NCBI GenBank assembly: GCA_037046735.1
Contig: JBAOHC010000020.1
Span: 78,708 to 142,707, forward strand
DNA from: Candidatus Nanopelagicales bacterium
GTDB lineage: Bacteria; Actinomycetota; Actinomycetes; S36-B12; UBA10799
DNA: 64,000 nt
Reading direction: 5' to 3'
In this document: positions 1-64,000 of the stretch, in pieces
Numbering within the stretch: the first letter of the stretch is position 1
How the letters are laid out: every line of letters begins with the position of its first letter
The notes under the pieces: model-generated
The model's database searches: none
Told to the model about the DNA's origin: nothing
What the model saw: only the letters and a program-made list of their open reading frames with translations
Translations under genes and position numbers: made by a program

Positions 1-201
1 CGAGGCTGTGTGCGCTGCGGGCGGGCGGCCCGCGGCTGTCATGCCCACCACATCGTGGCGTGGGCCGCAGGAGGCCGCACCGACGTCGATGCGATGTGTC
101 TGCTGTGCCCACGCTGCCACGGCGATCTGCACAACGGCCGGTTCACCATCGAGATGGTCGGCGGCATCCCGCGATGTGTGGCCGTGCGGCGAAGAACCTG
201 A
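1..201 (+). CDS. HNH endonuclease, C-terminal part (5' end outside window)
   Basis: Frame open from base 1; ...RGCHAHHIVAWAAGGRTDVDAMCLLCPRCHGDLHNGRF carries the HNH pattern (H-HH...W..GG.T...N..LC..CH...H) typical of actinobacterial DUF222/13E12-type proteins; TGA at 199-201. Confidence 0.75.
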   Translation, partial: RGCVRCGRAARGCHAHHIVAWAAGGRTDVDAMCLLCPRCHGDLHNGRFTIEMVGGIPRCVAVRRRT

Positions 202-299
202 GCCGGCCCACGGACCGGCCAGACGCCCAGCGTCAGCACCACAACCACCAGTCACCAGCAGGATGAGTGGCGCCCCCGGTGACGCCCATTCCGACCGGG

Positions 300-353
300 A
301 ATGGGCGGAAGGTGCGATTTGCCGCGGCGTGTCGCAGCAACAACTGCCGAATT
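300..353. repeat. ~54-nt imperfect-palindrome intergenic element, copy A
   Basis: aatgggcggaaggtgcgatttgccgcggcgtgtcgcagcaacaactgccgaatt; about 87 % identical to the reverse complement of 39780-39833 and clearly related to 24173-24222; arms can pair (aatgggcgg/ctgccgaatt, tgcga/tcgca). Confidence 0.6.
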
Positions 354-462
354 GCCCGCAGGGGGGATCAGGCGGTTTGTTGGGCAGGTCCAGAGCAGCC
401 CGCCAGCGATAACGACCCGCGCTACCGGGGCACCGGCCCCGAAGATCCAGACCGGCGAGCCG

Positions 463-714
463 CTACGGGCGGCGACCGACCTTCAGGACGGAACCGCTGG
501 CCCCGATGGACAGCACCGACCCCGACGACCCGATCGACAGCACCGACCCCGACGAGCCAATGGACAGGATCGATCCCGTGGACCCAACGGATAGCGCGCT
601 GCCCAGGCTGAGCACGCTGAAGAATGACAGGGTCGACAGCACCGACCACGCCGACAGCGCACTACCCCATGAATCTTTGGACAACCAGGACCGCTTACTC
701 ACATCCGAACTCAT
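463..714 (-). CDS. hypothetical small Ser/Gly/Leu-rich protein with SIGSSGSVL nonapeptide repeats
   Basis: ATG 714-712 overlaps the TGA of the upstream dehydrogenase gene (ATGA at 711-714); 83 codons, TAG at 465-463. The C-terminal half is encoded by 27-nt tandem units (about 509-616). The + frame 506-745 (DSTDPDDPI repeats) shares the same wobble position, so codon bias cannot decide; strand chosen from operon context only. Confidence 0.35.
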   Translation of the reverse strand: MSSDVSKRSWLSKDSWGSALSAWSVLSTLSFFSVLSLGSALSVGSTGSILSIGSSGSVLSIGSSGSVLSIGASGSVLKVGRRP

Positions 715-1561
715 GACAGCACCTTTACCAACTCGTCGTGCATGACCGCGAAATCTGGCCTGACCCCAGTCCACATCTCCACACCCAGGATTGCCTGATT
801 CACCAGCATGTATGTGCCGGACAGTGTCGTGGCTCCCATGTGCGCGCATCGAAGCAAGAATTGCGTCTGCCGAGGATTGCTCACAAGATCGGCCACGTAC
901 ATGCTGGGCAGGATCGAGTTGTAGTCGATGGGCGGCACAGCGTGTACCTCCGGAAACATGCCCACGGGGGTGGTGTTGACCAGAATCTCGGCCAAGGGAT
1001 CGATCGCCTCCCCTGGGTGCCATTTTCCCCAATCACCGCTGCCGCCGGCAGCTCTGACCAGATCGACCACCACTTGCCCAGGGCCCGGGTTGCGGCTCAT
1101 CACCGTCACGTGCGCTGCACCGGCCAACGCCGATTCGACCGCGACAGCCCGAGCGGCACCACCGGCCCCAAGCACGACAACGCGCTTACCCGCCGGATCG
1201 CAGACCGTGCGCAAGGAGACGATGAAGCCTTGACCGTCGGTGTTGTAACCGGTCAGCTTGCCATCGCGACCGATCACCACGCAGTTGACGGCCCCGATGA
1301 GACGGGCCGACTCTGCCAACTCGTCGAGGTAGGCGATGACGGCAACTTTGTGCGGCAGCGAACAGTTGAAGCCACGCCAGCCCATCCCCCACGCCCCCGC
1401 GATCGCGGCATCGAGATCGTCGGGGTGCACCTCACAATTGATATAGCGGGCCGGCAGGTCTGCATGCCGATAGGCCGCTTCCACGATCGCCACGGTCGGT
1501 TCTCCGCGGCAGGCGCACCGAACGACCCCGTCAACATGGGCAGGAAGTTCGCCTGCGGCAC
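711..1561 (-). pseudogene. shikimate/quinate dehydrogenase family (AroE/YdiB/QsuD-like), frame interrupted near 1497
   Basis: ORF 711-1493 has GYNTDG and the VVVLGAGGAARAV Rossmann motif but lacks the N-terminal substrate loop. That segment (MPQANFLPMLTGSFGAPAAEN) is in another frame starting GTG 1561, 13 nt after the LacI stop. Adding one C at gagaac|cgacc (about 1497) gives ...AAENPTVAIVEAAY. Confidence 0.7.
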
Positions 1562-1573
1562 GATCTGGACTCC

Positions 1574-2608
1574 TTAGGTAGGCGGTAGGTCCCCCGAGGA
1601 TCGGACAATCAAGCGCGTTGGTATGCGGATGTGCTCCCCGGGACCGGTGCGTCTACCCTCCTGCCGATCGAAAAGCAGTGTGGCTGCAGTCTGCCCCAAT
1701 CGGTAGATGTCTTGCTCGACGACAGCCACTTGCGGGTCGAGAAGGTCCGAAAGGAGGAAGTCATCAAAGCCGAACAGCGCGATCTTGTGATGTAGATCCA
1801 GACTTCGTAGTGCCCGCACCGCCCCGATGGTGATGAGGTTCTGCGCCGTGAAGAGGGCGGTTGGCGGGCGCCGACTGAGCAGTAGGCCGCGCACCACACG
1901 TTCGGCAATGTCCTCGGAGTACACGTCGGTGATCACCAGCTCCGGCGACCACGCCAGGCCGCCAGCAGCCAACGCCTCCCGGTACCCGAGCAGGCGATCC
2001 GATGCCGTGGAGATGCGCGTGTCGTTGCCGATGTAGGCGATCCTGCGATGACCAATGGCGATCAGGTGCTCCATCGCCTGTCGTGACCCGACGACGTTCT
2101 CTGAGGACACTGTGTCGGCATCAATGCCGGCGGGGGCGCGATCGACGAAGACAACGGGGGTGCCGCGGTCGACCTCCCGGGCCAAATAGCTGTGGTTGCC
2201 CGCCGTGGGCACGATGATCAGGCCGTCCACATTGCGGGCCAGGAACGCCTGGGACAGTCGGCGCTCCCGGTCGTCGTCCTCGTCGATGCTGGCCGAGATG
2301 ACCATCACGTCCCGTTGCCGGGCGGCATCCTCGATGGCTCGCAGCAGGGCCGCGCAGAACGGGTTGGCAACGTTCTTCAGAAGCAGCCCGATGGTCCGGG
2401 TCGTGGTGGATGATCGGCGCAGCGTGCTCGCCGTGAAGTTCGGCCGATAGCCGAGCTGGGCGGCCGCGGTGAGCACCTTGGTCTTCAGGGCATCAGAGAC
2501 CGCTGGTTCGTCATTCACCACCCGGCTGACGGTCTTGATGCTCACTCCGGCCAGTTTCGCGACGTCCCGCATGGTGGGACGAACACTCGCACTGTCCATC
2601 GTTGTCAC
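1574..2608 (-). CDS. LacI family transcriptional regulator
   Basis: N-terminal HTH MRDVAKLAGVSIKTVSRVVN followed by a sugar-binding-fold C-terminus; 344 aa; heads an apparent operon with the dehydrogenase gene. Confidence 0.9.
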   Translation of the reverse strand: MTTMDSASVRPTMRDVAKLAGVSIKTVSRVVNDEPAVSDALKTKVLTAAAQLGYRPNFTASTLRRSSTTTRTIGLLLKNVANPFCAALLRAIEDAARQRDVMVISASIDEDDDRERRLSQAFLARNVDGLIIVPTAGNHSYLAREVDRGTPVVFVDRAPAGIDADTVSSENVVGSRQAMEHLIAIGHRRIAYIGNDTRISTASDRLLGYREALAAGGLAWSPELVITDVYSEDIAERVVRGLLLSRRPPTALFTAQNLITIGAVRALRSLDLHHKIALFGFDDFLLSDLLDPQVAVVEQDIYRLGQTAATLLFDRQEGRRTGPGEHIRIPTRLIVRSSGDLPPT

Positions 2609-2695
2609 AGTGCCCGAGAGTAGCAGGGGACGATGAAGAACCCTGATCTCTTAGGCCAAGTGCGTGCATTACCTTGCGATCTCCTGCCACGACGC

Positions 2696-2709
2696 TGATA
2701 ACGTTGTCA
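2696..2709. promoter_or_regulatory. candidate LacI-type operator
   Basis: TGATAACGTTGTCA, 12/14 palindromic with central CG, in the divergent region between the LacI gene (start 2608) and the aldo/keto reductase gene. Confidence 0.4.
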
Positions 2710-2830
2710 CTGGATCATCGGGAGGCTTCACTGCCGTCCGGATCGCCTGACACAAGTAGGTGTCCAACCTCCCGCCCGTGTCGAGCCCACCGCTTTGCTA
2801 CTGCTGTTAGGCGGATAGTCGGCTTCGCCC

Positions 2831-3910
2831 ATGCATGCAACGACCCCCACCCGCGAAGATATGAACATGCCGATTCTCGATCAGTACACCCCTGACTCCG
2901 ACCGTTACGACGGCCGCATGCCGCAGCGCCGGTGCGGCGACAGTGGCATCACCCTGCCGGAGGTCTCCTTGGGTTTCTGGCACAACTTCGGCGACACCAC
3001 CCCCCTGGCCACGCAGCGCGCCGTGATGCGGGCGGCCTTTGACGCTGGCGTCACCCACTTCGATCTGGCCAACAACTACGGACCGCCCTTCGGCAGTGCC
3101 GAGATCAACGTCGGGCGGATCCTGCGCGAGGACTTCGCATCAGTGCGCAACGAACTCATCATCTCCACGAAGGCCGGCTGGGACATGTGGCCCGGACCGT
3201 ACGGATTCTGTGGAGCGCGCAAGTACCTGTTGGCTAGCCTCGACGACAGCCTGTCGCGCCTGGGTCTGGACTACGTCGACATCTTCTACAGTCACCGTGC
3301 CGATCCGGACACCCCACTCGAGGAGACGATGGGTGCACTGGCGACCGCAGTTCAGCAGGGCAAGGCGCTGTACGCGGGGATTTCCTCCTACTCCCCCAGT
3401 CGCACCCGTCGAGCGGCCGCGATGCTGGCCGACATGGGAGTTCCCCTGCTGATCCACCAACCGTCGTACTCGATGCTCAACCGCTGGATCGAGGAGGAGT
3501 TGCTGGATACCCTCGACGACCTCGGGGTCGGCTGCATCGGCTTCTCTCCCCTCGCGCAGGGGATGCTGACCGAGCGCTACCTGGATGGCATCCCGGCCGG
3601 GTCGCGGGCCTCCCGCGACGAGTCCCTGGATCAGGCCTGGCTCACAGAGGCCTACGTCGATTCGGTGCGCGCGCTCAAGGAGATCGCCGCCCGCCGAAAC
3701 CAGACTGTGGCACAGATGGCGGTGGCGTGGACCTTACGCGATCCTCGTGTCACCACCACCCTGATCGGCGCGAGCAGCGTCGAGCAGTTGCACGAGAACC
3801 TCGCCGCGGTCGGCGACACCGCGTTCAGCGATGACGAACTAGCAGAGATCGATCAGTACGCCACAGACGCGCACATCAACCTGTGGGCCGAACCTGCTCA
3901 GTTGCCGTGA
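2831..3910 (+). CDS. aldo/keto reductase, YghZ/Gpr-like
   Basis: Near full-length resemblance to E. coli YghZ (RRCGDSGITLPEVSLGFWHNFGD..., VTHFDLANNYGPPFGSAEINVGRILREDF, ELIISTKAG). Alternative ATG starts at 2861 and 2867 are equally plausible. Confidence 0.85.
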   Translation: MHATTPTREDMNMPILDQYTPDSDRYDGRMPQRRCGDSGITLPEVSLGFWHNFGDTTPLATQRAVMRAAFDAGVTHFDLANNYGPPFGSAEINVGRILREDFASVRNELIISTKAGWDMWPGPYGFCGARKYLLASLDDSLSRLGLDYVDIFYSHRADPDTPLEETMGALATAVQQGKALYAGISSYSPSRTRRAAAMLADMGVPLLIHQPSYSMLNRWIEEELLDTLDDLGVGCIGFSPLAQGMLTERYLDGIPAGSRASRDESLDQAWLTEAYVDSVRALKEIAARRNQTVAQMAVAWTLRDPRVTTTLIGASSVEQLHENLAAVGDTAFSDDELAEIDQYATDAHINLWAEPAQLP

Positions 3911-3919
3911 TCACCGAGC

Positions 3920-4501
3920 CTAGATCTCGGTGATGACCTCGTCGACAGCCAACCGCGGGTTGCGCGGGAAGTGCGCATCGTCGCCTGGGTAGCCGACGTT
4001 GACCACTGCCAGGGCCTCATAACCAGCGGGCAACAACTGCTCGCTGATCGCCTCGCCGTTGATGCCGGTCATCGGGCCAGCGCCAAAGCCCAGCGCCCGG
4101 ATCCCGAGGATCAGGTAACCGAACTGCAGGAAGGTGTTGCGGATCGCGAACTCCCGCCGGTTGGCTTCCTCGAGGAACAAGTTCCGCACCTGGGGCGCGT
4201 TCGGGAGCACGCGCGGCAAGTTGTCGTGGAAGTTGAGATCGGCGGCCACGATCAGTGTCAGCGGAGCGGTCTCGGTCTTGGCACGGTTACCCTCGGCGAG
4301 CAGCGGCAGCAACTGCGGTTTGGTCTGTTCGGTCACCGCGAACAGCCGCATCGGCTGGGCGTTGAATGCGGTCGGGGCGTGCTTCACCAGGTCGTACAGC
4401 CGCTCGGCCGTATCGTCGGGCAAGGGCATGGGGTCGAAGGTGTATGTCGTGTGGCCGTCGAAGACCAGATCCATGGCGACGGGATCGGCGTAGAGAGTCA
4501 T
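3920..4501 (-). CDS. nitroreductase family protein (RutE-like)
   Basis: ORF 3920-4750 trimmed to ATG 4501, preceded by AAAGGA; 193 aa; collinear with RutE-type nitroreductases (HAPTAFNAQPMRL..., GFGAGPMTG...). Confidence 0.8.
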   Translation of the reverse strand: MTLYADPVAMDLVFDGHTTYTFDPMPLPDDTAERLYDLVKHAPTAFNAQPMRLFAVTEQTKPQLLPLLAEGNRAKTETAPLTLIVAADLNFHDNLPRVLPNAPQVRNLFLEEANRREFAIRNTFLQFGYLILGIRALGFGAGPMTGINGEAISEQLLPAGYEALAVVNVGYPGDDAHFPRNPRLAVDEVITEI

Positions 4502-4995
4502 CAGAAATCCTTTGGTTGAGGGTTCAACTACATTAACCCGGTGACCCACGGCGGTATTCCCCCGTCGGCCCGAGCCTGAATCGCCGGCCGGTGGGGCCGG
4601 CGCCCGTGCCTGCTTGACAGACGCAGCGTGCCGATGAGGGATTTCGCGCGCCGACCTCATCCCTTTCGCTGGCGTCTGTCCGTGCAACCCTTGGCAGCCC
4701 ACCGACCAACTGTTGGGAGTGTGGCCAAGGCGCGGTGCGCGATGCCCCATTTCGCTCGGCGGTTATCCGCCTGGACCGCCGGGCGGCGCGCTGGGTCTGG
4801 CTGTCGCAAGCCGAACATGTCAGCAGGACACACGTTAAGTCCCCGCCACTGACAAACTTCCGTGTCGCGCGGCGGTCAGGCGCCCGTGGGAGCGGGCCTC
4901 AACCGATTCAAACAACAGCGTGGGTGTCACACTCTACGACAAGGACGCCCGCAACCATCCTGCCTCGCAGCGTTCGTCTGGCCATGACAAACGCC

Positions 4996-5484
4996 CTAGA
5001 AGTCGCCAGCCCCCGAGCGCAATTCGCGCAAATCGTCGACCAAACCGACCGGGTCAGCCAAGCCGAGGTCGCCGAACACCGAATCGTTGAGAGCCGACGT
5101 GGCAGCCAGCGCGACCCGGCGGCCTTCGGGCGTGATTTCGATCAGCGTCGCGCGACGGTCACTGGGGTGGGGTTTGCGCACCACGAGCTGCGCAACCTCA
5201 AGGCGGTCCACCGCGTTCGTGACGCTCGTCGGGTGGACCTGCAGGCGCTGCCCGATGACGCGCATCGGCAGGCGGCCCTGCCGACTGAAAAGCAACAGCA
5301 TCAGCACCTCGTAGCGGGCGAAGGTGATGTCAAAACCCTTGAGCACAGCCTCGACCCGGCTGAGCACGATCTGCTGGGCACGCATCAAGGAGGTCACAGC
5401 AGCCATCCCCTCGGCAGCATCGGCCCAGCCATGCTCGACCCAGTGCTGCCGCGCCTGGGCGACGGGATCTCGAGACAGCGGCAT
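4996..5484 (-). CDS. MarR family transcriptional regulator
   Basis: 162 aa; winged-helix core FARYEVLMLLLFSRQGRLPMRVIGQRLQVHPTSVTNAVDRLE...DRR. Confidence 0.9.
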   Translation of the reverse strand: MPLSRDPVAQARQHWVEHGWADAAEGMAAVTSLMRAQQIVLSRVEAVLKGFDITFARYEVLMLLLFSRQGRLPMRVIGQRLQVHPTSVTNAVDRLEVAQLVVRKPHPSDRRATLIEITPEGRRVALAATSALNDSVFGDLGLADPVGLVDDLRELRSGAGDF

Positions 5485-5512
5485 GGCAGCAGCCTAGCAA
5501 AATCGATTGACG

Positions 5513-5540
5513 CCAGATAGTTGGACTTCCTACTATCTAG
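5513..5540. promoter_or_regulatory. inverted repeat, candidate MarR operator
   Basis: ccAGATAGT-N10-ACTATCTag lying between the marR start (5484) and the icmF ATG (5543). Confidence 0.4.
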
Positions 5541-5542
5541 GT

Positions 5543-8500
5543 ATGCACGTGCCCGAACACCCCGTCCGTTTCGTCACCGCCGCATCCCTGTTCGACGGTC
5601 ACGATGCGGCCATCAACATCATGCGCCGCATCCTGCAGGCCCAGGGCGCCGAGGTGATCCACCTCGGCCACGACCGCAGCGTCGAGGACGTGGTCACCGC
5701 GGCCATCCAGGAGGACGTGCAGGGGGTGGCGATCTCGTCCTACCAGGGCGGGCACATCGAGTACTTCGGCTACCTGCGCGCGCGACTCGATGAGGCCGGC
5801 GTTGGGCACGTCAAGGTGTACGGCGGCGGGGGCGGGGTCATCGTTCCCGCGGAGATCGCGGCCTTGGCCCGGTTGGGCGTGCGCATCTTCAGCCCGCAGG
5901 ACGGCCAACGACTGGGCCTGCCCGGCATGATCAACGAACTCATCGCCGACTGTGACGTGGCACTCACCGACCCGCCTGACCTCGCGGCCCTGCAGACCGG
6001 ATCCAGCCGGGACTTGGCCCGCGCCATCACCCTGATCGAGAACGGGACGCCAGTGGGACCTGCCCACCCGCGACGTGCCCGTGTTGGGGATCACCGGCAC
6101 GGGCGGGTCAGGGAAGTCGAGCCTGACCGACGAGATCGTGCGCCGGTTGCGCCGCGACAGCGAGGACAAGATCCGCGTGGCGGTACTCGCCATCGATCCC
6201 ACCAGGCGACGTGGGGGCGGTGCTCTGCTCGGAGATCGGATCCGCATGAACACCATCGATCCTGACGTGGTGTTCTTCCGCTCGATGGCCACCCGCGGCG
6301 CGCCTTCGGTCCCGCACTGCCTGGACCACGCGGTGTCTGCGTGCAAGGCGGCCGGCTACGACCTGGTGATCGTGGAAACGCCCGGCATTGGCCAAGGTGA
6401 CGCGGGCGTGGTGAATCACGTCGACGTGGCCCTTTACGAGATGACGCCCGAGTTCGGCGCCCCCTCTCAGCTGGAGAAGATCGACATGCTCGACTTCGCC
6501 GACGCCATCGCCATCAACAAGTTCGAACGCCGAGGCGCGCAGGACGCCCGCCGCGACGTGGCACGCCAGGTGCTGCGCAACCGGGCCGAGTTCGGGGCTT
6601 CCTGGGAGGACATGCCGGTCTTCGGAACCAGCGCCGCCCGCTTCGACGACGACGGGGTCACTGCCCTCTACCAGTACCTCAAGGAACTACTCACCGAGCA
6701 CGGCCTACCGGAGTTCGAATCCCGGCTACCCACGGTCGCCACCAAGACCTCGACCGACGTGGCCAGCGTGCTGCCGCGGGGACGGGAACGCTACCTGGCC
6801 GAGATCGCCGAGCGGGTGCGGGGCTACCGCGTTCGGACCGCCGAGCAGGTCGAAGCGGTCCGTGACTGGGACCACGTGCGGCACACCAACGCCCTCGTTG
6901 GCACTCTGAACGACCTCGAGGCCGACAAGGCCGCCATGATCGACCCGGACGTGCGGGCCGCGCTGGACAGCTGGCCGAGCACGCGGCAGGCCTACAGCGG
7001 CCAAGAACTCGTCTACACCGTGCGGGGTCGCGAGATCCACACGCCGCTCACCCGGGAGACCCTGTCCGGATCGCTGGTACGCCGCGTCGCCCTGCCGCCC
7101 GACGACGAACCCGGTGCCGTCGTACGGTTCCTGCGCAGCGAGAACCTGCCCGGCTACTTTCCCTTCACCGCCGGGGTCTTCCCGGTCAAACGATCGGGCG
7201 AGGCGCCCGCCCGGATGTTCGCCGGCGAGGGCGATCCGGCGCGCACGAACCGGCGTTTCCATCTCCTGTCCGAAGGCCAGCCAGCCACCCGTCTGTCGAC
7301 CGCCTTCGACTCGGTGACGCTCTACGGTCGCGATCCCTCACCACGCCTGGACGTCTACGGCAAGGTCGGCACATCGGGCGTTTCCGTGGCCACCATCGAG
7401 GACATGCGTGATCTGTACGCCGGCTTCGATCTCTGCTCCCCCACCACATCGGTGTCCATGACCATCAACGGTCCGGCACCGGCGATCCTGGCGATGTTCC
7501 TCAACGTCGCCATCGATCAGCAGGTGGCAGCCCACCCCGACGAGGATCCTGAGAGCGTGCGCGCGCGCACCCTGGCGAGTGTGCGCGGCACCGTGCAGGC
7601 GGACATCCTCAAGGAGGATCAGGGCCAGAACACCTGCATCTTCTCCACCGAGTTCGCCCTGCGGGCGATGGCCGACATGCAGCAGTGGTTCATCGACCAG
7701 GACGTGCGCAACTTCTACTCAGTGTCGATCAGCGGGTACCACATCGCTGAGGCGGGCGCCAACCCGATCAGCCAGTTGGCGTTCACACTGGCCAACGGTT
7801 TCACGTACGTCGAGGCCTACCGGGCCCGCGGTATGGAGGTCGACGATTTCGCCCCGAACCTGTCCTTCTTCTTCTCCAACGGAATGGATGCGGAGTACAC
7901 GGTGCTGGGCCGGGTGGCCCGGCGCATCTGGGCGATCGCCATGCGGGATCTGTATGGCGCCGACGAGCGTGCCCAGAAGCTCAAGTACCACGTGCAGACG
8001 TCGGGGCGCTCCCTGCATGCCCAGGAGATGTCGTTCAACGACATCCGGACGACACTGCAGGCGCTGTGCGCCCTCTATGACAACGCCAACTCGCTGCACA
8101 CCAATGCCTTCGACGAGGCCATCACCACGCCGACCGCCGACTCGGTGCGCCGTGCGCTGGCGATCCAGATGATCATCGATCAGGAGTGGGGCCTGTCGAT
8201 GAACGAGAACCCGTTGCAGGGCTCCTACATCGTGAACGAACTCACCGATCTGGTGGAGGAGGCCGTGATGGCCGAGTTCGTCCGGCTCGCCGACCGCGGC
8301 GGGGTGCTCGGCGCGATGGAAACCGGCTACCAGCGCGGCAAGATCCAGGACGAGTCGATGCTCTACGAGCACCGCAAACACGACGGGTCCCTGCCCATCA
8401 TCGGCGTGAACACGTTCGTCGCCGACAGCCCTGAGCCGATCGCCGATCTGGAGCTGGCACGCGGGACCGAGGCTGAGAAGCAATCCCAGTTGCAGCGCCT

Positions 8501-8681
8501 AGCTGACTTCCACGCTCGCCACCGGGAGCAGGCGCCCGCAGCGCTGGTCGCTCTGAAGCAGGCCGCGACCGACGGCGGGAACGTGTTCGCCGCCCTGATG
8601 GAAGCGGTGCGTCATTGCTCACTGGGCCAGATCAGCGAGGCATTCTTCGAGGCGGGCGGGCAGTACCGGCGCAACGTCTGA
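5543..8681 (+). pseudogene. icmF: fused isobutyryl-CoA mutase IcmF (B12 domain + MeaB-type GTPase + mutase barrel), frame interrupted near 6056
   Basis: 5543-6061: B12-binding domain ([23 protein letters not shown]). 6075-8681 in another frame: P-loop [37 protein letters not shown], then a ~600-aa mutase domain. The frames join as ...[22 protein letters not shown] if one base is added at gtgggacct (6053-6061). ATG 5543 preferred over TTG 5507. Confidence 0.85.
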
Positions 8682-8763
8682 CCGTGCGTTTACGCCACTT
8701 GGTTCACCTCGCGCTACGAGCGTCCTAGCGGAAAGTGAACCAACGTGCGCAAACGGGGCGAAA

Positions 8764-10197
8764 CTACAGGTCCACGGCGAAGTACTGCGTCTCGAGGAAC
8801 TCGTGGATGCCCGCGAAGCCCCCTTCGCGGCCCAGGCCCGACTCCTTCATCCCGCCGAATGGGGCCGCCGGGTCACTGGCGATGCCCCGGTTCACCGACA
8901 CCATCCCGGACTCCATCTGCCGGGCCACTCGCACGCCGGTACCGGGGTCGGCGGCATACACATACGAGATCAGCCCGAACTCGGTGTCGTTGGCCATCCG
9001 CACGGCCTCCTCGGTGCTGGACACCGCCACGATGGGCGCCACCGGGCCGAAGATCTCGTTGCGCGTCAGCGTCGACCCGTGCTCCACGTTGCGCACGACG
9101 GCGGGCGCCACGAACGCACCGGTGCTCGGCGCCTGCTGAGCGGAGATGATCTCCACCCCCTCGCCAGCAGCCTCATCCAGCAACGCGACGATCTTGTCCC
9201 GTTCGCGATTCGAGACCATCGCCCCAAGGTCGGTGGCCTCATCGATCCCCGGCCCCATCTTCAGGCCAGCGAACGCCTCCTGCAGCCCGGCGCTGAACGG
9301 CTCCACCAGGGAATCGTGGACGTAGAAGCGATTGGCCGCGGTGCACGCCGATCCACCATTGCGCATCTTCGCGATCATCGCGCCGGCCACCGCGGCCTGC
9401 ACATCGGCGCCCTCGAGCACGAGGAACGGCGCGTTGCCGCCAAGTTCCATACTGGACGGCAGCACTCGCTCAGCGGTCTGCTTGAGCAGCATCTTGCCGA
9501 CGTATGTCGACCCCGTGAAGGACAGCGTCGCCACGCGGGGGTCGGCCAGGATGGCACTGGAAACCTCCGCGGTCCGGGTCGTGGTGATGACGTTCACGAC
9601 CCCGTCCGGCACACCGGCGCGGGCCAGGACATCGGCGATCCACAGCGCGGTCAGCGGCGTCTCGTGCGGGGGCTTGAGCACACAGGTGCACCCCGCGGCC
9701 AGCGCCGGGGCGATCTTGCGCGTTGCCATCGCCGCCGGGAAGTTCCAGGGCGTGATCATGAAAGCCACACCGATCGGCCGGTGGTCGGTGATGATGGTCT
9801 TGTCACGAGCGGGGGCGTAACGGAAGCCACCCTCGATCCGGGATGCCTCCTCGGAGAACCAGCGGAAGAACTCCGCGGCGTAGATCGTCTCCCCCATGGC
9901 GTCGCGCCAGGCTTTGCCGTTCTCCAAGTGCGATCAGCCGTGCGCACACTTCGGCCTCAGCCGTCATGATCTCCCACGCCTTGCGCAGGACCTCTGCGCG
10001 CTGCCGGGCCGGGGTTACCGACCAGGTCTGGAAAGCGTCGTGCGCGGCGTGACCGCCTCGAGCCCCTCCTGCACGCCGGCGTCGGACACCTCGGCGAGCA
10101 CCCCGTAGTCCGACGGATCGATCACCTCAAAACTGGCCGGAGTGCGCAGCCACTGTCCTGCGATGAACAGACTGGTCGGTGCCGCAGTTTCGGTCAT
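8764..10197 (-). pseudogene. gabD: NAD(P)-dependent succinate-semialdehyde/aldehyde dehydrogenase, two frame interruptions
   Basis: Three collinear pieces in three frames: MTETAAPTSLFIAGQW...GLEAV (from ATG 10197 after GAGGTGG), AHDAFQTWSVTPARQRAEVLRKAWEIMTAEAEVCARLIAL, and ENGKAWRDAMGE... (ORF 8764-9927 with ELGGNAP and GGSACTAANR). Breaks at about 10049 (missing base) and about 9925 (extra base). Confidence 0.8.
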
Positions 10198-10231
10198 GAT
10201 CCACCTCATTGAATGTCGATTACGCTCGAAT

Positions 10232-11257
10232 CTACCGCTTTTCCCGAGCGGTTTCGAAGGCAGTTGAGGAACGCACCACCAAGCGGGTATGCACCAGTTC
10301 CCGGCCGGGCGCAGTCTGCGAACGCCCGTCAGCGAGCGCCTGCAGCACCGCCCGGACCGCGATCTCGCCGCGCTGGGCGACCGGCTGGGCCATCGTGGTG
10401 AGATCGAGCACCTCAGCCAGCTCGTGGTCATCGAAGCCGACGATGCTGATGTCGTCGGGGACCCTGACCCCCATGCGTCGCATCGTCTGCATGGCACCGG
10501 CCGCCATCTCGTCAGACTGCGCGAATACCGCCGTCGGAGGTGTCGGCAGCGACAATAGCTCGGCCATCGCACTGGAGCCGCCGCGCACCGTGTACTCGCC
10601 GTCCACGTCGTACTCGATGGGGACCGGAAGTCCCGAATCGGCCATCGCCTGCCGGAATCCGCGCTGCCGCTGGCGGGGAGCTGTGAAACGGCCCGCGAAC
10701 GACGAACCACCACCGATCATGGCTATGCGGGTGTGTCCTAGGTTGATCAGGTGATGGGTGGCGGTCTGGGCTGCCCCCTCGTTGTCGATGCCGACGCTGA
10801 ACGTGTCGGCCAGCGGATCACCGACCGACGCGATCGGCACACCGAGTCCTCGCAGCGAATCCTGCTGGTCGGCACTCAGACCCAACGTCAGAATGATGAC
10901 GGCGTCCACACGACGACGCAGCGGCATACGCGTGAAGAAGTCCTCCTGCGAACGCTCGTCCGGCACAGCGAACAGCAGCAGATCCAGACCCTCGCGGTGC
11001 AGTACCCGTTCAATGCCGGTCAGCACCTCGCCGAAGAACCAGGTCCCGATGTAGGGGGCGACGACGGCGATCGAATTGGTGCGGCCGCTGGCCAGGCGCG
11101 AGGCGACCGGCGCCACGACATAGTCCAACTCCTCTGCCACTTCGAGCACCCGCCGCCGGGTTGCTCCTGACACGTTGGGAAGGTTGCGCAATGCCCGGCT
11201 GACCGTGGCTGTCGACACACCCGCCCGCGCGGCCACGTCCTGGATCCTCACTCCCAC
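10232..11257 (-). CDS. LacI family transcriptional regulator
   Basis: HTH IQDVAARAGVSTATVSRALRN. The longest ORF starts at TTG 11278, but GTG 11257 follows AAAGGGGA at good spacing. Confidence 0.85.
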   Translation of the reverse strand: MGVRIQDVAARAGVSTATVSRALRNLPNVSGATRRRVLEVAEELDYVVAPVASRLASGRTNSIAVVAPYIGTWFFGEVLTGIERVLHREGLDLLLFAVPDERSQEDFFTRMPLRRRVDAVIILTLGLSADQQDSLRGLGVPIASVGDPLADTFSVGIDNEGAAQTATHHLINLGHTRIAMIGGGSSFAGRFTAPRQRQRGFRQAMADSGLPVPIEYDVDGEYTVRGGSSAMAELLSLPTPPTAVFAQSDEMAAGAMQTMRRMGVRVPDDISIVGFDDHELAEVLDLTTMAQPVAQRGEIAVRAVLQALADGRSQTAPGRELVHTRLVVRSSTAFETAREKR

Positions 11258-11273
11258 CGAAATGTCCCCTTTC

Positions 11274-11287
11274 TGCAAACGCTTACA
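11274..11287. promoter_or_regulatory. candidate LacI operator 1 (TGCAAACGCTTACA)
   Basis: cre/LacI-like 14-mer in the AT-richer divergent region between the LacI gene and the amylosucrase gene; same motif as 11352-11365 in opposite orientation. Confidence 0.45.
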
Positions 11288-11351
11288 TTACAAACTATCC
11301 CTTGTAGGCAAAGAAATTGAGCCGCATACTCAAGTTGACCGCCATAAATGC

Positions 11352-11365
11352 CGTAAGTGTTTACA
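11352..11365. promoter_or_regulatory. candidate LacI operator 2 (reverse complement TGTAAACACTTACG)
   Basis: Shares TGYAAACRCTTAC with site 1, inverted, 47 nt upstream of the amylosucrase start. Confidence 0.45.
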
Positions 11366-11411
11366 TGTCATACTTTAACTACCACGACTGCTGACAATTT
11401 GCTGACAAGGA

Positions 11412-13325
11412 ATGCCTGCCGTGACCACACTGATCCACTCAGCCCAGGCGGTGACCACCTCCGCCATCCGTTCCGATCTCCTGCGTGAACTCGGCGATGA
11501 TGTGCACGCCGGGGATGTGTTGGCGCGCTGGGATCGGTGGGGCGGTGATCTGCTGACGGGCCTCGGCCAGGTGTACTCCGATCCGACCCTGATCGCCCGC
11601 CTGATTCACCAGATCGCCATGGCGCATCGCGCGCGCTCCGTGCCCCTGCGTGAACGCGACCGGCAGCGCCTGCTGCAGCCCGACTGGTTCCAGAAGTCGG
11701 ATGCGATCGGATATGCCGCATACACCGAGCGCTTCGCCGGCGACTTACCGCACACCATCGAGCACATCGGGTACTTGCAGGATCTGGGGGTGACCTATCT
11801 GCACCTCATGCCGCTGCTACAAACGCGGCCGGGACCCAATGATGGCGGGTACGCGGTCATGGATTACGACGAGGTGCGCGCCGATCTGGGGACCATGGAC
11901 GACCTCTCCGAACTGGCTATGCGTCTGCATGACGCGGGAATCTCCCTGACGCTCGACCTCGTGCTCAACCATGTCGCGCAGGAGCACCGTTGGGCCCGTG
12001 CCGCCCGCGCGGGCGACGTCCACTACCGCGACTACTTCTGGACGTTCGGTGATCGCACGATGCCCAACGCCTACGAGCAGAACCTGACGGAGGTCTTCCC
12101 CCAGACCTCGCCAGGGAATTTCACATGGGATCCCGAACTCGGCCGGTGGGTGTGGACGACGTTCAACTCCTACCAATGGGATTTGAACTGGTCCAACCCC
12201 GACGTGCTCAGCGAGTTCGTGCAGATCATCCTGAACCTCGCCAACCGCGGTGTCGACTGCCTGCGTCTGGATGCCATCGCCTTCTTGTGGAAGCGACTCG
12301 GGACGAACTGCCAGAACCAGCCTGAGGTGCACGCCATCACGCAGATCCTGCGGGCGGTGGCTCGCATCGCCGCACCCTCGCTGATCTTCAAAGCCGAAGC
12401 GATCGTGCCGCCGACCGAGGTGGTCTCCTACCTGGGCCGCGGCAAGCATGCCGGACGGCTTTCGGACTTGGCCTACCACAACAGCTTGATGGTGCAGATC
12501 TGGTCGGCTTTGGCGACTCGGGATGCCCGGCTGCTGGCCGTCGCGGCAGACCGCATGGCGGCGATCCCGACGACGGCGGCCTGGGCGACATACCTGCGCT
12601 GCCACGATGACGTCGGCTGGGCCATCGAGGACTGCGACACCGAGGCCCTCGGCTGGAACGGCTGGGCGCACCGCAGTTTCCTGTGCGATTTCTACACCGG
12701 CCAGCACCAGGCCTCCTTCGCCGACGGGCTGGTATTCGAACTGAACCCCGCGACGGGCGATCGGCGCATCAACGGCACGGCTGCCAGCCTTGCAGGTATA
12801 GGTCGCCCGGCTGAACGGTTCGCCGTCGACCGCTTGCTCTGCGGTTATGCCATGGTGTTCGGCTTCGGGGGGCTGCCCTTGATCTTCTCCGGGGACGAGG
12901 TGGCCCTGCTCAACGATCCCTCCTACCTACGCGAACCTGAGCACACCAACGACAGCCGCTGGGTGCACCGGCCGCGGATGCCATGGGCCGATCTGGAGGC
13001 CAGCCCGCACGCTCACGAGGTGTTCGAGCGAGTGCAGCGCATGATTCATGTCCGCAAGAACACCGAGTCGCTGCACGCGTCGGTGGCGACCACGGTGATG
13101 CCCACCAGCGTGAACAGCGTCACCTGCTTCGTGCGCAAGCACCCCGCCGGGCAGATGCTGCAGGTGTACAACGTCGCTGACTACGCCGTGCGGGTGCCGG
13201 CCTGGGAGTTCGAGCAGAAGGTCCCCGGCGCACACGTCGACCTGCTGACGGGCAGCATGCTGACCGTCACCGACGGCATGGTCGAACTACCGCCGTACGC
13301 CGCGTTGTGGCTGGTACCTGCCTGA
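11412..13325 (+). CDS. amylosucrase (GH13 sucrose glucosyltransferase)
   Basis: 637 aa, collinear with Neisseria amylosucrase: GVTYLHLMPL, DGGYAVMDY, LDLVLNHV, GVDCLRLDAIAFLWKRLGTNCQNQPEVH, FKAEAIV, YLRCHDDVGW, GGLPLIFSGDE. Confidence 0.85.
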   Translation: MPAVTTLIHSAQAVTTSAIRSDLLRELGDDVHAGDVLARWDRWGGDLLTGLGQVYSDPTLIARLIHQIAMAHRARSVPLRERDRQRLLQPDWFQKSDAIGYAAYTERFAGDLPHTIEHIGYLQDLGVTYLHLMPLLQTRPGPNDGGYAVMDYDEVRADLGTMDDLSELAMRLHDAGISLTLDLVLNHVAQEHRWARAARAGDVHYRDYFWTFGDRTMPNAYEQNLTEVFPQTSPGNFTWDPELGRWVWTTFNSYQWDLNWSNPDVLSEFVQIILNLANRGVDCLRLDAIAFLWKRLGTNCQNQPEVHAITQILRAVARIAAPSLIFKAEAIVPPTEVVSYLGRGKHAGRLSDLAYHNSLMVQIWSALATRDARLLAVAADRMAAIPTTAAWATYLRCHDDVGWAIEDCDTEALGWNGWAHRSFLCDFYTGQHQASFADGLVFELNPATGDRRINGTAASLAGIGRPAERFAVDRLLCGYAMVFGFGGLPLIFSGDEVALLNDPSYLREPEHTNDSRWVHRPRMPWADLEASPHAHEVFERVQRMIHVRKNTESLHASVATTVMPTSVNSVTCFVRKHPAGQMLQVYNVADYAVRVPAWEFEQKVPGAHVDLLTGSMLTVTDGMVELPPYAALWLVPA

Positions 13326-13351
13326 TCCGGGTAGACGCGGGCGTCATCGGC

Positions 13352-15706
13352 TCAGTCGAGCAGGAACCACCCGCGCACCTCAGCCTCGTGGTCGACGAAG
13401 CGCTCGCCCGACACATCGACGATCACCTTGTCGATCCGGCCACCGGTGAACCGGTACGGCGCGACGTAGGCCGGGGTGACCGGTGACGCGTCATCCCGTC
13501 CCACGCACAGACCGTCCCCCACCGCGCAGAACATGCCCGGTTGGGTGACGATGACGTCGGCACCGACTGGATCGCCATCGATGTAGAGCGTCAGGGTGCC
13601 CTTGGCACCCGGCATCGCAGGATCCTCACTGCGACCGGTCGCCGTGAACTCGGCTGTGATGACGTGGGTACCCGGGGTGAGGTCGCGGTCGGCGGTGATC
13701 GTCTGCAATACGGTGCCGACCCAGTTGAAGGTGTACGTCAGTCGGCGATTCTGCACGTAGAGGCTGTGCCCGCCGACAACGCCGCCGTGCGCGAACAGCA
13801 CCCCCTCGGCGTCCTCGGTATCGACCGATACGCCGGCCGCGATCGTGTAGGAACGGCCGCTGATACTGACGGCGGACTGCTCCGGCACCGACGCGCAGTC
13901 GGGGTAGTACACGTATCGATCCCGGCTCGGGGAGCCGCTGGGCCGCTCGGCCAGCGTCTGCTCGAGCGCCGTGCGGTCATCAAGCGGTAGCCCGTTGTAC
14001 TGCTCGGCCAGCTCGAACCAGCGTGCCTTCATGCGCTCGAGGCGGTCAGGCTCGAGTTCGGCCAGGTTCGTTGACTGCGAACGATCGGTCTCGACGTGGT
14101 ACAGCTCCCAGACGTCCTGCTCGAAACTCCCCCAGCCCGACAACGGCGGATGAAGGGTGCAGGCCAACCAGCCGTCGTCGTAGAGCGCACGCTGGCCCAG
14201 CATCGCGTAGAACTGGGTCCGCTTGGCGGGCGCCTGCGGGTCTGTGAGCGAGGCGGCGAAACTCTCCCCCTCGATCGGGCTCTGCGCGTAGCCGTTGAGT
14301 GTCGTCGGCGGCGTGATGCCGATCAAGTCGTAGATGGTGGGCACGACGTCGACGGCGTGGACGTACTGTGAGCGCGGTGCGGAGGAGGGCGCGACCTTCG
14401 CAGGCCAGGCCACGAGGGCCATGTCGGCTATCCCGCCCTCGTACCCCGCCCAGCGCTTCCAGTAGGGGAAGGGGGTGTCGAACGCCCAGGCCCATCCGGT
14501 GTTGTAGTGGTTGTACGACAGCGGGCTGCCGAGCTCCTCGATGTGCTGCAGCGTCAGCTCGGTCGGGGTTGGCACGCCATTGAAGAAGCGCCACTCGTTG
14601 AAGGTGCCGTTTGGCCCACCCTCGCCGCTGGCGCCGTTGTCCGACACCACAACGACGATCGTGTTGTCGAGTTCCCCGGACTCCTGCAGGAAGTCCATCA
14701 CGCGACCGACCTGGTCGTCGGTGTACTCGACGTAGCCGGCGAAGACCTCAGCCATCCGGACGAACAGTCGCTTCTCATCGTCGGTCAGCGAGGCCCAAGG
14801 GCGCACGGTGTCGAGCAACGGCCAGGGCTGGCCGTCGGGTCCGGTGGCGGCCGGCTCACCGTGCGGGTTGATACCGGACAGTTGCGTGTCGGCCGGCAGC
14901 AGCCCGAGCTCCTTCTGGCGCTCAAGGATGCGGTCGCGGATGGCCTCGTAGCCGTCGTCGAACACGCCTCGATACTTGTCCGCCCACTCCGAGAAGACGT
15001 GGTGCGGGGCGTGCGCGGCGTCCAGGGAGAAGTACAGGAAGAACGGCTTGTCCGGGTCGACGGCCTTGGCATCGCGGATGTACTCGATCGCGCGATCCGA
15101 CAGATCCTTCGCGATGTGGTAGCCCTCGCTCGGCGTTGCCGGCGGCTCAACCGGGTGGTTGTCGTGGATCAGGTCGGGATACCAGGAACTGGACTCGCCG
15201 CCGAGAAAACCGTAGAAGCGCTCGAAACCGCGACCGAGTGGCCAGCGCTTCTTCCAGGCGGCCATTCCCGTCTCCTCGCCGGGGGTCAGGTGCCACTTGC
15301 CCACGCAGTAGGTGTTGTAGCCGTGCTCCACGAGAACCTCGGAGATGAAGGCGTTCTCGAACGGGATGCGCGTGGAGATGCCCGGGAATCCGGACGAGAA
15401 CTCCGCGATCGTCGCCATCCCGTTCGATGTCGCGTTGCGGCCGGTCAGCAGCGACGCTCGCGTGGGTGAGCACAGCGCCGTGGTGTGGAAGTTGGAGTAA
15501 CGAACGCCCAGGTCGGCAATCCGGCTCATCGTCGGGGTGTGTACCGGCCCGCCGAAGCACTCCATGGTCCCGTAGCCCACGTCGTCCCAGACGACGAACA
15601 CCACGTTGGGGGCGCCCTCGGGTGCTCTGGGAGCCAGATAGGGCGTCCAGTCGGGCACCGAATCCCGGATGTCGAGGCTGATCTTCCCAGTGAATTCCGC
15701 GCTCAT
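13352..15706 (-). CDS. arylsulfatase (Cys-type, formylglycine-dependent)
   Basis: 1070-aa ORF trimmed to ATG 15706 (GGAGGAG upstream); 784 aa; VVFVVWDDVGYG and sulfatase signature CSPTRASLLTGRN. Confidence 0.85.
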   Translation of the reverse strand: MSAEFTGKISLDIRDSVPDWTPYLAPRAPEGAPNVVFVVWDDVGYGTMECFGGPVHTPTMSRIADLGVRYSNFHTTALCSPTRASLLTGRNATSNGMATIAEFSSGFPGISTRIPFENAFISEVLVEHGYNTYCVGKWHLTPGEETGMAAWKKRWPLGRGFERFYGFLGGESSSWYPDLIHDNHPVEPPATPSEGYHIAKDLSDRAIEYIRDAKAVDPDKPFFLYFSLDAAHAPHHVFSEWADKYRGVFDDGYEAIRDRILERQKELGLLPADTQLSGINPHGEPAATGPDGQPWPLLDTVRPWASLTDDEKRLFVRMAEVFAGYVEYTDDQVGRVMDFLQESGELDNTIVVVVSDNGASGEGGPNGTFNEWRFFNGVPTPTELTLQHIEELGSPLSYNHYNTGWAWAFDTPFPYWKRWAGYEGGIADMALVAWPAKVAPSSAPRSQYVHAVDVVPTIYDLIGITPPTTLNGYAQSPIEGESFAASLTDPQAPAKRTQFYAMLGQRALYDDGWLACTLHPPLSGWGSFEQDVWELYHVETDRSQSTNLAELEPDRLERMKARWFELAEQYNGLPLDDRTALEQTLAERPSGSPSRDRYVYYPDCASVPEQSAVSISGRSYTIAAGVSVDTEDAEGVLFAHGGVVGGHSLYVQNRRLTYTFNWVGTVLQTITADRDLTPGTHVITAEFTATGRSEDPAMPGAKGTLTLYIDGDPVGADVIVTQPGMFCAVGDGLCVGRDDASPVTPAYVAPYRFTGGRIDKVIVDVSGERFVDHEAEVRGWFLLD

Positions 15707-16107
15707 TGCAGCTCCTCCATGGCCGTGTCCGGCCTGACACCGACTGTCACACGGGCGTACGGCTTTTGTCCTCCCCCGAAGGGGGTGGGCCGCCGACGGG
15801 GATGCTGATGGTCTTGGCGGACTAGTCGAGTTGCTGCCTGGCTCAGCATGGCCGAAGGGTTCCAGCCTTGAGCACTGCGATCCCGCGCTATGGAACGCAC
15901 CCACGGGCTCCCTGGCCCACCGTCCGCGGTCGCCCCTCGCCGACTCAGAACAGAGCACTCGCGCGCCATCCACAGCCGGACGCACGGCACAGGTGGACCC
16001 GTTCGTCCGCGGCACAGCGGTTCGGCGCGGCGGAGCCCGAAACGACGAACCGCTGTACCCGAGACGAACGCCTGGGCACCGGACGAACGCCTGGACTCTG
16101 CTGGCCA

Positions 16108-16536
16108 CCTCCGGCGACCTCCTCCCAAGCCCCGCAGAACAACCAATCCCAAAACAAAAGACCCGGCAAGCCTGCCGGGTCTTCCGTTTTGGGGTGAGTG
16201 ACGGGAGCCGTCGCGCCCCTCCGGGACGCTCCTCCCAAGCCCCGCAGAACAACCAATCCCAAAACAAAAGACCCGGCAAGCCTGCCGGGTCTTCCGTTTT
16301 GGGGTGAGTGACGGGAGCCGTCGCGCCCCTCCGGGACGCTCCTCCCAAGCCCCGCAGAACAACCAATCCCAAAACAAAAGACCCGGCAAGCCTGCCGGGT
16401 CTTCCGTTTTGGGTGTGGTGACGGGAGCCGTCGCGCCCCTCCGGGACGCTCCTCCCAAGCCCCGCAGAACAACCAATCCCAAAACAAAAGACCCGGCAAG
16501 CCTGCCGGGTCTTCCGTTTTGGGGTGAGTGACGGGA
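16108..16536. repeat. 110-bp tandem repeat, about 3.9 copies, each = tRNA-His 3' 17 nt + terminator hairpin + GC-rich spacer
   Basis: Unit starts at 16121, 16231, 16341 and 16451. Copies of tggggtgagtgacggga (reverse complement of the tRNA 3' end) at 16190, 16300, 16410 (variant) and the genuine one at 16520. Period not divisible by 3. Confidence 0.9.
16488..16513 (-). terminator. intrinsic terminator of tRNA-His (first of four identical copies)
   Basis: aagacccggca-ggct-tgccgggtctt, an 11-bp stem, followed on the minus strand by ttgtttt. Identical hairpins at 16378-16403, 16268-16293 and 16158-16183. Confidence 0.65.
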
Positions 16537-16596
16537 CTTGAACCCGCGACCACCTGGACCACAACCAGGTGCTCTACCAGCTGAGCTACACCCACC
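16520..16596 (-). tRNA. tRNA-His (GTG)
   Basis: 77 nt GGTGGGTGTAGCTCAGCTGGTAGAGCACCTGGTTGTGGTCCAGGTGGTCGCGGGTTCAAGTCCCGTCACTCACCCCA. Cloverleaf folds by hand: G-1 pairing C73 (His identity), anticodon loop TTGTGGT, TTCAAGT T-loop, encoded CCA. Confidence 0.92.
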
Positions 16597-16721
16597 AGAA
16601 CCCACGCAAGGCGGGCCGTTGCCCAGTTTAGCGGCCGCACGCAGGAGCCCCAAAGCAGGAGTGGCATCAAACGCCTTGAGCACCTGAGGGTCGTCCGCAG
16701 GCAGCATGGGCTGGACACGCT

Positions 16722-17423
16722 GTGCCGATCGTCGCAGGTACCGTGGCCAGCGTGTCCGAGGTCATCCGCAGTTACCACGCGCGCCGGGGCCGCCTGTCGC
16801 CGAACCAACGACTGGCGCTGGCTGAGCATGCCGACCTCGACCTGGCGAACTGGCCAGATCCCCTCGATCTCGATGCTGTGTTCAAGCGCCGGGCGCCGCG
16901 AGTGCTGGAGATCGGAAGCGGGCTGGGCGACACCGCACTGCATCTGGCCGCGACGCACCCCGAGACGGACTACATCGCGGCCGACGTGCACACCAAAGGC
17001 ATCGCCCGCACACTGCTGCAGATCGAGGACCAACAACTGACCAACCTGCGCGTGTTACACGAAGACGCCCTGGACTTCCTCACACGACGCCTGCCTGCGC
17101 AGAGCCTGCAACAACTCCTCGTGTTCTTCCCCGACCCTTGGCCGAAGGCGCGTCATCACAAGCGCCGCCTGGTGCGCCGCGACTTCGCACTGGCCGCGGC
17201 CCGCGCCTTAGTGCCCGGCGGCGAACTGCACCTGGCCACCGACATTGCCGAATACGCACAGGTGATGCGCGAGGTGTTGGACCGACAACCTGCGATGCGC
17301 AAGACGTACGACGGCCCGCGCCAGCCCGACCGGCCACGCACGAAGTATGAGTCAGCTGGCGAACGCCAGGGCCGTCACGCCATTGATCTGGTGTACCTGC
17401 GACAGGCACCATCGACATCATGA
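16722..17423 (+). CDS. trmB: tRNA (guanine46-N7)-methyltransferase
   Basis: LEIGSGLGD SAM motif and the FFPDPWPKARHHKRRL signature; 233 aa. Confidence 0.85.
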   Translation: MPIVAGTVASVSEVIRSYHARRGRLSPNQRLALAEHADLDLANWPDPLDLDAVFKRRAPRVLEIGSGLGDTALHLAATHPETDYIAADVHTKGIARTLLQIEDQQLTNLRVLHEDALDFLTRRLPAQSLQQLLVFFPDPWPKARHHKRRLVRRDFALAAARALVPGGELHLATDIAEYAQVMREVLDRQPAMRKTYDGPRQPDRPRTKYESAGERQGRHAIDLVYLRQAPSTS

Positions 17424-18136
17424 CCACCATCGATCTCAATGCCGATGTCGGGGAGATGGGCCTCGATCTGGATGCACGGATCATCGAGGTGGTGTCCAGT
17501 GTCAGCATCGCGTGCGGCGGGCATGCCGGGGATGACGACACGATGTCCGCCGTCGCGAGGCTGGCGGCACAGCGGCGCGTACGGATCGGTGCCCATCCGT
17601 CCTACGTGGACCGAACCGACTTCGGCCGAACACGTCAAGACGTTCCAGCATCGACTCTGCGCGACCAGATCCGCGACCAGATACAGCGTCTGGCCAGCAA
17701 CACCCCCACAGCCGTGGCCTATGTCAAACCGCACGGCGCGCTCTACCACGCCGCAGCCACTGACCCCGACGTCGCGCAGGCGCTCGTCGACGCGTGCGAG
17801 GGGCTGGCCCTCATGGGACAACCGGGGGCGCTGTACCTGCTGATGGCCAAGGCTGCGGGCATCTCCACCATCGCGGAAGCATTCGCGGATCGCGCTTACA
17901 CCGACGATGCGCGGTTGCTGCCCCGTACGCAGCCCGGGGCCGTCCTGCACGCCGATGACGCGGTACTCACCCAGGTCCTGCACCTGGCCCAGGGTCGGGT
18001 GCAGACCGTGAGCGGTCGCACGATCACCGTCGCTGCGCAGTCGGTGTGCCTGCACAGCGATACACCCGGGGCGGCTGCGCTCGCTCACCGGATCGCCGCC
18101 CAACTACGTGACTACGGCATACGGATCCAAGCGTGA
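17420..18136 (+). CDS. pxpA: 5-oxoprolinase subunit A (LamB/YcsF family)
   Basis: MTTIDLNADVGE...CGGHAGD; ATGA overlap with the trmB stop. Confidence 0.85.
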   Translation: MTTIDLNADVGEMGLDLDARIIEVVSSVSIACGGHAGDDDTMSAVARLAAQRRVRIGAHPSYVDRTDFGRTRQDVPASTLRDQIRDQIQRLASNTPTAVAYVKPHGALYHAAATDPDVAQALVDACEGLALMGQPGALYLLMAKAAGISTIAEAFADRAYTDDARLLPRTQPGAVLHADDAVLTQVLHLAQGRVQTVSGRTITVAAQSVCLHSDTPGAAALAHRIAAQLRDYGIRIQA

Positions 18137-18661
18137 AGGTCGTACCGTTCGGCGAGCGGGCTTGGCTGGTCTATACGGACCGGCCATTGGCGCTCGCGGC
18201 GGCAATTCCGGGCAGTGTGCCCGGCAGAGGACTGCGTTCTGATTCATGACCCGCAGTCGTTGGAGGGTCTGCAGGATCCACCTGAACCACCGGCGGGCAA
18301 CCTCGTATCGTTGCCAGCAAGGTGGGACGGTGAGGATCTTCATGACGTGGAACGCCAGTCGGGGCTCGACGTCGTCGCTGCCCTGCACCAGCACGTCTTC
18401 ACAGTGGCTTTCTGCGGCTTTGCGCCCGGATTCGCCTACATGAAGGGCCTGCCCCCGCAGCTCCATCTCCCGCGAAGACCCCGACCACGACCCAGGGTGC
18501 CCGCCGGTTCGATTGCCATCGCTGCGGGCTACGTGGCGGTCTACCCGACGGATTCCCCCGGTGGCTGGCACCTACTGGGCCACTGCGATGCCCGCCTGTT
18601 CGACCCGGGGTCGACCGAGCCGGCGCTGCTGACACCGGGCACGCGGGTGCAGTTCACATGA
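18133..18661 (+). pseudogene. pxpB: 5-oxoprolinase subunit B (KipI/allophanate hydrolase subunit 1 family), frame interrupted near 18214
   Basis: GTG 18133 (GTGA overlap with pxpA) gives MKVVPFGERAWLVYTDRPLALAAAIPG, then stops. The rest (AEDCVLIHDP...FCGFAPGFAYMKGLP...YPTDSPGGWHLLG) is ORF 18215-18661 in the next frame; one missing base near 18212-18216 joins them. Confidence 0.75.
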
Positions 18662-19470
18662 TTGTGCGAGCCCTGGGGGCACAGACGCTGGTGCAGGATG
18701 CCGGTCGCCACGGTTACGCTCACCTCGGGGTGCCGACCGCCGGTGCCTTCGACCAATTCTCCTGGCGGCTGGGCAACCGATTGGTGGGCAACCCGGACGA
18801 GTGCGCTTCGCTGGAGTGCCTCGGCGGCGGGCTTGTCCTGGAAGCGACCGCACACGTCACTGTGGCCGTCACCGGCGCTCAGGGCCCCGTGGTTGTGGCT
18901 GGCCGCAGCCGTTCCACTGACGAACCACTGCACGTCGCGCCCGGCGATCGACTCACTCTCCGGACCCCCCGCAGCGGCCTTCGGTACTACGTGGCCATCG
19001 CCGGCGGCTGGACGGTCGAGCCCACTCTGGGCTCGCAGTCGAGAGACACGTTGGGTCAGCTCGGACCGAGCGTCAAGGTCGGAGATCATCTGCCGGTCGG
19101 CCCGCATCGCGGGACTCCAACCGTGGACCATGCGCCACCACGACCGGCCCGACTCAGCTTCGAGGTGACACCAGGTCCCGACCTCGATCTCGCTCCCCTA
19201 CTACAGCGCGAATGGGACCTCGACCCCCAGTCCAACCGCATCGGCGTGCGACTCACCGGCGACCCCATTGCCGCAGCAATCACGAGCCTGCCCAGCAGGC
19301 CCATGGTTCTCGGCGCGGTCCAGCTGCCTCCCAACGGATTGCCGATCATCCTCGGGCCGGACCATCCGACGACGGGCGGCTATCCCGTGATCGCGGTGGT
19401 GACTGGTCGCAGCATGAGCGATGTGGCCCAGTGGTCCGGCGGACCCCGCCGCTTCCGGCGGGCTCGTTGA
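18658..19470 (+). CDS. pxpC: 5-oxoprolinase subunit C (KipA/allophanate hydrolase subunit 2 family)
   Basis: ATGA overlap with pxpB; QDAGRHGYAHLGVPTAGAFD...TTGGYPVIA pattern. Confidence 0.85.
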   Translation: MIVRALGAQTLVQDAGRHGYAHLGVPTAGAFDQFSWRLGNRLVGNPDECASLECLGGGLVLEATAHVTVAVTGAQGPVVVAGRSRSTDEPLHVAPGDRLTLRTPRSGLRYYVAIAGGWTVEPTLGSQSRDTLGQLGPSVKVGDHLPVGPHRGTPTVDHAPPRPARLSFEVTPGPDLDLAPLLQREWDLDPQSNRIGVRLTGDPIAAAITSLPSRPMVLGAVQLPPNGLPIILGPDHPTTGGYPVIAVVTGRSMSDVAQWSGGPRRFRRAR

Positions 19471-19512
19471 GGTCTGCCACGGCGTCAGGGGCGCAAGGCG
19501 TACCCTGATCAG

Positions 19513-20886
19513 GTGCCAGATCGCCTCAGTCCCCTCGACACCACCTTCCTGCTGCTCGAACGCGATGGTCAGCCCATGCACATCGGCGGCCTCATGGTCT
19601 TCGATGGGCCACCACCCAGCTACGAGGACCTCTGCGCATACCTCGATTCCCGGCTCGACGCCGTGCCTCGGTACCGCCAGCGCATCCAGTCGGTCCCGCT
19701 GGACATCGGGCAACCCGTGTGGGTCGATGACGAGGACTTCGAACTCGAGTACCACGTGCGCCACACGGCAGTACCCAGCCCGGGTGAGTATGACCAACTC
19801 CAACGTCTGGCGAGCAGACTGCTGTCGCAGCGGGTCGACTTGGATCGCCCGCTCTGGGAGATGTGGCTGGTCGAAGGCCTCGCTGGCGGCCGGTGGGCGC
19901 TGATCAACAAGGCCCACCACGCGATGATTGATGGCTTGTCCGGCCACGACATCATGGAGGTCATTCTCGACGCCAGCCCTGAGGGACGATCCAGCGGACC
20001 GAGCCAGTGGAATCCGGAACCGGGTCCCAACACTGTGGGTCTGATGGCCGACGCGCTCGTCGACTCGGTGAAGCGCCCGGGTGAGCATCTTGGCCGGATT
20101 CTGGAGCGGGCCACCCGTCCCAAGGAACTTGTCGAGCACATGGCGGTGCGCACACTGGGCAGCAAGAACTTCGGCCAGCGCATGTTGGCCACGGATACCG
20201 TGCTGGGAGGCAGCAACTCCCCGCACCGGCGCTGGGGGTGGGCCGAGACGAACCTGTCCGTACTGAAGGCCGCCAAGAACGCATTCGGGGGGACGGTCAA
20301 CGATGTGATCCTGGCCGCCGTCACGGGCGGTTTCAGGGAGCTCCTTCTAGGTCGTGGTGTGGACACCCGACCGCTGGAGATCCACTCGATGATCCCCGTC
20401 TCCATGCGCAAACCCGGCGATGCCAGCGGCGGTAACGAGGTGTCTGCGATGTTCGCTGTCCTTCCGGTGGGCATCGAGGACCCGGTCGAACGCCTGCACG
20501 CGGTCACCCGGCAGATGAATCGCGTCAAGCGCAGTGGCACACCTCTGACGGTGGATTCGATCATCGGACTGGCGGACTTCGTGCCGCCTGCACTCTTCGC
20601 TGCGGCGGGCCGGGTGGCGGGCCGGGTCGACCTGCGCGCATTCGACACAGTCACGACAAATGTCCCGGGTCCACAGGTTCCACTCTTCATGCTCGGCAGG
20701 CAACTCCAGGCCCTCATCCCCTTCGTTCCGCTGGCCTCAGGCGTCCGGATCTCCACGGCGATCGCCAGTTACAACGGCCTGGTGAACTTTGGTGTCACCG
20801 CCGACTACGACGCGATGCGCGACCTACCGGTGTTCCTCGACGGGATCCGGGACACACTGGCCGGGTTGACTTCGGCGATCGAGTAG
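19513..20886 (+). CDS. wax ester synthase/diacylglycerol acyltransferase (WS/DGAT)
   Basis: 457 aa; N-terminal LSPLDTTFL, catalytic HHAMIDGLSG (HHxxxDG), C-terminal TNVPGP. Confidence 0.85.
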   Translation: MPDRLSPLDTTFLLLERDGQPMHIGGLMVFDGPPPSYEDLCAYLDSRLDAVPRYRQRIQSVPLDIGQPVWVDDEDFELEYHVRHTAVPSPGEYDQLQRLASRLLSQRVDLDRPLWEMWLVEGLAGGRWALINKAHHAMIDGLSGHDIMEVILDASPEGRSSGPSQWNPEPGPNTVGLMADALVDSVKRPGEHLGRILERATRPKELVEHMAVRTLGSKNFGQRMLATDTVLGGSNSPHRRWGWAETNLSVLKAAKNAFGGTVNDVILAAVTGGFRELLLGRGVDTRPLEIHSMIPVSMRKPGDASGGNEVSAMFAVLPVGIEDPVERLHAVTRQMNRVKRSGTPLTVDSIIGLADFVPPALFAAAGRVAGRVDLRAFDTVTTNVPGPQVPLFMLGRQLQALIPFVPLASGVRISTAIASYNGLVNFGVTADYDAMRDLPVFLDGIRDTLAGLTSAIE

Positions 20887-20916
20887 GCCATCCGTCCGGG
20901 CTACCTCACCGACCGT

Positions 20917-21055
20917 CTACACATCTGGTTGAGGGCAGGGACTGGCCAACCAGATCTGTAGACGCCACGCGGTGCAAATGCGTCAAACCGGACATCCGAA
21001 ACGTGTCGCTGGTTGAGAATGACGCTTCTGGCGCTGGCTTCAACCAGATGTGTAG
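20917..21055. repeat. set of inverted copies of a 16-mer (CTACACATCTGGTTGA) in a convergent intergenic region
   Basis: 20917-20932 forward; 20947-20961 reverse (1 mismatch; 15-bp hairpin stem); partial forward copy 21009-21017; perfect reverse complement at 21040-21055. Confidence 0.6.
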
Positions 21056-21065
21056 GCCGCCGCCC

Positions 21066-21749
21066 CTACACCAGTTGCAAGGCTGTCCACCCCGCCAAGC
21101 CGAGCAGCGCCACGCCGAAACCGACACACGTGACGATGGTCATCTGCCGCGAGTGGCGCTCGAAGCCGTCGTGGAGGCGGGTGAGCACCGGTTTGGCCCT
21201 CTCGCCGGCCACCGTGACCGCGACCACGGGACCGAGCACGGCAGCCTCAGTGATCAGGAACAGCATCACAAAAGCCAGCCCTTTCACCGCTATGTCGACC
21301 GTGGCCGAGAAGATGACGTGCAGGGCGGGAATGTACAACGCCAGCGTTGAGGCGTTCAGGGCAAGTCGCAGCGCACCGATGCCGAAGATGAAGGGTGGCC
21401 GGGCGTCGACGAGTTTCGAGAGCACCGAATCATGCTTCTTCGCTGGCTTCGATCGCACCCGCAGAGCCACAGCCAGCAGGGCACCGCCTCCGATCGCCAG
21501 GATCGCGGCCTCCACCCAGGTGGGCCCATTCACCTGCAAGGGCGGCAGCGCGGATGCGAGGGAGAAGCCGCCAACGCTGATCAACAACAGCATCGACATA
21601 CTGCCCAGAGCTAACGCCCACCCGCGCCGCAGGGCCCCCGGGGCGGGGCTGGTGAGCACGACCACCTGCATCGCCAGGAACGTGGGGCTGATGGCCGCGC
21701 CCAGCGCCAGCGGCAGGACCTGCAGGAACAGGCTCAGCGCCGCGTTCAT
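21066..21749 (-). CDS. GAP family (Sap/DUF2910-like) integral membrane protein
   Basis: ORF trimmed to ATG 21749, 1 nt after the USP stop; MNAALSLFLQVLPLALGAAISP... with about 6 hydrophobic segments; family assignment from memory of the N-terminal pattern. Confidence 0.55.
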   Translation of the reverse strand: MNAALSLFLQVLPLALGAAISPTFLAMQVVVLTSPAPGALRRGWALALGSMSMLLLISVGGFSLASALPPLQVNGPTWVEAAILAIGGGALLAVALRVRSKPAKKHDSVLSKLVDARPPFIFGIGALRLALNASTLALYIPALHVIFSATVDIAVKGLAFVMLFLITEAAVLGPVVAVTVAGERAKPVLTRLHDGFERHSRQMTIVTCVGFGVALLGLAGWTALQLV

Positions 21750-21750
21750 G

Positions 21751-22617
21751 TCAGTGGACGACGGCCACGCTGCACTGTGCGTGATGGAGCACGCGGTTAC
21801 TGACCGAACCAAGCATCAGGGACGCGAAACCACCATGGCCACGGGATCCGACCACCAGCAGGTCGCACTCGTCGGAGGCCTCGAGCACCACGTTGTCCGC
21901 GTGGCCCCGCCCTAGATGCAACTCGATCTCGACGTCGGGGTACCGGTCGCGATGGCCGGCAAGCACCTCGGAACTGAGCCGATCCTCGGCATCTTTGACC
22001 TCGTCGATGATGCCGCCCTTGGGATACGTACTCGCATCCACATCGAAACCGACCACGTGCACGTCCCACGCATGGATCACGAGCAGTTTCCAGCCCCGGC
22101 GACTGGCCTCATCGAAGGCGAAATCAAGGGCACGCTGACCAGGTTCCGACCCGTCAATGGCCACTCCGAGCCGGTGATAGGTGACGGGCTTGGGACGCAC
22201 GACCACGGTGGGGCACTTGGAGTGGGTCGCCACCTGCGATGAGGTGCTCCCCAGCAGGATCTCAGCGACGCCCCGCTTGCTGTGTGAGCCCGTCACCAGC
22301 AGATCCGCATGCTCGCTGGCCTCGACCAACGCGGACGCCGCAGGCCCGACCACCGCTTCGGCGCTGACCTCCAGGCCGCTGTTCGCGACCAACTCACGGC
22401 CTTGTGCAGCGATCTGCTCGCCGCGCTCCTTCATCACCTCGGCCAGCGTGGGGTCGATGATGGCACCCCCGCCGAACCCCATGTCGACCATGGGTTCCTC
22501 CCACACGACCGCGATCTGCAGAGGCACTGCGCGCAGCTTGGCCTCCTCCACCGCCCACTGCAGCGCCCGCTCAGAGCCGTCAGAACCGTCGTAACCCACC
22601 ACCACCGACATATCCAC
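21751..22617 (-). CDS. universal stress protein, tandem Usp domains
   Basis: 288 aa; two Usp halves, each with the ATP-binding tail (VTGSHSKRGVAEILLGSTS; VVGSRGHGGFASLMLGSVS). Confidence 0.85.
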   Translation of the reverse strand: MDMSVVVGYDGSDGSERALQWAVEEAKLRAVPLQIAVVWEEPMVDMGFGGGAIIDPTLAEVMKERGEQIAAQGRELVANSGLEVSAEAVVGPAASALVEASEHADLLVTGSHSKRGVAEILLGSTSSQVATHSKCPTVVVRPKPVTYHRLGVAIDGSEPGQRALDFAFDEASRRGWKLLVIHAWDVHVVGFDVDASTYPKGGIIDEVKDAEDRLSSEVLAGHRDRYPDVEIELHLGRGHADNVVLEASDECDLLVVGSRGHGGFASLMLGSVSNRVLHHAQCSVAVVH

Positions 22618-22679
22618 ACCCTTCGTCTCCCCTAAGCGTATCCGTGCGGTAGATTCTGGGCGGAATTCAGTTCACTCTC

Positions 22680-23231
22680 ATGGGGCGGGGGTCGGCCGTG
22701 AGCCTCGGCACATCTCGCGATACAACCGCACGCATTCGCATCCTTGCCTGCGAGCCCGAGCCGCCTGCTGCCCAGCCCCGATCCCGGTCCTGGCCGATCT
22801 GGACACTGGTCGTAGCCACCGCCGTTGCAGGGGCGGGAGTCACGTGGACGCTCCTGCAGCCCAATGCCGAGTCGACGGCCGCTGCGACCCCGCCCGTGGC
22901 GCACGCTGCGATGCCAGCGGCAGCGAAGGGATCCGCGAACATCGCTACCTTCCGCACAAATTCCAGGGTGGCCCGCCGGATGTCCGCGGCCGCCTCGGCC
23001 GACCTACCTGCTGCCGCCCGCTACGCGAAGCGCACCGCCCCCGTCTTCACTGCGCAGGCACCCGCAGCCACCCCCGCAACTGTGAACAACTGGACGGCCC
23101 CCACAACAGTTCAAGCGCCCCAGCCAGCGCCTGCCTCAGCGGCCACGTCCAACAGCCCGCAGAGTGGGCCCTCGGTGACGATCCGAGAAGATGTCAGCCG
23201 GCCCGCCAACCAGACTCCCGGGATGCCCTGA
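22680..23231 (+). CDS. hypothetical membrane-anchored Ala/Pro-rich protein
   Basis: Only long ORF filling this gap; one TM (WPIWTLVVATAVAGAGVTWTLL) then a low-complexity A/P/T-rich tail; no recognisable domain. Confidence 0.4.
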   Translation: MGRGSAVSLGTSRDTTARIRILACEPEPPAAQPRSRSWPIWTLVVATAVAGAGVTWTLLQPNAESTAAATPPVAHAAMPAAAKGSANIATFRTNSRVARRMSAAASADLPAAARYAKRTAPVFTAQAPAATPATVNNWTAPTTVQAPQPAPASAATSNSPQSGPSVTIREDVSRPANQTPGMP

Positions 23232-23239
23232 CTCGAGCG

Positions 23240-24097
23240 TCAGTAGCTGCCGGTCATGAGTTGCGCCGCGACGAACGGGTCGAGTTCGCCGTCGACCACC
23301 CTTTGTGCCAGATCGGGGGCATCGACCATCTGCTCCCGGACGATGTCCACCGCAGTTGACTCGATCTCATCGATGACTCGGCGCAGGTGACGCTGCTCCC
23401 ATGACTCAGTCGGGCGGTGTGCCTCGATGGCGCTCACCAGGTCCCGGACCCCAGCCCCCGCCGTAGCTACGGTCGTGATGACCGGGCGCCCCGTCATCGC
23501 CCTTAGATCCGTCACGGTCCGCCCGATCCCCTCACGGTCGGCCTTGTTGACGACCAGAATGTCGGCGGCGCTGACCCCCTGCGCCTTGGACAGTTGCACG
23601 GCATCGCCGGAGTCCGGGGTCACCATGAGCAGGAGCGTGTCGGTTTGCGCGATAACATCGGGACTTGTGGTGGCGGCCTCGACCAGGATGATGTCGAAGC
23701 GACAGGCGTCCAGAATCCGCAGCACCAAAGGTGTGGTCGGTGCGAGGCCGCCTGGATGACCTCGACTCGCCATCGACCGGATGAACACGTCGGGGTCCGT
23801 GGCCCAATCCTGCAGCCGGATCCGGTCTCCCAGGACAGCGCCGGCACGCTCCGCGCTCGGGTCGATCGTGACGACTGCCACCCGCTTGCCCTCGGCTCGG
23901 AATCGGGCCAACAGCGCAGCGATCAAACTGGACTTGCCGACCGCAGCGGGCCCGGCGATCCCGACGATGTGCGCCTTGCCCAAGTGGCCGACCACCTGCG
24001 CGTTCACGCCCTCGACCCGATTCTCCGCCCGAGTCAGCAGACGCCCCAACGCCCGTCGGTCTCCCCGTTGCGCCTTGGTGAAGAGCGAAGCAGCCAC
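23240..24097 (-). CDS. MeaB/ArgK-like G3E GTPase (divergent)
   Basis: P-loop GIAGPAAVGKSS, DPSAERAGAVLGDRIRL, NKAD present; the position of the ETVGVGQSE switch reads VEAATTSPDV. Confidence 0.75.
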   Translation of the reverse strand: MAASLFTKAQRGDRRALGRLLTRAENRVEGVNAQVVGHLGKAHIVGIAGPAAVGKSSLIAALLARFRAEGKRVAVVTIDPSAERAGAVLGDRIRLQDWATDPDVFIRSMASRGHPGGLAPTTPLVLRILDACRFDIILVEAATTSPDVIAQTDTLLLMVTPDSGDAVQLSKAQGVSAADILVVNKADREGIGRTVTDLRAMTGRPVITTVATAGAGVRDLVSAIEAHRPTESWEQRHLRRVIDEIESTAVDIVREQMVDAPDLAQRVVDGELDPFVAAQLMTGSY

Positions 24098-24172
24098 AGC
24101 GGGAGTTTACCCTGCGTTCATCTGTAGGTCGCGTGTGCCAGACGGGTCGGCCCATGTGTCGAGCGCGCCAGA

Positions 24173-24222
24173 AATGGGCGGTTGGTGCGACACGCCGTGG
24201 CGAATCGCAACGAATGCCCATT
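24173..24222. repeat. imperfect-palindrome intergenic element, copy C
   Basis: aatgggcggttggtgcgacacgccgtggcgaatcgcaacgaatgcccatt folds into a ~24-bp hairpin with 4-5 mismatches; shares aatgggc / tgcga / gcc-cggcg / tcgca blocks with copies A and B. Confidence 0.55.
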
Positions 24223-24263
24223 GCGCACCCCGGGCAACGGCGCGTCCTCGAGACCCGATCCGG

Positions 24264-25448
24264 TTAGGGCACGGTCACGATCAGTGCGTCACCTTGACCG
24301 CCGCCCCCGCAGAGGGCCGCCGCACCCACGCCGCCCCCGCGACGTTTGAGTTCCAGCGCCAGGGTCAGCACCACACGGGCACCCGACATCCCCAGCGGAT
24401 GGCCCAGCGCGATGGCGCCGCCGTTGACGTTGACAATGTCCTCATCCAGGCCGAGCTCGTCGGCGCTGGCCAGCCCGACCGCCGCAAACGCCTCATTGAT
24501 CTCCACCAGGTCGAGGTCCGAGACGGCGATGCCCTGCTTGTCGCACGCGAGCTTGATGGACTCGGCAGGCTGCAGGTGCAGCGATGCATCAGGCCCTGCC
24601 ACGACGCCATGGGCACCGATCTCTGCCAGCCAGGTGAGGCCCAGCTCTTGCGCCTTCTCCTTGCTCATGACGACCACGGCTGCCGCCCCATCGGAGATCT
24701 GTGACGCGTTGCCGGCGGTGATGCTGCCGTCCTTGGCGAAGGCAGCGCGCAGGCGCCCCAAGCTCTCCGCGGTGGTGTCCGCACGGACCCCTTCATCGGT
24801 CGCGAAGACGATCGGGTCGCCCTTGCGCTGCGGGATCTCGACGGGGACGATCTCCTCGGCGAATGCGCCGTTCTTCTCCGCGATCGCGGCCAGCTGGTGG
24901 GAGCGGGCGGCGAAGGCGTCCTGGCGCTCGCGGGTCACGGCCGGGTACTTGCTCAGGTATCCCTCGGTGGACTCGCCCATCGCGCACTGATCGAAAGCGC
25001 AGGTCAGGCCATCAAAGGCAAGTGAGTCGATGACCTTCCAGTCGCCGTACTTGACACCTTCGCGCGATCCCATCAACAGATGGGGGGCGTTGGTCATCGA
25101 CTCCATGCCACCTGCGACGACGATCTCGTACTCGCCAGCGCGGATCAACTGGTCGGCCAGGGCAATCGCATCCAGACCCGACAGGCACACCTTGTTGATG
25201 GTGAGCGCGGGGACGTCCATCCCGATGCCGGCCTTCACGGCCGCCTGTCGAGCGGTGATCTGCCCCGTGCCGGCCTGCAGCACGTGACCCATGATCACGT
25301 AGTCCACCTGGTCGGCGGACACCCCCGACCGTTCCAGTGCCGCCTTGATGGCGAAGCCGCCAAGGTCCGCGGCGGAGAAACCCTTGAGTGAACCGAGCAG
25401 GCGCCCCATCGGGGTGCGGGCTCCGGCGACGATCACATTTCCAGCCAT
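24264..25448 (-). CDS. acetyl-CoA C-acetyltransferase (thiolase II)
   Basis: 550-aa ORF trimmed to ATG 25448 after AGGAGG; 394 aa; [11 protein letters not shown] (nucleophile Cys), [26 protein letters not shown]. Confidence 0.9.
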
Positions 25449-25496
25449 GCGGACCTCCTGAGTGTGCGGCGTGCGGCTTAATGCCACGATAAACCC

Positions 25497-25919
25497 ATGG
25501 GATTTGTGACTGCGATCGACCATGTGGGACTGGCTGTGCGCGACCTCGACCAGGCCATCGCGTTCTACCAGGACGCGTTCGGCATGCAACTCGTGCATGA
25601 GGAAGTGAACGAGGAGCAGGGCGTCCGGGAAGCGATGATGGCTGTTGGGGACAGCGGCTCCTGCATACAACTGCTGGCGCCGTTGAAGGACGACTCCCCC
25701 ATCGGCAAGTTCCTGTCTCGCAACGGCGAGGGCATCCAGCAGGTGGCCTACCGCGTGAGCGACATCGACGTGGCCGCCGACGAGTTGCGGGAGGCCGGCG
25801 TGCGGATGCTGTACGAGCACCCCAAGCGCGGCACCGCGGGTTCCCGGGTCAACTTCGCCCACCCGAAGGACTGCGGCGGCGTTCTGATCGAACTGGTGGA
25901 GCCGGGCGAGGGGCACTGA
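25497..25919 (+). CDS. mce: methylmalonyl-CoA epimerase (VOC/glyoxalase fold)
   Basis: 140 aa; [18 protein letters not shown]...[12 protein letters not shown]...[14 protein letters not shown] pattern of actinobacterial epimerases. Confidence 0.8.
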
Positions 25920-25942
25920 CCGTCAAGCCATCCCGGCAGCCT

Positions 25943-25989
25943 GTTGCCAAAGGTGGGCGTTCGAGGATCGAACGCCCACCTTTGGCAAC
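25943..25989. terminator. perfect 22-bp hairpin, bidirectional terminator candidate
   Basis: gttgccaaaggtgggcgttcga-gga-tcgaacgcccacctttggcaac between the convergent mce and DUF11 paralog 1 genes. Confidence 0.7.
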
Positions 25990-25994
25990 TCCGG

Positions 25995-27969
25995 CTACGG
26001 ACGCACGATGTACGTCTTCTGTTGCACGAACGGCTTGTAGAGGTTCGTTCCCTTGGCGGTCTGCCGGATCCGCACCTTCATCGGGTTGGCGCCGATCACC
26101 TTGACCCGCAGGAAGCCGTTCTTGCGGATCACCTTGCAGTAACTCGTCTCACCAGCAGCAGCGGCCTTGAGCGGCCGGCACGTGACGCTGGTGCGGATCT
26201 TCTGACCCTGATCGGTGCGTCCGGTCTTCACCTTGTTCGGAGATGTCGGCAGCGGCGCGGCCGACTGCGCCTCCCGCCGCACTGCCATCGTCGCCGTGGC
26301 CGTGTTGTTGGCCAGGTTCGCCTCGTAGGAGGTGGTGGCCACCGTCGCCTCGTTCGTCACCTGCGGCACTCCGCCAGTCACCAGCGCGGTGACGTCGATC
26401 TGCTCGTTGGCCTGAGTTGCCAGCCCTGTGCGGGTACAGGTGAACTGCCGCACGCCCGTTCCGCACGTCCAACCGGTCCCTGAAGCGGATACCAACTCCT
26501 GTCCCACGGGCAGGGTGTCAGTGACCGTGATGGTGCCAGCGTCGGAGACAGAACCCACGTTGCTCACGCCCAACCGCCACGTGGCCTGCTCCCCAACAGT
26601 TGCCGACGAGGTCACGGCCGCCTTACTAATCGCCAGATCCACGGGCGTGGTGTTCGCGGTGATCGCGGTCGTGTTGTTCGCCAGGTTCTGCTCGAAGGAG
26701 GACGTGGCAACCGTGGCGGTGTTGCCGAACTCGGCTTGTGGCCGCGCTGACCTTGGCAACCACAGCGATCTGCTGGCTGGCCGCCAATGGCAGACCGGCG
26801 CTGGTGCAGGTCACGACCTGACCAGCCACCGAACATGTCCAACCCGTCCCCGTGGCCGAGACGTACTCCAAACCGCTGGCCAGGGTGTCCGTCACCGTGA
26901 CAGCGCCGGCGTCAGGGATGGTGCCCACATTGGCCACCGTCAACGTCCAGTCAGCGTTCGTCCCAGGCTGGAAAGTGCCCGATCCGGTCTTCGAGATCGC
27001 CAGGTCAACCGGCGTCACGTTGATGCGGGCCGTCGCGGAATCATCGGCCGGGGTGCTGTCCGGCGTCGCGGAGGACGCCGTGACCGTCACGTCGTAGAAG
27101 CCCACCGTGGCTGGCTTGGCTGTTGCCACCTCGAGGACGAGTTGGGGCGCAGTGGCGCCGACAGGGAACAGAACCGCCGGGGGGCCTTCGTTCACAGCCC
27201 CTGGGGGCGCGGGGACCCAGGTACATTCCACGTCCTGGCCGGTTGCCGTGCAGTTCCATGGGGAAGAGCCGCTGACGTATGTCACACCCGCGGGCAACGT
27301 GCTGCGCACCGTCACCGGAGTGGACGCATCGGAGGGCCCGACGTTGGTGATGCCGACAGGAATCGTCGTGGTGTCACCGGGATTCACTGGCGCTGCCGGA
27401 TGCGTGGCCGTGACCGCAAAGTCAGCCTCGTTGGTGACCTCAACCTCTGCAGTCACCTCAGGCAGATCCGAATCCTCCACCGGATCACAGACCGTCCCGG
27501 GCCACGTCATGGTGGCCAGAGTCTGCGGATCTGACACGGGCGGATGGCCAAGCCCGGCACAGTTCACGTAGACGCCTGCCCTCGTCGAGGCCGGCGCTGT
27601 CGTCGTCACGGTGACGGTCACCGACGAGTCTTTGGGAACCAGCGGCTGGAAGCACCAGAACTCGGTGTCGCTGCCGGTGCGCTTCTGGCACTGCATGGCC
27701 GGGCTGGACGTGGTGATCTCACCGATCACCAGACCATCATCCATCCGGTCGGCGAAGAACGCGGGAAGCGGCAACAGCGGGTTCAGATTGGTGATCTCGA
27801 CCGTGAACTCAGTGGCTTGACTGCCGCCAGCGACGATCGATGCCACTCCGGTGCGCACCTTGGCGATGGTGATACCCGTGACGTTTGCCTGGGCCGGCGT
27901 CACGGTGACCACGGGCGCGAGAAGCAACGCGCCTGCCACCAAACCCGCCCCCACCCGTCGAATGCCCAT
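25995..27969 (-). pseudogene. secreted DUF11-repeat surface protein, paralog 1 (frame interrupted near 26743)
   Basis: ORFs 26626-27969 and 25995-26759 join as ...IAVVAKVSA/PQAEFGNTATVATSSFEQNLANN if one base is removed at gcggcc (26741-26745). RBS GGGAGGGGG. RR signal peptide MGIRRVGAGLVAGALLLAPVVTVTPAQA. DUF11-type repeats (VDLAISK...W.L.V.NVG...DAG..TVTDTL..G...VSA.G.GWTC). Basic C-terminal module ending KTYIVRP. Confidence 0.75.
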
Positions 27970-28114
27970 TACGACCCCCTCCCAGGGTTACAGCGCACAA
28001 TGTTCGGTACATCTTGAACAATAGCCCCGAACCAGGGCCCGAGGCTCGCAAAGGGGAGAAACGCCGCTGACCCCACCCGAAAGGGGTGGAGCCAGCAACA
28101 CACCATGCGAGTTC

Positions 28115-29768
28115 TTACGGTTTGACGATGTAGGTCTTGCGCTGCAGGAACGGCTTCAACCGGTCGTTGCCCTTCGCCGTCTGCACCACCGTCACCTTCA
28201 TCTTCTGCGAGCCGAACACCCGCACCCGGACCACACCATCGGCCCGGCGCACCTTGCAGTAGCTGACCTCACCGGCCACCGCCGACTTCACCGGAGTACA
28301 CCGCACCCGCGTCGTCAACTTCTGCCCCTCATCGGTCTTGCCGGACAGAATCCGCCGCGGCGACGGCGGCAACGCCGACGCCGTCTGCTCCACACGGCGC
28401 ACCGACACGGACTTCTCGGCAGAGTTGTTCGCGGTGTTCTTCTCATACGAGGTCGTCGCCACAACGACCTTGTTCAGCGCCGCGCCGCGCTGGGTCATCT
28501 TCGACACGACGACGATGTCCTCAACAGCGCCAACCGGCAGGACGGCGTGGGTGTGTTCACACGTCACCTTCTGGCCCTGCGCCGAGCAAGTCCATCCTTC
28601 GGCGGTGGCGGACTTGAACACCGCACCAGCCGGCAACGTGTCGGTGACCGTCACCTTCCCGGCATCCTCGATCGTGCCCACATTGGACACCTGCAACGTC
28701 CACGTCGCCTCGTCGTCGACGACCACCGGCGAACCCGCCGACTTCGACACCGCCAGATCCACCGGCGTCATCGGGATCGCAGCCGTCGCCGTCGCATCAG
28801 CCGGCGTCGGATCCTTACGTTGCTGGTCGCTACCGCCGTGATCCCGTAGTCGGCCTGCAACGCCGGGCTTCGGCGTCTTGACCGTGACAGGCAACGGGAT
28901 GAAGCCTGGTGTGAGCGCCGCCTGCGACGTCTGTGCCGCGTCGAGCGGCGTCCAGAGGCACTCGACCTTCTGGCCGGTCGGCGTGCAGGCCCACGATCCG
29001 GGCCGGCAGACACCAACGTGACCCCATCGGGCAGGGCAAAACTGAGTCTCATGAAGTGCAAGGCCAGCGACGGACCCAGATCCTTGAGCGTGAACGACAC
29101 GTCGCGTCCTTGCCCGGTTCGGTGTGCGCCGCGTCCGTTGCCGTCAAGCGAAGATCCGCCAACGCCTTCACGTCCACCGACGTGCTCTTCTCCGTGTAGA
29201 TGGGCGGGGTCGGACTCGGTTGCGGTGCCAGGTCCTGTGGTGCCCTCGGCGGAGTGAGACCGCAGAATTCCCTGGGTGTGGCACCCAAGACCGTCGCGAT
29301 GCTGCAGAACGATTTGGTCGACGTGGGCACCCAGGGCTCGGCGAGGTACGTCGCCACAACAGTGAGCGAGGCTTTAGCGGGCAGACCCACGTCCGGCTCG
29401 TTTTCGGTGAGAGCCTGCGGTTGCGGCGCCTCTTTTCCGGTCATACAGACGAACTGATTCGGATCGGTGGGACTGAGCATGCACTCGGTGCTCGGCGTCA
29501 GTTCCTTGACCGAGACGTTCTGCAGAGTCAGCCCGCTGGCGGGAACACCCCCGATCGCCACAGGGATCGTGAAGTTGTTCGGATTGGTGACGAGCATCGT
29601 GAACTCGGTGCCCGTCGCGCCACCGGCGATGATCGGATTAGCTCCCGTGACCGTCACCGTCAGTTCCGGCGCGATGGCAGTGACCGCCTGCCCTGGCGAT
29701 CCCAGCCCCACAAGCCCCACGGCAAGTGCCCCCGTTGCCAACGATCCCACGAGTCTGCGCACTCTCAT
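28115..29768 (-). pseudogene. secreted DUF11-repeat surface protein, paralog 2 (about four frame interruptions within 28.81-29.10 kb)
   Basis: ATG 29768 after GGGGAGGG; signal peptide MRVRRLVGSLATGALAVGLVGLGSPGQA. Pieces in ORFs 29049-29837, 28768-29100 and 28115-28894, plus an open start-less frame (PGSWACTPTGQKVECLWTPLDAAQTSQAALTPGFIPLPVT), are collinear with paralog 3. C-terminal 86 codons are identical in DNA to paralog 3. Confidence 0.7.
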
Positions 29769-29832
29769 GACAAATCCCTCCCCTTGTTCCGTAACCCACC
29801 ACCGATATCGGCACAAACCCGCCGAGCCTTGA

Positions 29833-29871
29833 CCCACAACAAATGGCGGCCCGGATTTCTCCGGACCGCCA
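29833..29871 (-). terminator. intrinsic terminator of DUF11 paralog 3
   Basis: tggcggtccgga-gaaa-tccgggccgcca (12-bp stem, one G.U) followed by tttgttgt on the minus strand, 16 nt after the stop codon. Confidence 0.6.
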
Positions 29872-29886
29872 CTTGAAGTGTTGCGA

Positions 29887-31539
29887 TTACGGTTTGACGA
29901 TGTAGGTCTTGCGCTGCAGGAACGGCTTCAACCGGTCGTTGCCCTTCGCCGTCTGCACCACCGTCACCTTCATCTTCTGCGAGCCGAACACCCGCACCCG
30001 GACCACACCATCGGCCCGGCGCACCTTGCAGTAGCTGACCTCACCGGCCACCGCCGACTTCACCGGAGTACACCGCACCCGCGTCGTCAACTTCTGCCCC
30101 TCATCGGTCTTGCCGGACAGAATCCGCCGCGGCGACGGCGGCAACGACGCAGCCGTCTGCTCAAGGCGGCGCACGCGCACGCTGGCCGAGGCACTGTTGT
30201 TCGCAGTGTTCTTCTCATACGACGAGGTGGCCACGGCCACATTGTTCGTGAAGGCCCCGCCGCTGGGCATCGTGGCGATCACCACCAACTCCTCGGTGGC
30301 ACCCACCGGGAAGCCAGCATGAGTATGAGTGCAGGTGAGCTTCTGCCCCTCCGCCGCGCACGTCCAGCCATCACCGCTCGCCGACGTGAACACCGCACCA
30401 GCCGGCAACGTGTCGGTGACCGTCACCTTCCCGGCATCCTCGATCGTGCCCACGTTGGACACCTTCACCGACCAGGTCGCCTCATCATCGACAAGCACCG
30501 GTGAGCCCACCGACTTCGTCACCGCCAGATCGACCGGCGTCACGTCAACGGTGCTCGTCGCGCTGGAATTGGCGGGTTTGCTGTCCGCGGTCTTCGAGAC
30601 GACCGTGGCAGGCACGTCATAGTGGGCGACCAGACCCGGCTTGGCGGTCTTAACCGTCCAGACCAGGTCCGGAGCACTACTAGCCGGGCCGAGCAGAGGC
30701 AGGGGGAACGCAAGCGGACCTGCGGCGGCATCTGCCAGCAGAGTGAACGTGCACTCGACCACCTGGCCGTTGGGCACACACGTCCAGGGTGCGGCCGCCG
30801 AGACGAATGAGAGACCGGGCGGGAGGGTGCCGGTCAGCGTCAACGGCAGCGTCGCGCTCGACGGCCCGTCGTTCTTCACCTTCCAGGTGATCTTGGCGTC
30901 AGCGCCAGGATCCGTCTGCCCGGCGTTTGACCCGGTCAGCACGAGGTCGGCGTCGTTGATGACGTCAACGGGCGCGAGCGTCTCGGGATTCAAGATCTCT
31001 TCAGCCGCGGCCTGCGGTGCCTCAACCGGGATTTCGACATCGCAGTTGTACGACGACATCTGCCCCTCTGGGGTTAGTGCCCTGGGATTGAAGACAGCGG
31101 CACAGTTGTTCAGGGTCCCAGGCCGTACTGGCGCGGGAGACGTGGCGGTGACCGTGTACGAGACGGAAGCCCCCGATGCGATGTTGACAGCACCAGGCTG
31201 GGGTGCGGTGAAGATCATCGGCACCCTGCAGTAGAAGCTCACATCATCGATCTTGGTGCACTCGAAGTCGGGCGAAGACGTCGTGATGGTGTCAATCACG
31301 AGGCCCTCGTCGAGTCGGTCAACGACCCATCCGCCGGCCTCGTCCAGGCTGTTGTTCGTCACAACGACCGTGAACGTCGTCTTCTGGCCCGACCCTGCAG
31401 TGATCGGGCTGGCACCGGTGCGTTCATTGGACAGCACCAGGCCACCACCACCATTCGCCTGCGCCGGGATGGCCACCCCCAGCCCCGCGACCACCAAAGC
31501 GGCAGTGGTTACCCCCGCCGCGACTCTTCGCATTCTCAT
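29887..31539 (-). CDS. secreted DUF11-repeat surface protein, paralog 3 (intact)
   Basis: ORF 29887-31551. ATG 31539 or 31533 preferred because GGGAGG lies at 31542-31547. Signal peptide MRMRRVAAGVTTAALVVAGLGVAIPAQA; N-terminal Cys-containing domain; DUF11 repeats (VDLAVTKSVGSPVLVDDEATWSVKVSNVGTIEDAGKVTVTDTLPAGAVFTSASGDGWTC); basic C-terminal module ...SYCKVRRADGVVRVRVFGSQKMKVTVVQTAKGNDRLKPFLQRKTYIVKP. No LPXTG motif and no C-terminal TM. Confidence 0.8.
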   Translation of the reverse strand: MRMRRVAAGVTTAALVVAGLGVAIPAQANGGGGLVLSNERTGASPITAGSGQKTTFTVVVTNNSLDEAGGWVVDRLDEGLVIDTITTSSPDFECTKIDDVSFYCRVPMIFTAPQPGAVNIASGASVSYTVTATSPAPVRPGTLNNCAAVFNPRALTPEGQMSSYNCDVEIPVEAPQAAAEEILNPETLAPVDVINDADLVLTGSNAGQTDPGADAKITWKVKNDGPSSATLPLTLTGTLPPGLSFVSAAAPWTCVPNGQVVECTFTLLADAAAGPLAFPLPLLGPASSAPDLVWTVKTAKPGLVAHYDVPATVVSKTADSKPANSSATSTVDVTPVDLAVTKSVGSPVLVDDEATWSVKVSNVGTIEDAGKVTVTDTLPAGAVFTSASGDGWTCAAEGQKLTCTHTHAGFPVGATEELVVIATMPSGGAFTNNVAVATSSYEKNTANNSASASVRVRRLEQTAASLPPSPRRILSGKTDEGQKLTTRVRCTPVKSAVAGEVSYCKVRRADGVVRVRVFGSQKMKVTVVQTAKGNDRLKPFLQRKTYIVKP

Positions 31540-31709
31540 CGAACCTCCCATTGTGTGTTGCAGCCCCGCGGACGAGCATCAGGCTAGCGCCGCAGATGGT
31601 ACAGACGCGCGATCTGCACTAAATGACGGTCATTTCAGGCCGACCCCTCTACCGCCCGTGGCACAGCCACCCATTAGCGTGCAACTAGGTTCACGAATGG
31701 GAGCGGATC

Positions 31710-33044
31710 ATGCAGCACATCCTCGACGCCATCATGAACGAGGCCCCGGCGGCCGAGTTCGCGTCCATTGAGATTCCTCAGTCCTACCGAGCGATCACTG
31801 TTCACAAGGAAGACGTGGACATGTTCGCCGGACTGCCGACGCGCGAGAAGGATCCCCGGAAGTCGCTGCACCTCGATGACGTTCCGGTTCCCGAACTCGG
31901 CCCAGGCGAGGCGCTTGTGGCCGTGATGGCCTCGTCGATCAACTACAACACCGTCTGGACCTCGATCTTCGAGCCGGTGTCGACGTTCGGCTTCCTCGAG
32001 CGCTACGGCCGCTCACATCCGCTCGCCAAACGCCATGACCTGCCCTACCACATCATCGGCTCCGACCTGGCTGGTGTCGTACTGCGCACCGGGCCGGGGG
32101 TCAACGCGTGGGGCCCCGGCGACGAGGTGGTCGCCCACTGCCTGAGCGTGGAGTTGGAGAACCCCGCAGGCCACAACGACACGATGATGGACCCCGAGCA
32201 GCGGATCTGGGGCTTTGAGACCAACTTCGGCGGTCTGGCCGAAATCGCGCTGGTGAAGTCCAACCAGCTCATGCCCAAGCCTGCACACCTCACATGGGAA
32301 GAGGCCGCGGCGCCTGGGCTTGTGAACTCCACCGCCTACCGCCAGTTGGTCTCGCGCAACGGCGCTGGGATGAAGCAGGGCGATGTCGTGCTGATCTGGG
32401 GGGCATCGGGTGGTCTGGGTTCCTACGCCACCCAGTACGCAGTCAACGGCGGCGCGATCCCCGTGTGTGTGGTGTCCTCCCCCGAGAAGGCCGACATCTG
32501 CCGAGCCATGGGCGCGGAGTACATCATCGACCGCAACGCAGAGGGCTACCAGTTCTGGAAGGACGAGCACACCCAGAATCCGAAGGAATGGCAGCGCCTC
32601 GGCAAGAAGATCCGTGAGCTCACGGGCGGCGAGGACGTCGACATCGTCTACGAGCACCCTGGCCGCGAAACGTTCGGAGCCAGTGTCTACGTCACGAAGA
32701 AGGGTGGCACCATCGCCACCTGCGCCTCGACCTCCGGCTACATGCACGAGTACGACAACCGCTACCTGTGGATGAACCTGAAGCGGATCATCGGCTCGCA
32801 CTTCGCGAACTACAAGGAGTCGTATGAGGCCAACCGACTCATCGAGAAGGGCATGATCCACCCCACCCTGAGCAAGTCCTTCCCGCTTGAGCAGACCGGC
32901 CAGGCCGCCTATGAGGTTCACCGCAATGCTCATCAGGGCAAGGTCGGGGTTCTGTGCCTGGCGCCCGAGGAGGGTTTGGGTGTGCGTGACCCGGGCAAAC
33001 GTGCGAAGTTCGAGAAAGAAATCAACCGCTTCCGGAACGCATGA
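31710..33044 (+). CDS. ccr: crotonyl-CoA carboxylase/reductase
   Basis: 444 aa, near-collinear with Streptomyces Ccr (SYRAITVHKEDVDMFAGL, DKDPRKSLHLDDVPVPELGPGEALVAVMASSINYNTVW, RIWGFETNFGGLAE, IWGASGGLGSYA, HQGKVGVLCLAPEEGLGV). Confidence 0.9.
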   Translation: MQHILDAIMNEAPAAEFASIEIPQSYRAITVHKEDVDMFAGLPTREKDPRKSLHLDDVPVPELGPGEALVAVMASSINYNTVWTSIFEPVSTFGFLERYGRSHPLAKRHDLPYHIIGSDLAGVVLRTGPGVNAWGPGDEVVAHCLSVELENPAGHNDTMMDPEQRIWGFETNFGGLAEIALVKSNQLMPKPAHLTWEEAAAPGLVNSTAYRQLVSRNGAGMKQGDVVLIWGASGGLGSYATQYAVNGGAIPVCVVSSPEKADICRAMGAEYIIDRNAEGYQFWKDEHTQNPKEWQRLGKKIRELTGGEDVDIVYEHPGRETFGASVYVTKKGGTIATCASTSGYMHEYDNRYLWMNLKRIIGSHFANYKESYEANRLIEKGMIHPTLSKSFPLEQTGQAAYEVHRNAHQGKVGVLCLAPEEGLGVRDPGKRAKFEKEINRFRNA

Positions 33045-33433
33045 TGCTCAACGACAAGGCCAAGGCACTGCTCGACAAGCCGAAGCAGTTCGCCACCATC
33101 TCCACGATCGAACCCGACGGCCGACCCCAGAGCAGTGTGGTCTGGTACGTCCGCGATGGCGACGACGTGCTTGTCTCAACGGTCGCGGATCGGCGTAAGC
33201 ACAAGAACATGGTGCGCGATCCGCGGGTGACGCTCCTGGTCTACGACGCCGAGAACCCTTATGAGTACGTCGAGATCCGCGGTCGGGTCCAGATGACCAC
33301 CGAGGGCGGCCGGGAACTGATCGACGACCTGGCGCGCGCCTACATGGGTGCGGACCGGTACACCATGGACGACGGCACGGACAACGTGCGCGTCGTCTGC
33401 CGGATCGTGGCTGAGAAAGTCGTCAGCCGCTAG
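33041..33433 (+). CDS. PPOX-class (pyridoxamine 5'-phosphate oxidase-like) probable F420-dependent protein
   Basis: 130 aa; ATGA overlap with the ccr stop; ...ATISTIEPDGRPQSSVVWYVRDGDDVLVST...KHKNMVRDPRVTLLVYD...YVEIRG pattern. Confidence 0.75.
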   Translation: MMLNDKAKALLDKPKQFATISTIEPDGRPQSSVVWYVRDGDDVLVSTVADRRKHKNMVRDPRVTLLVYDAENPYEYVEIRGRVQMTTEGGRELIDDLARAYMGADRYTMDDGTDNVRVVCRIVAEKVVSR

Positions 33434-33436
33434 GCG

Positions 33437-33847
33437 TCAGCGGGCAGCGAACCAGGCGGATGCCTTGGCATTCCACAGCAGGTACAGCACGAAGGCGGCG
33501 ATGATCGTCAGCACGACCGCGCCCCACATGAAACTGCTGCCCCAGAGCATCACGATCGCAAAACCGCCGAGCACGAACCGGACCATCATCAGCAGGCTGA
33601 TGAGCAGCCGCGCGAACTTGCTCCCGTTGCCCAGCGCCGACGCGAACAAGGCGATCACCAGGCCCAGGACGATCGAGATCCAGGCTGTCAGGGTCGCGGT
33701 GTCAGGGTTGACCCCAGCGTCAACGAGTGTCGCATCACTGGCGAACAACAGGATCACGCCGTCGATGATCGTCACGATCGCCACCAACCACGTGAGAATG
33801 ACGACGAAGGAAACGCTGGCAGGCCGCTTGGGCAGTTCGGAAGTCAT
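33437..33847 (-). CDS. hypothetical 4-TM membrane protein
   Basis: 136 aa; four hydrophobic segments; no recognisable motif. Confidence 0.55.
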   Translation of the reverse strand: MTSELPKRPASVSFVVILTWLVAIVTIIDGVILLFASDATLVDAGVNPDTATLTAWISIVLGLVIALFASALGNGSKFARLLISLLMMVRFVLGGFAIVMLWGSSFMWGAVVLTIIAAFVLYLLWNAKASAWFAAR

Positions 33848-33900
33848 GGCGCCGAATGTAGCGTGACGAGGGTCCGGATTGGATGGCGGCGCGCCAGGCG

Positions 33901-35640
<1,740 letters not shown>

Positions 35641-35889
35641 CCTTCCAGGGTACGCAGCACGCCGATCCCCTCCGGCGCGGGCTCGAGCGGTGATGAATGT
35701 CGATGGCGGGTGACGGTTCTGGTTTGTCAGGGGCCCACTGGTCGCCCATCGCTCACAGATGCCCTGCTGCCCCCGCCGCACGAGGCAATGTGGGAAACAA
35801 GCCTCTAGGAGGTCGATACCCCACATTGCCACCCGCCACGCATGGCCAGAACGCGTCTAGGTCGCCTCAGCCGGCAACCGAGCGGAGCC

Positions 35890-36624
35890 TCACGGAAGCC
35901 AGTCGCGCAGGATCTCCAGCAGCACATCGTTGGCCGCCGCCGGGTCCTCAATCACGCTCAAGTGCCCGGCACCCGGGATCTCACGGCCCACAGCTTGCGG
36001 CATGGCATCAAGCATGATCTGCTGCTCCGCCCGCGGGGAGAGCGTGTCCTCGCTGCCCCAGACCACAGCCGCGAGACCGTCATAACTGCGCAGCACAGGC
36101 ACCGAGTCCAGGCGGTCGGCCATCGTTCGCTGGGCATTCGCCACGGCTGCCGGCGACGCGTCGTCGATCATCTGCCGCACGGCACCCACGACCTCCGGCC
36201 GACTCTCGCGCGTGGTGGCCCCCAACAGGTTGGGCAGAAGTTCGTCGGCGAGTCCGGCCGTATCCGGCGCGGCGTCCATACGCTGGGCCATCTTGAAGCG
36301 AACCCGGCGGGCTTCCGGGGCGTCGGCCGTGGCCTTCGTGTCCACGAAGATCGCCCCGGCGACCTTGTCCGGAGCCTTGCGCAGAACCTCCATCAGCAGG
36401 TAGCCCCCCATGGACACCCCTACGAAGACGGCAGGCTTGTTCAGCCGCGTCAGGACGGGAGTCACCATCTGCAGCAGTGACGGCGAGCCCGGCAGCGCGG
36501 AGTCACCAAAGCCACCCACATCGGGGGCGAAAACGGTGTAGCCCACGCCCCGCAGGTACTCGATCTGACCGTCCCAGAGGTGATGATTCACCGGAAAGGC
36601 GTGCAGCAGAACCACGGCGGTCAT
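35890..36624 (-). CDS. alpha/beta hydrolase
   Basis: ATG 36624 (MTAVVLLHAFP...); nucleophile elbow GVSMGG; C-terminal GAGHL. Confidence 0.75.
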   Translation of the reverse strand: MTAVVLLHAFPVNHHLWDGQIEYLRGVGYTVFAPDVGGFGDSALPGSPSLLQMVTPVLTRLNKPAVFVGVSMGGYLLMEVLRKAPDKVAGAIFVDTKATADAPEARRVRFKMAQRMDAAPDTAGLADELLPNLLGATTRESRPEVVGAVRQMIDDASPAAVANAQRTMADRLDSVPVLRSYDGLAAVVWGSEDTLSPRAEQQIMLDAMPQAVGREIPGAGHLSVIEDPAAANDVLLEILRDWLP

Positions 36625-36652
36625 CGGCCGGACCCCCGATGCGTCAACCGGG

Positions 36653-37081
36653 TCACGAAGTGGGGGGCGTCTCGGGGCCGCCGCTCGGCGTCGGTGCAGC
36701 GTCGACGACCTCATCGGTGGTCGACGGCGCCTCTTCGGTGGCCTTGGTCACGGTCTTCTTGAGATCAGCCACCGGTGCCACGTCGGTGTCGGGCTGCTCC
36801 ATGACCTGCCACTCCTCGGCCGCCTTGCGCCGCTTCTTCAGCACGATCACCAGGCCCACGGCGACACCAGCAACCGCCAGACCGATGGCGATCTTGGGCA
36901 GTAGGTGCCGATTCTCCTCGATCTTCTGCTCGGCAACCTCCAGCGCGCGATCAGCCTGTGCCAACACTTTCTCCGTATCCAGGACCGTGGTGTCGGCGAC
37001 CTTGATCACGCCGTCCCACTTGTCCAAGCGGTTTTCCCAGTGCTCGATGTGGTCGCGAACGTTGTCGATATCGATAGTCAT
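36653..37081 (-). CDS. hypothetical single-TM protein with N-terminal coiled coil
   Basis: ATG 37081; 142 aa; helical N-terminus, TM IAIGLAVAGVAVGLVIVL, acidic/Pro-rich tail. Confidence 0.5.
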   Translation of the reverse strand: MTIDIDNVRDHIEHWENRLDKWDGVIKVADTTVLDTEKVLAQADRALEVAEQKIEENRHLLPKIAIGLAVAGVAVGLVIVLKKRRKAAEEWQVMEQPDTDVAPVADLKKTVTKATEEAPSTTDEVVDAAPTPSGGPETPPTS

Positions 37082-37126
37082 GACTCCAGCCTTTCTGATC
37101 GGGACATGATTCGGCAAGTCACCCAC

Positions 37127-37885
37127 CTACGGCATCGCCGAAAGTCCCCCGTCGAGGATCAACTCCTGCCCCGTCATGAAGCTCGAGGCGTCGGAGGCAA
37201 GGAACACCGCACCCGCGGCGATCTCGGGCACCTGCCCCCAACGCTGCATCGGCACTCGGGCCAGCACCCCCGCGCCATTGTCGGGAGCGGCACGCAGGAA
37301 CTCGGTGAGATCGGTCTCGATCCAGCCCGGAAGCAATGTGTTGACCCGCACTCCGGCCCACGCCCACTCCACGGCGACCGAGCGGGTCAGGCTCATGATC
37401 GCCGCCTTGGCCGCACCGTAGTGGCTCATCAGGGGCGCACCCCGCATCCCTGCCACGCTGGCCACGTTGATGACAGATCCCGACTTCTGCTCCAGCAGCG
37501 TCGGACCCACCGCCTGCAGCATGTGCACCGTGGAGTCGACGTTGAGCTTCTGGGTCTTCTCCCACCCGGAGAAGCGCATGCCCACAACGGGGCTGGAGAA
37601 CGAGTTGCCGCCGGCGTTGTTGACCACGATGTCCAAGCCCCCGAGTTCCCTGATCGCGGACTGAGCGGCGGCGTGCACGGCGGCCGGGTCGAGCACGTCG
37701 GCGACGGTGACGACCGCCATGCGCCCAAGACCCTCGATCTCCTGGGCGACCTCGGTGAGCATCTCCTCGTTGCGGGCAAGTAGTGCTACGTCGGCCCCCT
37801 GCCGTGCGTATTCCACGGCGATCGCCCGCCCAATACCCCGGGAGGCGCCGGTGACGATGGCCCTCTTGCCTGACAACTGACTCAT
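37127..37885 (-). CDS. SDR family oxidoreductase (FabG-like)
   Basis: TGASRGIG cofactor motif, NNAG, catalytic S...YGAAK; ATG 37885 overlaps the stop of the upstream hydrolase gene (ATGA). Confidence 0.85.
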   Translation of the reverse strand: MSQLSGKRAIVTGASRGIGRAIAVEYARQGADVALLARNEEMLTEVAQEIEGLGRMAVVTVADVLDPAAVHAAAQSAIRELGGLDIVVNNAGGNSFSSPVVGMRFSGWEKTQKLNVDSTVHMLQAVGPTLLEQKSGSVINVASVAGMRGAPLMSHYGAAKAAIMSLTRSVAVEWAWAGVRVNTLLPGWIETDLTEFLRAAPDNGAGVLARVPMQRWGQVPEIAAGAVFLASDASSFMTGQELILDGGLSAMP

Positions 37886-38610
37886 AGGTCGCTCCACTTC
37901 TCCATTGGCCCGTCCCACTCGGTCGGCAGGACGGTTACTTCACCGGTGACTGTTGTGACGATCTGGTTGAGTACCGTGCTGGCCGCCCGCTCCCCCACCC
38001 AGAGGTGCTTGGCGGCCTGCACGGGTATGAACTGCACCTGCGGGGCGCGCGCGAAATGAGGTCGCGCTGCCAACGGCGGCAGGTAGTCGTCGTCCTCTGG
38101 GACCATGACCACCAACGCCCGGCCGTCGCGGCCCCAGCGATCGATGTCGGCGTCCGTGGCGTACCGCAGCGGCGGGCTGAGCAGGATCGCCCCGCGCACT
38201 GCGGGAAGCAATCCGTGGCGCAGCACCACATCCGTGCCGAAACTCCAGCCCACCAGCCAGATGTTGGGCAGGTCCGCGACGAATTCAACCGCAGCCTGCA
38301 GATCCAATCCCTCGGCGGTACTCGCGTCGAACTGTCCCTCAGAGGTACCCGCAGCGCTTGACGTCCCACGGGTGTTGAAACGCAGGACAGCAATATCGGC
38401 CAAGGCCGGCAGTCGCCAGGCCGCCTTCCGGTAGATATGCGAGTCCATCATGCCGCCATGCGTGGGCAGCGGGTGGACGGTGACGAGGGTGGCCACCGGG
38501 TCAGCCAATGGCAGCGCCAGTTCACCGACAAGTCGCAGGCCGTCGGCCGTCGTGAGTGTGACCGGGTCGCGGCGGGCGGGCAGCACCGCGTTCGCACCGA
38601 TCCGATCCAC
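37882..38610 (-). CDS. alpha/beta hydrolase
   Basis: 242 aa; nucleophile elbow GWSFG; translationally coupled to the SDR gene. Confidence 0.7.
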   Translation of the reverse strand: MDRIGANAVLPARRDPVTLTTADGLRLVGELALPLADPVATLVTVHPLPTHGGMMDSHIYRKAAWRLPALADIAVLRFNTRGTSSAAGTSEGQFDASTAEGLDLQAAVEFVADLPNIWLVGWSFGTDVVLRHGLLPAVRGAILLSPPLRYATDADIDRWGRDGRALVVMVPEDDDYLPPLAARPHFARAPQVQFIPVQAAKHLWVGERAASTVLNQIVTTVTGEVTVLPTEWDGPMEKWSDL

Positions 38611-38658
38611 CCAAGCAGCCTATGCGGTGACTGGCGCCGCGGTGAACCCCGCCGGGGC

Positions 38659-39651
38659 TCAGCGCCCTGTTATCTGCACTGGCTTGGCTCGGTTCAGCGG
38701 TGGCAGGGTTCCCCGCTCGGAGGTCACCCGGTTACGGCCCGCCGCCTTGCTCTGGTACATGAGGCGATCGGCGCGATCCAACGCCTCCTGCCAGGTCTCG
38801 TCCGGTTGCACCATGGTCGCCCCGATCGAGACGGTGACGGTGACCCGCATACCGTCGATCGTCAGCCATGACTCCTCGACCAGCATTCGCAAGCGCTCAG
38901 CCGCCAGCTCCAGGTCCGCCGCTGAGGCCAGGCGCACCACCGCCAGGAACTCCTCCCCACCCCAGCGCACCGGCCAATCATGGGGACGCAGACCGTGCGC
39001 GATCGTTTTGCCCACCATCCGCAGGGCGTCATCACCGACCGAGTGGCCCCACGTGTCGTTCACGCTCTTGAAATGATCCACGTCGATGAAAAGCAGCCCG
39101 ACCGACGTCCCGGCCGCGACCATGGGTTCGATGTGCGTCTGCACAAAGCGGCGGTTGCCCAACTCGGTCAGGGGATCGAGGAACGAGGCGTCAAGATCGG
39201 ATGCGGTGCTGGTCGCCAGATCCGCCGTGTCGCGGCAATGGAAAACCTCCACTGAACCGACGATCTGCCCGAGGTCGTCCCGGATGGGGCTGGCCTTGAC
39301 CGTGACCGGCACGCGATGGCCATCGCGGTGATGCAGGTACACCTCCGCCTCCCGCAGTCGGCCGTCGTTCATCACGCCAGCCAGTGGGCAGCCATGTGTG
39401 CACAGCTGGTATCCGCCTTCAGTGACGTGACGCAGGATGCCCTCCGAACAGGAATGACCGGTGACAGCCGCGGCGGGATATCCCGTGATCTGTTCAGCGC
39501 CCGCATTCCAGTAGGTGATACGCCGATCCAGATCGACGAAGTACACGCCGTCCTCGACCTGCTCCAGGATCGTGCGGTAACCGACTCCAGCACCACTACC
39601 TCCCAACCTTCGGGTACCAGTATGCTCCCGGCGCTCGTAGTTTGTATTCAT
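38659..39651 (-). CDS. PAS-domain diguanylate cyclase (GGDEF)
   Basis: 501-aa ORF trimmed to ATG 39651; PAS-like VYFVDLDRRITYWNAGAEQITGY with His/Cys cluster HSCSEG...C-x3-C; GGDEF domain with DHFKSVNDTWGH and active-site GGEEF. Confidence 0.85.
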   Translation of the reverse strand: MNTNYERREHTGTRRLGGSGAGVGYRTILEQVEDGVYFVDLDRRITYWNAGAEQITGYPAAAVTGHSCSEGILRHVTEGGYQLCTHGCPLAGVMNDGRLREAEVYLHHRDGHRVPVTVKASPIRDDLGQIVGSVEVFHCRDTADLATSTASDLDASFLDPLTELGNRRFVQTHIEPMVAAGTSVGLLFIDVDHFKSVNDTWGHSVGDDALRMVGKTIAHGLRPHDWPVRWGGEEFLAVVRLASAADLELAAERLRMLVEESWLTIDGMRVTVTVSIGATMVQPDETWQEALDRADRLMYQSKAAGRNRVTSERGTLPPLNRAKPVQITGR

Positions 39652-39779
39652 GACAACCACTGGGGTGAGCCGGCCGTCGCTCGGCCGGTACCTTGGCCAC
39701 CAAAGACGCTGGGGCACAGATCGCCTACGGCGAGGGCGATGATCGTTTCTGGTGTATCGCGACCGGGACCTGCGCAAGG

Positions 39780-39833
39780 AATTCGGCAGTTGTTGTCGCG
39801 ACACGCCGGGCGGAATCGCACCTTGTGCCCATT
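39780..39833. repeat. ~54-nt imperfect-palindrome intergenic element, copy B
   Basis: Reverse complement aatgggcacaaggtgcgattccgcccggcgtgtcgcgacaacaactgccgaatt; 47/54 identical to copy A; lies between the zinc-ribbon gene and the diguanylate cyclase gene. Confidence 0.6.
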
Positions 39834-39898
39834 TGCGGCTGGAACTTCCAGCGCACAGACGGCGCAAACCCACTGCCAACTGTCGGCGAACCCACGCG

Positions 39899-40164
39899 TC
39901 AGTAAGCCCGCCGCTGCAGGGAGCGATTCCAACAGGGCGTGTGCCAGTGCCGACGACTCTGCGGACCCTGGTAGTCCGGCCAGACAACCACGTGTGGCGT
40001 GGCTGCGGAGATGTTCTGGTTGCAGCCGGGACAGATGTAGGTCTTGCCTGACACGCTGCCACTGATCGACTGCACGACGAAGTCGCCCTCGCGGCGCCGG
40101 TTGCTGTATCCGGCGCCGAGTGAGGACGCACATCATCGGTGCGGCGCCGGTTGCGACGAGCCAT
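39899..40164 (-). pseudogene. conserved actinobacterial small zinc-ribbon protein (often annotated ATP/GTP-binding protein), frame interrupted near 40111
   Basis: ATG 40164 gives MARRNRRRTDDVRPHSAP. The next frame gives GYSNRRREGDFVVQSISGSVSGKTYICPGCNQNISAATPHVVVWPDYQGPQSRRHWHTPCWNRSLQRRAY* (stop 39899-39901). One added G at gcgccggata joins them. An unshifted alternative would be GTG 40075 (58 aa). Confidence 0.6.
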
Positions 40165-40189
40165 GGCTCAAGGGTAAGTGCGCCGGCCT

Positions 40190-41863
40190 TCAGCGATAGG
40201 CGCGGAAACCCCGGCCGGTCTTGCGCCCGAGGTAGCCGGCCTCCACCACCTGCTCGAGCAGGCGAGCCGGGGCGAGCTCAGGCAGGCGGAACTCATTGTG
40301 CAGCACCTGCTCGATGGCCAACGACACGTCGTTGCCGACCACGTCGAGCAGCGCGAATGGACCCAGCGGCAACCCTGCGCCCTTGGTCATCACGGTGTCG
40401 ATCTCCTCCGCGGTCGCGTAGTGCGACTCCAGCAGCAGGACCGCGTCGTTGAGATAAGGGAACAGCAGCGCGTTGACGATGAAGCCGGCCCGGTCGCCGC
40501 ACAACACCGGGTGTTTGCCGAGCTGCTTGCACAGGGCGACCACGGTGGCCGTGACGTCGGCGGCGGTGGTGACCGGGCTGACCACCTCGACCAGTTTCAT
40601 GATCGGCGCCGGGTTGAAGAAGTGCATGCCCACGACGTCCTCGGGACGGCCGGTGACCGCGGCCATCTCGACCACAGGCAACGACGAGGTGGTCGTGGCC
40701 AGAATTGCGCCCGGCTTGCAGATGCGGTCCAGGTCACGGAAGAGATCGAGTTTGATGTCGAGGTTCTCGACGATCGCCTCCACCACCAGGTCGACGTCGC
40801 CGAGCGCTTCCCGCTCGGTCGAACCCGTGAGTCGTCCCAGCACCTCGGCGCGGACCTCTTCGGTCATCTTGCCTTTGGCCACGGCCTTGTCAAGGCTCTT
40901 GGTAACGGCGGCCTGCACTCCGGCCACCTTCGCTTCGCTGCGAGCCACGAACACGACGTCATACCCAGACTTGGCGAATACCTCGACGATGCCGCTGGCC
41001 ATGGTGCCGGTGCCCACAACACCCACGCTGCGGATGTCGCGCAGGGCCGCATCGGCGCTGTCAGCCGTGGCACCTGCAGCTTGCCCGGAGTAGTCGTAGA
41101 AGCCCTTTCCGGTCTTCTCACCGCGTAGTCCGGCGGCAATCATCTGCTTGAGGATCGGGGCGGGTGCGTGAAGCCGTTTTCCGGTGCTGGCGTACAAGGC
41201 ATCGAGAACGTCGTAGGCGGTGTCGAGGCCGATCTTGTCCAGCAGCGCGAGCGGACCGATCGGGTAGCCACAGCCGTACCGCATCGCGGCGTCGATATCG
41301 TCGCGACTGGCATACCCGGCCTCGTACATCGTCACCGCGTGGTTGAGGTATCCGAACAGCAGTCCATCGGCGATGTAGCCCGGCTGCGAGCGGACCACGG
41401 TGGCCGTGCGCCCCAGATCGCTGAGGAAGGCCTGCAGGGTCTCGACGGTGTCGGCGTCTGCGAAGTCCGGCCGGACCAGTTCGACGTGCGTGCGGGCCGG
41501 ATCGTGCGGCATGGACAGGCCCAGTACCCGGTTGGGCCGACCGCTGCTCAGCGCCAGGTCCGTGACGGACAAGGCCGTCGCAGTGGTGACAATGACGGCG
41601 CCCTCGGCAGCAAGACCACCTACCTCGGCGAAGACGGCATGTTTGGGGTCGTGTTTCTCAGGCAGGCACTCAATGATGAGGCTGGCTTCGGCGACGTCTT
41701 TGATGTCCGCGGTGACGGCGACCCCACTGCGTGCCGCGCTCGCCGCAGCGGTGGTTTCGTCCTTCTCGATACCGACAACGACCCAACCCGATTCCTGCGC
41801 CAGACTCGCGATCTGTGCCCCGACCGTGCCCACCCCGACGATTGCCACCGTTTTCTCAGCCAT
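40190..41863 (-). CDS. 3-hydroxyacyl-CoA dehydrogenase family protein with two tandem HCDH modules
   Basis: 693-aa ORF trimmed to ATG 41863 (MAEKTVAIVGVGTVGAQIA); second Rossmann VGVVGTGTMASGI; each followed by the C-terminal HCDH helical domain; ends GRKTGRGFRAY. Confidence 0.8.
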   Translation of the reverse strand: MAEKTVAIVGVGTVGAQIASLAQESGWVVVGIEKDETTAAASAARSGVAVTADIKDVAEASLIIECLPEKHDPKHAVFAEVGGLAAEGAVIVTTATALSVTDLALSSGRPNRVLGLSMPHDPARTHVELVRPDFADADTVETLQAFLSDLGRTATVVRSQPGYIADGLLFGYLNHAVTMYEAGYASRDDIDAAMRYGCGYPIGPLALLDKIGLDTAYDVLDALYASTGKRLHAPAPILKQMIAAGLRGEKTGKGFYDYSGQAAGATADSADAALRDIRSVGVVGTGTMASGIVEVFAKSGYDVVFVARSEAKVAGVQAAVTKSLDKAVAKGKMTEEVRAEVLGRLTGSTEREALGDVDLVVEAIVENLDIKLDLFRDLDRICKPGAILATTTSSLPVVEMAAVTGRPEDVVGMHFFNPAPIMKLVEVVSPVTTAADVTATVVALCKQLGKHPVLCGDRAGFIVNALLFPYLNDAVLLLESHYATAEEIDTVMTKGAGLPLGPFALLDVVGNDVSLAIEQVLHNEFRLPELAPARLLEQVVEAGYLGRKTGRGFRAYR

Positions 41864-41956
41864 ACCGCCCAGTCTGGCAAAGGGGTTTTCGGCCACAATG
41901 AGTGGGTGTGGCACGCCCGACCCCTCTTTGACGAGGACATCCCCGAAGTGTTGACC

Positions 41957-42712
41957 ATGGTCAACGCCTGCGAACTCGCCGATGGCGGTGAGGTGATGCT
42001 GACCGAAGCGGACATCGTGGGCAACCTCGCGGGCGCCGACCGGACCCGGGATGCGTGCGTCATCGTGATGGGGGGCCGCATCGTCGCGTGGGGGCTGATC
42101 TGGACCAAACGCAAAAGGTGGGCCGACGTGCATCCCGACGCCCGCGGTCGGGGGATTGGCACCTGGCTGCTGCGGTGGGCGGCCTGGCGCTCCAAGCAAC
42201 TGGGCGCAGACCGCACCGGGCAGACCATCGACGACACGCGCACCGATGTGGCTGACTGGCTCGCGGGGCACGGTTACACCCCGCGCTACACGTCCTGGGT
42301 GCTCTCAGGCACGGTGCCAGGCGCCACCAGCGCGACTCCTGCTCGGCCTGATGAGTACGAGACCGTACTGGACCTGTTCGAGGAGGCCTTCAGCGAGTTC
42401 TCCGACCGGCCACCGGTGGATCGGGCACGCTGGCTGGCCAGGACGCTGCACCGGCGCGACTTCCGCGCCGAGGATCTGGTCGTCATCCGCGAGGCCGGTG
42501 TGCCGGTCGCGGCGTCCTTCTTCATCGGCGACTGGGTCGACAACATCGCCGTGGCGGCGACCCACCGTCGGCGCGGGCTTGGGCGCGATCTGTTGGCCGG
42601 GCGGGGCCGGGTGGAATTGAACACCGACAGCAACACCGGCGCGCGGGGTTTCTACGAGCGACTCGGGTTCACCGTGGACCGCTCGTTCACCCACTGGGCG
42701 GTGGACCTGTAA
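41957..42712 (+). CDS. GNAT family N-acetyltransferase
   Basis: 514-aa ORF is mostly antisense to the dehydrogenase gene; real start ATG 41957 or GTG 41948; acetyl-CoA motifs HPDARGRGIGTWLL and HRRRGLGRDLL; ...GARGFYERLGF. Confidence 0.7.
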   Translation: MVNACELADGGEVMLTEADIVGNLAGADRTRDACVIVMGGRIVAWGLIWTKRKRWADVHPDARGRGIGTWLLRWAAWRSKQLGADRTGQTIDDTRTDVADWLAGHGYTPRYTSWVLSGTVPGATSATPARPDEYETVLDLFEEAFSEFSDRPPVDRARWLARTLHRRDFRAEDLVVIREAGVPVAASFFIGDWVDNIAVAATHRRRGLGRDLLAGRGRVELNTDSNTGARGFYERLGFTVDRSFTHWAVDL

Positions 42713-42721
42713 GGCCCCGGC

Positions 42722-43393
42722 TCAGAACAGCCGATCCGCCGAGTTGTCGAAACCACGCAGGGCGTCGTAGTCCACGACCAGACAGCGAATCCCGCGGTCC
42801 TCGGCAAGAGTCCGCGCCTGGGGTTTGATCTCCTGAGCGGCGAACACCCCCACGACCGGTGCGAGCAACGGATCGCGGTTGAGCAGGTCCAAGTAGCGGG
42901 TGAGCTGCTCCACCCCGTCGATCTCGCCGCGCCGTTTCACCTCAACGGCCACCGCCGTCCCCGCATCGTCGCGACACAACAGATCCACGGGCCCGATCGC
43001 GGTGGGATACTCCCGACGGATCAACTGCCAGCCATCCCCGAATGTGGCAACCTGCTCTGCCAGCAGTTGCTGCAGATGAGCCTCCACGCCGTCCTTGATC
43101 AGCCCCGGGTCAACCCCCAACATGCCCGACCAGTCGTGCTCCACACCAGCGATCCGGATGATCAGCCGCTCACCGGCCTTGTTGGTCACCTCCCAGAGGA
43201 GGTGCTCGTCGTCCTCGGTCTCGACCAGAGTGCACGGCGGGGTCATCCAGTTCAGCGGCTTGTATGCCCGGTCGTCGGCGTGTACGGACACCGAACCGTC
43301 GGCCTTGAGCAGCAGTAAACGCCGGGCCATCGGCAGATGCGCGCTGAGCCTGCCCACATAGTCGACCTGGCACTCGGCGATGACCAGACGCAT
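42722..43393 (-). CDS. nucS: endonuclease NucS (EndoMS)
   Basis: ATG 43393; 223 aa; [21 protein letters not shown]... and a RecB-like C-terminal half (GPVDLLCRD...AVEVKRRGE). Confidence 0.9.
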
Positions 43394-43829
43394 CAGGCGA
43401 CCACCTTGAAGAGGGTCATCAGCGTGGCGACCACGGCTGTGCCCAGAGACCAGAGCAGGGCTCGCGTGCCCACCCACGTGTAGACGAACAGCAGCACCGT
43501 CAGCGCGATCATTGCCGCGGTGACAGCTACCTCCAGCGAGCCACTGACCAGCCATCCCAGAGCCGCTGCGATTACCAGCACGGTGGCCGGCACGAGGCCC
43601 ACCGAGGCGTTCAGGGCCTCCGTGGTCAACGCCGCGCGGTCCACGGAACCAACCATCCGGCGGGTCAGCAGATGGGCCCAGAACCGCGCGATCACCACAC
43701 CGACGGCGGCCACAACACGACGAACGTGAACGCCGACAGCGAGTCGACGTACCCTTTGGCCGTGGCAGCGACGGCCACCGCGAGCAGCGTCAATGAGGCC
43801 GAAATGACTGCCGAGATACGCGTGTTCAC
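43393..43829 (-). pseudogene. hypothetical 4-TM membrane protein, frame interrupted near 43715
   Basis: GTG 43829 (GTGA overlap with the upstream dehydrogenase stop) gives [38 protein letters not shown]. It continues in ORF 43393-43713 ([12 protein letters not shown]...) after a 1-nt gap; the stop overlaps the nucS ATG. Confidence 0.5.
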
Positions 43830-44671
43830 GAGTAGTCGTAGAAGCCCTTACCGGTCTTGCGCCCGAGATCTCCGGCCTGCACCATCCGCCGCAGCAACTC
43901 CGGCGGGTTGAACTTCTCGTCCTGGGTGTCCGCGTAGATGTTCGAGGTGGCGTTGAGCATGATGTCCACGCCCGTCATGTCGGTGGTCGTCAGTGGGCCC
44001 ATGGCGTGGCCGAAACCCAGCCGGCAGGCGATGTCGACATCTTCGGCAGTGGCCACTCCCGACTCGACCAGGGAGATCGCTTCGTTGCTCAGCGCCGTGA
44101 TCAGGCGCGTGGTCACGAACCCGGCCACGTCCCGGTTGACGACGATGACGGTCTTGCCGATCCCCTCGGCGTAGTCGCGTGCCCGTTGCAGGGTCTCGTC
44201 GCTGGTCTTGTAGCCGCGGACCAGCTCACACAGGGCCATCATCGGTACCGGAGAGAAGAAGTGGGTGCCGACAACCATCTCCGGCCGCGATGTGAAGGCG
44301 GCGATGGAGGTGATCGGGATGGCCGAGGTGTTCGTCGCCATCACCACGTCGTCGCCACAGATCGTGTCCAGGCGCGCGAAGATCTCCGCCTTGATGTCGA
44401 TCTTCTCGAAGACGGCCTCCACGATGAACTCCGACTCCCCCACCGCGTCGAGGTCGGTCGTGGTGGTGATGCGATCCAAAGCCAGGTCGACATCGCCGCT
44501 GCTCAGCTTGCCCTTTTGCGCGAACTTCGCCAGCGACTTCTCGATGCCGGCGACCCCGCGCGCCAAACCGTCCTGACTGACGTCCTGCAGGACCACATCG
44601 TGACCCGCCACTGCGGAAACCTGCGCGATTCCCGCACCCATCAGACCTGCGCCCACCACTGCGATTCTCAT
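43826..44671 (-). CDS. hbd: 3-hydroxybutyryl-CoA dehydrogenase
   Basis: 281 aa; MRIAVVGAGLMGAGIA Rossmann, NTSAIPIT, ...GRKTGKGFYDY tail. Confidence 0.85.
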   Translation of the reverse strand: MRIAVVGAGLMGAGIAQVSAVAGHDVVLQDVSQDGLARGVAGIEKSLAKFAQKGKLSSGDVDLALDRITTTTDLDAVGESEFIVEAVFEKIDIKAEIFARLDTICGDDVVMATNTSAIPITSIAAFTSRPEMVVGTHFFSPVPMMALCELVRGYKTSDETLQRARDYAEGIGKTVIVVNRDVAGFVTTRLITALSNEAISLVESGVATAEDVDIACRLGFGHAMGPLTTTDMTGVDIMLNATSNIYADTQDEKFNPPELLRRMVQAGDLGRKTGKGFYDYS

Positions 44672-44767
44672 GGTGTGAGGCTAACTCGCGGCCCCCTGCC
44701 GCAACATGGGTAGGGGCAGCAGACCCGATCAGATGCGCGCGCGAACAGTGAGGCGCACAATGAATCC

Positions 44768-45097
44768 GTGCCTGCCTGGTCCACCTACTCCTACCTCTTC
44801 GGCCCGCTCGTGGCCGCGGGGATCATGGCACTGATCGTGCTGCTGCTGAAGTGGGCGTTCGCCCGCGGCCAGTCACTGGTCGCGGATGAGCCGACACCGG
44901 GTGGCAGCCAGGATTACGGCCTGATGGTGCCCGTGGCCACGGCCGAGGACTACATCCGAGCCGAAATGCAGAAACAGATGCTCATCGCCCACGGGGTGAA
45001 GGTCAATCTCGTGCGTACCACCGACGGACCGCGCCTCATGGTGTGGCGAAAGGACCGGGAACGGGCCGTGGAACTACTCAGTCATCGACCCGGGTGA
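44768..45097 (+). CDS. hypothetical membrane-anchored small protein
   Basis: 109 aa; one N-terminal TM, then a compact alpha/beta-looking domain; 20-nt convergent overlap with the murA end. Confidence 0.45.
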
Positions 45098-46334
45098 TGT
45101 CGGCGCTCAGCGCCTGCAACGACTCGACAAACCCCGAATAGCCCCGATCGATGTGGTGCACCTCATGCACCGTGGTCGTCCCGTCCGCCACCAGCCCGGC
45201 CAGCACCAAGCCGGCACCCGCGCGCACATCGGTGGCTTCCACGGGGGCCCCGGACAGCCGGGAGCGGCCCCGCACCAGCGCATGGTGGCCGTCAGTATGC
45301 ACATCGGCCCCCAGCCGGCCAAGTTCGTGCACAAAGCGGAACCGGGCCTCGAAAAGGTTCTCCGTGACCATCGCGGCGCCCTCGGAGATGGCATTGAGCG
45401 CGATGAACTGCGGCTGCAGATCGGTCGGGAAGCCGGGATAGGGCAGGGTCACGATATCCACCGCTTTCGGCCTACGATCCATGGAAACCCGAAAACCCAC
45501 GGGCAGTTCCTCGATCATGGCCCCACAGCCGACCAACTTGTCCAACGCGATCTCGAGGTGGCCCGGATCGCCCTGGTCGATCGTGATGTCACCCTGGGTC
45601 ATCACCGCAGCGACCGCCCAGGTGCCCGCCACGATCCGGTCGGGGACGGTCCGGTGAGTGACCGGCTGTAAGGCCTCCACCCCCTCGATCTCCAGTGTCG
45701 ACGAGCCGATGCCCTCGATCGTGGCACCCATGGCCACAAGCATCTGGCAGATGTCCACGATCTCCGGTTCCCGCGCAGCATTGTCGATAACCGTGGTGCC
45801 CTTGGCCAGCACCGCGGCCATCAACAGGTTCTCGGTCGCGCCGACACTCGGAAAATCCAGCCAGATCTTGGCACCGTGCAGTTGCGCGGCCTTGGCGATC
45901 AGGAAACCGTGTTCGCTGGTGACCTCTGCGCCCAATCGCGTCAGCCCGTTGACGTGCATGTCCAGACCGCGTGAGCCGATCGCGTCACCGCCGGGCAGGG
46001 CGACATCAGCCTCGCCCACGCGAGCGACCAGCGGCCCGAGCACGCAGATGGAAGCCCGCATCTTGCGCACCAGGTCGTAGTCGGCCTGGTGTCCGGGCTT
46101 GTCGGGCACGTCGATGCGGACAGTCCCACCGCTGACATCCTGGTTGACCTCACAACCCAGCCGGCGCAGCAACTCGGCCATGATCGTCACATCGAGGATG
46201 TCCGGGACTTCAGTGAGGGTGGTGGAGCCTTCGGCCAGGAGCGACGCGGCCATCAACTTGAGGATGCTGTTCTTCGCCCCCGGCACGCGCACCGTGCCCA
46301 CGAGGCGGTTGCCGCCCACCACCTCGAATCTCAC
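45078..46334 (-). CDS. murA: UDP-N-acetylglucosamine 1-carboxyvinyltransferase
   Basis: 418 aa; VPGAKNS, active-site loop ...[12 protein letters not shown]... (Asp in place of Cys, as in other actinobacterial MurA), full-length collinearity. Confidence 0.92.
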
Positions 46335-46386
46335 CGGTCAAGAATACGCCGGTTGCACTGGCTCGTGGGGCCAGTTCCGACATGCC

Positions 46387-47088
46387 TCAGATGCGGCCGG
46401 CGCGCCGATGCACCCACGAGGCTGCGATGAATCCCAGCCCATTGATAGCCCAGTGCAGCGCCATGGGCGGCAGCAATGAGTCGGTGTAGAGCCGCAGCAC
46501 GCAGAATACGACCCCGGCGATGGCGGTGCCGAGCACGGTCAGCACTACCGACTGGATTCGACCCCAGATCCCCTGGCCGAGCAGGTCGCCGACGGCGGCA
46601 TTGGCGTCGTGCATGATCAGACTCGGCAGGATGTGCCAGAAGCCGAACAGCACACTGGACAACAGCACGGCTTGCCAGACCGGCACCCACTGGATCAGCA
46701 GCGCCAGTCCCACACCCCGAAAGGCGAGTTCCTCGAAAAGCACCGTCCCCAAGGGCACGTTCACCAGCACTTTGTAGAGCAGGGTCCGCGGACCGAGTAC
46801 TGCGCGGTCGTCGGCGAGGAAGCGTCGGGTGAAGGTCATCGATCCCCCAATGACGTACACACCTGTCACCAAGCCGATACACCCAGCCGACCACAACAGA
46901 CCCCGCACGATGGAATCCGGCGCCAGTCCGATGTCACTGAGCGACACCCCGGCCCGATAACCGACCCAGATGATCAGGACGCTGCCGACGACACCGGTGG
47001 GCACGTACCAGCGCGCAGCGATGTACGGCGAGTGATTCAGGACGTTGACGATGATCAACAGCCCGAGGACGACGAGATCGAGAGTCAC
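46387..47088 (-). CDS. CPBP family intramembrane glutamic endopeptidase
   Basis: Polytopic; EELAFRG and FGFWH motifs. Confidence 0.75.
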   Translation of the reverse strand: MTLDLVVLGLLIIVNVLNHSPYIAARWYVPTGVVGSVLIIWVGYRAGVSLSDIGLAPDSIVRGLLWSAGCIGLVTGVYVIGGSMTFTRRFLADDRAVLGPRTLLYKVLVNVPLGTVLFEELAFRGVGLALLIQWVPVWQAVLLSSVLFGFWHILPSLIMHDANAAVGDLLGQGIWGRIQSVVLTVLGTAIAGVVFCVLRLYTDSLLPPMALHWAINGLGFIAASWVHRRAGRI

Positions 47089-47091
47089 CTG

Positions 47092-49134
47092 TCAGGCAGT
47101 CGGTGACGTCAGACTGCCGCCCGCACTCGTCAAGTCGGAGATCCCCCACTGGCTCAGCTGTCGTTGCAGCGCCTCGGTCGCCCGCTGCAACTGCTCGGCC
47201 TGGACCCGGTCGGTGGCCCATTCCAACTCACGCGCCCGCAGAGCCTTCTCGATGCGCAGCAGCGTCTCCTCGTCGGTGGGCAGGTCGTAGGCCAGGGACG
47301 TGAAGCGGGCCAGGTCGGCGCGGTAGTCATGTCCCCGCGAAACGAAGACCCCGGGCACCACGTCGGTGCTGTTGACCAGGTCCACCCCGACGTTCAGGAA
47401 GGTGCCGACCGGACGCCAGCGGAGCCCGCGCGGCACGCCGGGCTCGCGAGGCTCCTGCAGCCAGGACGGGACGTCGACGGCCAGGCTGGGCGAGAACTTG
47501 GTGATGGGGTCCTCGTGGTGGCTGACCAGAATGATGCGGGCCTTGCTCCGTTGCTCCTCGGGCAGCGCGAGCCACTCCTCGTAACTTGCCACTTCGACCA
47601 ACTCACCGGCGGGATCGGCCTTCTCCTTGTTGACCCGCCAGCGATTGGCCCAACCGCTGCCCGCGGGGGTGCCGATGAACAGGGCTCGTTCGACGCCGGC
47701 CCGTTCGAAACCGTTGGTGCCTTCGTGCAGGAAGGCGTCCTGCATGGTGTGGGCGCCGAGGGACTCCCCGAACACGACAAGTTTGGGGCGCTGGTCCTCG
47801 GGCATGGCCCGAAGCCGCCAGGTCAGGGCATGCAGCATGGCCCGGTTCTGCTCCCGGCCCATGGCCACCCGGTCCAAGGAGATGAATGAGGGCCGCAGAC
47901 TGTACTGCAAAGCGAAGGTGGCACAGTCACCGCCGGTCAGGTACTCCAGCGTCTCCATCATCACGTAGTTCAGGTAGCCCGTTCCGGTCGGCGAGCAGAA
48001 GCACAGCACCTTCCGGTTGAAGGCCCCGAGATCCTCGAGTTCCCGCATCAGGATGTCCACGCGCTCATCCACGAGGGGAGCGGAGGCCAGGCCGACGAAC
48101 GCCCGGATCGGATCGATGGCGGGCTTACCCGTGACCTCACTGATCTCGGCCGCCGGCAGCGCCATGTTCACCACACGGCGGCCTTCTCTGCTCAGCGTTG
48201 CGAAGGAGATCTGGGAACCGGGACCGCCGCTCACGGTGAGCATCGTGGGCTGCTTGTTGTAGGCAGCCTCGATCGCGGCGCCCCCGGTGTCCGCCTGCCG
48301 GTTGACGTACTCCAGCCCGGCCACCCCGGCGGCAGCCACCACGCCAAGGGTGATGAAATGCCCGGCCCAGTTCGCGAACGGGGCCAATGACGGCGATGTC
48401 CGGCTGACCAGATGAGCCAGGGCGTCACTGGCCAAGGACTCCCCAAGGGCGGCGGCGTAGATCCCCGCACTGACACCGGCCCCGAAGACCAGCGACTTGG
48501 CCAGCGACGGCGCCTTCTCGTACTTGGGAGCCCGGGACTCTTCGAACAGGACCGCCTGATCGGACAGCGGCAGCGGGTCATGCGGAGGCGCCAGCAGGTC
48601 GCGCGATCCGGCTCGGCGGTTGCGGGCGGTCAAGCCGACGGCCGCTGCGGTGGCCACCGCCAAGGTCGCGGGGCCGATGAGGTTGCGGTAGTTGCGCCCG
48701 GTGCGGGCCTGCGCGATCTCGGCCGCTCCCAAAACGCTTGAGGCGGCGAGTCCTGTGAATCCCGTCAAGGCCGTGATCCAGGCGGCGCTGCGCAGCGTGG
48801 CACGTTTGATCGGCTCCCCTTCTTGGCGGGGCAGCAGGCGCCAGACGCCCACGCCGGCGAGGGCCGCGGTGGCATGGGCCGTGGCGTGGGCGATGGCCGC
48901 GACACCGGGCCGGGCCAGCCGCTCCTCCCCGACGACGCCAGCAGCCACGGCCTCCACAGCTGAGCCCGTCACGGCCACCAAACCGTAGTTGACAGCGCTG
49001 GTCAGGCCAGTGAGGATGGCCTGCTCGCCCGTACTGCGAGGCAGCAGGCCGGGCTGGTAGGACATCCCGATGCTGGCCATCGAGGCCATCGTCGCGACGC
49101 GGGAGGTGAAACTGATCCGGGGCACATCAAGCAT
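47092..49134 (-). CDS. membrane-anchored alpha/beta hydrolase family protein
   Basis: 680 aa; N-terminal ~280 aa with multiple hydrophobic segments; C-terminal domain with nucleophile elbow VVFGESLGA. Confidence 0.6.
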   Translation of the reverse strand: MLDVPRISFTSRVATMASMASIGMSYQPGLLPRSTGEQAILTGLTSAVNYGLVAVTGSAVEAVAAGVVGEERLARPGVAAIAHATAHATAALAGVGVWRLLPRQEGEPIKRATLRSAAWITALTGFTGLAASSVLGAAEIAQARTGRNYRNLIGPATLAVATAAAVGLTARNRRAGSRDLLAPPHDPLPLSDQAVLFEESRAPKYEKAPSLAKSLVFGAGVSAGIYAAALGESLASDALAHLVSRTSPSLAPFANWAGHFITLGVVAAAGVAGLEYVNRQADTGGAAIEAAYNKQPTMLTVSGGPGSQISFATLSREGRRVVNMALPAAEISEVTGKPAIDPIRAFVGLASAPLVDERVDILMRELEDLGAFNRKVLCFCSPTGTGYLNYVMMETLEYLTGGDCATFALQYSLRPSFISLDRVAMGREQNRAMLHALTWRLRAMPEDQRPKLVVFGESLGAHTMQDAFLHEGTNGFERAGVERALFIGTPAGSGWANRWRVNKEKADPAGELVEVASYEEWLALPEEQRSKARIILVSHHEDPITKFSPSLAVDVPSWLQEPREPGVPRGLRWRPVGTFLNVGVDLVNSTDVVPGVFVSRGHDYRADLARFTSLAYDLPTDEETLLRIEKALRARELEWATDRVQAEQLQRATEALQRQLSQWGISDLTSAGGSLTSPTA

Positions 49135-49163
49135 GTCCCTGATTCTGCCTTAGGCTCAGGAGT

Positions 49164-49727
49164 GTGGTGAACCTGACGCGGATCTACACCCGTACCGGCG
49201 ATGACGGATCAACGTCACTGGGTGACTTCTCCCGCACCATGAAGACCGACGTGCGCCTCGCGGCCTACGCCGATGTGGATGAGGCGAACAGTGCACTCGG
49301 CGTGGTGCTGGCTCTCGGCGCCCCGCCGAACGCTGTGGCCGAAACGCTGACCCGGGTCCAGAACGAGCTCTTCGACGTGGGGGCCGATCTGTGCACGCCC
49401 ACAGGCGGGGACGGGCCGCAATTGCGGGTGACCCAGGAGTACATCGACAGGCTGGAAGCGGACTGCGATCAGTTCAACACAGGTCTGCCGAACCTGCGGT
49501 CGTTCATCCTGCCTGGTGGGACGCCCGCCTCTGCTCTGTTGCACGTCGCCCGCACCGTCACCCGGCGCGCCGAGCGGGCGACCTGGGCCGCGCTGGCAAT
49601 CCATGGCGACTCCATGAGCGAGATGACCGCCCACTACCTCAACCGACTGTCGGACCTACTGTTCATCCTGGCGCGGGTGTGCAACCCGGGTGGAGACGTG
49701 CTGTGGGTGCCCGGCGGGGAGCGGTAA
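49164..49727 (+). CDS. ATP:cob(I)alamin adenosyltransferase, PduO type
   Basis: IYTRTGDDGSTSLGD N-terminus and helical bundle; position relative to atpC equals Rv1314c. Confidence 0.85.
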   Translation: MVNLTRIYTRTGDDGSTSLGDFSRTMKTDVRLAAYADVDEANSALGVVLALGAPPNAVAETLTRVQNELFDVGADLCTPTGGDGPQLRVTQEYIDRLEADCDQFNTGLPNLRSFILPGGTPASALLHVARTVTRRAERATWAALAIHGDSMSEMTAHYLNRLSDLLFILARVCNPGGDVLWVPGGER

Positions 49728-49821
49728 GGGGGTTTCGCCACCCCTGATAGACCTGCTCGGGGCACGACCCGATGGACCCACGTCGCTGCTTCCTGCCCGC
49801 GGTGAGGACCTCAACCTCGCC

Positions 49822-50035
49822 GAGTGCGGCGTTGTTGCGGGGGTGGGCCAGCAACAACCTCACACTCGGCGGGCACCGCGGACCGAGTGCGGCGTTGTTG
49901 TGGGGGTCGGCCAGCAACAACCTCACACTCGGCGGGCACCGCGGACCGAGTGCGGCGTTGTTGCGGGGGTGGGCCAGCAACAACCTCACACTCGGCGAGC
50001 ACCTCTGCCCGACTGCGGCGTTGTTGCGGGGCAAA
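49822..50035. repeat. 63-bp tandem repeat, about 3.4 copies, each unit a hairpin
   Basis: Units start at 49822, 49885, 49948 and (partial) 50011. Unit gagtgcggcgttgttgcgggggtgggccagcaacaacctcacactcggcgggcaccgcggacc contains gttgttgc...gcaacaac (8-bp stem). Confidence 0.85.
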
Positions 50036-50067
50036 CCAGTCGCCCGGTCCCAAACGCCCGCAACTCC

Positions 50068-50445
50068 CTAGTGGTGCGGGCCTACCGCCACCTGCAGACG
50101 ACGTTCGGCCTTGCGAACCTCCGCCTCCGTGCCGGAAGCCCGCGCAGCCTGCAGGTCGTTCTCTGCCTGCCGCACATCTATCTCGCTGGCCAACTCCAAC
50201 CATTCAGCGAGCACAATGACCTTGTCGCCATCTACGGTCACGAAGCCCTCATGCACGTAGGCGCGGATGTCCTCGCCATCGACCGGCCGGATCAGCAACG
50301 GACCATCGGACAGCATCGCCAGCAGGGGTGAGTGCCCCGGCATGATGCCGATCTCGCCACTCAGCGTGCGCATCACCACCAGCGACGCCTCGCCGTCCCA
50401 GACGTGGCGCCGGGTGGAGACCATGTTCACGGACAGGGTGGCCAT
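50068..50445 (-). CDS. atpC: F0F1 ATP synthase subunit epsilon
   Basis: ORF trimmed to ATG 50445, 2 nt after the atpD stop; MATLSVNMVSTRRHVWDGEA... beta-sandwich plus C-terminal helices. Confidence 0.85.
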   Translation of the reverse strand: MATLSVNMVSTRRHVWDGEASLVVMRTLSGEIGIMPGHSPLLAMLSDGPLLIRPVDGEDIRAYVHEGFVTVDGDKVIVLAEWLELASEIDVRQAENDLQAARASGTEAEVRKAERRLQVAVGPHH

Positions 50446-50447
50446 GG

Positions 50448-52843
<2,396 letters not shown>

Positions 52844-52846
52844 GGG

Positions 52847-54481
<1,635 letters not shown>

Positions 54482-54509
54482 GATTGGTGCCTCTCGTACT
54501 AGTTCTTCG

Positions 54510-55328
54510 TCAGTGGGTGAGCCGGCGCCGAGCCGCCTCGATGCGGGTGGACAGGGTTCCGTCGATCACTTCGTCGCCGACCCGGACTTCCAGGCCACCC
54601 ACGATGCTGGGATCGACAGTCACGTTGAGTTGGACATCGCGATGGTGCACGCGGCCCAGGGCCGCAGCCAGTCGAACCGACTGATCATCGGTAAGGGGAA
54701 CAGCGGTGCGGACCTCTGCGACCACCCGGCCACGGCGTTGCGCGGCGAGGGCACTGAGGTCTGAGATCGCGGTCTGGACCGGCCGCCCATGGAGTTCGGT
54801 GGTGACGTTCTGCAGCAGGCTCAGCGTGAGCGGGTCGACCTTGCCCGTCAACAATTGGGCGGTGATCGCGAACTTCTCAGGTTCGCTGATGGCCGGATTC
54901 GTCAGAGCCATCTGCAGGTCGGGGTTGGAGTCGATGACCCGCCCGAAGCGGAAGATCTCCTCCTCCACCCCGTCCAGGTGGCCTTCCTTCTCCGCGGACA
55001 TCAACAGCAGGCTCTGGCCCGCCTCGTCCATGGCATCGGTCATGTCCCGATCGTTCGACCACCGGGCGGCCACGGTCTCAGCGATGAGGTCGAGGGCGAA
55101 CGGCGACACTCGGCTGGACAACAGTCGCTGCAGCAGGTCCCGTTTGGCCCCGGCGTTCATCGCCGGGTCGGCCAGGGTCTGCCGCAGGGTGCGTTCACGG
55201 CCGAGTAGACCTGCGAAGGAGAGCAGGGACTGACCATCGGTGGCCAGGGCAGCGGCGTCAGCACCGTCGAACCGGGCATTGACCGACTCCCGCAGTGCCG
55301 CAAGTGACGTGCGACTGGCCCCGATCAT
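54510..55328 (-). CDS. atpH: F0F1 ATP synthase subunit delta
   Basis: 272 aa; position between atpF and atpA; OSCP-like C-terminal region. Confidence 0.85.
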
Positions 55329-55876
55329 CAGTTCTGCCCGCCGTTCGGCGTCGCCTGCTCGAGGTCCGCGATGAAGCGGTCCACAACAGCGCGAGCGCGG
55401 GCGTCGTCGCTCATCGACTCTCCGACGATGCGTCCGGCGAGATCAGTGGCGACACCACCCATCTGCTTGCGCAAGTCGGCAAGAGCCTTTGCCTTTTCGG
55501 CCTCGATCTGGGCGGTGGCGTTGGCTGCGATCTGCGCGGCCTGCGACTCGGCGGCCTTGCGGGCCTCGTCCATCACGGTCGCACGCTCGGCCTCGGCCTG
55601 CTGGCGGATCTCCGCCACTTCGGCACGGGCAGCGGCCATCTGCTCCTGGTACTGCTCCAGGGTGCGTTGGGCCTGCGCCTGCGCCTCTTCAGCACGCTTG
55701 ATCCCGCCCTCGATCGCGTCCGTGCGCTCTTCGAGAGTCTGTTGGATCTTGGGCAGGGCGAACTTCGCCAGCACTCCGAAGACGATGGCGAAGGCCGCAA
55801 GGCCGATCCAGAACTCGAACCACGGAATGCGTAGGACGTTGCCTCCGCCTTCTTCGGCAGCAAGCATCCAGGTCAT
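55328..55876 (-). CDS. atpF: F0F1 ATP synthase subunit b
   Basis: 182 aa; one N-terminal TM then a long charged Ala-rich helix. Confidence 0.85.
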   Translation of the reverse strand: MTWMLAAEEGGGNVLRIPWFEFWIGLAAFAIVFGVLAKFALPKIQQTLEERTDAIEGGIKRAEEAQAQAQRTLEQYQEQMAAARAEVAEIRQQAEAERATVMDEARKAAESQAAQIAANATAQIEAEKAKALADLRKQMGGVATDLAGRIVGESMSDDARARAVVDRFIADLEQATPNGGQN

Positions 55877-55891
55877 GTGGGTCGTCCTCGC

Positions 55892-56197
<306 letters not shown>

Positions 56198-57004
56198 TCA
56201 GTGTTCGGCGTGCAGTGATCCGGCGATGTACACCGCCGTGAGCAGGGTGAAGATGTAGGCCTGCAAGGCCTGGATCAGGGCTTCGAAGGCGGTCATGATG
56301 ACGGTCATCACGAAGGACGTGGCCGATCCGAGGATGCCGATGATGTTGGGGCTGGCCAGGTAGAAGGCCGCCACAGTGAAGACGGTCAGCAGCAGGTGAC
56401 CGGCGAACATGTTGGCGAACAACCGGATGGCCAGGGTGACCGGGCGCACGATCACGTTGGAGATCAGCTCGATCGGCGCCAGGATGACGTAGATCGGCTT
56501 GGGCATCCCGGGCGGGAACATCATGTTCGTGAAGAACTTGATGGGGCCCTGGTGGCGCACGCCCAGATACATGTAGATGCACCAGACCATGATCGCCAGG
56601 CCCACGGGGAAGGCGAAGCGCGAGTTCACTGGGAACTGGGCACCGGGGATGATGCCCCAGAGGTTACCTATCCAGACGAAGAAGAAGATCGTGAACAGCA
56701 GCGGGACGAACCGGTCGCCGTCCTTGCCGATCACCTCGCGGCTGATGCCGTCGCGGATGAACAGGTAGCCCATCTCCCCCACACTCTGCAGTTTGCCGGG
56801 GATCAACTTCGGCTTACCGAAGGCGGCGAGGAAGAAGGCCATGATCAGCACGGATCCGAGCAAGAGCAGCACGACGGGCTTGGTGATCTGGCCGAAGTAC
56901 GGTTCGATCTCGAAGATCGAGGCGTCGGGGGCAGGGAATCCGCAGCCACTCTGGAAGTGGCAACCGGGCTCAATCTCAGCCATAGGTACCCGTGCGCCGA
57001 TCAC
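56198..57004 (-). CDS. atpB: F0F1 ATP synthase subunit a
   Basis: 268 aa; GTG 57004 preceded by AGGAGG; conserved RLFANMFAGH. Confidence 0.9.
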   Translation of the reverse strand: MIGARVPMAEIEPGCHFQSGCGFPAPDASIFEIEPYFGQITKPVVLLLLGSVLIMAFFLAAFGKPKLIPGKLQSVGEMGYLFIRDGISREVIGKDGDRFVPLLFTIFFFVWIGNLWGIIPGAQFPVNSRFAFPVGLAIMVWCIYMYLGVRHQGPIKFFTNMMFPPGMPKPIYVILAPIELISNVIVRPVTLAIRLFANMFAGHLLLTVFTVAAFYLASPNIIGILGSATSFVMTVIMTAFEALIQALQAYIFTLLTAVYIAGSLHAEH

Positions 57005-57249
57005 TACGCCTCCTGCTGTGGTTTCGAGCCGCCGTCCAACTGCCGCAAGCGGTAGAACACGAGCACCGTGCTTGCCGCGAGTCCGAACACTGCCCCGATC
57101 GCCAGCCCCACCGATGCGTTATCGAAGTACAACCCGATCAGGTACCCGAGGCCGCCGTAGATCAGAATCCCTGCGATCAGGTTATTCATCACTGTCCACG
57201 CGACATTGGGAGTTTCCCGGTCGAGTGGTGCCGGCTTCAGAGATTTCAT
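57004..57249 (-). CDS. small 2-TM membrane protein (AtpZ/AtpI-like) upstream of atpB
   Basis: ORF 57004-57348 trimmed to ATG 57249; 81 aa; two hydrophobic helices; position typical of atp-operon accessory proteins. Confidence 0.5.
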   Translation of the reverse strand: MKSLKPAPLDRETPNVAWTVMNNLIAGILIYGGLGYLIGLYFDNASVGLAIGAVFGLAASTVLVFYRLRQLDGGSKPQQEA

Positions 57250-57304
57250 GTTCGCGCTCAACCTACCAGCCCAGGCTTGTGCATCGATGCACGACCCTCT
57301 GGCA

Positions 57305-57772
57305 TCACGAGCCTGGCTTCTTGAGTCGTTCGATGACGTCCGGATCATCGCTGAGCGACAGGGTGGACTCGGGCTCGACGTATGCGGTGGGCCGGCTGCT
57401 CAGGGCCACCACGATCAGGCCCGTCCACACGATCGCGCAGACGGCGACCACGCCCGCGAAGACCTTGGGGTCGAAGAAGGTGGCGTCCTTGAGCAGAGCC
57501 AGCATCAAGAACAGGACGATGACTTGTCCGAGGTACACGCCGAGGGCGGCGTTGAGACCCAGGGCGGGATTGTTGGCCAAAACCTTCTGGATCGCGAGCT
57601 GGCCCAGGCCGAAGAAGCCGAGGACCACGACCGTGGCCATGACCCCTGCGATCAGTCCCGGCGTGCCGGCCACCGCTGTACCGATCACCGTGCCGATGAT
57701 GCCCACGGTCAGCGTGCCGAGAACAGGCTTTCGCAGCGAGGCAGTGGCGGCGTTGGACGAATCAGATTTCAT
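57305..57772 (-). CDS. ATP synthase protein I-like membrane protein (Rv1303-like position)
   Basis: ORF trimmed to ATG 57772; 155 aa; four hydrophobic segments. Confidence 0.55.
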   Translation of the reverse strand: MKSDSSNAATASLRKPVLGTLTVGIIGTVIGTAVAGTPGLIAGVMATVVVLGFFGLGQLAIQKVLANNPALGLNAALGVYLGQVIVLFLMLALLKDATFFDPKVFAGVVAVCAIVWTGLIVVALSSRPTAYVEPESTLSLSDDPDVIERLKKPGS

Positions 57773-57920
57773 GTCCTTTTCACTGTAACCGCTGTGTAAG
57801 CCGCAGGGTGCGGGGGCCACGGGCAGCGCGCTGCGACACCGGCCCTGTAGGCCACGCCCCCGCTTCGTCCGGGCGCGCTTCATCGCAATGGGCGAGTCAG
57901 ATTCATAGCGGCGGTCGGGA

Positions 57921-59030
57921 CTATCCGGACCGGGTGCCGCCGCTGCCCGCGGATGCCCGCGCTGGCCGTGACACGAGCAGGATCAGGCCGGCGAGGCCTG
58001 CAAGGAAGAACACTGCTGAGACCACCAGCGGCACCAGGGCCACGGATACTGCCGAAAAGGCGATCAACGCCGTCCACGCGTACATGAGACCCACGGCGCG
58101 CCGCTGCGAATGTCCGAGTTCGATCAGCCGATGGTGCAGATGTTCCTTGTCCGGAGCGAAGGGACTGCGCCCCCGCCTGGTCCGCCGGATCACGGCCAGC
58201 GATACGTCGATCAGCGGCACCGCAATGACGGCCAACGGCAGCAACAGGGGCAGGATCGCCGGGAACAGCAGCTCAGCCCGCACCGCGCTGGGGTCCACCC
58301 GGCCGGACAGGGTGATCGCGCTGGCCGCCAGCAGCAGCCCGATCAACATCGACCCGGTGTCGCCCATGAACAGCCGGGCAGGGTTGATGTTGTGCGGCAG
58401 GAACCCGACACAGATGCCCGCCAGCAGGGCACACAGCAGCGCGGCCAGCGTCGCGCGGTCGAAGCCGAACTCGACACTGAGCAGGAAGGCGTACGCGAAG
58501 AAGGCCAAGGCGGCGATCCCCACGATGCCGGCAGCGAGACCGTCGAGACCGTCGACGAAGTTCACAGCGTTGATCGTCAGCACGACGAACAGCACCGTCA
58601 GCAGGACGCTGGTCAACGGGTCGAGGACAAACGTACCGCCGATGGGTAGCCAGACCATTTGGATCCCCAGAAAAGCCATCGAGCCCGCCGCGAGCACCTG
58701 ACCGACGAACTTCGTGGGGGCATCGAGGCCGAACCTGTCGTCGAGCAGCCCGAGCGCGACGATCAGGGTCGAGCCCACCAGGATGGCCAGCGGCTGCCGA
58801 CTGGTGTCGAACACGACACTCATCCCCGGCAACTGGCTGGCCACCAGTAGCCCGGCCAACAACCCGCCGTACATGGCCAGCCCGCCCCACCGCGGTGTGG
58901 GCTGGGAGTGGATATCGCGATCCCGTACCTCGGCCATCGCTTTGGCCCGGATCGCGAGCAGCCGCACGGGCGGCGTCAACAAGTACGTCACAGCTGCTGC
59001 CACGAGGAAGCAGAGCAAGTACTCGCGCAC
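57921..59030 (-). CDS. wecA: undecaprenyl/decaprenyl-phosphate GlcNAc-1-phosphate transferase (MraY/WecA family)
   Basis: 369 aa polytopic; [13 protein letters not shown] and [18 protein letters not shown] motifs; same position as Rv1302 (rfe). Confidence 0.85.
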
Positions 59031-59042
59031 CGCCGGGGTTAC

Positions 59043-60305
59043 CTAACCGACCGGGTAGGCCGGGAACTCCGTGACGAGGGCGTCGACTGCCGTGCGGACC
59101 TCGGCGGTCGCGTTCGGGTCGGTGACCGCCCGTGCGATCAGAGTGGCGATCTCCTTCATCTGCGTGACACCCATCCCCTGGGTCGTCACGCTGGGCGATC
59201 CAACGCGGATGCCGCTGGCCACACTGGGGGGCTGCGGGTCGAAGGGGATGGCGTTCTTGTTGAGCACGATCCCGGCGGCGTCGCAACGCTGCTCTGCCTC
59301 GGCGCCAGTCACCCCGACGGGACGCAGGTCCAGCAGGGCCAGGTGGGTATCGGTGCCCCCCGTGACAGCCCGCATGCCTTCGGCCTCCAAGCCTGCGGTG
59401 AGCGCCTGCGCGTTATCGATCACTTCCCGGGCGTACTTCTGGTACTGCGGCGTCGACGCTTCCTTGAGGGCAACGGCCTTGGCCGCGACGGCATGCATCA
59501 GCGGACCGCCCTGCATCATCGGGAACACCGCCTTGTCGATGGCCGCGGCGTGTTCGGCGGTGCTCAGGATCATGCCTCCCCGGGGCCCTCTCAGCACCTT
59601 GTGGGTGGTGAAGGTGACGACGTCGGCGTAGGGCACCGGGCTGGGGATGGCTTTGCCTGCCACCAATCCGATGAAGTGCGCCGCGTCCACCATGAGGACG
59701 GCCCCCACCTCGTCGGCGATCTCCCGGAAGGCGGCGAAGTCGATCAGCCGAGGAATCGCTGAGCCACCACAGATGATCATCTTGGGTTGATGCTGGCGGG
59801 CCAGGTCTCGCACCTGGTCGTAGTCGATGTCCTCAGTTTGTTCGTCAACCCCGTAGTGCACGGCGTCGAACCACTTGCCGGAGAAGGAGACCTTGGTGCC
59901 ATGAGTCAGGTGGCCACCATGCGGCAGACTCATCGCCAGAATCTTCTCGCCGGGCTTCACGAAGGCGCCGTACACGGCGATGTTCGCCGAAGCGCCGGAA
60001 TGCGGCTGCAGGTTGGCGTGATCGGCTCCGAACAGGGCCTTGGCCCGCTCGATCCCGATCATCTCGGCCTTGTCGACCTCCGCACACCCTCCGTAGTAGC
60101 GCCGCCCGGGGTACCCCTCGGCATACTTGTTGCTCAAGGTGGATCCGAGCGCTGCCAGCACTGCCGGGCTGGTGAAGTTCTCGCTGGCGATGAGCTGCAA
60201 GCCCCCGCGGGCGCGATCGAGCTCACTGAGCAGGATGCCGGCGATCTCCGGGTCCTCGGCGGTGAGCTGGGCGAAGTCGGGACCCCAGAACGGCACATTG
60301 GTCAT
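59043..60305 (-). CDS. glyA: serine hydroxymethyltransferase
   Basis: 420 aa; PLP-lysine motif TTHKVLRGPRGG; full-length conservation. Confidence 0.95.
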   Translation of the reverse strand: MTNVPFWGPDFAQLTAEDPEIAGILLSELDRARGGLQLIASENFTSPAVLAALGSTLSNKYAEGYPGRRYYGGCAEVDKAEMIGIERAKALFGADHANLQPHSGASANIAVYGAFVKPGEKILAMSLPHGGHLTHGTKVSFSGKWFDAVHYGVDEQTEDIDYDQVRDLARQHQPKMIICGGSAIPRLIDFAAFREIADEVGAVLMVDAAHFIGLVAGKAIPSPVPYADVVTFTTHKVLRGPRGGMILSTAEHAAAIDKAVFPMMQGGPLMHAVAAKAVALKEASTPQYQKYAREVIDNAQALTAGLEAEGMRAVTGGTDTHLALLDLRPVGVTGAEAEQRCDAAGIVLNKNAIPFDPQPPSVASGIRVGSPSVTTQGMGVTQMKEIATLIARAVTDPNATAEVRTAVDALVTEFPAYPVG

Positions 60306-60418
60306 GAGGATCAGTGTAAGGGTGGCGCCACCGGGACCCCGCAGCGCCGAAGGCCGCGCCGCTCGCGGCCACCGCTGCCCGGTGTGTCGGTCGCGCAGGC
60401 ACTGACAGAATTGCCTGC

Positions 60419-61030
60419 GTGATGCGCACCTACCCCGGCGACGATCCGCAATTGCGGGCGGCGGGCACGCGGGCCGCCGTCACCGCCCTGCGTTCGGGAC
60501 GACTGGTCGTGGCTCCAGCGGACATGCACTATGCGACCCTCGCCGACGCGTTTTCCATCGCAGGTGTCGAGCGAATGCGCACGGCCCGCGGGATCACGCC
60601 AGGCACCTCGATCCCGGTCTTCATCGACCGCCGGACCACGCTGCACGCGCTCTGGGGCCGGGTGCCGCGCGACGCCGAGGTCCTGGCCCGGGCATTCTGG
60701 CCCGGACCTCTCACCCTCATCGGCAAACCCCAACTGTCGCTGGCGTGGAACACCGGAACGACCGACGCGGTAGCCGTTCGGATGCCGCTGCACCCATGGA
60801 TGCTGGAGCTGGTGGCGGCCGTGGGACCGATCGCCGCGACCGGGGCTGGCACTCCCATGCCGGTCGAGTTGGCCAGCGCGGACCAGGAGCAGATCTCGAT
60901 CGGCCTCGACGCGGGCACACTGCGCGGCGGCCCGGCCAGCACTGTCGTGGACCTGCGCAGCGGGATCGAGGTGGTGCGGGAGGGTCCGATCAGCTCCGAG
61001 CAGATCCAGCAGGCCATCGAGCGCCAGTGA
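60419..61030 (+). CDS. Sua5/YciO/YrdC/YwlC (TsaC-like) family protein, divergent and inverted relative to the operon
   Basis: Collinear with Rv1301 (RAFWPGPLTLI, AVRMPLHPWMLELV, GPASTVVDL), but the TDTVYG motif reads ADMHYAT. Coded on the opposite strand to all neighbours; 41-nt convergent overlap with prmC. Confidence 0.7.
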   Translation: MMRTYPGDDPQLRAAGTRAAVTALRSGRLVVAPADMHYATLADAFSIAGVERMRTARGITPGTSIPVFIDRRTTLHALWGRVPRDAEVLARAFWPGPLTLIGKPQLSLAWNTGTTDAVAVRMPLHPWMLELVAAVGPIAATGAGTPMPVELASADQEQISIGLDAGTLRGGPASTVVDLRSGIEVVREGPISSEQIQQAIERQ

Positions 61031-61787
61031 CGCGGTCCCGGCCGGTCAGGTCGGGATGGGTGGCCACGTCAGAGAAGTCGGCAAGGAGCATCCGGACCTG
61101 CTCCCCCTGCAATTCGCCATGCTCGATCAGCACCCGTCCACCTGCCACCAGCAACTCTCGGGCTCGCTGCACGACGGCCCGGACGATATCCATGCCGTCC
61201 GGACCACCGAAGAGTGCCATCTGCGGATCATGCAGGGCGACCTCCGGATCCCTGGGCACCATCGCGTCGGGGATGTATGGAGGATTGCTCACCACCAGAT
61301 CCACCGGGGGCAGCGGCAGGGGTAGGCAAACGTCAGCCTCCAGCAATTCGACCCGGTCCCCCACATTGCGCCGGGCCCAGGACAACGCCACTGGATCCTT
61401 CTCGACGCCGACGACCCGCGCCCCAGTTTCGGTGGCCAGCGCAAGAGCGACCGCGCCGGAACCGGTACAGAGGTCGATGGCCGTCTCGAAGGGTGCGGTC
61501 AGCGCCAGGTCGACCAGGACCTCGGTCTCCGGGCGCGGCACGAAGACACCGGGGCCGACCGCGATGTCGAGGTATCGGAATCCGGCCACCCCCGTCAGGT
61601 GCTGCAACGGCACACGCTGGCAACGCAGGACGACCAACTCCTCAAGCCGGGCAGCCTGCTCGGCAGTGAGTGCCGGGTCAAAACCCTGCTGTCCTGCGAC
61701 GAACGCGATCAGAGCGCTGGCATCGGCGTCGGGCGATGGCACGCCGGCCGTTGCCAGTCGCGCCCGCACGTCCCGGCGCCTGCTCAC
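60990..61787 (-). CDS. prmC: peptide chain release factor N5-glutamine methyltransferase
   Basis: [11 protein letters not shown] motif, VVSNPPYIP; GTGA overlap with the prfA stop. Confidence 0.88.
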
Positions 61788-62860
61788 ACTGAGTCCGCCG
61801 ACTCCAGCCGGTCTCGCAGGTCCGCTTCCAGACAGGATCCGATGACCGGATCGAGGTCGCCGGCGAGCACGTGGTCGAGGTTGTAGGCCTTGAAGCCGGT
61901 GCGATGGTCGGAGATGCGGTTCTCGGGGAAGTTGTAGGTGCGGATGCGCTCGGAGCGGTCGACTGTGCGCACCTGCGACTTGCGGCTGGCAGAGGCCTGC
62001 GCGGCCTTCTTCTCCTCTTCCAGGGCGATCAGGCGCGCGCGCAGGATGCGCATGGCCTGCTCCTTGTTCTGCAGCTGGGACTTCTCGTTCTGGCAGCTCA
62101 CGACGACACCAGTGGGCAGGTGTGTGATGCGCACAGCGGAGTCGGTGGTGTTCACACTCTGACCGCCGGGCCCCGAGGACCGGTACACGTCGATGCGCAG
62201 GTCGTTGGGGTCGATCGTCACTTCGACGTCCTCGGTCTCGGGGAAGACCAGTACGCCGGCAGCGGAGGTGTGGATGCGGCCCTGCGACTCGGTGACGGGC
62301 ACCCGTTGCACACGATGCACGCCAGCTTCGAACTTCAGCCGGGCGTACGGCGACTGGTCGGGCTGGGACTGCCCCTTGGCCTTGACCGAGATGCTGGCGT
62401 CCTTGATTCCACCAAGGTTGGTCTCCTCAAGGTGGATGACCTCGAAACGCCAGCCACGAATTGCCGCGTAGCGCTCATACATCCGCATCAGGTCACCGGC
62501 GAACAACGCCGACTCGTCGCCGCCTTCGCCAGCCTTGATCTCGAGGATGGCGTCGGAGTCGTCGAGGGGATCCCGGGGCACCAGCAATTCACTGAGTTGC
62601 TCGGCGACCCGCTCCCGTTCACCCGCCAGGGCCTCGGCCTCGTCCGCGAACGAGGCATCGTCCTGGGCAAGCTCGCGAGCAGCCTGCTCGTCCTCGCCGA
62701 GCGTGAGCCAGCGCTGGTAGGTCTCCACCAGCGGTCGCAGCTGCGCGTGCCGCTTGCCGACCTGCCGGGCACGCGCGGGATCGGCGTGCAGGGCAGGATC
62801 GGCAAGGTCGGTCTCGAGGCGGTGCAGCTCGTCGACCAGGGCGGTGACCCGTTCGAACAC
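61784..62860 (-). CDS. prfA: peptide chain release factor 1
   Basis: 358 aa; PVT anticodon-mimic tripeptide, [12 protein letters not shown] motif. Confidence 0.95.
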
Positions 62861-63076
62861 TTACTTGCTGGCTTGCTTGCCGAAGCGCTTCTCGAACTTG
62901 GCAACCCGGCCGCCGGTGTCGAGGATCTTCTGCTTGCCGGTGTAGAAGGGGTGGCACTTGTTGCACACATCTGCGTGGATGGTGCCGCTCTTGGCGGTGC
63001 TGCGTGTGGTGAACGTGTTGCCACAGGAACAGGTCACCGTGGTGTCGACGTAATCCGGATGGATGTCGGGCTTCAT
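62861..63076 (-). CDS. rpmE: 50S ribosomal protein L31 (zinc-ribbon type A)
   Basis: 71 aa; [13 protein letters not shown]...[13 protein letters not shown]. Confidence 0.92.
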
Positions 63077-63176
63077 TGAGTCTCCTTAAGGTGTCCCGGG
63101 TCGCCGAAAACGCACAGCGTGAACCGGGGCTAGGTACTCAGTGTAACTGTGTGCCCGCGGCCGGTATTCCAGCGGT

Positions 63177-64000
63177 TCAGCGAGGTGCCAGTTCCACACC
63201 GGTGAGATCCAGATTCCAGGAATAGCGGGTCGCCCGGTTGTCGCCACCGTCGGAGTACTGATGGGAGCCGGTGATGCGGCTCAGGTCCGTCGTGACCTGC
63301 TGAAGACCGCCTGGCTGCGAAGCGTCTCCCAGGTTGAGCAGACCCATGCCCTGGACGTATCCGAACATCTCACCCCAGTCCCCGGTCCGGGCGTCGCACG
63401 TTCTCGTGGCGATGAAGGGTGACGGGAACGAGAACTCCAGACCGATCCGTGCGGTCCATACCCAGCTCTGCCCCACCTTGGCGCGCGGGATGGTGAGCCG
63501 CCCGTGGGCCAGGAGGGGGTCGGTCAAGGTTGCGCCCCCCTCGTAAGGGCAGGTCCCGGTTCCCGAAACCTGCCAGGTGATGCCCAGGAACTCCACCGCG
63601 TAGACGACGTTCTTGTCGTCGGTCAGTTCGCCGTCGTAGACGAAGGTCAGGGCCCCTGAGGCATCGAGGCGGGAGTCGCCCGTGGGCACCTGGGCCATGG
63701 TGTAGGTCCCTGTGAGTCGCTTCGGGAAACTGTCCGCAACGTCGACCCGCCGCGAGAAGCTGACCTCCTGGTAGTTGCCCCGTTGCGCGGGTACGTACAA
63801 CCGCCAGTACCACCGGCCCAACTGCGGCGACGGCACCGTGAACGAGACCTTGCCTCCCCGGGTCGTTCGCACCCGCTGGACGGTGGCGAACTTCCAGTCC
63901 TCGAACTTGCTTCGCTGCAGAAAGACGCGTAGTCCCTTCTGCCGTCCCACGGTCGCCGTAGCCGTCCACTGCGTCCCCACGCTGACGGCCAGCGGCTTGA
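63177..64000 (-). CDS. hypothetical protein (N-terminus beyond window end)
   Basis: Frame stays open from the stop at 63177 to the window edge; good GC3; no recognisable motif; listed GTG 63980 may be internal. Confidence 0.45.
   Translation of the reverse strand, partial: KPLAVSVGTQWTATATVGRQKGLRVFLQRSKFEDWKFATVQRVRTTRGGKVSFTVPSPQLGRWYWRLYVPAQRGNYQEVSFSRRVDVADSFPKRLTGTYTMAQVPTGDSRLDASGALTFVYDGELTDDKNVVYAVEFLGITWQVSGTGTCPYEGGATLTDPLLAHGRLTIPRAKVGQSWVWTARIGLEFSFPSPFIATRTCDARTGDWGEMFGYVQGMGLLNLGDASQPGGLQQVTTDLSRITGSHQYSDGGDNRATRYSWNLDLTGVELAPR

Follow-up and report, generated by a model that had tools for sequence, protein, structure and literature searches.

Why is the 3′ end of a tRNA gene copied several times over directly behind that gene, and what lies between the copies? 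The question is posed by the tRNA-His(GTG) gene of a Candidatus Nanopelagicales bacterium, within a stretch of 64,000 nucleotides that was analysed as a whole and is called the window here. A preliminary description had reported 3.9 tandem units of 110 bp that recopy the tRNA tail and a terminator, and ARAGORN, Rfam, and TRF agreed on this arrangement. TRF returned a period of 110, 3.9 copies, 98% matches, and a score of 826, and a separate repeat search found the same four copies at a spacing of 110 bp. The array begins at the final base of tRNA-His, and its neighbors encode a sulfatase, an amylosucrase, and TrmB; the sulfatase gene (Pfam PF00884, 3.7e-63) is the next gene downstream on the same strand. 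As had been proposed, the array is noncoding, with no open reading frame inside it that matched a protein family, and it holds neither an integrase nor cargo: between the tail copies lies solely a 93-nt unit. The features of the locus are listed in Table 1.

Table 1. Features of the tRNA-His locus, in window coordinates
Feature	Position(s)	Strand	Basis
tRNA-His(GTG) gene	16520-16595	(-)	ARAGORN (sole tRNA in the window); Rfam tRNA model, 66 bits
Whole tandem array, 3.9 units of 110 bp	16108-16536	(-)	TRF and repeat search
Tail X, TCCCGTCACTCACCCCA, 17 nt, within the tRNA	16520-16536	(-)	
Hairpin H1, first copy, predicted intrinsic terminator	16478-16523	(-)	Terminator prediction
H1, identical copies	16368-16413, 16258-16303, 16148-16193	(-)	
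Decayed antisense tail copy X^c, TGGGATTGGTTGTTCTGCGGGGCTTG	16456-16481	(-)	
X^c, further copies	16346-16371, 16236-16261, 16126-16151	(-)	
Conserved core M: GGAGGAG, hairpin GCGTCCC-GGA-GGGGCGC, GACGGC	16427-16455	(-)	Exact-motif scan; covariance model R1, 72-78 bits
Core M, further copies	16317-16345, 16207-16235	(-)	
Mutated tail copy X′ of unit 1, TCCCGTCACCACACCCA	16410-16426	(-)	
Intact tail copies, TCCCGTCACTCACCCCA	16300-16316, 16190-16206	(-)	
Terminal decayed module: GGAGGAG and older hairpin GGTCGCC-GGA-GGTGGCC	16103-16125	(-)	

Read in the orientation of the tRNA, the module consists of tail X, a terminator hairpin, a decayed antisense copy of the tail, the core, and a sense copy of the tail. 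Tail X (positions 60-76) starts in the T loop at position 60 and takes in the 3′ strands of the T stem and the acceptor stem, the discriminator, and CCA, and each tail copy in the array begins at tRNA position 60, 1 nt past GACGG. The copy that had been singled out as mutated is indeed so (X′ in Table 1). The terminator hairpin H1 had been assigned a stem of 11 bp; its stem is actually about 20 pairs long and starts in the CCCA end of the tRNA, its loop reads GGCT/GCTT, and its 3′ arm is rich in U. Because H1 begins within the tRNA CCCA, the tRNA end reappears in antisense where the 3′ arm closes. X^c ends in the 10 nt GCGGG-G-CTTG, which complement the T loop from position 56 to 59, then position 60, and then the T stem's 3′ strand. 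The suggested stack of terminators was likewise recovered, as a GC-rich hairpin and U tract repeated on the tRNA strand: terminator-like sites gave 8 overlapping predictions where 1.6 were expected, corresponding to four predicted 20-bp hairpins on the minus strand. H1 resembles an efficient terminator, and so little transcript may reach the module behind it, a counterpoint to any view in which the module is transcribed.

The sequence following each terminator, first taken for a GC-rich spacer, is a conserved structured module. Its core M and the core downstream of tRNA-Gly(CCC) in the same genome (G000, C31:35354-35383) agree at 30 of 30 nt. Four copies do recur at 110 bp, but the units are not all alike. 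The distal one has a degenerate GACGGC and has lost its tail copy (AGCAGAG TCCAGGCG...), and its hairpin is of an older type, which is the type found at tRNA-His of two relatives (G023 and G014). The array consists of three young identical units and one old, decayed distal unit.

The copy number itself could be an artefact of assembly, with one or two units at the true locus that the assembler multiplied. The genome is a draft of 31 contigs, three of the units are identical over 110 bp, and another array of the same family sits at a contig start (C12), showing that repeats of this family break assemblies. Against this, the private variant at 16410-16426 and the differing terminal unit anchor at least three distinct units, and independent assemblies of relatives contain 2-4 units at various tRNAs. 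We regard such an expansion as very unlikely, and the main finding would hold even for a single unit.

The module belongs to a family that is spread over many tRNA genes. In the source genome, which is 94% complete, tail copies follow 7 of the 40 tRNA genes, and model R1 added tRNA-Ser(gga), the Ser-type array at the start of contig C12, and a module at tRNA-fMet; altogether about 10 of the 40 tRNA genes carry a module, with 1-4 units per locus. An exact-motif scan of this genome found the core motif nowhere else. R1 matched in 13 of the 13 other genomes of the genus, 28 of the 39 genomes of the taxonomic family, where the matches are often tandem with periods of 54-113, and 20 of the 41 genomes sampled from the order. 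Every R1 match is located downstream of a tRNA or tmRNA gene, at the end of a contig, or within a partial copy of a tRNA. A strict pattern search of a genome collection returned 108 stretches, mostly from named Actinomycetota. Among 87 pattern matches from the 80 loci examined, 57 had a same-strand tRNA upstream whose tail was copied, at an accepted distance of 50-85 nt or that plus one repeat period. Named genera, including Terrabacter and Humibacillus, carry modules that each reproduce the tail of the adjoining tRNA or tmRNA, and Humibacillus xanthopallidus has 5 module loci. A phylum-wide sample of 150 genomes, with only 37 candidates scored per genome under strict filters, gave no match, a result of little weight. 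The host genes covered were tRNA and tmRNA genes. Scans for a known Rfam family at E <= 1 and E <= 10 gave only spurious matches to miRNAs and leaders.

Across the family, the core is a purine-rich GGAGGAG, a variable hairpin, and GACGGN, which the next tail copy adjoins; units are 44-113 nt long, and tail copies range from 8 to 20 or more nt, typically 17. The boundaries of the copied tRNA sequence are sharp. In 90 of 93 modules, the sense copy matches the tRNA from position 60 onward. The antisense copy extends as far as position 56 in 95 of 98 modules, counted over six T-loop types: the 5 nt preceding GGAGGAG are the reverse complement of T-loop positions 56-60. Hairpins of the H1 type overlap the tRNA end at the module-bearing tRNAs of the source genome, with energies of -39 to -65 kcal/mol. 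Hairpins are modestly enriched behind the last tail copy (-27.1 versus -23.2 kcal/mol; p = 6e-4), indicating a second terminator at some loci but not in general. Two other roles for parts of the module were considered and rejected. GGAGGAG resembles the Shine-Dalgarno sequence of a translation start, but no start codon followed it in any locus read. Pairing of the spacer with the acceptor part of the tail copy into a tRNA-like minihelix was not favored either, with duplex energies alike for own and foreign acceptors (p = 0.9).

The folding data point to one strand. Over 79 distinct hairpins, the mean folding energy was -12.6 kcal/mol for the sense strand, -11.0 for the antisense strand, and -6.9 for shuffled sequences (sense versus antisense, p = 2e-9). 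In an alignment of 109 modules, 92% of cells were paired, compared with 73% in shuffles and 30-56% when the partners were slid, and two-sided changes numbered 184 against 62 expected. G.U pairs outnumbered A.C pairs by 74 to 23 (p = 2e-7). The covariation of the stems, together with this excess of G.U over A.C, indicates that the tRNA-sense strand is the strand that folds. The core is closed by a 6-bp stem that resembles the tRNA T stem and is formed by the antisense copy paired with the tail copy, while the core hairpin covaries freely. Position 60 covaries with the nucleotide that follows the T-stem copy in antisense: T60 is accompanied by A, and C60, found in tRNA-Gly(tcc), by G. Folding of the whole array as RNA was dominated by pairing between its palindromic units and was uninformative. 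The antisense arm also complements T-loop positions 56-59, which are absent from the sense copy, and pairing within the module leaves this reach unexplained; it suggests either that the element arose when the gene was copied in inverted form or that the arm pairs with the tRNA. The apical loops are C(GNA)G triloops in 24 of the 79 hairpins. Such triloops are especially stable in DNA, so that the folded form may be a single DNA strand.

A rival view takes the family for a selfish repeat of structured DNA that is not transcribed, comparable to REP, MITE, or PATE elements, and that would spread among tail-bearing sites by templated copying and gene conversion with no relevant RNA. The copying could begin at a staggered break in the T loop, or the terminator palindrome could prompt synthesis by fold-back or template switching. 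In the layout, palindromes separate tail copies that are alternately sense and antisense, and the exact 4-nt offset (antisense to 56, sense from 60) is that of an end with a 4-nt 3′ overhang. The frequency of C(GNA)G triloops, the identical cores at different tRNAs of one genome, and the presence of modules in nonfunctional partial tRNA copies fit as well. The candidate makers of such a repeat, a Y1 HUH transposase (PF01797) and a reverse transcriptase, were nevertheless undetectable in the 94%-complete genome. The elements are confined to stable-RNA transcription units and always lie in the sense orientation; moreover, their single-stranded motifs, GGAGGAG and GACGG, are constant over several orders, which suggests a conserved host partner. 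Counterparts in E. coli are demonstrably transcribed and processed (PMC8144298). We consider a purely selfish repeat quite unlikely.

The reading that we favor, with slightly better than even confidence, is that a single member of an actinobacterial family of the tRNA-linked-repeat type, which folds on the sense strand and is probably carried on a read-through transcript, has been amplified in tandem to give the array. An element of this type stands immediately downstream of a tRNA or tmRNA locus that holds a single gene. By analogy with E. coli, the modules are probably transcribed by read-through of the terminator. The 17-nt tail copies would serve as direct repeats, between which unequal recombination or replication slippage would add or remove whole 110-bp units. 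Such turnover would yield three young identical units beside an old decayed one and would keep the units of one species alike. The suggestion that the array behaves like a VNTR agrees with its relatives, which hold 0 to 3 units at the same tRNA-His: the counts in the genus are 0, 1+1, or 3 units, and each species has hairpins and terminators of its own. One genome can hold identical cores behind different tRNAs, as at tRNA-His and tRNA-Gly(CCC) here, and cores are exchanged between the loci of a genome. Empty and filled sites, otherwise homologous, were found among the relic sites of Terrabacter; the module is a discrete insertion or deletion at such sites.

It had also been suggested that the partial tRNA 3′ ends might be att scars, the residue of repeated integration and excision. 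In its fuller form, this explanation makes each unit a relic of an integrase recombination site: the core and tail copy would be the arm-proximal end-piece of small integrative or cargo-less islands, placed by a tyrosine integrase into the T loop or 3′ end of tRNA and tmRNA genes, and repeated insertion beside the intact tRNA would push older copies outward. P4-type integrases leave the last 17 nt of a tRNA duplicated in direct orientation. The tail copies resemble this product, the targets are tRNA and tmRNA genes, and the most distal unit is the oldest. Sequence downstream of the modules is nonsyntenic and varies between species, as at island hot spots, and genes for more than 10 tyrosine recombinases are present in the genome. 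The module also occurs in partial tRNA-Ser copies of Terrabacter, which have arm-type repeats to either side and enclose a 7.5-kb cargo segment encoding the RNA-repair enzyme Pnkp.

Several observations nonetheless count against recombination-site relics. The same core is present at about 10 tRNA loci of the genome and across the order, rebuilt each time from the local tRNA. No integrase or cargo lies in or beside the array or beside the other module loci of the genome, and a search for further tRNA-His tails in the rest of the genome found none. Genuine island junctions in the genus lack the module. One attR (G024) retains the 5′ T-stem strand and an intact T loop, without the core. The attL side of an island at tRNA-Gly (G016) has its own terminator, arm sites, and int, again without the module. 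At that island and at one at tRNA-fMet in the source genome, the module stands on the far, chromosomal side. A match of the spacer to the end of a known mobile element, which would have made the array an ordinary att scar, was looked for as well, but collections of phages, plasmids, and viral contigs yielded no module: a BLAST search with the array and a typical module against phages and plasmids found nothing, and the 15 pattern matches in viral contigs all arose by chance, with every other module feature absent. A match in Streptomyces rimosus was a chance similarity in coding sequence. An insert of 30-40 nt between inverted half-sites misfits the 6-8-bp overlap region, and the strand bias of G.U pairs and the freely covarying hairpin are unexpected for a duplex binding site. 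Finally, the tRNA-Gly(CCC) module is as conserved across the genus as the tRNA, while the terminator and spacer diverge. Taken together, these data make an origin in island integration unlikely.

A tRNA-linked repeat that folds and is amplified in tandem remains our preferred account of the locus, and it bears on an old problem. The tRNA-linked repeats of E. coli have been known since 1978 and are still without an accepted function or origin. The present family is a second one of their design, unrelated in sequence, widespread in Actinomycetota, and marked by strong covariation and sharp boundaries in the T loop; it is a candidate new RNA family for Rfam. Cultured hosts exist in Humibacillus, Terrabacter, Intrasporangium, Flexivirga, Branchiibius, and Demequina, among them Intrasporangium oryzae NRRL B-24470 and Branchiibius cervicis NBRC 106593, in both of which module loci were found. 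The antisense copy to 56, the sense copy from 60, and the empty and filled sites available for comparison are clues to mechanism. The family also carries a warning: arrays of this kind disrupt short-read assemblies, and a survey of genomic islands may take them for att scars.

Three known systems invite comparison. A 2002 survey by K. P. Williams reportedly places the attL and attR sites of islands in tRNA and tmRNA genes, with sublocations in the T loop and at the 3′ end. The present modules resemble such att repeats in that a tRNA 3′ end is duplicated from the T loop onward, in their tRNA and tmRNA hosts, and in their stacking behind one gene; they differ in having no integrase or cargo between the copies and in the conserved structured core that adjoins every copy. 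REP and BIME elements are small palindromic intergenic repeats mobilized by Y1 (RAYT) transposases. Like them, the modules have a short hairpin with conserved flanks, occur in many copies and in tandem clusters, and fold strand specifically. Unlike them, the modules are strictly tied to the tails of tRNA and tmRNA genes and contain the local target sequence in both orientations.

The closest counterparts are the E. coli tRNA-linked repeats, which comprise RtT (rttR) behind tyrT-tyrV (RF00391) and RrA, RrB, and RrF behind rrnA, rrnB, and rrnD (PMC8144298; earlier sources, cited therein, are Egan & Landy 1978 and Rudd 1999). Their final 18-19 nt duplicate the end of the stable RNA upstream, whether a tRNA or an rRNA; they occur 1-5 to a locus and undergo read-through transcription and processing, with no known function (PMC8144298). 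Homology between the two groups was undetectable in either direction. RF00391 gave no match at E <= 10 at the tRNA-His locus or at the tRNA-Gly locus (its gathering score is 45 bits, and control units from E. coli scored 133-137 bits), and our family model reached E >= 1 at the E. coli tyrT locus with filters off. The units here are also shorter than those of RtT (44-113 versus 178 nt), with a different conserved core of GGAGGAG, hairpin, and GACGGN, and the boundaries fall elsewhere: sense from 60 and antisense to 56 here, compared with positions 58 and 59 in RtT. Furthermore, tmRNA serves as a host here, unlike in E. coli, and expression has been shown in E. coli only.

The architecture is nevertheless the same. 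In both groups the array lies directly behind a stable-RNA gene in the same orientation, the unit ends in the 3′ end of the upstream gene (18-19 nt in E. coli; 13-20 nt, typically 17, here), tandem units are comparable in number (1-5, and 3.9 here), and several loci are present per genome. As in RtT, a partial antisense copy pairs with the tail copy and closes a GA-rich structured domain, and some units lie between two terminators, as in tRNA-linked repeats. We tentatively propose, as a possible but doubtful extension, that the actinobacterial modules and the E. coli repeats form one general class, built from the tail of a stable-RNA gene and not inserted as an invariant sequence; they would arise by a dedicated mechanism or be genes for an RNA that pairs with the tRNA. 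If a dedicated mechanism builds the elements, the boundaries 55|56 and 59|60, one on each strand, would correspond to a T-loop break with a 4-nt 3′ overhang. If they instead encode a read-through RNA, its antisense arm would pair with positions 56-76 of its own tRNA and could control the folding, 3′-end maturation, or quality control of that tRNA. With a second family of the same design in hand, the design looks general rather than an enterobacterial oddity.

The tandem array behind tRNA-His is real: tRNA prediction and two repeat searches bore out the head-to-tail units first reported there (table below). On the tRNA strand, each unit runs from the tail (the last 17 nt of the tRNA: T-loop position 60, the 3′ strands of the T stem and the acceptor, the discriminator and CCA) to a terminator-like hairpin (H1), TGGGATTGGTTGTTCTGCGGGGCTTG, GGAGGAG, the hairpin GCGTCCC-GGA-GGGGCGC, GACGGC and the next tail copy. 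A predicted terminator hairpin is indeed present in each unit, but its stem has about 20 pairs and starts within the tRNA's CCCA, rather than having the 11 bp described. What had been called a GC-rich spacer carries the features GGAGGAG, hairpin and GACGGC, which we term the core; the structured element around it is the module. No integrase was found among the Pfam-identified neighbors of the array.

Coordinates of the array, its neighbors and compared loci (G, genome, with G000 carrying the window; C, contig; L, locus)
Feature	Sequence	Position	Strand	Remarks
tRNA-His(gtg)	window	16520-16595	minus	ARAGORN; sole tRNA called in window
Tandem array	window	16108-16536		Tandem Repeats Finder, second repeat search agrees; period 110, 3.9 copies, 98% matches
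Tail copies TCCCGTCACTCACCCCA	window	16300-16316; 16190-16206		last 17 nt of tRNA-His, tRNA strand
Variant tail TCCCGTCACCACACCCA	window	16410-16426
Array-to-sulfatase gap	window	16000-16094		direct and inverted repeats
Sulfatase gene	window	13352 to ~15650	as tRNA-His	Pfam; downstream of array
Amylosucrase-like gene	window			Pfam; neighbor of array
TrmB gene	window	16722-17423	plus	tRNA m7G46 methyltransferase, PF02390, 6.6e-47; upstream of array, divergent from tRNA-His
LamB/YcsF gene	window			Pfam; upstream of array
tRNA-fMet island	G000 C27	699558-751660		52 kb
Junction repeat CTGCCCCCGCCAC	G000 C27	751551		13 nt; tRNA-fMet island
Weak integrase-like match	G000 C27	702137-702703		at tRNA end of tRNA-fMet island
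Second "tRNA-His(gtg)" call	G000 C26	47451-47536		ARAGORN; 86 nt, atypical 3′ end
Two integrase genes	G000 C26	43722-45784		adjoin the 86-nt call
tRNA-Gly(CCC) island	G016 C11	181033-199748		18.6 kb; L219, L220
Partial tRNA-Ser(cga) copies	G222 C12	367800-377200		L224; flank 7.5 kb
tRNA-Pro(ggg) locus	G000 C27	376600-377200		same as L064 (G009 C109) over ~430 nt compared

The position of the TrmB gene beside tRNA-His is probably coincidental. In the gap between the array and the sulfatase gene, (C)AGGCGTTCGTC or GCGGTTCGTCG occurs three times as a direct repeat at a spacing of about 20 bp; an inverted copy, GGACGAACGG, and a stem of 11 bp are also present. These sequences resemble arm-type or operator repeats. 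A genuine island junction in G016 (L024, L219) is flanked by similar repeats, GTTCGTTGCAC.

The boundaries of the unit are sharp. Identity to the tRNA begins exactly 1 nt past GACGG in 90 of 93 nonredundant modules, and this start is placed at tRNA position 60 because the six tRNA bases before it are T-loop positions 54 to 59. The 5 nt before GGAGGAG are the reverse complement of positions 56 to 60 in 95 of 98 modules, a match spanning six T-loop types, of which G000 alone has five. Farther upstream, a decayed antisense tail continues (12/15 nt at Arg-cct, ~15/17 at Ser-gga), and alignment showed that these upstream sequences fit the antisense of their own tRNA better than that of another (p = 1.5e-12). 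The 3′ arm of H1 terminates in an antisense copy of the last 4 to 8 nt of the tRNA, and long hairpins overlapping the tRNA end were seen at module-bearing tRNAs of G000. The unit therefore consists of tail, hairpin, antisense tail (through 56), core and tail (from 60). Nothing inside the module pairs with the stretch complementary to positions 56 to 59, a finding compatible with inverted copying of the gene at the unit's origin or with base pairing to the tRNA itself.

Folding energies and covariation indicate that the module is a folded single strand in the tRNA orientation. The sequence between GGAGGA and GACGG is variable, and 79 distinct versions of it fold into a hairpin; the mean folding energy is −12.6 kcal/mol, versus −6.9 for shuffled sequences, and folding is more favorable for the sense than for the antisense strand (p = 2e-9). 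In an alignment of 109 modules, which was fitted to the model and so somewhat favors structure, 92% of cells were paired (73% when shuffled, 30 to 56% with partners slid), two-sided changes numbered 184 against 62 expected, and 11 of 13 pairs showed compensatory change. Non-Watson-Crick cells were G.U far more often than A.C (74 versus 23; p = 2e-7), which is not as expected of a duplex protein-binding palindrome. Position 60 is paired with the base just past the closing stem's 5′ strand; this base is A for T60 and G for C60 in tRNA-Gly(tcc). Tandem G.A mismatches, C(GNA)G triloops and a recurring GAGGAACGA apex are frequent in modules. A minihelix in which the upstream spacer would pair with the tail copy's acceptor part was tested and rejected.

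The 30-nt core of the array occurs at only one other site in the 3.23-Mb genome, behind tRNA-Gly(CCC) on C31, where it is trailed by that tRNA's own tail instead of the tRNA-His tail. A scan of all tRNA genes revealed tail copies behind 7 of 40 (His, Gly-tcc, Gly-ccc, Pro-ggg, Arg-cct, Ala-cgc and Ser-cga), with the same kind of module preceding every copy. A covariance model built from nine modules added tRNA-Ser(gga), a Ser-type array at the start of C12 and a module with a tRNA-fMet tail, 52 kb from the tRNA-fMet gene. The second tRNA-His call, on C26, is probably a false or degenerate hit within an island.

Relatives differ at tRNA-His: several genomes have no module there (e.g., G015, G018, G020 and G024), G014 and G023 have one full and one decayed unit, G019 has three units and G016 has one truncated unit. 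Terminators and hairpins at this locus are species specific yet identical among the units of one species. The distal decayed unit of G000 has a G023-type hairpin, and the three proximal units share their core with the G000 tRNA-Gly(CCC) module (30/30 nt), including a GGA loop variant that the Gly modules of other species do not have. In the simplest account, an ancestral locus with one or two units would have had its proximal core swapped for the Gly-locus core, via gene conversion or reinsertion; the 17-nt tail copies may then have served as sites of unequal recombination or slippage that amplified the unit.

The suggestion that the units are att scars is not supported, since real island junctions in G024, G000 and G016 are formed without the module. 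At tRNA-His of G024, a genuine 4.6-kb island ends in GCGGGTTCAAGTCCCGTCACTCACCC, comprising the T-stem 5′ strand, intact T loop and tail with no core. In G000, a large island is apparently integrated into tRNA-fMet; its junction repeat lies upstream of the original H1 and module, placing the module on the chromosomal side. At the G016 island, intact tRNA-Gly(CCC) is followed directly by the island's own terminator, of the CTGACCAG type, by GTTCGTTGCAC arm repeats and by an ORF whose N terminus is integrase-like; the far end is a partial tRNA (positions 27 to 74), followed by H1 and the module. Searches for the module in 2.9 million viral contigs and in phage and plasmid collections found none, the 15 pattern matches among the viral contigs all being due to chance; no match of the spacer to a mobile-element end was seen there. 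Neither a Y1 HUH transposase nor a reverse transcriptase was detected in G000, and none of its tyrosine recombinases adjoins a module.

A CCCCTG(A/G)TCAG stem motif is frequent in terminators of module-less G000 tRNAs and in those after the last Pro-ggg tail copy. A hairpin of this type stands on the island side of a junction in G016; some "native" tRNA terminators may therefore be island derived.

We consider it unlikely that the units are relics of recombination sites or otherwise mobile as DNA, although two observations point that way. Sequence downstream of Gly modules is not syntenic between species, though the upstream side is. In addition, Terrabacter sp. MAHUQ-38 (G222) has relic att sites in which partial tRNA-Ser copies are accompanied by the module, so a unit can occupy nonfunctional tRNA fragments. 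One copy there is "empty" (tail, then TTCGCCTGCGGAACGCCGGTCAG) and two are "filled" (tail, then H1, antisense tail, core and tail, then TTCACCTGCGGAAACGCCGGTCAG), which marks the unit as a discrete indel that includes a tail duplication; however, gene conversion between homologous sites would be enough to explain this difference. The MAHUQ-38 genome has at least five dispersed partial tRNA-Ser copies. The two at L224 each have arm-type repeats (AGTCTCAGTTCTAGTCTCAT) and a module, and between them lie genes for a Pnkp-type RNA repair enzyme (PF16542, 1.7e-182), for an ANTAR/GAF regulator and, at the place expected for an integrase, for a 410-amino-acid protein with no Pfam match.

The array is one member of a widespread family of structured, tail-copying elements. 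The covariance model had matches in 28 of the 39 genomes from the taxonomic family, among them every one of the 13 other members of the genus; matches numbered 2 to 17 per genome, many in tandem (periods of 54 to 113 nt). At the level of the order, 20 of 41 well-assembled genomes, from 6 of the 9 families, were matched. Other genera have the identical layout behind tRNA-Pro, -His, -Ala, -Ser and -Gly and tmRNA genes. An exact-pattern scan of one genome per species found 108 stretches, mainly in Actinomycetota of several orders, with some chance matches elsewhere; carriers include Terrabacter, Humibacillus, Intrasporangium, Flexivirga, Branchiibius, Ruania, Demequina, Aeromicrobium, Kineosporia and Nanopelagicales MAGs. 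Across 80 loci examined, 57 of 87 matches copy the tail of a same-strand upstream tRNA, and five module loci occur in the complete Humibacillus xanthopallidus SLM-627 genome. A phylum-wide sample gave no model match under strict filters that left few candidates scored. The identity of the tRNA-Pro(ggg) locus between G000 and G009, from another genus of the family, includes terminator, module and downstream hairpin and could reflect recent transfer or a contig cross-assigned between bins.

We found no description of this family in Rfam or the searched literature. The closest known system is the tRNA-linked repeats of E. coli, with 22 copies at ten loci (1 to 5 per locus), each ending in 18 to 19 nt of the upstream tRNA or rRNA; they are transcribed by terminator read-through and then processed, they have "no known function," and an RNase E processing signal was suggested (PMC8144298). 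No other paper on bacterial tRNA-linked repeats was found in the literature searched. At tyrT-tyrV of E. coli K-12, every 178-nt unit closes with 19 nt of the tRNA-Tyr tail and contains a partial antisense tail copy, GGGGAAGGAT, which in the Rfam RtT consensus (RF00391) pairs with the tail copy and closes a GA-rich structured domain. Strand-biased folding, together with this precedent, suggests that the module is transcribed and processed. The E. coli and actinobacterial elements have no detectable sequence similarity but share a common design, and we read the array as the actinobacterial counterpart of the E. coli repeats, locally amplified via recombination between tail copies.

Follow-up and report, generated by a model that had tools for sequence, protein, structure and literature searches.

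How a secreted repeat protein of a Gram-positive cell is held at the surface when it carries none of the known anchors is the question raised by a locus in a 64,000-nucleotide stretch of DNA (the window) from an uncultured wastewater actinobacterium, labelled 'Candidatus Nanopelagicales'. In large surveys nearly half of the fibrillar-adhesin-like proteins are without a known anchor, and new anchor domains have been predicted (PMC8286594).

The minus strand carries three paralogous coding regions, whose stop codons are at 25995, 28115 and 29887 and whose starts (27969, 29768 and 31539, respectively) are consistent with homologs. The initial annotation had described three intact tandem genes of one architecture. 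The tandem arrangement and the shared layout were borne out but the integrity of the genes was not, as paralog 1 carries one frameshift and paralog 2 four, which leaves paralog 3 as the only open gene of the three within the window:

29887–31539, minus strand: paralog 3, intact, an open ORF of 550 aa
28115–29768, minus strand: paralog 2, four frame changes (three-frame translation; indel map against intact 549/550-aa orthologs)
25995–27969, minus strand: paralog 1, the three-CLIPPER version, 1-nt insertion near 26738

Removal of one base at ~26738 gives paralog 1 a length of 657 aa, the same as in relatives, and intact 657-aa orthologs are present in loci L001, L013, L014 and L015. The frame changes in paralog 2 are −1 at ~29101, −1 at ~29001, +1 at ~28868 and −1 at ~28817. 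In close relatives all three paralogs are intact. The frameshifts were checked via ORF and Pfam coverage, the GC3 frame plot of the whole window being too noisy for calls. They are either real pseudogenes or consensus errors; the latter may apply because IcmF (~6050) and aldehyde dehydrogenase (~9960, ~10110) are also frameshifted in the same half of the window. A metagenome search with the frameshift site of paralog 1 gave 113 matching stretches, the pattern being too short, and just one of these was homologous. It was a contig already in the comparison set, without the extra base, so the paralog 1 allele of the window is without an independent copy. The paralog 3 protein is unchanged on 14 public contigs, including one in NCBI GCA_964268605.1. 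MEI2785085.1, a 550-aa member of its 90% cluster on comparable contigs, is annotated 'DUF11 domain-containing protein [Candidatus Nanopelagicales bacterium]'.

The AF2 model of full-length paralog 3 (pLDDT 84.7) showed four beta domains. The layout, with the corresponding C-terminal regions of the other two paralogs, is:

aa 1–28: signal peptide
31030–31455, minus strand: D1 (aa 29–170), variable N-terminal Ig-like tip domain with two conserved Cys pairs
aa 186–335: D2, CLIPPER-like, with the isopeptide Lys and Asp both missing
30166–30534, minus strand: D3 (aa 336–458), canonical CLIPPER/DUF11 domain (Pfam residues 341–458, profile positions 1–114 of 114)
29890–30165, minus strand: C-terminal module of paralog 3 with its linker (aa 459–550), an LPxSP linker and a basic beta-sandwich of six strands that runs to the last residue (alignment A2; AF2)
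28118–28393, minus strand: C-terminal module of paralog 2
25998–26273, minus strand: C-terminal module of paralog 1

The repeats had been assigned to DUF11 and this was readily confirmed: with PF01345 (curated cut-off 24.6 bits) paralog 3 scored 113.5 bits, the two halves of paralog 1 96 and 67.7 and the C-terminal half of paralog 2 58, while the N-terminal piece of paralog 2 gave no match in the PF01345 scan. The NCBIfam model TIGR01451 scored 52.3 bits against a cut-off of 24. DUF11 had been taken as a repeat of unknown function, but this is out of date: it was renamed CLIPPER in 2025, as an isopeptide stalk domain of fibrillar adhesins (Costa et al., Protein Sci 2025, PMC12617251). The Lys-Asp-Asn isopeptide triad of D3 (K342, D376, N432) is invariant in 29 sequences and has a spacing of 34/90, compared with 33/91 in crystal structure 9IFR (PMC12617251), and judging by this triad an isopeptide bond may form in D3. 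Both D2 and D3 were modelled as all-beta with pLDDT >90 (AF2), consistent with an Ig-like (CnaA-like) beta-sandwich, and Foldseek on the paralog matched tandem Ig-like arrays, including the C-terminal domains of AgI/II.

What had been called a divergent N-terminal domain turned out to be a further Ig-like domain, which is CLIPPER-like in paralog 3: D1 scanned alone matched Pfam DUF11 at 30.1 bits, and the N-terminal regions of the other paralogs were unmatched. No known adhesive-domain family in Pfam matched D1, the weak DUF11 score of paralog 3 being the sole assignment. With a mean pairwise identity of 27%, D1 varies more than any other region of the family. Of its two Cys pairs, C94/C104 is invariant and C146/C166 almost invariant.

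The signal peptides end in AQA or GQA, as initially described. The twin arginine, which had been listed as a feature, is present in all three window proteins but is replaced by KR, VR, SR or no pair in the orthologs P0009, P0010, P0012 and P0014, where one basic residue is conserved and no more; the RR therefore carries no Tat meaning. The reported lack of an LPXTG signal and of a lipobox was upheld by motif searches. The regex L[PA]x[TSA]G is absent from paralog 1 (repaired) and paralog 3, the lipobox [LVI][ASTVI][GAS]C is absent from the first 40 residues, and the first Cys does not occur before residue 94. Pfam scans of the whole proteins and of the module alone gave no Gram_pos_anchor, SLH, LysM, GW, choline-binding, PG_binding, CHU_C or Por_Secre_tail match at E≤1 or E≤10.

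Attention therefore falls on the C-terminus. The last 92 residues are common to the three paralogs and to ~30 related protein clusters, with zero indels. AF2 models the module with confidence (pLDDT 89) as a beta-sandwich of six strands, and all three window copies match the family profile at E of about 1e-32 to 1e-33 and end at the stop codon. No match was found in Pfam or NCBIfam, profile searches of PDB sequences with narrow and broad module alignments were empty, and Foldseek gave no match in PDB or BFVD (best E in BFVD 0.03), the similarity being generic Ig-like only. A degenerate CLIPPER repeat was ruled out (hhalign probability 0.4%). The view that this basic two-Cys module is an unassigned domain thus stands: a match to a described anchor was sought and none was found, and in relatives, where the block is kept, its only label is 'DUF11 domain-containing protein'. 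Judged by these searches the module is a previously undescribed domain family, which we propose to define as a C-terminal beta-sandwich of ~80 aa with a T-x-x-G-Q-[KR] loop, usually a Cys pair, and pI >10.

As a wall-binding module might also occur in actinophage endolysins, phage sequences were scanned. There were 0 tblastn matches in 50,697 phage records, 0 confirmed matches in IMG/VR (broader alignment A4 left out) and, as above, nothing significant in BFVD; that no phage cell-wall-binding domain like the module appeared in these scans says little either way and is at most a slight point against an anchor.

Further proteins with the same C-terminal module were sought by a profile search of 1.84 billion protein representatives, which gave 110 clusters at E≤1e-3. 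For about 150 of the 157 proteins the module ends ≤5 residues from the C-terminus. It is borne by more than 12 passenger types, which are mutually unrelated: CLIPPER, SpaA, BNR, RCC1 with ASH Ig domains, beta-helix, IgGFc_binding, vWA with SpaA_2 and DUF5979, FG-GAP, DUF285, GH64 and PLD. An N-terminal hydrophobic signal is present in 73 of the 96 full-length proteins. The module is strongly basic (median pI 11.2, net charge +16) while the passengers have a median pI of 4.6. Extracellular DNA, polyphosphate or the acidic exopolymers of sludge flocs would be equally possible partners for a basic beta-sandwich, which also speaks against an anchor.

One protein has three tandem modules, the module being otherwise nearly always single-copy, and on one wastewater contig both genes of an adjacent pair carry it. 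Just upstream a linear motif, LPxSP or [LP]PxR[IV], is conserved, and a Pro-rich wall-spanning linker precedes the module in only about a fifth of family members (22/119), which counts against an anchor. Homologous passengers elsewhere instead carry LPDTG, LPVTG, LPNTG or LATTG near the C-terminus and, behind it, a transmembrane helix and an Arg-rich tail. Identity rises from tip to tail (27, 41, 47, 59, 65%). Module-bearing members all come from wastewater, soil and sediment metagenomes, and the hosts, labelled Actinomycetota, Micrococcales or Nanopelagicales, are so far uncultured Actinomycetota alone. The taxonomic breadth is underestimated, since the patterns of the GTDB scan, which gave only 7 loci, were tailored to the core family. 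A broad module alignment used in a homolog search returned short fragments only.

On balance these results lean towards the locus being a tandem array for short secreted fibrillar-adhesin-like proteins in which the C-terminal module serves as a non-covalent envelope anchor. The wider proposal, that the module is a lineage-specific envelope anchoring domain that replaces sortase/LPXTG on dozens of unrelated surface proteins and enzymes, is plausible but falls a little short of probable. The initial annotation had named the module as a candidate for wall or ligand binding; its status as an unassigned domain holds, and an anchoring or binding role would fit the indirect evidence.

The extreme positive charge of the module, the GH64 and PLD-like hydrolases among its passengers, the wastewater, soil and sediment origin of all members and the occurrence of tandem copies would also suit a matrix- or substrate-binding module, one that holds eDNA, polyphosphate or acidic exopolysaccharide and thereby locates adhesins and enzymes within the matrix of flocs or biofilms. 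This is unlikely, as a strict C-terminal place and the way the module replaces LPXTG on homologous passengers typify anchors whereas substrate-binding modules occur at either end, and the tip-to-tail conservation gradient suggests a conserved self component as the partner. It is more doubtful still that the module is a sorting signal like the C-terminal domain (CTD) of type IX secretion, to be removed or covalently attached by dedicated machinery. A beta-sandwich of ~80 aa at the C-terminal end of many unrelated cargos with Sec signals, preceded by a conserved LPxSP or [LP]PxR[IV] motif, would be expected of such a signal. The hosts, however, are Actinomycetota, monoderm bacteria without an outer membrane that cargo would have to cross; the Por_Secre_tail, CHU_C and NCBIfam sorting-signal models were unmatched, and no conserved partner gene was found among the neighbourhoods examined. 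Three tandem copies in one protein are what binding modules show and cleaved signals do not.

We are just as sceptical that the module is an extra structural Ig-like domain with no specific partner and that the proteins are released to the medium. That Foldseek gave generic Ig-like similarity only would agree with this, but no part of the protein is better conserved than the module, which is fixed C-terminally, strongly biased in charge, found on >12 passenger types and unrelated to the stalk domain.

For the anchor reading, the export route, the anchoring and the ligand that we infer are as follows. A Sec-type signal peptide would export each protein. D1 would form a fast-evolving, disulfide-braced Ig-like tip, and D2 (CLIPPER-like, without the isopeptide residues) together with one or two canonical CLIPPER D3 domains would form the stalk. 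The basic beta-sandwich at the C-terminus would then keep the protein at the cell surface through non-covalent and mainly electrostatic contact with a putative anionic envelope component, e.g. a wall polymer or lipid, and so take over the job of the LPXTG/sortase signal in homologous proteins. No candidate gene for ligand synthesis was linked to the locus, a further point against this reading. A 1073-aa sulfatase-family ORF (13352–16573) was considered as an LtaS-type lipoteichoic acid synthase and rejected; it matches arylsulfatase models.

The window proteins share with sortase-anchored CLIPPER adhesins a signal peptide, a variable N-terminal domain, a tandem CLIPPER stalk and a tip-stalk-base polarity (PMC12617251, PMC8286594), as well as the Lys-Asp-Asn triad and paired Cys. 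They differ in having a folded basic domain of ~80 aa instead of LPXTG, transmembrane helix and basic tail, in being short (550–657 aa, 2–3 stalk units), in the lack of isopeptide residues in D2 and in a tip that matches no known adhesive domain. A functional analogy can be drawn with GW (InlB/Ami, lipoteichoic acid), SLH, CWB2, LysM, choline-binding repeats, SH3b and WxL, which are portable, often terminal or basic and sometimes tandem, and hold varied passengers on the envelope. The C-terminal module, in contrast, has no Pfam or structural match to any of these, is nearly always single-copy, lies strictly at the C-terminus and has so far been found in uncultured Actinomycetota only. The type IX secretion CTD (Por_Secre_tail PF18962/TIGR04183; CHU_C) is likewise a C-terminal beta-sandwich of ~80 aa on unrelated secreted cargos, but it belongs to the diderm Bacteroidota, and the module is unmatched by PF18962, PF13585 and TIGR04183 and has tandem copies. 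To our knowledge, extreme basic charge is not a feature of these CTDs.

With its confident fold and clear sequence signature, the module is a concrete, well-delimited candidate for a missing anchor of the kind implied by the surveys, and it occupies the LPXTG place of homologs. Should it prove to be an anchor, it would account for how abundant, uncultured wastewater actinobacteria display surface proteins, would provide a new tag for showing proteins on such cells, and would define a new class of Gram-positive surface-display system.

The genomic position of the array was then considered. The genes had been described as wedged in between mce and ccr and interrupting acyl-CoA genes, but in five other species the ccr / gene / mce-thiolase-MeaB slot holds one family member each, with ccr and thiolase 89–95% identical at protein level; mce and ccr adjacent without the cassette were not seen in these relatives. 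'Wedged between' and 'interrupts' are therefore misleading, and by this comparison the position of the array between ccr and mce is ancestral, not a recent insertion. A recent mobile or foreign block would account for gene functions that differ from those of the neighbours and for the bounding hairpins. It is nevertheless highly improbable, given that the same slot is filled in the five species, the GC content matches that of the flanks, integrase, transposase and direct repeats are absent at the flanks, and ccr and mce lie on opposite strands and are not one operon.

The features used in this part of the analysis are:

25943–25989, no strand assigned: perfect 22-bp inverted repeat between mce and paralog 1 (convergent)
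28062–28100, minus strand: hairpin after the stop codon of paralog 2, 17-bp stem; dG −31 kcal/mol, z −3.9
29840–29875, minus strand: hairpin after the stop codon of paralog 3, 16-bp stem, then AUUUGUUGU; dG −37 kcal/mol, z −7.2
29950–30010, no strand assigned: identity break in the repeated 3' module of paralog 3 (250-nt profile of divergence from L013 and L014, and extended comparison)
31540–31709, no strand assigned: divergent intergenic region between paralog 3 and ccr (ORF map)

Copy number in the ccr–mce slot ranges from 1 to at least 4. The last 300 nt of paralogs 2 and 3 are 95% identical, and the window is 100% identical to public contigs above the identity break and 2–25% divergent below it. 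Duplication, deletion and allele replacement, together with gene conversion of the 3' module, probably shape the array. It is a compact case of birth-and-death evolution in a surface antigen whose tip is hypervariable and whose tail is homogenised.

The perfect 22-bp hairpin said to bound the cassette was recovered at 25943–25989. It has dG −44 kcal/mol (z −8.4) on the minus strand and −43.5 (z −7.8) on the plus strand, with a U-run after neither strand's stem, and is probably a bidirectional terminator. The claim that paralog 3 has its own intrinsic terminator was supported in part: the hairpin at 29840–29875 is strong but was not called in a strict terminator scan. No sigma-70-like promoter was called in 31540–31709, and the divergent layout of paralog 3 and ccr is shared by loci L006–L010.

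The minus strand carries three paralogous coding regions within 25995-31551. They stop at 25995, 28115 and 29887, and their starts at 27969, 29768 and 31539 agree with the first residues of the homologs. The initial annotation had counted three genes here; all three coding regions are indeed present, but a continuous ORF is found only in paralog 3.

29887-31539, minus strand: paralog 3, continuous ORF of 550 aa
28115-29768, minus strand: paralog 2, with several frame changes
26626-27969 and 25995-26759, minus strand: paralog 1, two overlapping ORFs split by a frameshift

The protein sequence of paralog 3 is identical on 14 public contigs, including the metagenome-assembled genome GCA_964268605.1 (NCBI), and the 90% cluster to which it belongs includes an entry titled 'DUF11 domain-containing protein [Candidatus Nanopelagicales bacterium]'. 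DUF11 (PF01345, TIGR01451) is all that Pfam and NCBIfam recognise in these proteins, well above cut-off. This domain was renamed CLIPPER in 2025, and the crystal structure PDB 9IFR showed it to be an Ig domain of the CnaA-like type, in which Asp catalyses an intramolecular Lys-Asn isopeptide (PMC12617251). An AlphaFold model of paralog 3, for which a family alignment of 29 sequences was used as input, was confident (pLDDT 84.7) and contained four beta domains.

aa 26-150: D1, the N-terminal tip
aa 186-333: D2, CLIPPER-like stalk domain
aa 338-457: D3, canonical CLIPPER stalk domain
aa 472-548: basic C-terminal module

The triad K342/D376/N432 of D3 is invariant, with a spacing of 34/90 residues compared to 33/91 in 9IFR. 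D2 has the CLIPPER sequence pattern but is without both the Lys and the Asp of the triad. The N-terminal domain had been described as divergent with paired cysteines: the cysteines were borne out, as two conserved pairs, but D1 of paralog 3 scores as DUF11 on its own (30.1 bits). Paralog 1 has one canonical CLIPPER unit more than paralog 3. The window genes encode new CLIPPER stalk proteins, which are of a known kind. As first noted, no LPXTG-like motif and no lipobox was found in the paralog proteins. The proposed RR signal peptide did not stand, as the twin arginine of the three window proteins is not conserved among orthologs, and export via Sec would therefore be the simpler reading.

The C-terminal module is the best-conserved part of the protein: mean pairwise identity is 27% in D1, 41% in D2, 47% in D3, 59% in the linker and 65% in the module. 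The final 92 residues can be aligned gap-free over some 30 core-family clusters, and 23 of the columns are invariant. When modelled alone, the module gave a confident six-strand beta-sandwich (pLDDT 89). It had been called unassigned from the sequence alone, and the library searches agreed. There was no match to Pfam or NCBIfam models even at E<=10, none to PDB sequences with a narrow or a broad profile, and nothing on this stretch in the precomputed Pfam lists of a newer release that already holds PF27609. Foldseek gave at best E 0.5 (TM 0.36) against the PDB and E 0.03 against BFVD. The module is thus an undescribed domain family. A degenerate CLIPPER unit was also considered and ruled out (hhalign probability 0.4%).

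When 1.84 billion representative proteins were searched with a profile, the module turned up in 110 clusters at E<=1e-3, and with cluster members counted in, 157 module proteins were examined. In about 150 of the 157 the module ends no more than 5 residues from the C-terminus. With a median pI of 11.2 and a net charge of +16, the module contrasts with the rest of the protein, whose median pI is 4.6. The Cys pair is kept in 109 of 155 modules and a Cys-less variant occurs in 29; an N-terminal hydrophobic signal is present in 73 of 96 full-length proteins. The distribution is narrow. All sources are metagenomes or MAGs, with the labels Actinomycetota, Micrococcales or Nanopelagicales, and the window holds exactly three copies. 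The passengers that carry the module are mutually unrelated.

giant CLIPPER proteins, up to 2261 aa
vWA with SpaA_2 and DUF5979
BNR propellers
RCC1 with ASH-type Ig domains
YncE-like propellers
right-handed beta-helix
IgGFc_binding with Big_1
FG-GAP with TIG
DUF285
FN3 with He_PIG
GH64 glucanase; PLD-like enzyme

The metagenomic protein P0136 (492 aa) is built from three modules in tandem, preceded by a signal peptide and a Pro-rich stretch; it is the only case of internal module copies among those seen. On the wastewater contig L022 (GC 65.7%) two neighbouring genes, with an ECF sigma factor/YCII gene pair between them, encode proteins that terminate in the Cys-less variant.

4530-7619: FN3 protein, 1023 aa, ending in the Cys-less module
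9977-12832: RCC1 protein, 944 aa, ending in the Cys-less module

More distant DUF11 relatives of paralog 3 (P0032-P0037) end instead in an LPXTG-like motif, a hydrophobic helix and an Arg-rich tail. The same is seen around the vWA/SpaA_2 protein P0222: all its close homologs end in the module, whereas distant ones end in LPDTG, LPVTG, LPNTG or LATTG followed by a transmembrane helix and a basic tail, and P0274, P0281 and P0282, which have such LPXTG-type ends, are 31-39% identical to P0222. Since homologous passengers end either in the module or in an LPXTG-type signal, the module takes the slot of the sortase signal.

The best-supported reading is that the module acts as a non-covalent cell-envelope anchor. 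It would keep the protein's C-terminal end attached to the anionic envelope, and the isopeptide-stabilised stalk would project the variable tip outward. The conservation gradient, strict C-terminal position, charge contrast, portability, LPXTG substitution and tandem copies all argue for this. A sorting signal of the T9SS-CTD type, one of the main rivals, would also sit at the C-terminus, but the existence of a tandem-copy protein, the lack of a linked processing gene in the neighbourhoods examined and the monoderm envelope of Actinomycetota hosts speak against a cleaved signal. The module might alternatively bind extracellular polyanions in a floc matrix; LPXTG substitution and the fixed position argue against pure matrix binding, although less strongly than the points against cleavage. 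The other main rival is a module without any specific partner. The module is a credible candidate for a new type of anchor. This touches an acknowledged gap, since no anchor is known for about half of the fibrillar-adhesin-like proteins (PMC8286594).

The gene at 57921-59042 (minus strand), between the atp operon and glyA, encodes a GlcNAc-1-phosphate transferase of the WecA/TagO type (glycosyltransferase family 4). Transferases of this type usually catalyse the first step towards wall-polymer linkage units and occur in many bacteria; the gene could bear on a possible ligand of the module.

The cassette had been described as wedged into, and interrupting, a run of acyl-CoA genes. This was not upheld, as one family member occupies the same slot in five other species. 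The gene order on contigs L006-L010 is ABC-F, PNPOx, ccr, family gene, mce, thiolase, MeaB (MeaB was not detected in L006), and at the protein level ccr and thiolase are 89-95% identical to those of the window but the surface protein only 42-56%. The cassette is not a recent insertion, and its GC content is the same as that of its flanks. Copy number in the slot is two, three or at least four within the window's species, and lies between 1 and at least 4 over all strains and species. Over their last 300 nt, paralogs 2 and 3 share 95% identity, compared with 63% for paralogs 1 and 2, which indicates gene conversion or recent duplication, and such near-identical ends are a substrate for deletions and for the identity break described below. 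All three paralogs come with a Shine-Dalgarno-like sequence of their own and a strong hairpin after the gene, and the perfect 22-bp hairpin reported at the cassette border is present, between the convergent mce and paralog 1.

No functional link between the cassette and the acyl-CoA genes was seen. Those nearby (IcmF, MeaB, thiolase, mce and ccr, for ethylmalonyl-CoA and related metabolism; 6036-8681, 23240-25919, 31710-33044) are on both strands and form no single operon; two 3-hydroxyacyl-CoA dehydrogenase genes are farther off (40190-42304 and 43826-44680). Between the ABC-F gene and the PNPOx-family gene adjoining ccr, a predicted membrane protein of 136 aa (33437-33847, minus strand), without a match in Pfam or NCBIfam, recurs at the same place in close relatives and L010.

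The disruptions of paralogs 1 and 2 may reflect real pseudogenisation or, just as probably, errors in the consensus or chimeric joining at the repeat. Paralog 1 has one extra base near 26738 relative to the intact 657-aa gene of close relatives, and removal of one base gives back 657 aa. Paralog 2, mapped against intact 549/550-aa orthologs, has four frame changes inside 300 nt (-1 at ~29101, -1 at ~29001, +1 at ~28868 and -1 at ~28817) and a net in-frame +3 at 29046-29051. There are no homopolymer runs at these sites. In favour of pseudogenisation, paralog 2 has an independent 7-nt deletion (8495-8501 region) in L013, a second assembly of the same species, is missing altogether from two contigs (L015 and L019) and is present twice on another (L020). 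This shows clearly that paralog 2 is unstable and can be dispensed with in nature. On the other side, the window has a mosaic character when set against several public short-read contigs: the stretch from 39768 to ~30000 matches them at 100% identity, divergence then jumps to 2-25% over paralog 2, paralog 1 and mce, and identity is ~92% past MeaB. Comparison over 22661-39768 placed the break at 29950-30010, where paralog 3 has its copy of the repeated 3' module; either recombination took place there or the assembly is joined chimerically. Every frameshift found falls in the divergent half, and genes of the identical half (atp operon, murA, glyA, prfA and others) are all full length; thus errors or a chimeric join are as likely as decay. 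A metagenome scan for the window's allele of paralog 1 turned up no second, independent instance. Two further genes of the divergent half are affected.

5507-8681, plus strand: IcmF (fused isobutyryl-CoA mutase/GTPase), split by a frameshift near 6050 into ORF 5507-6265 (B12-binding domain) and 6075-8681 (GTPase and mutase)
8764-10220, minus strand: aldehyde dehydrogenase, frame changes near 10110 and 9960, Pfam match beginning only at profile position 77

Elsewhere in the window, a 110-nt unit is repeated 3.9 times at 98% identity (16108-16536) beside a tRNA gene.

16520-16595, minus strand: tRNA-His

The array overlaps the 3' end of tRNA-His and could represent reiterated attachment-site-like copies or an assembly artefact.
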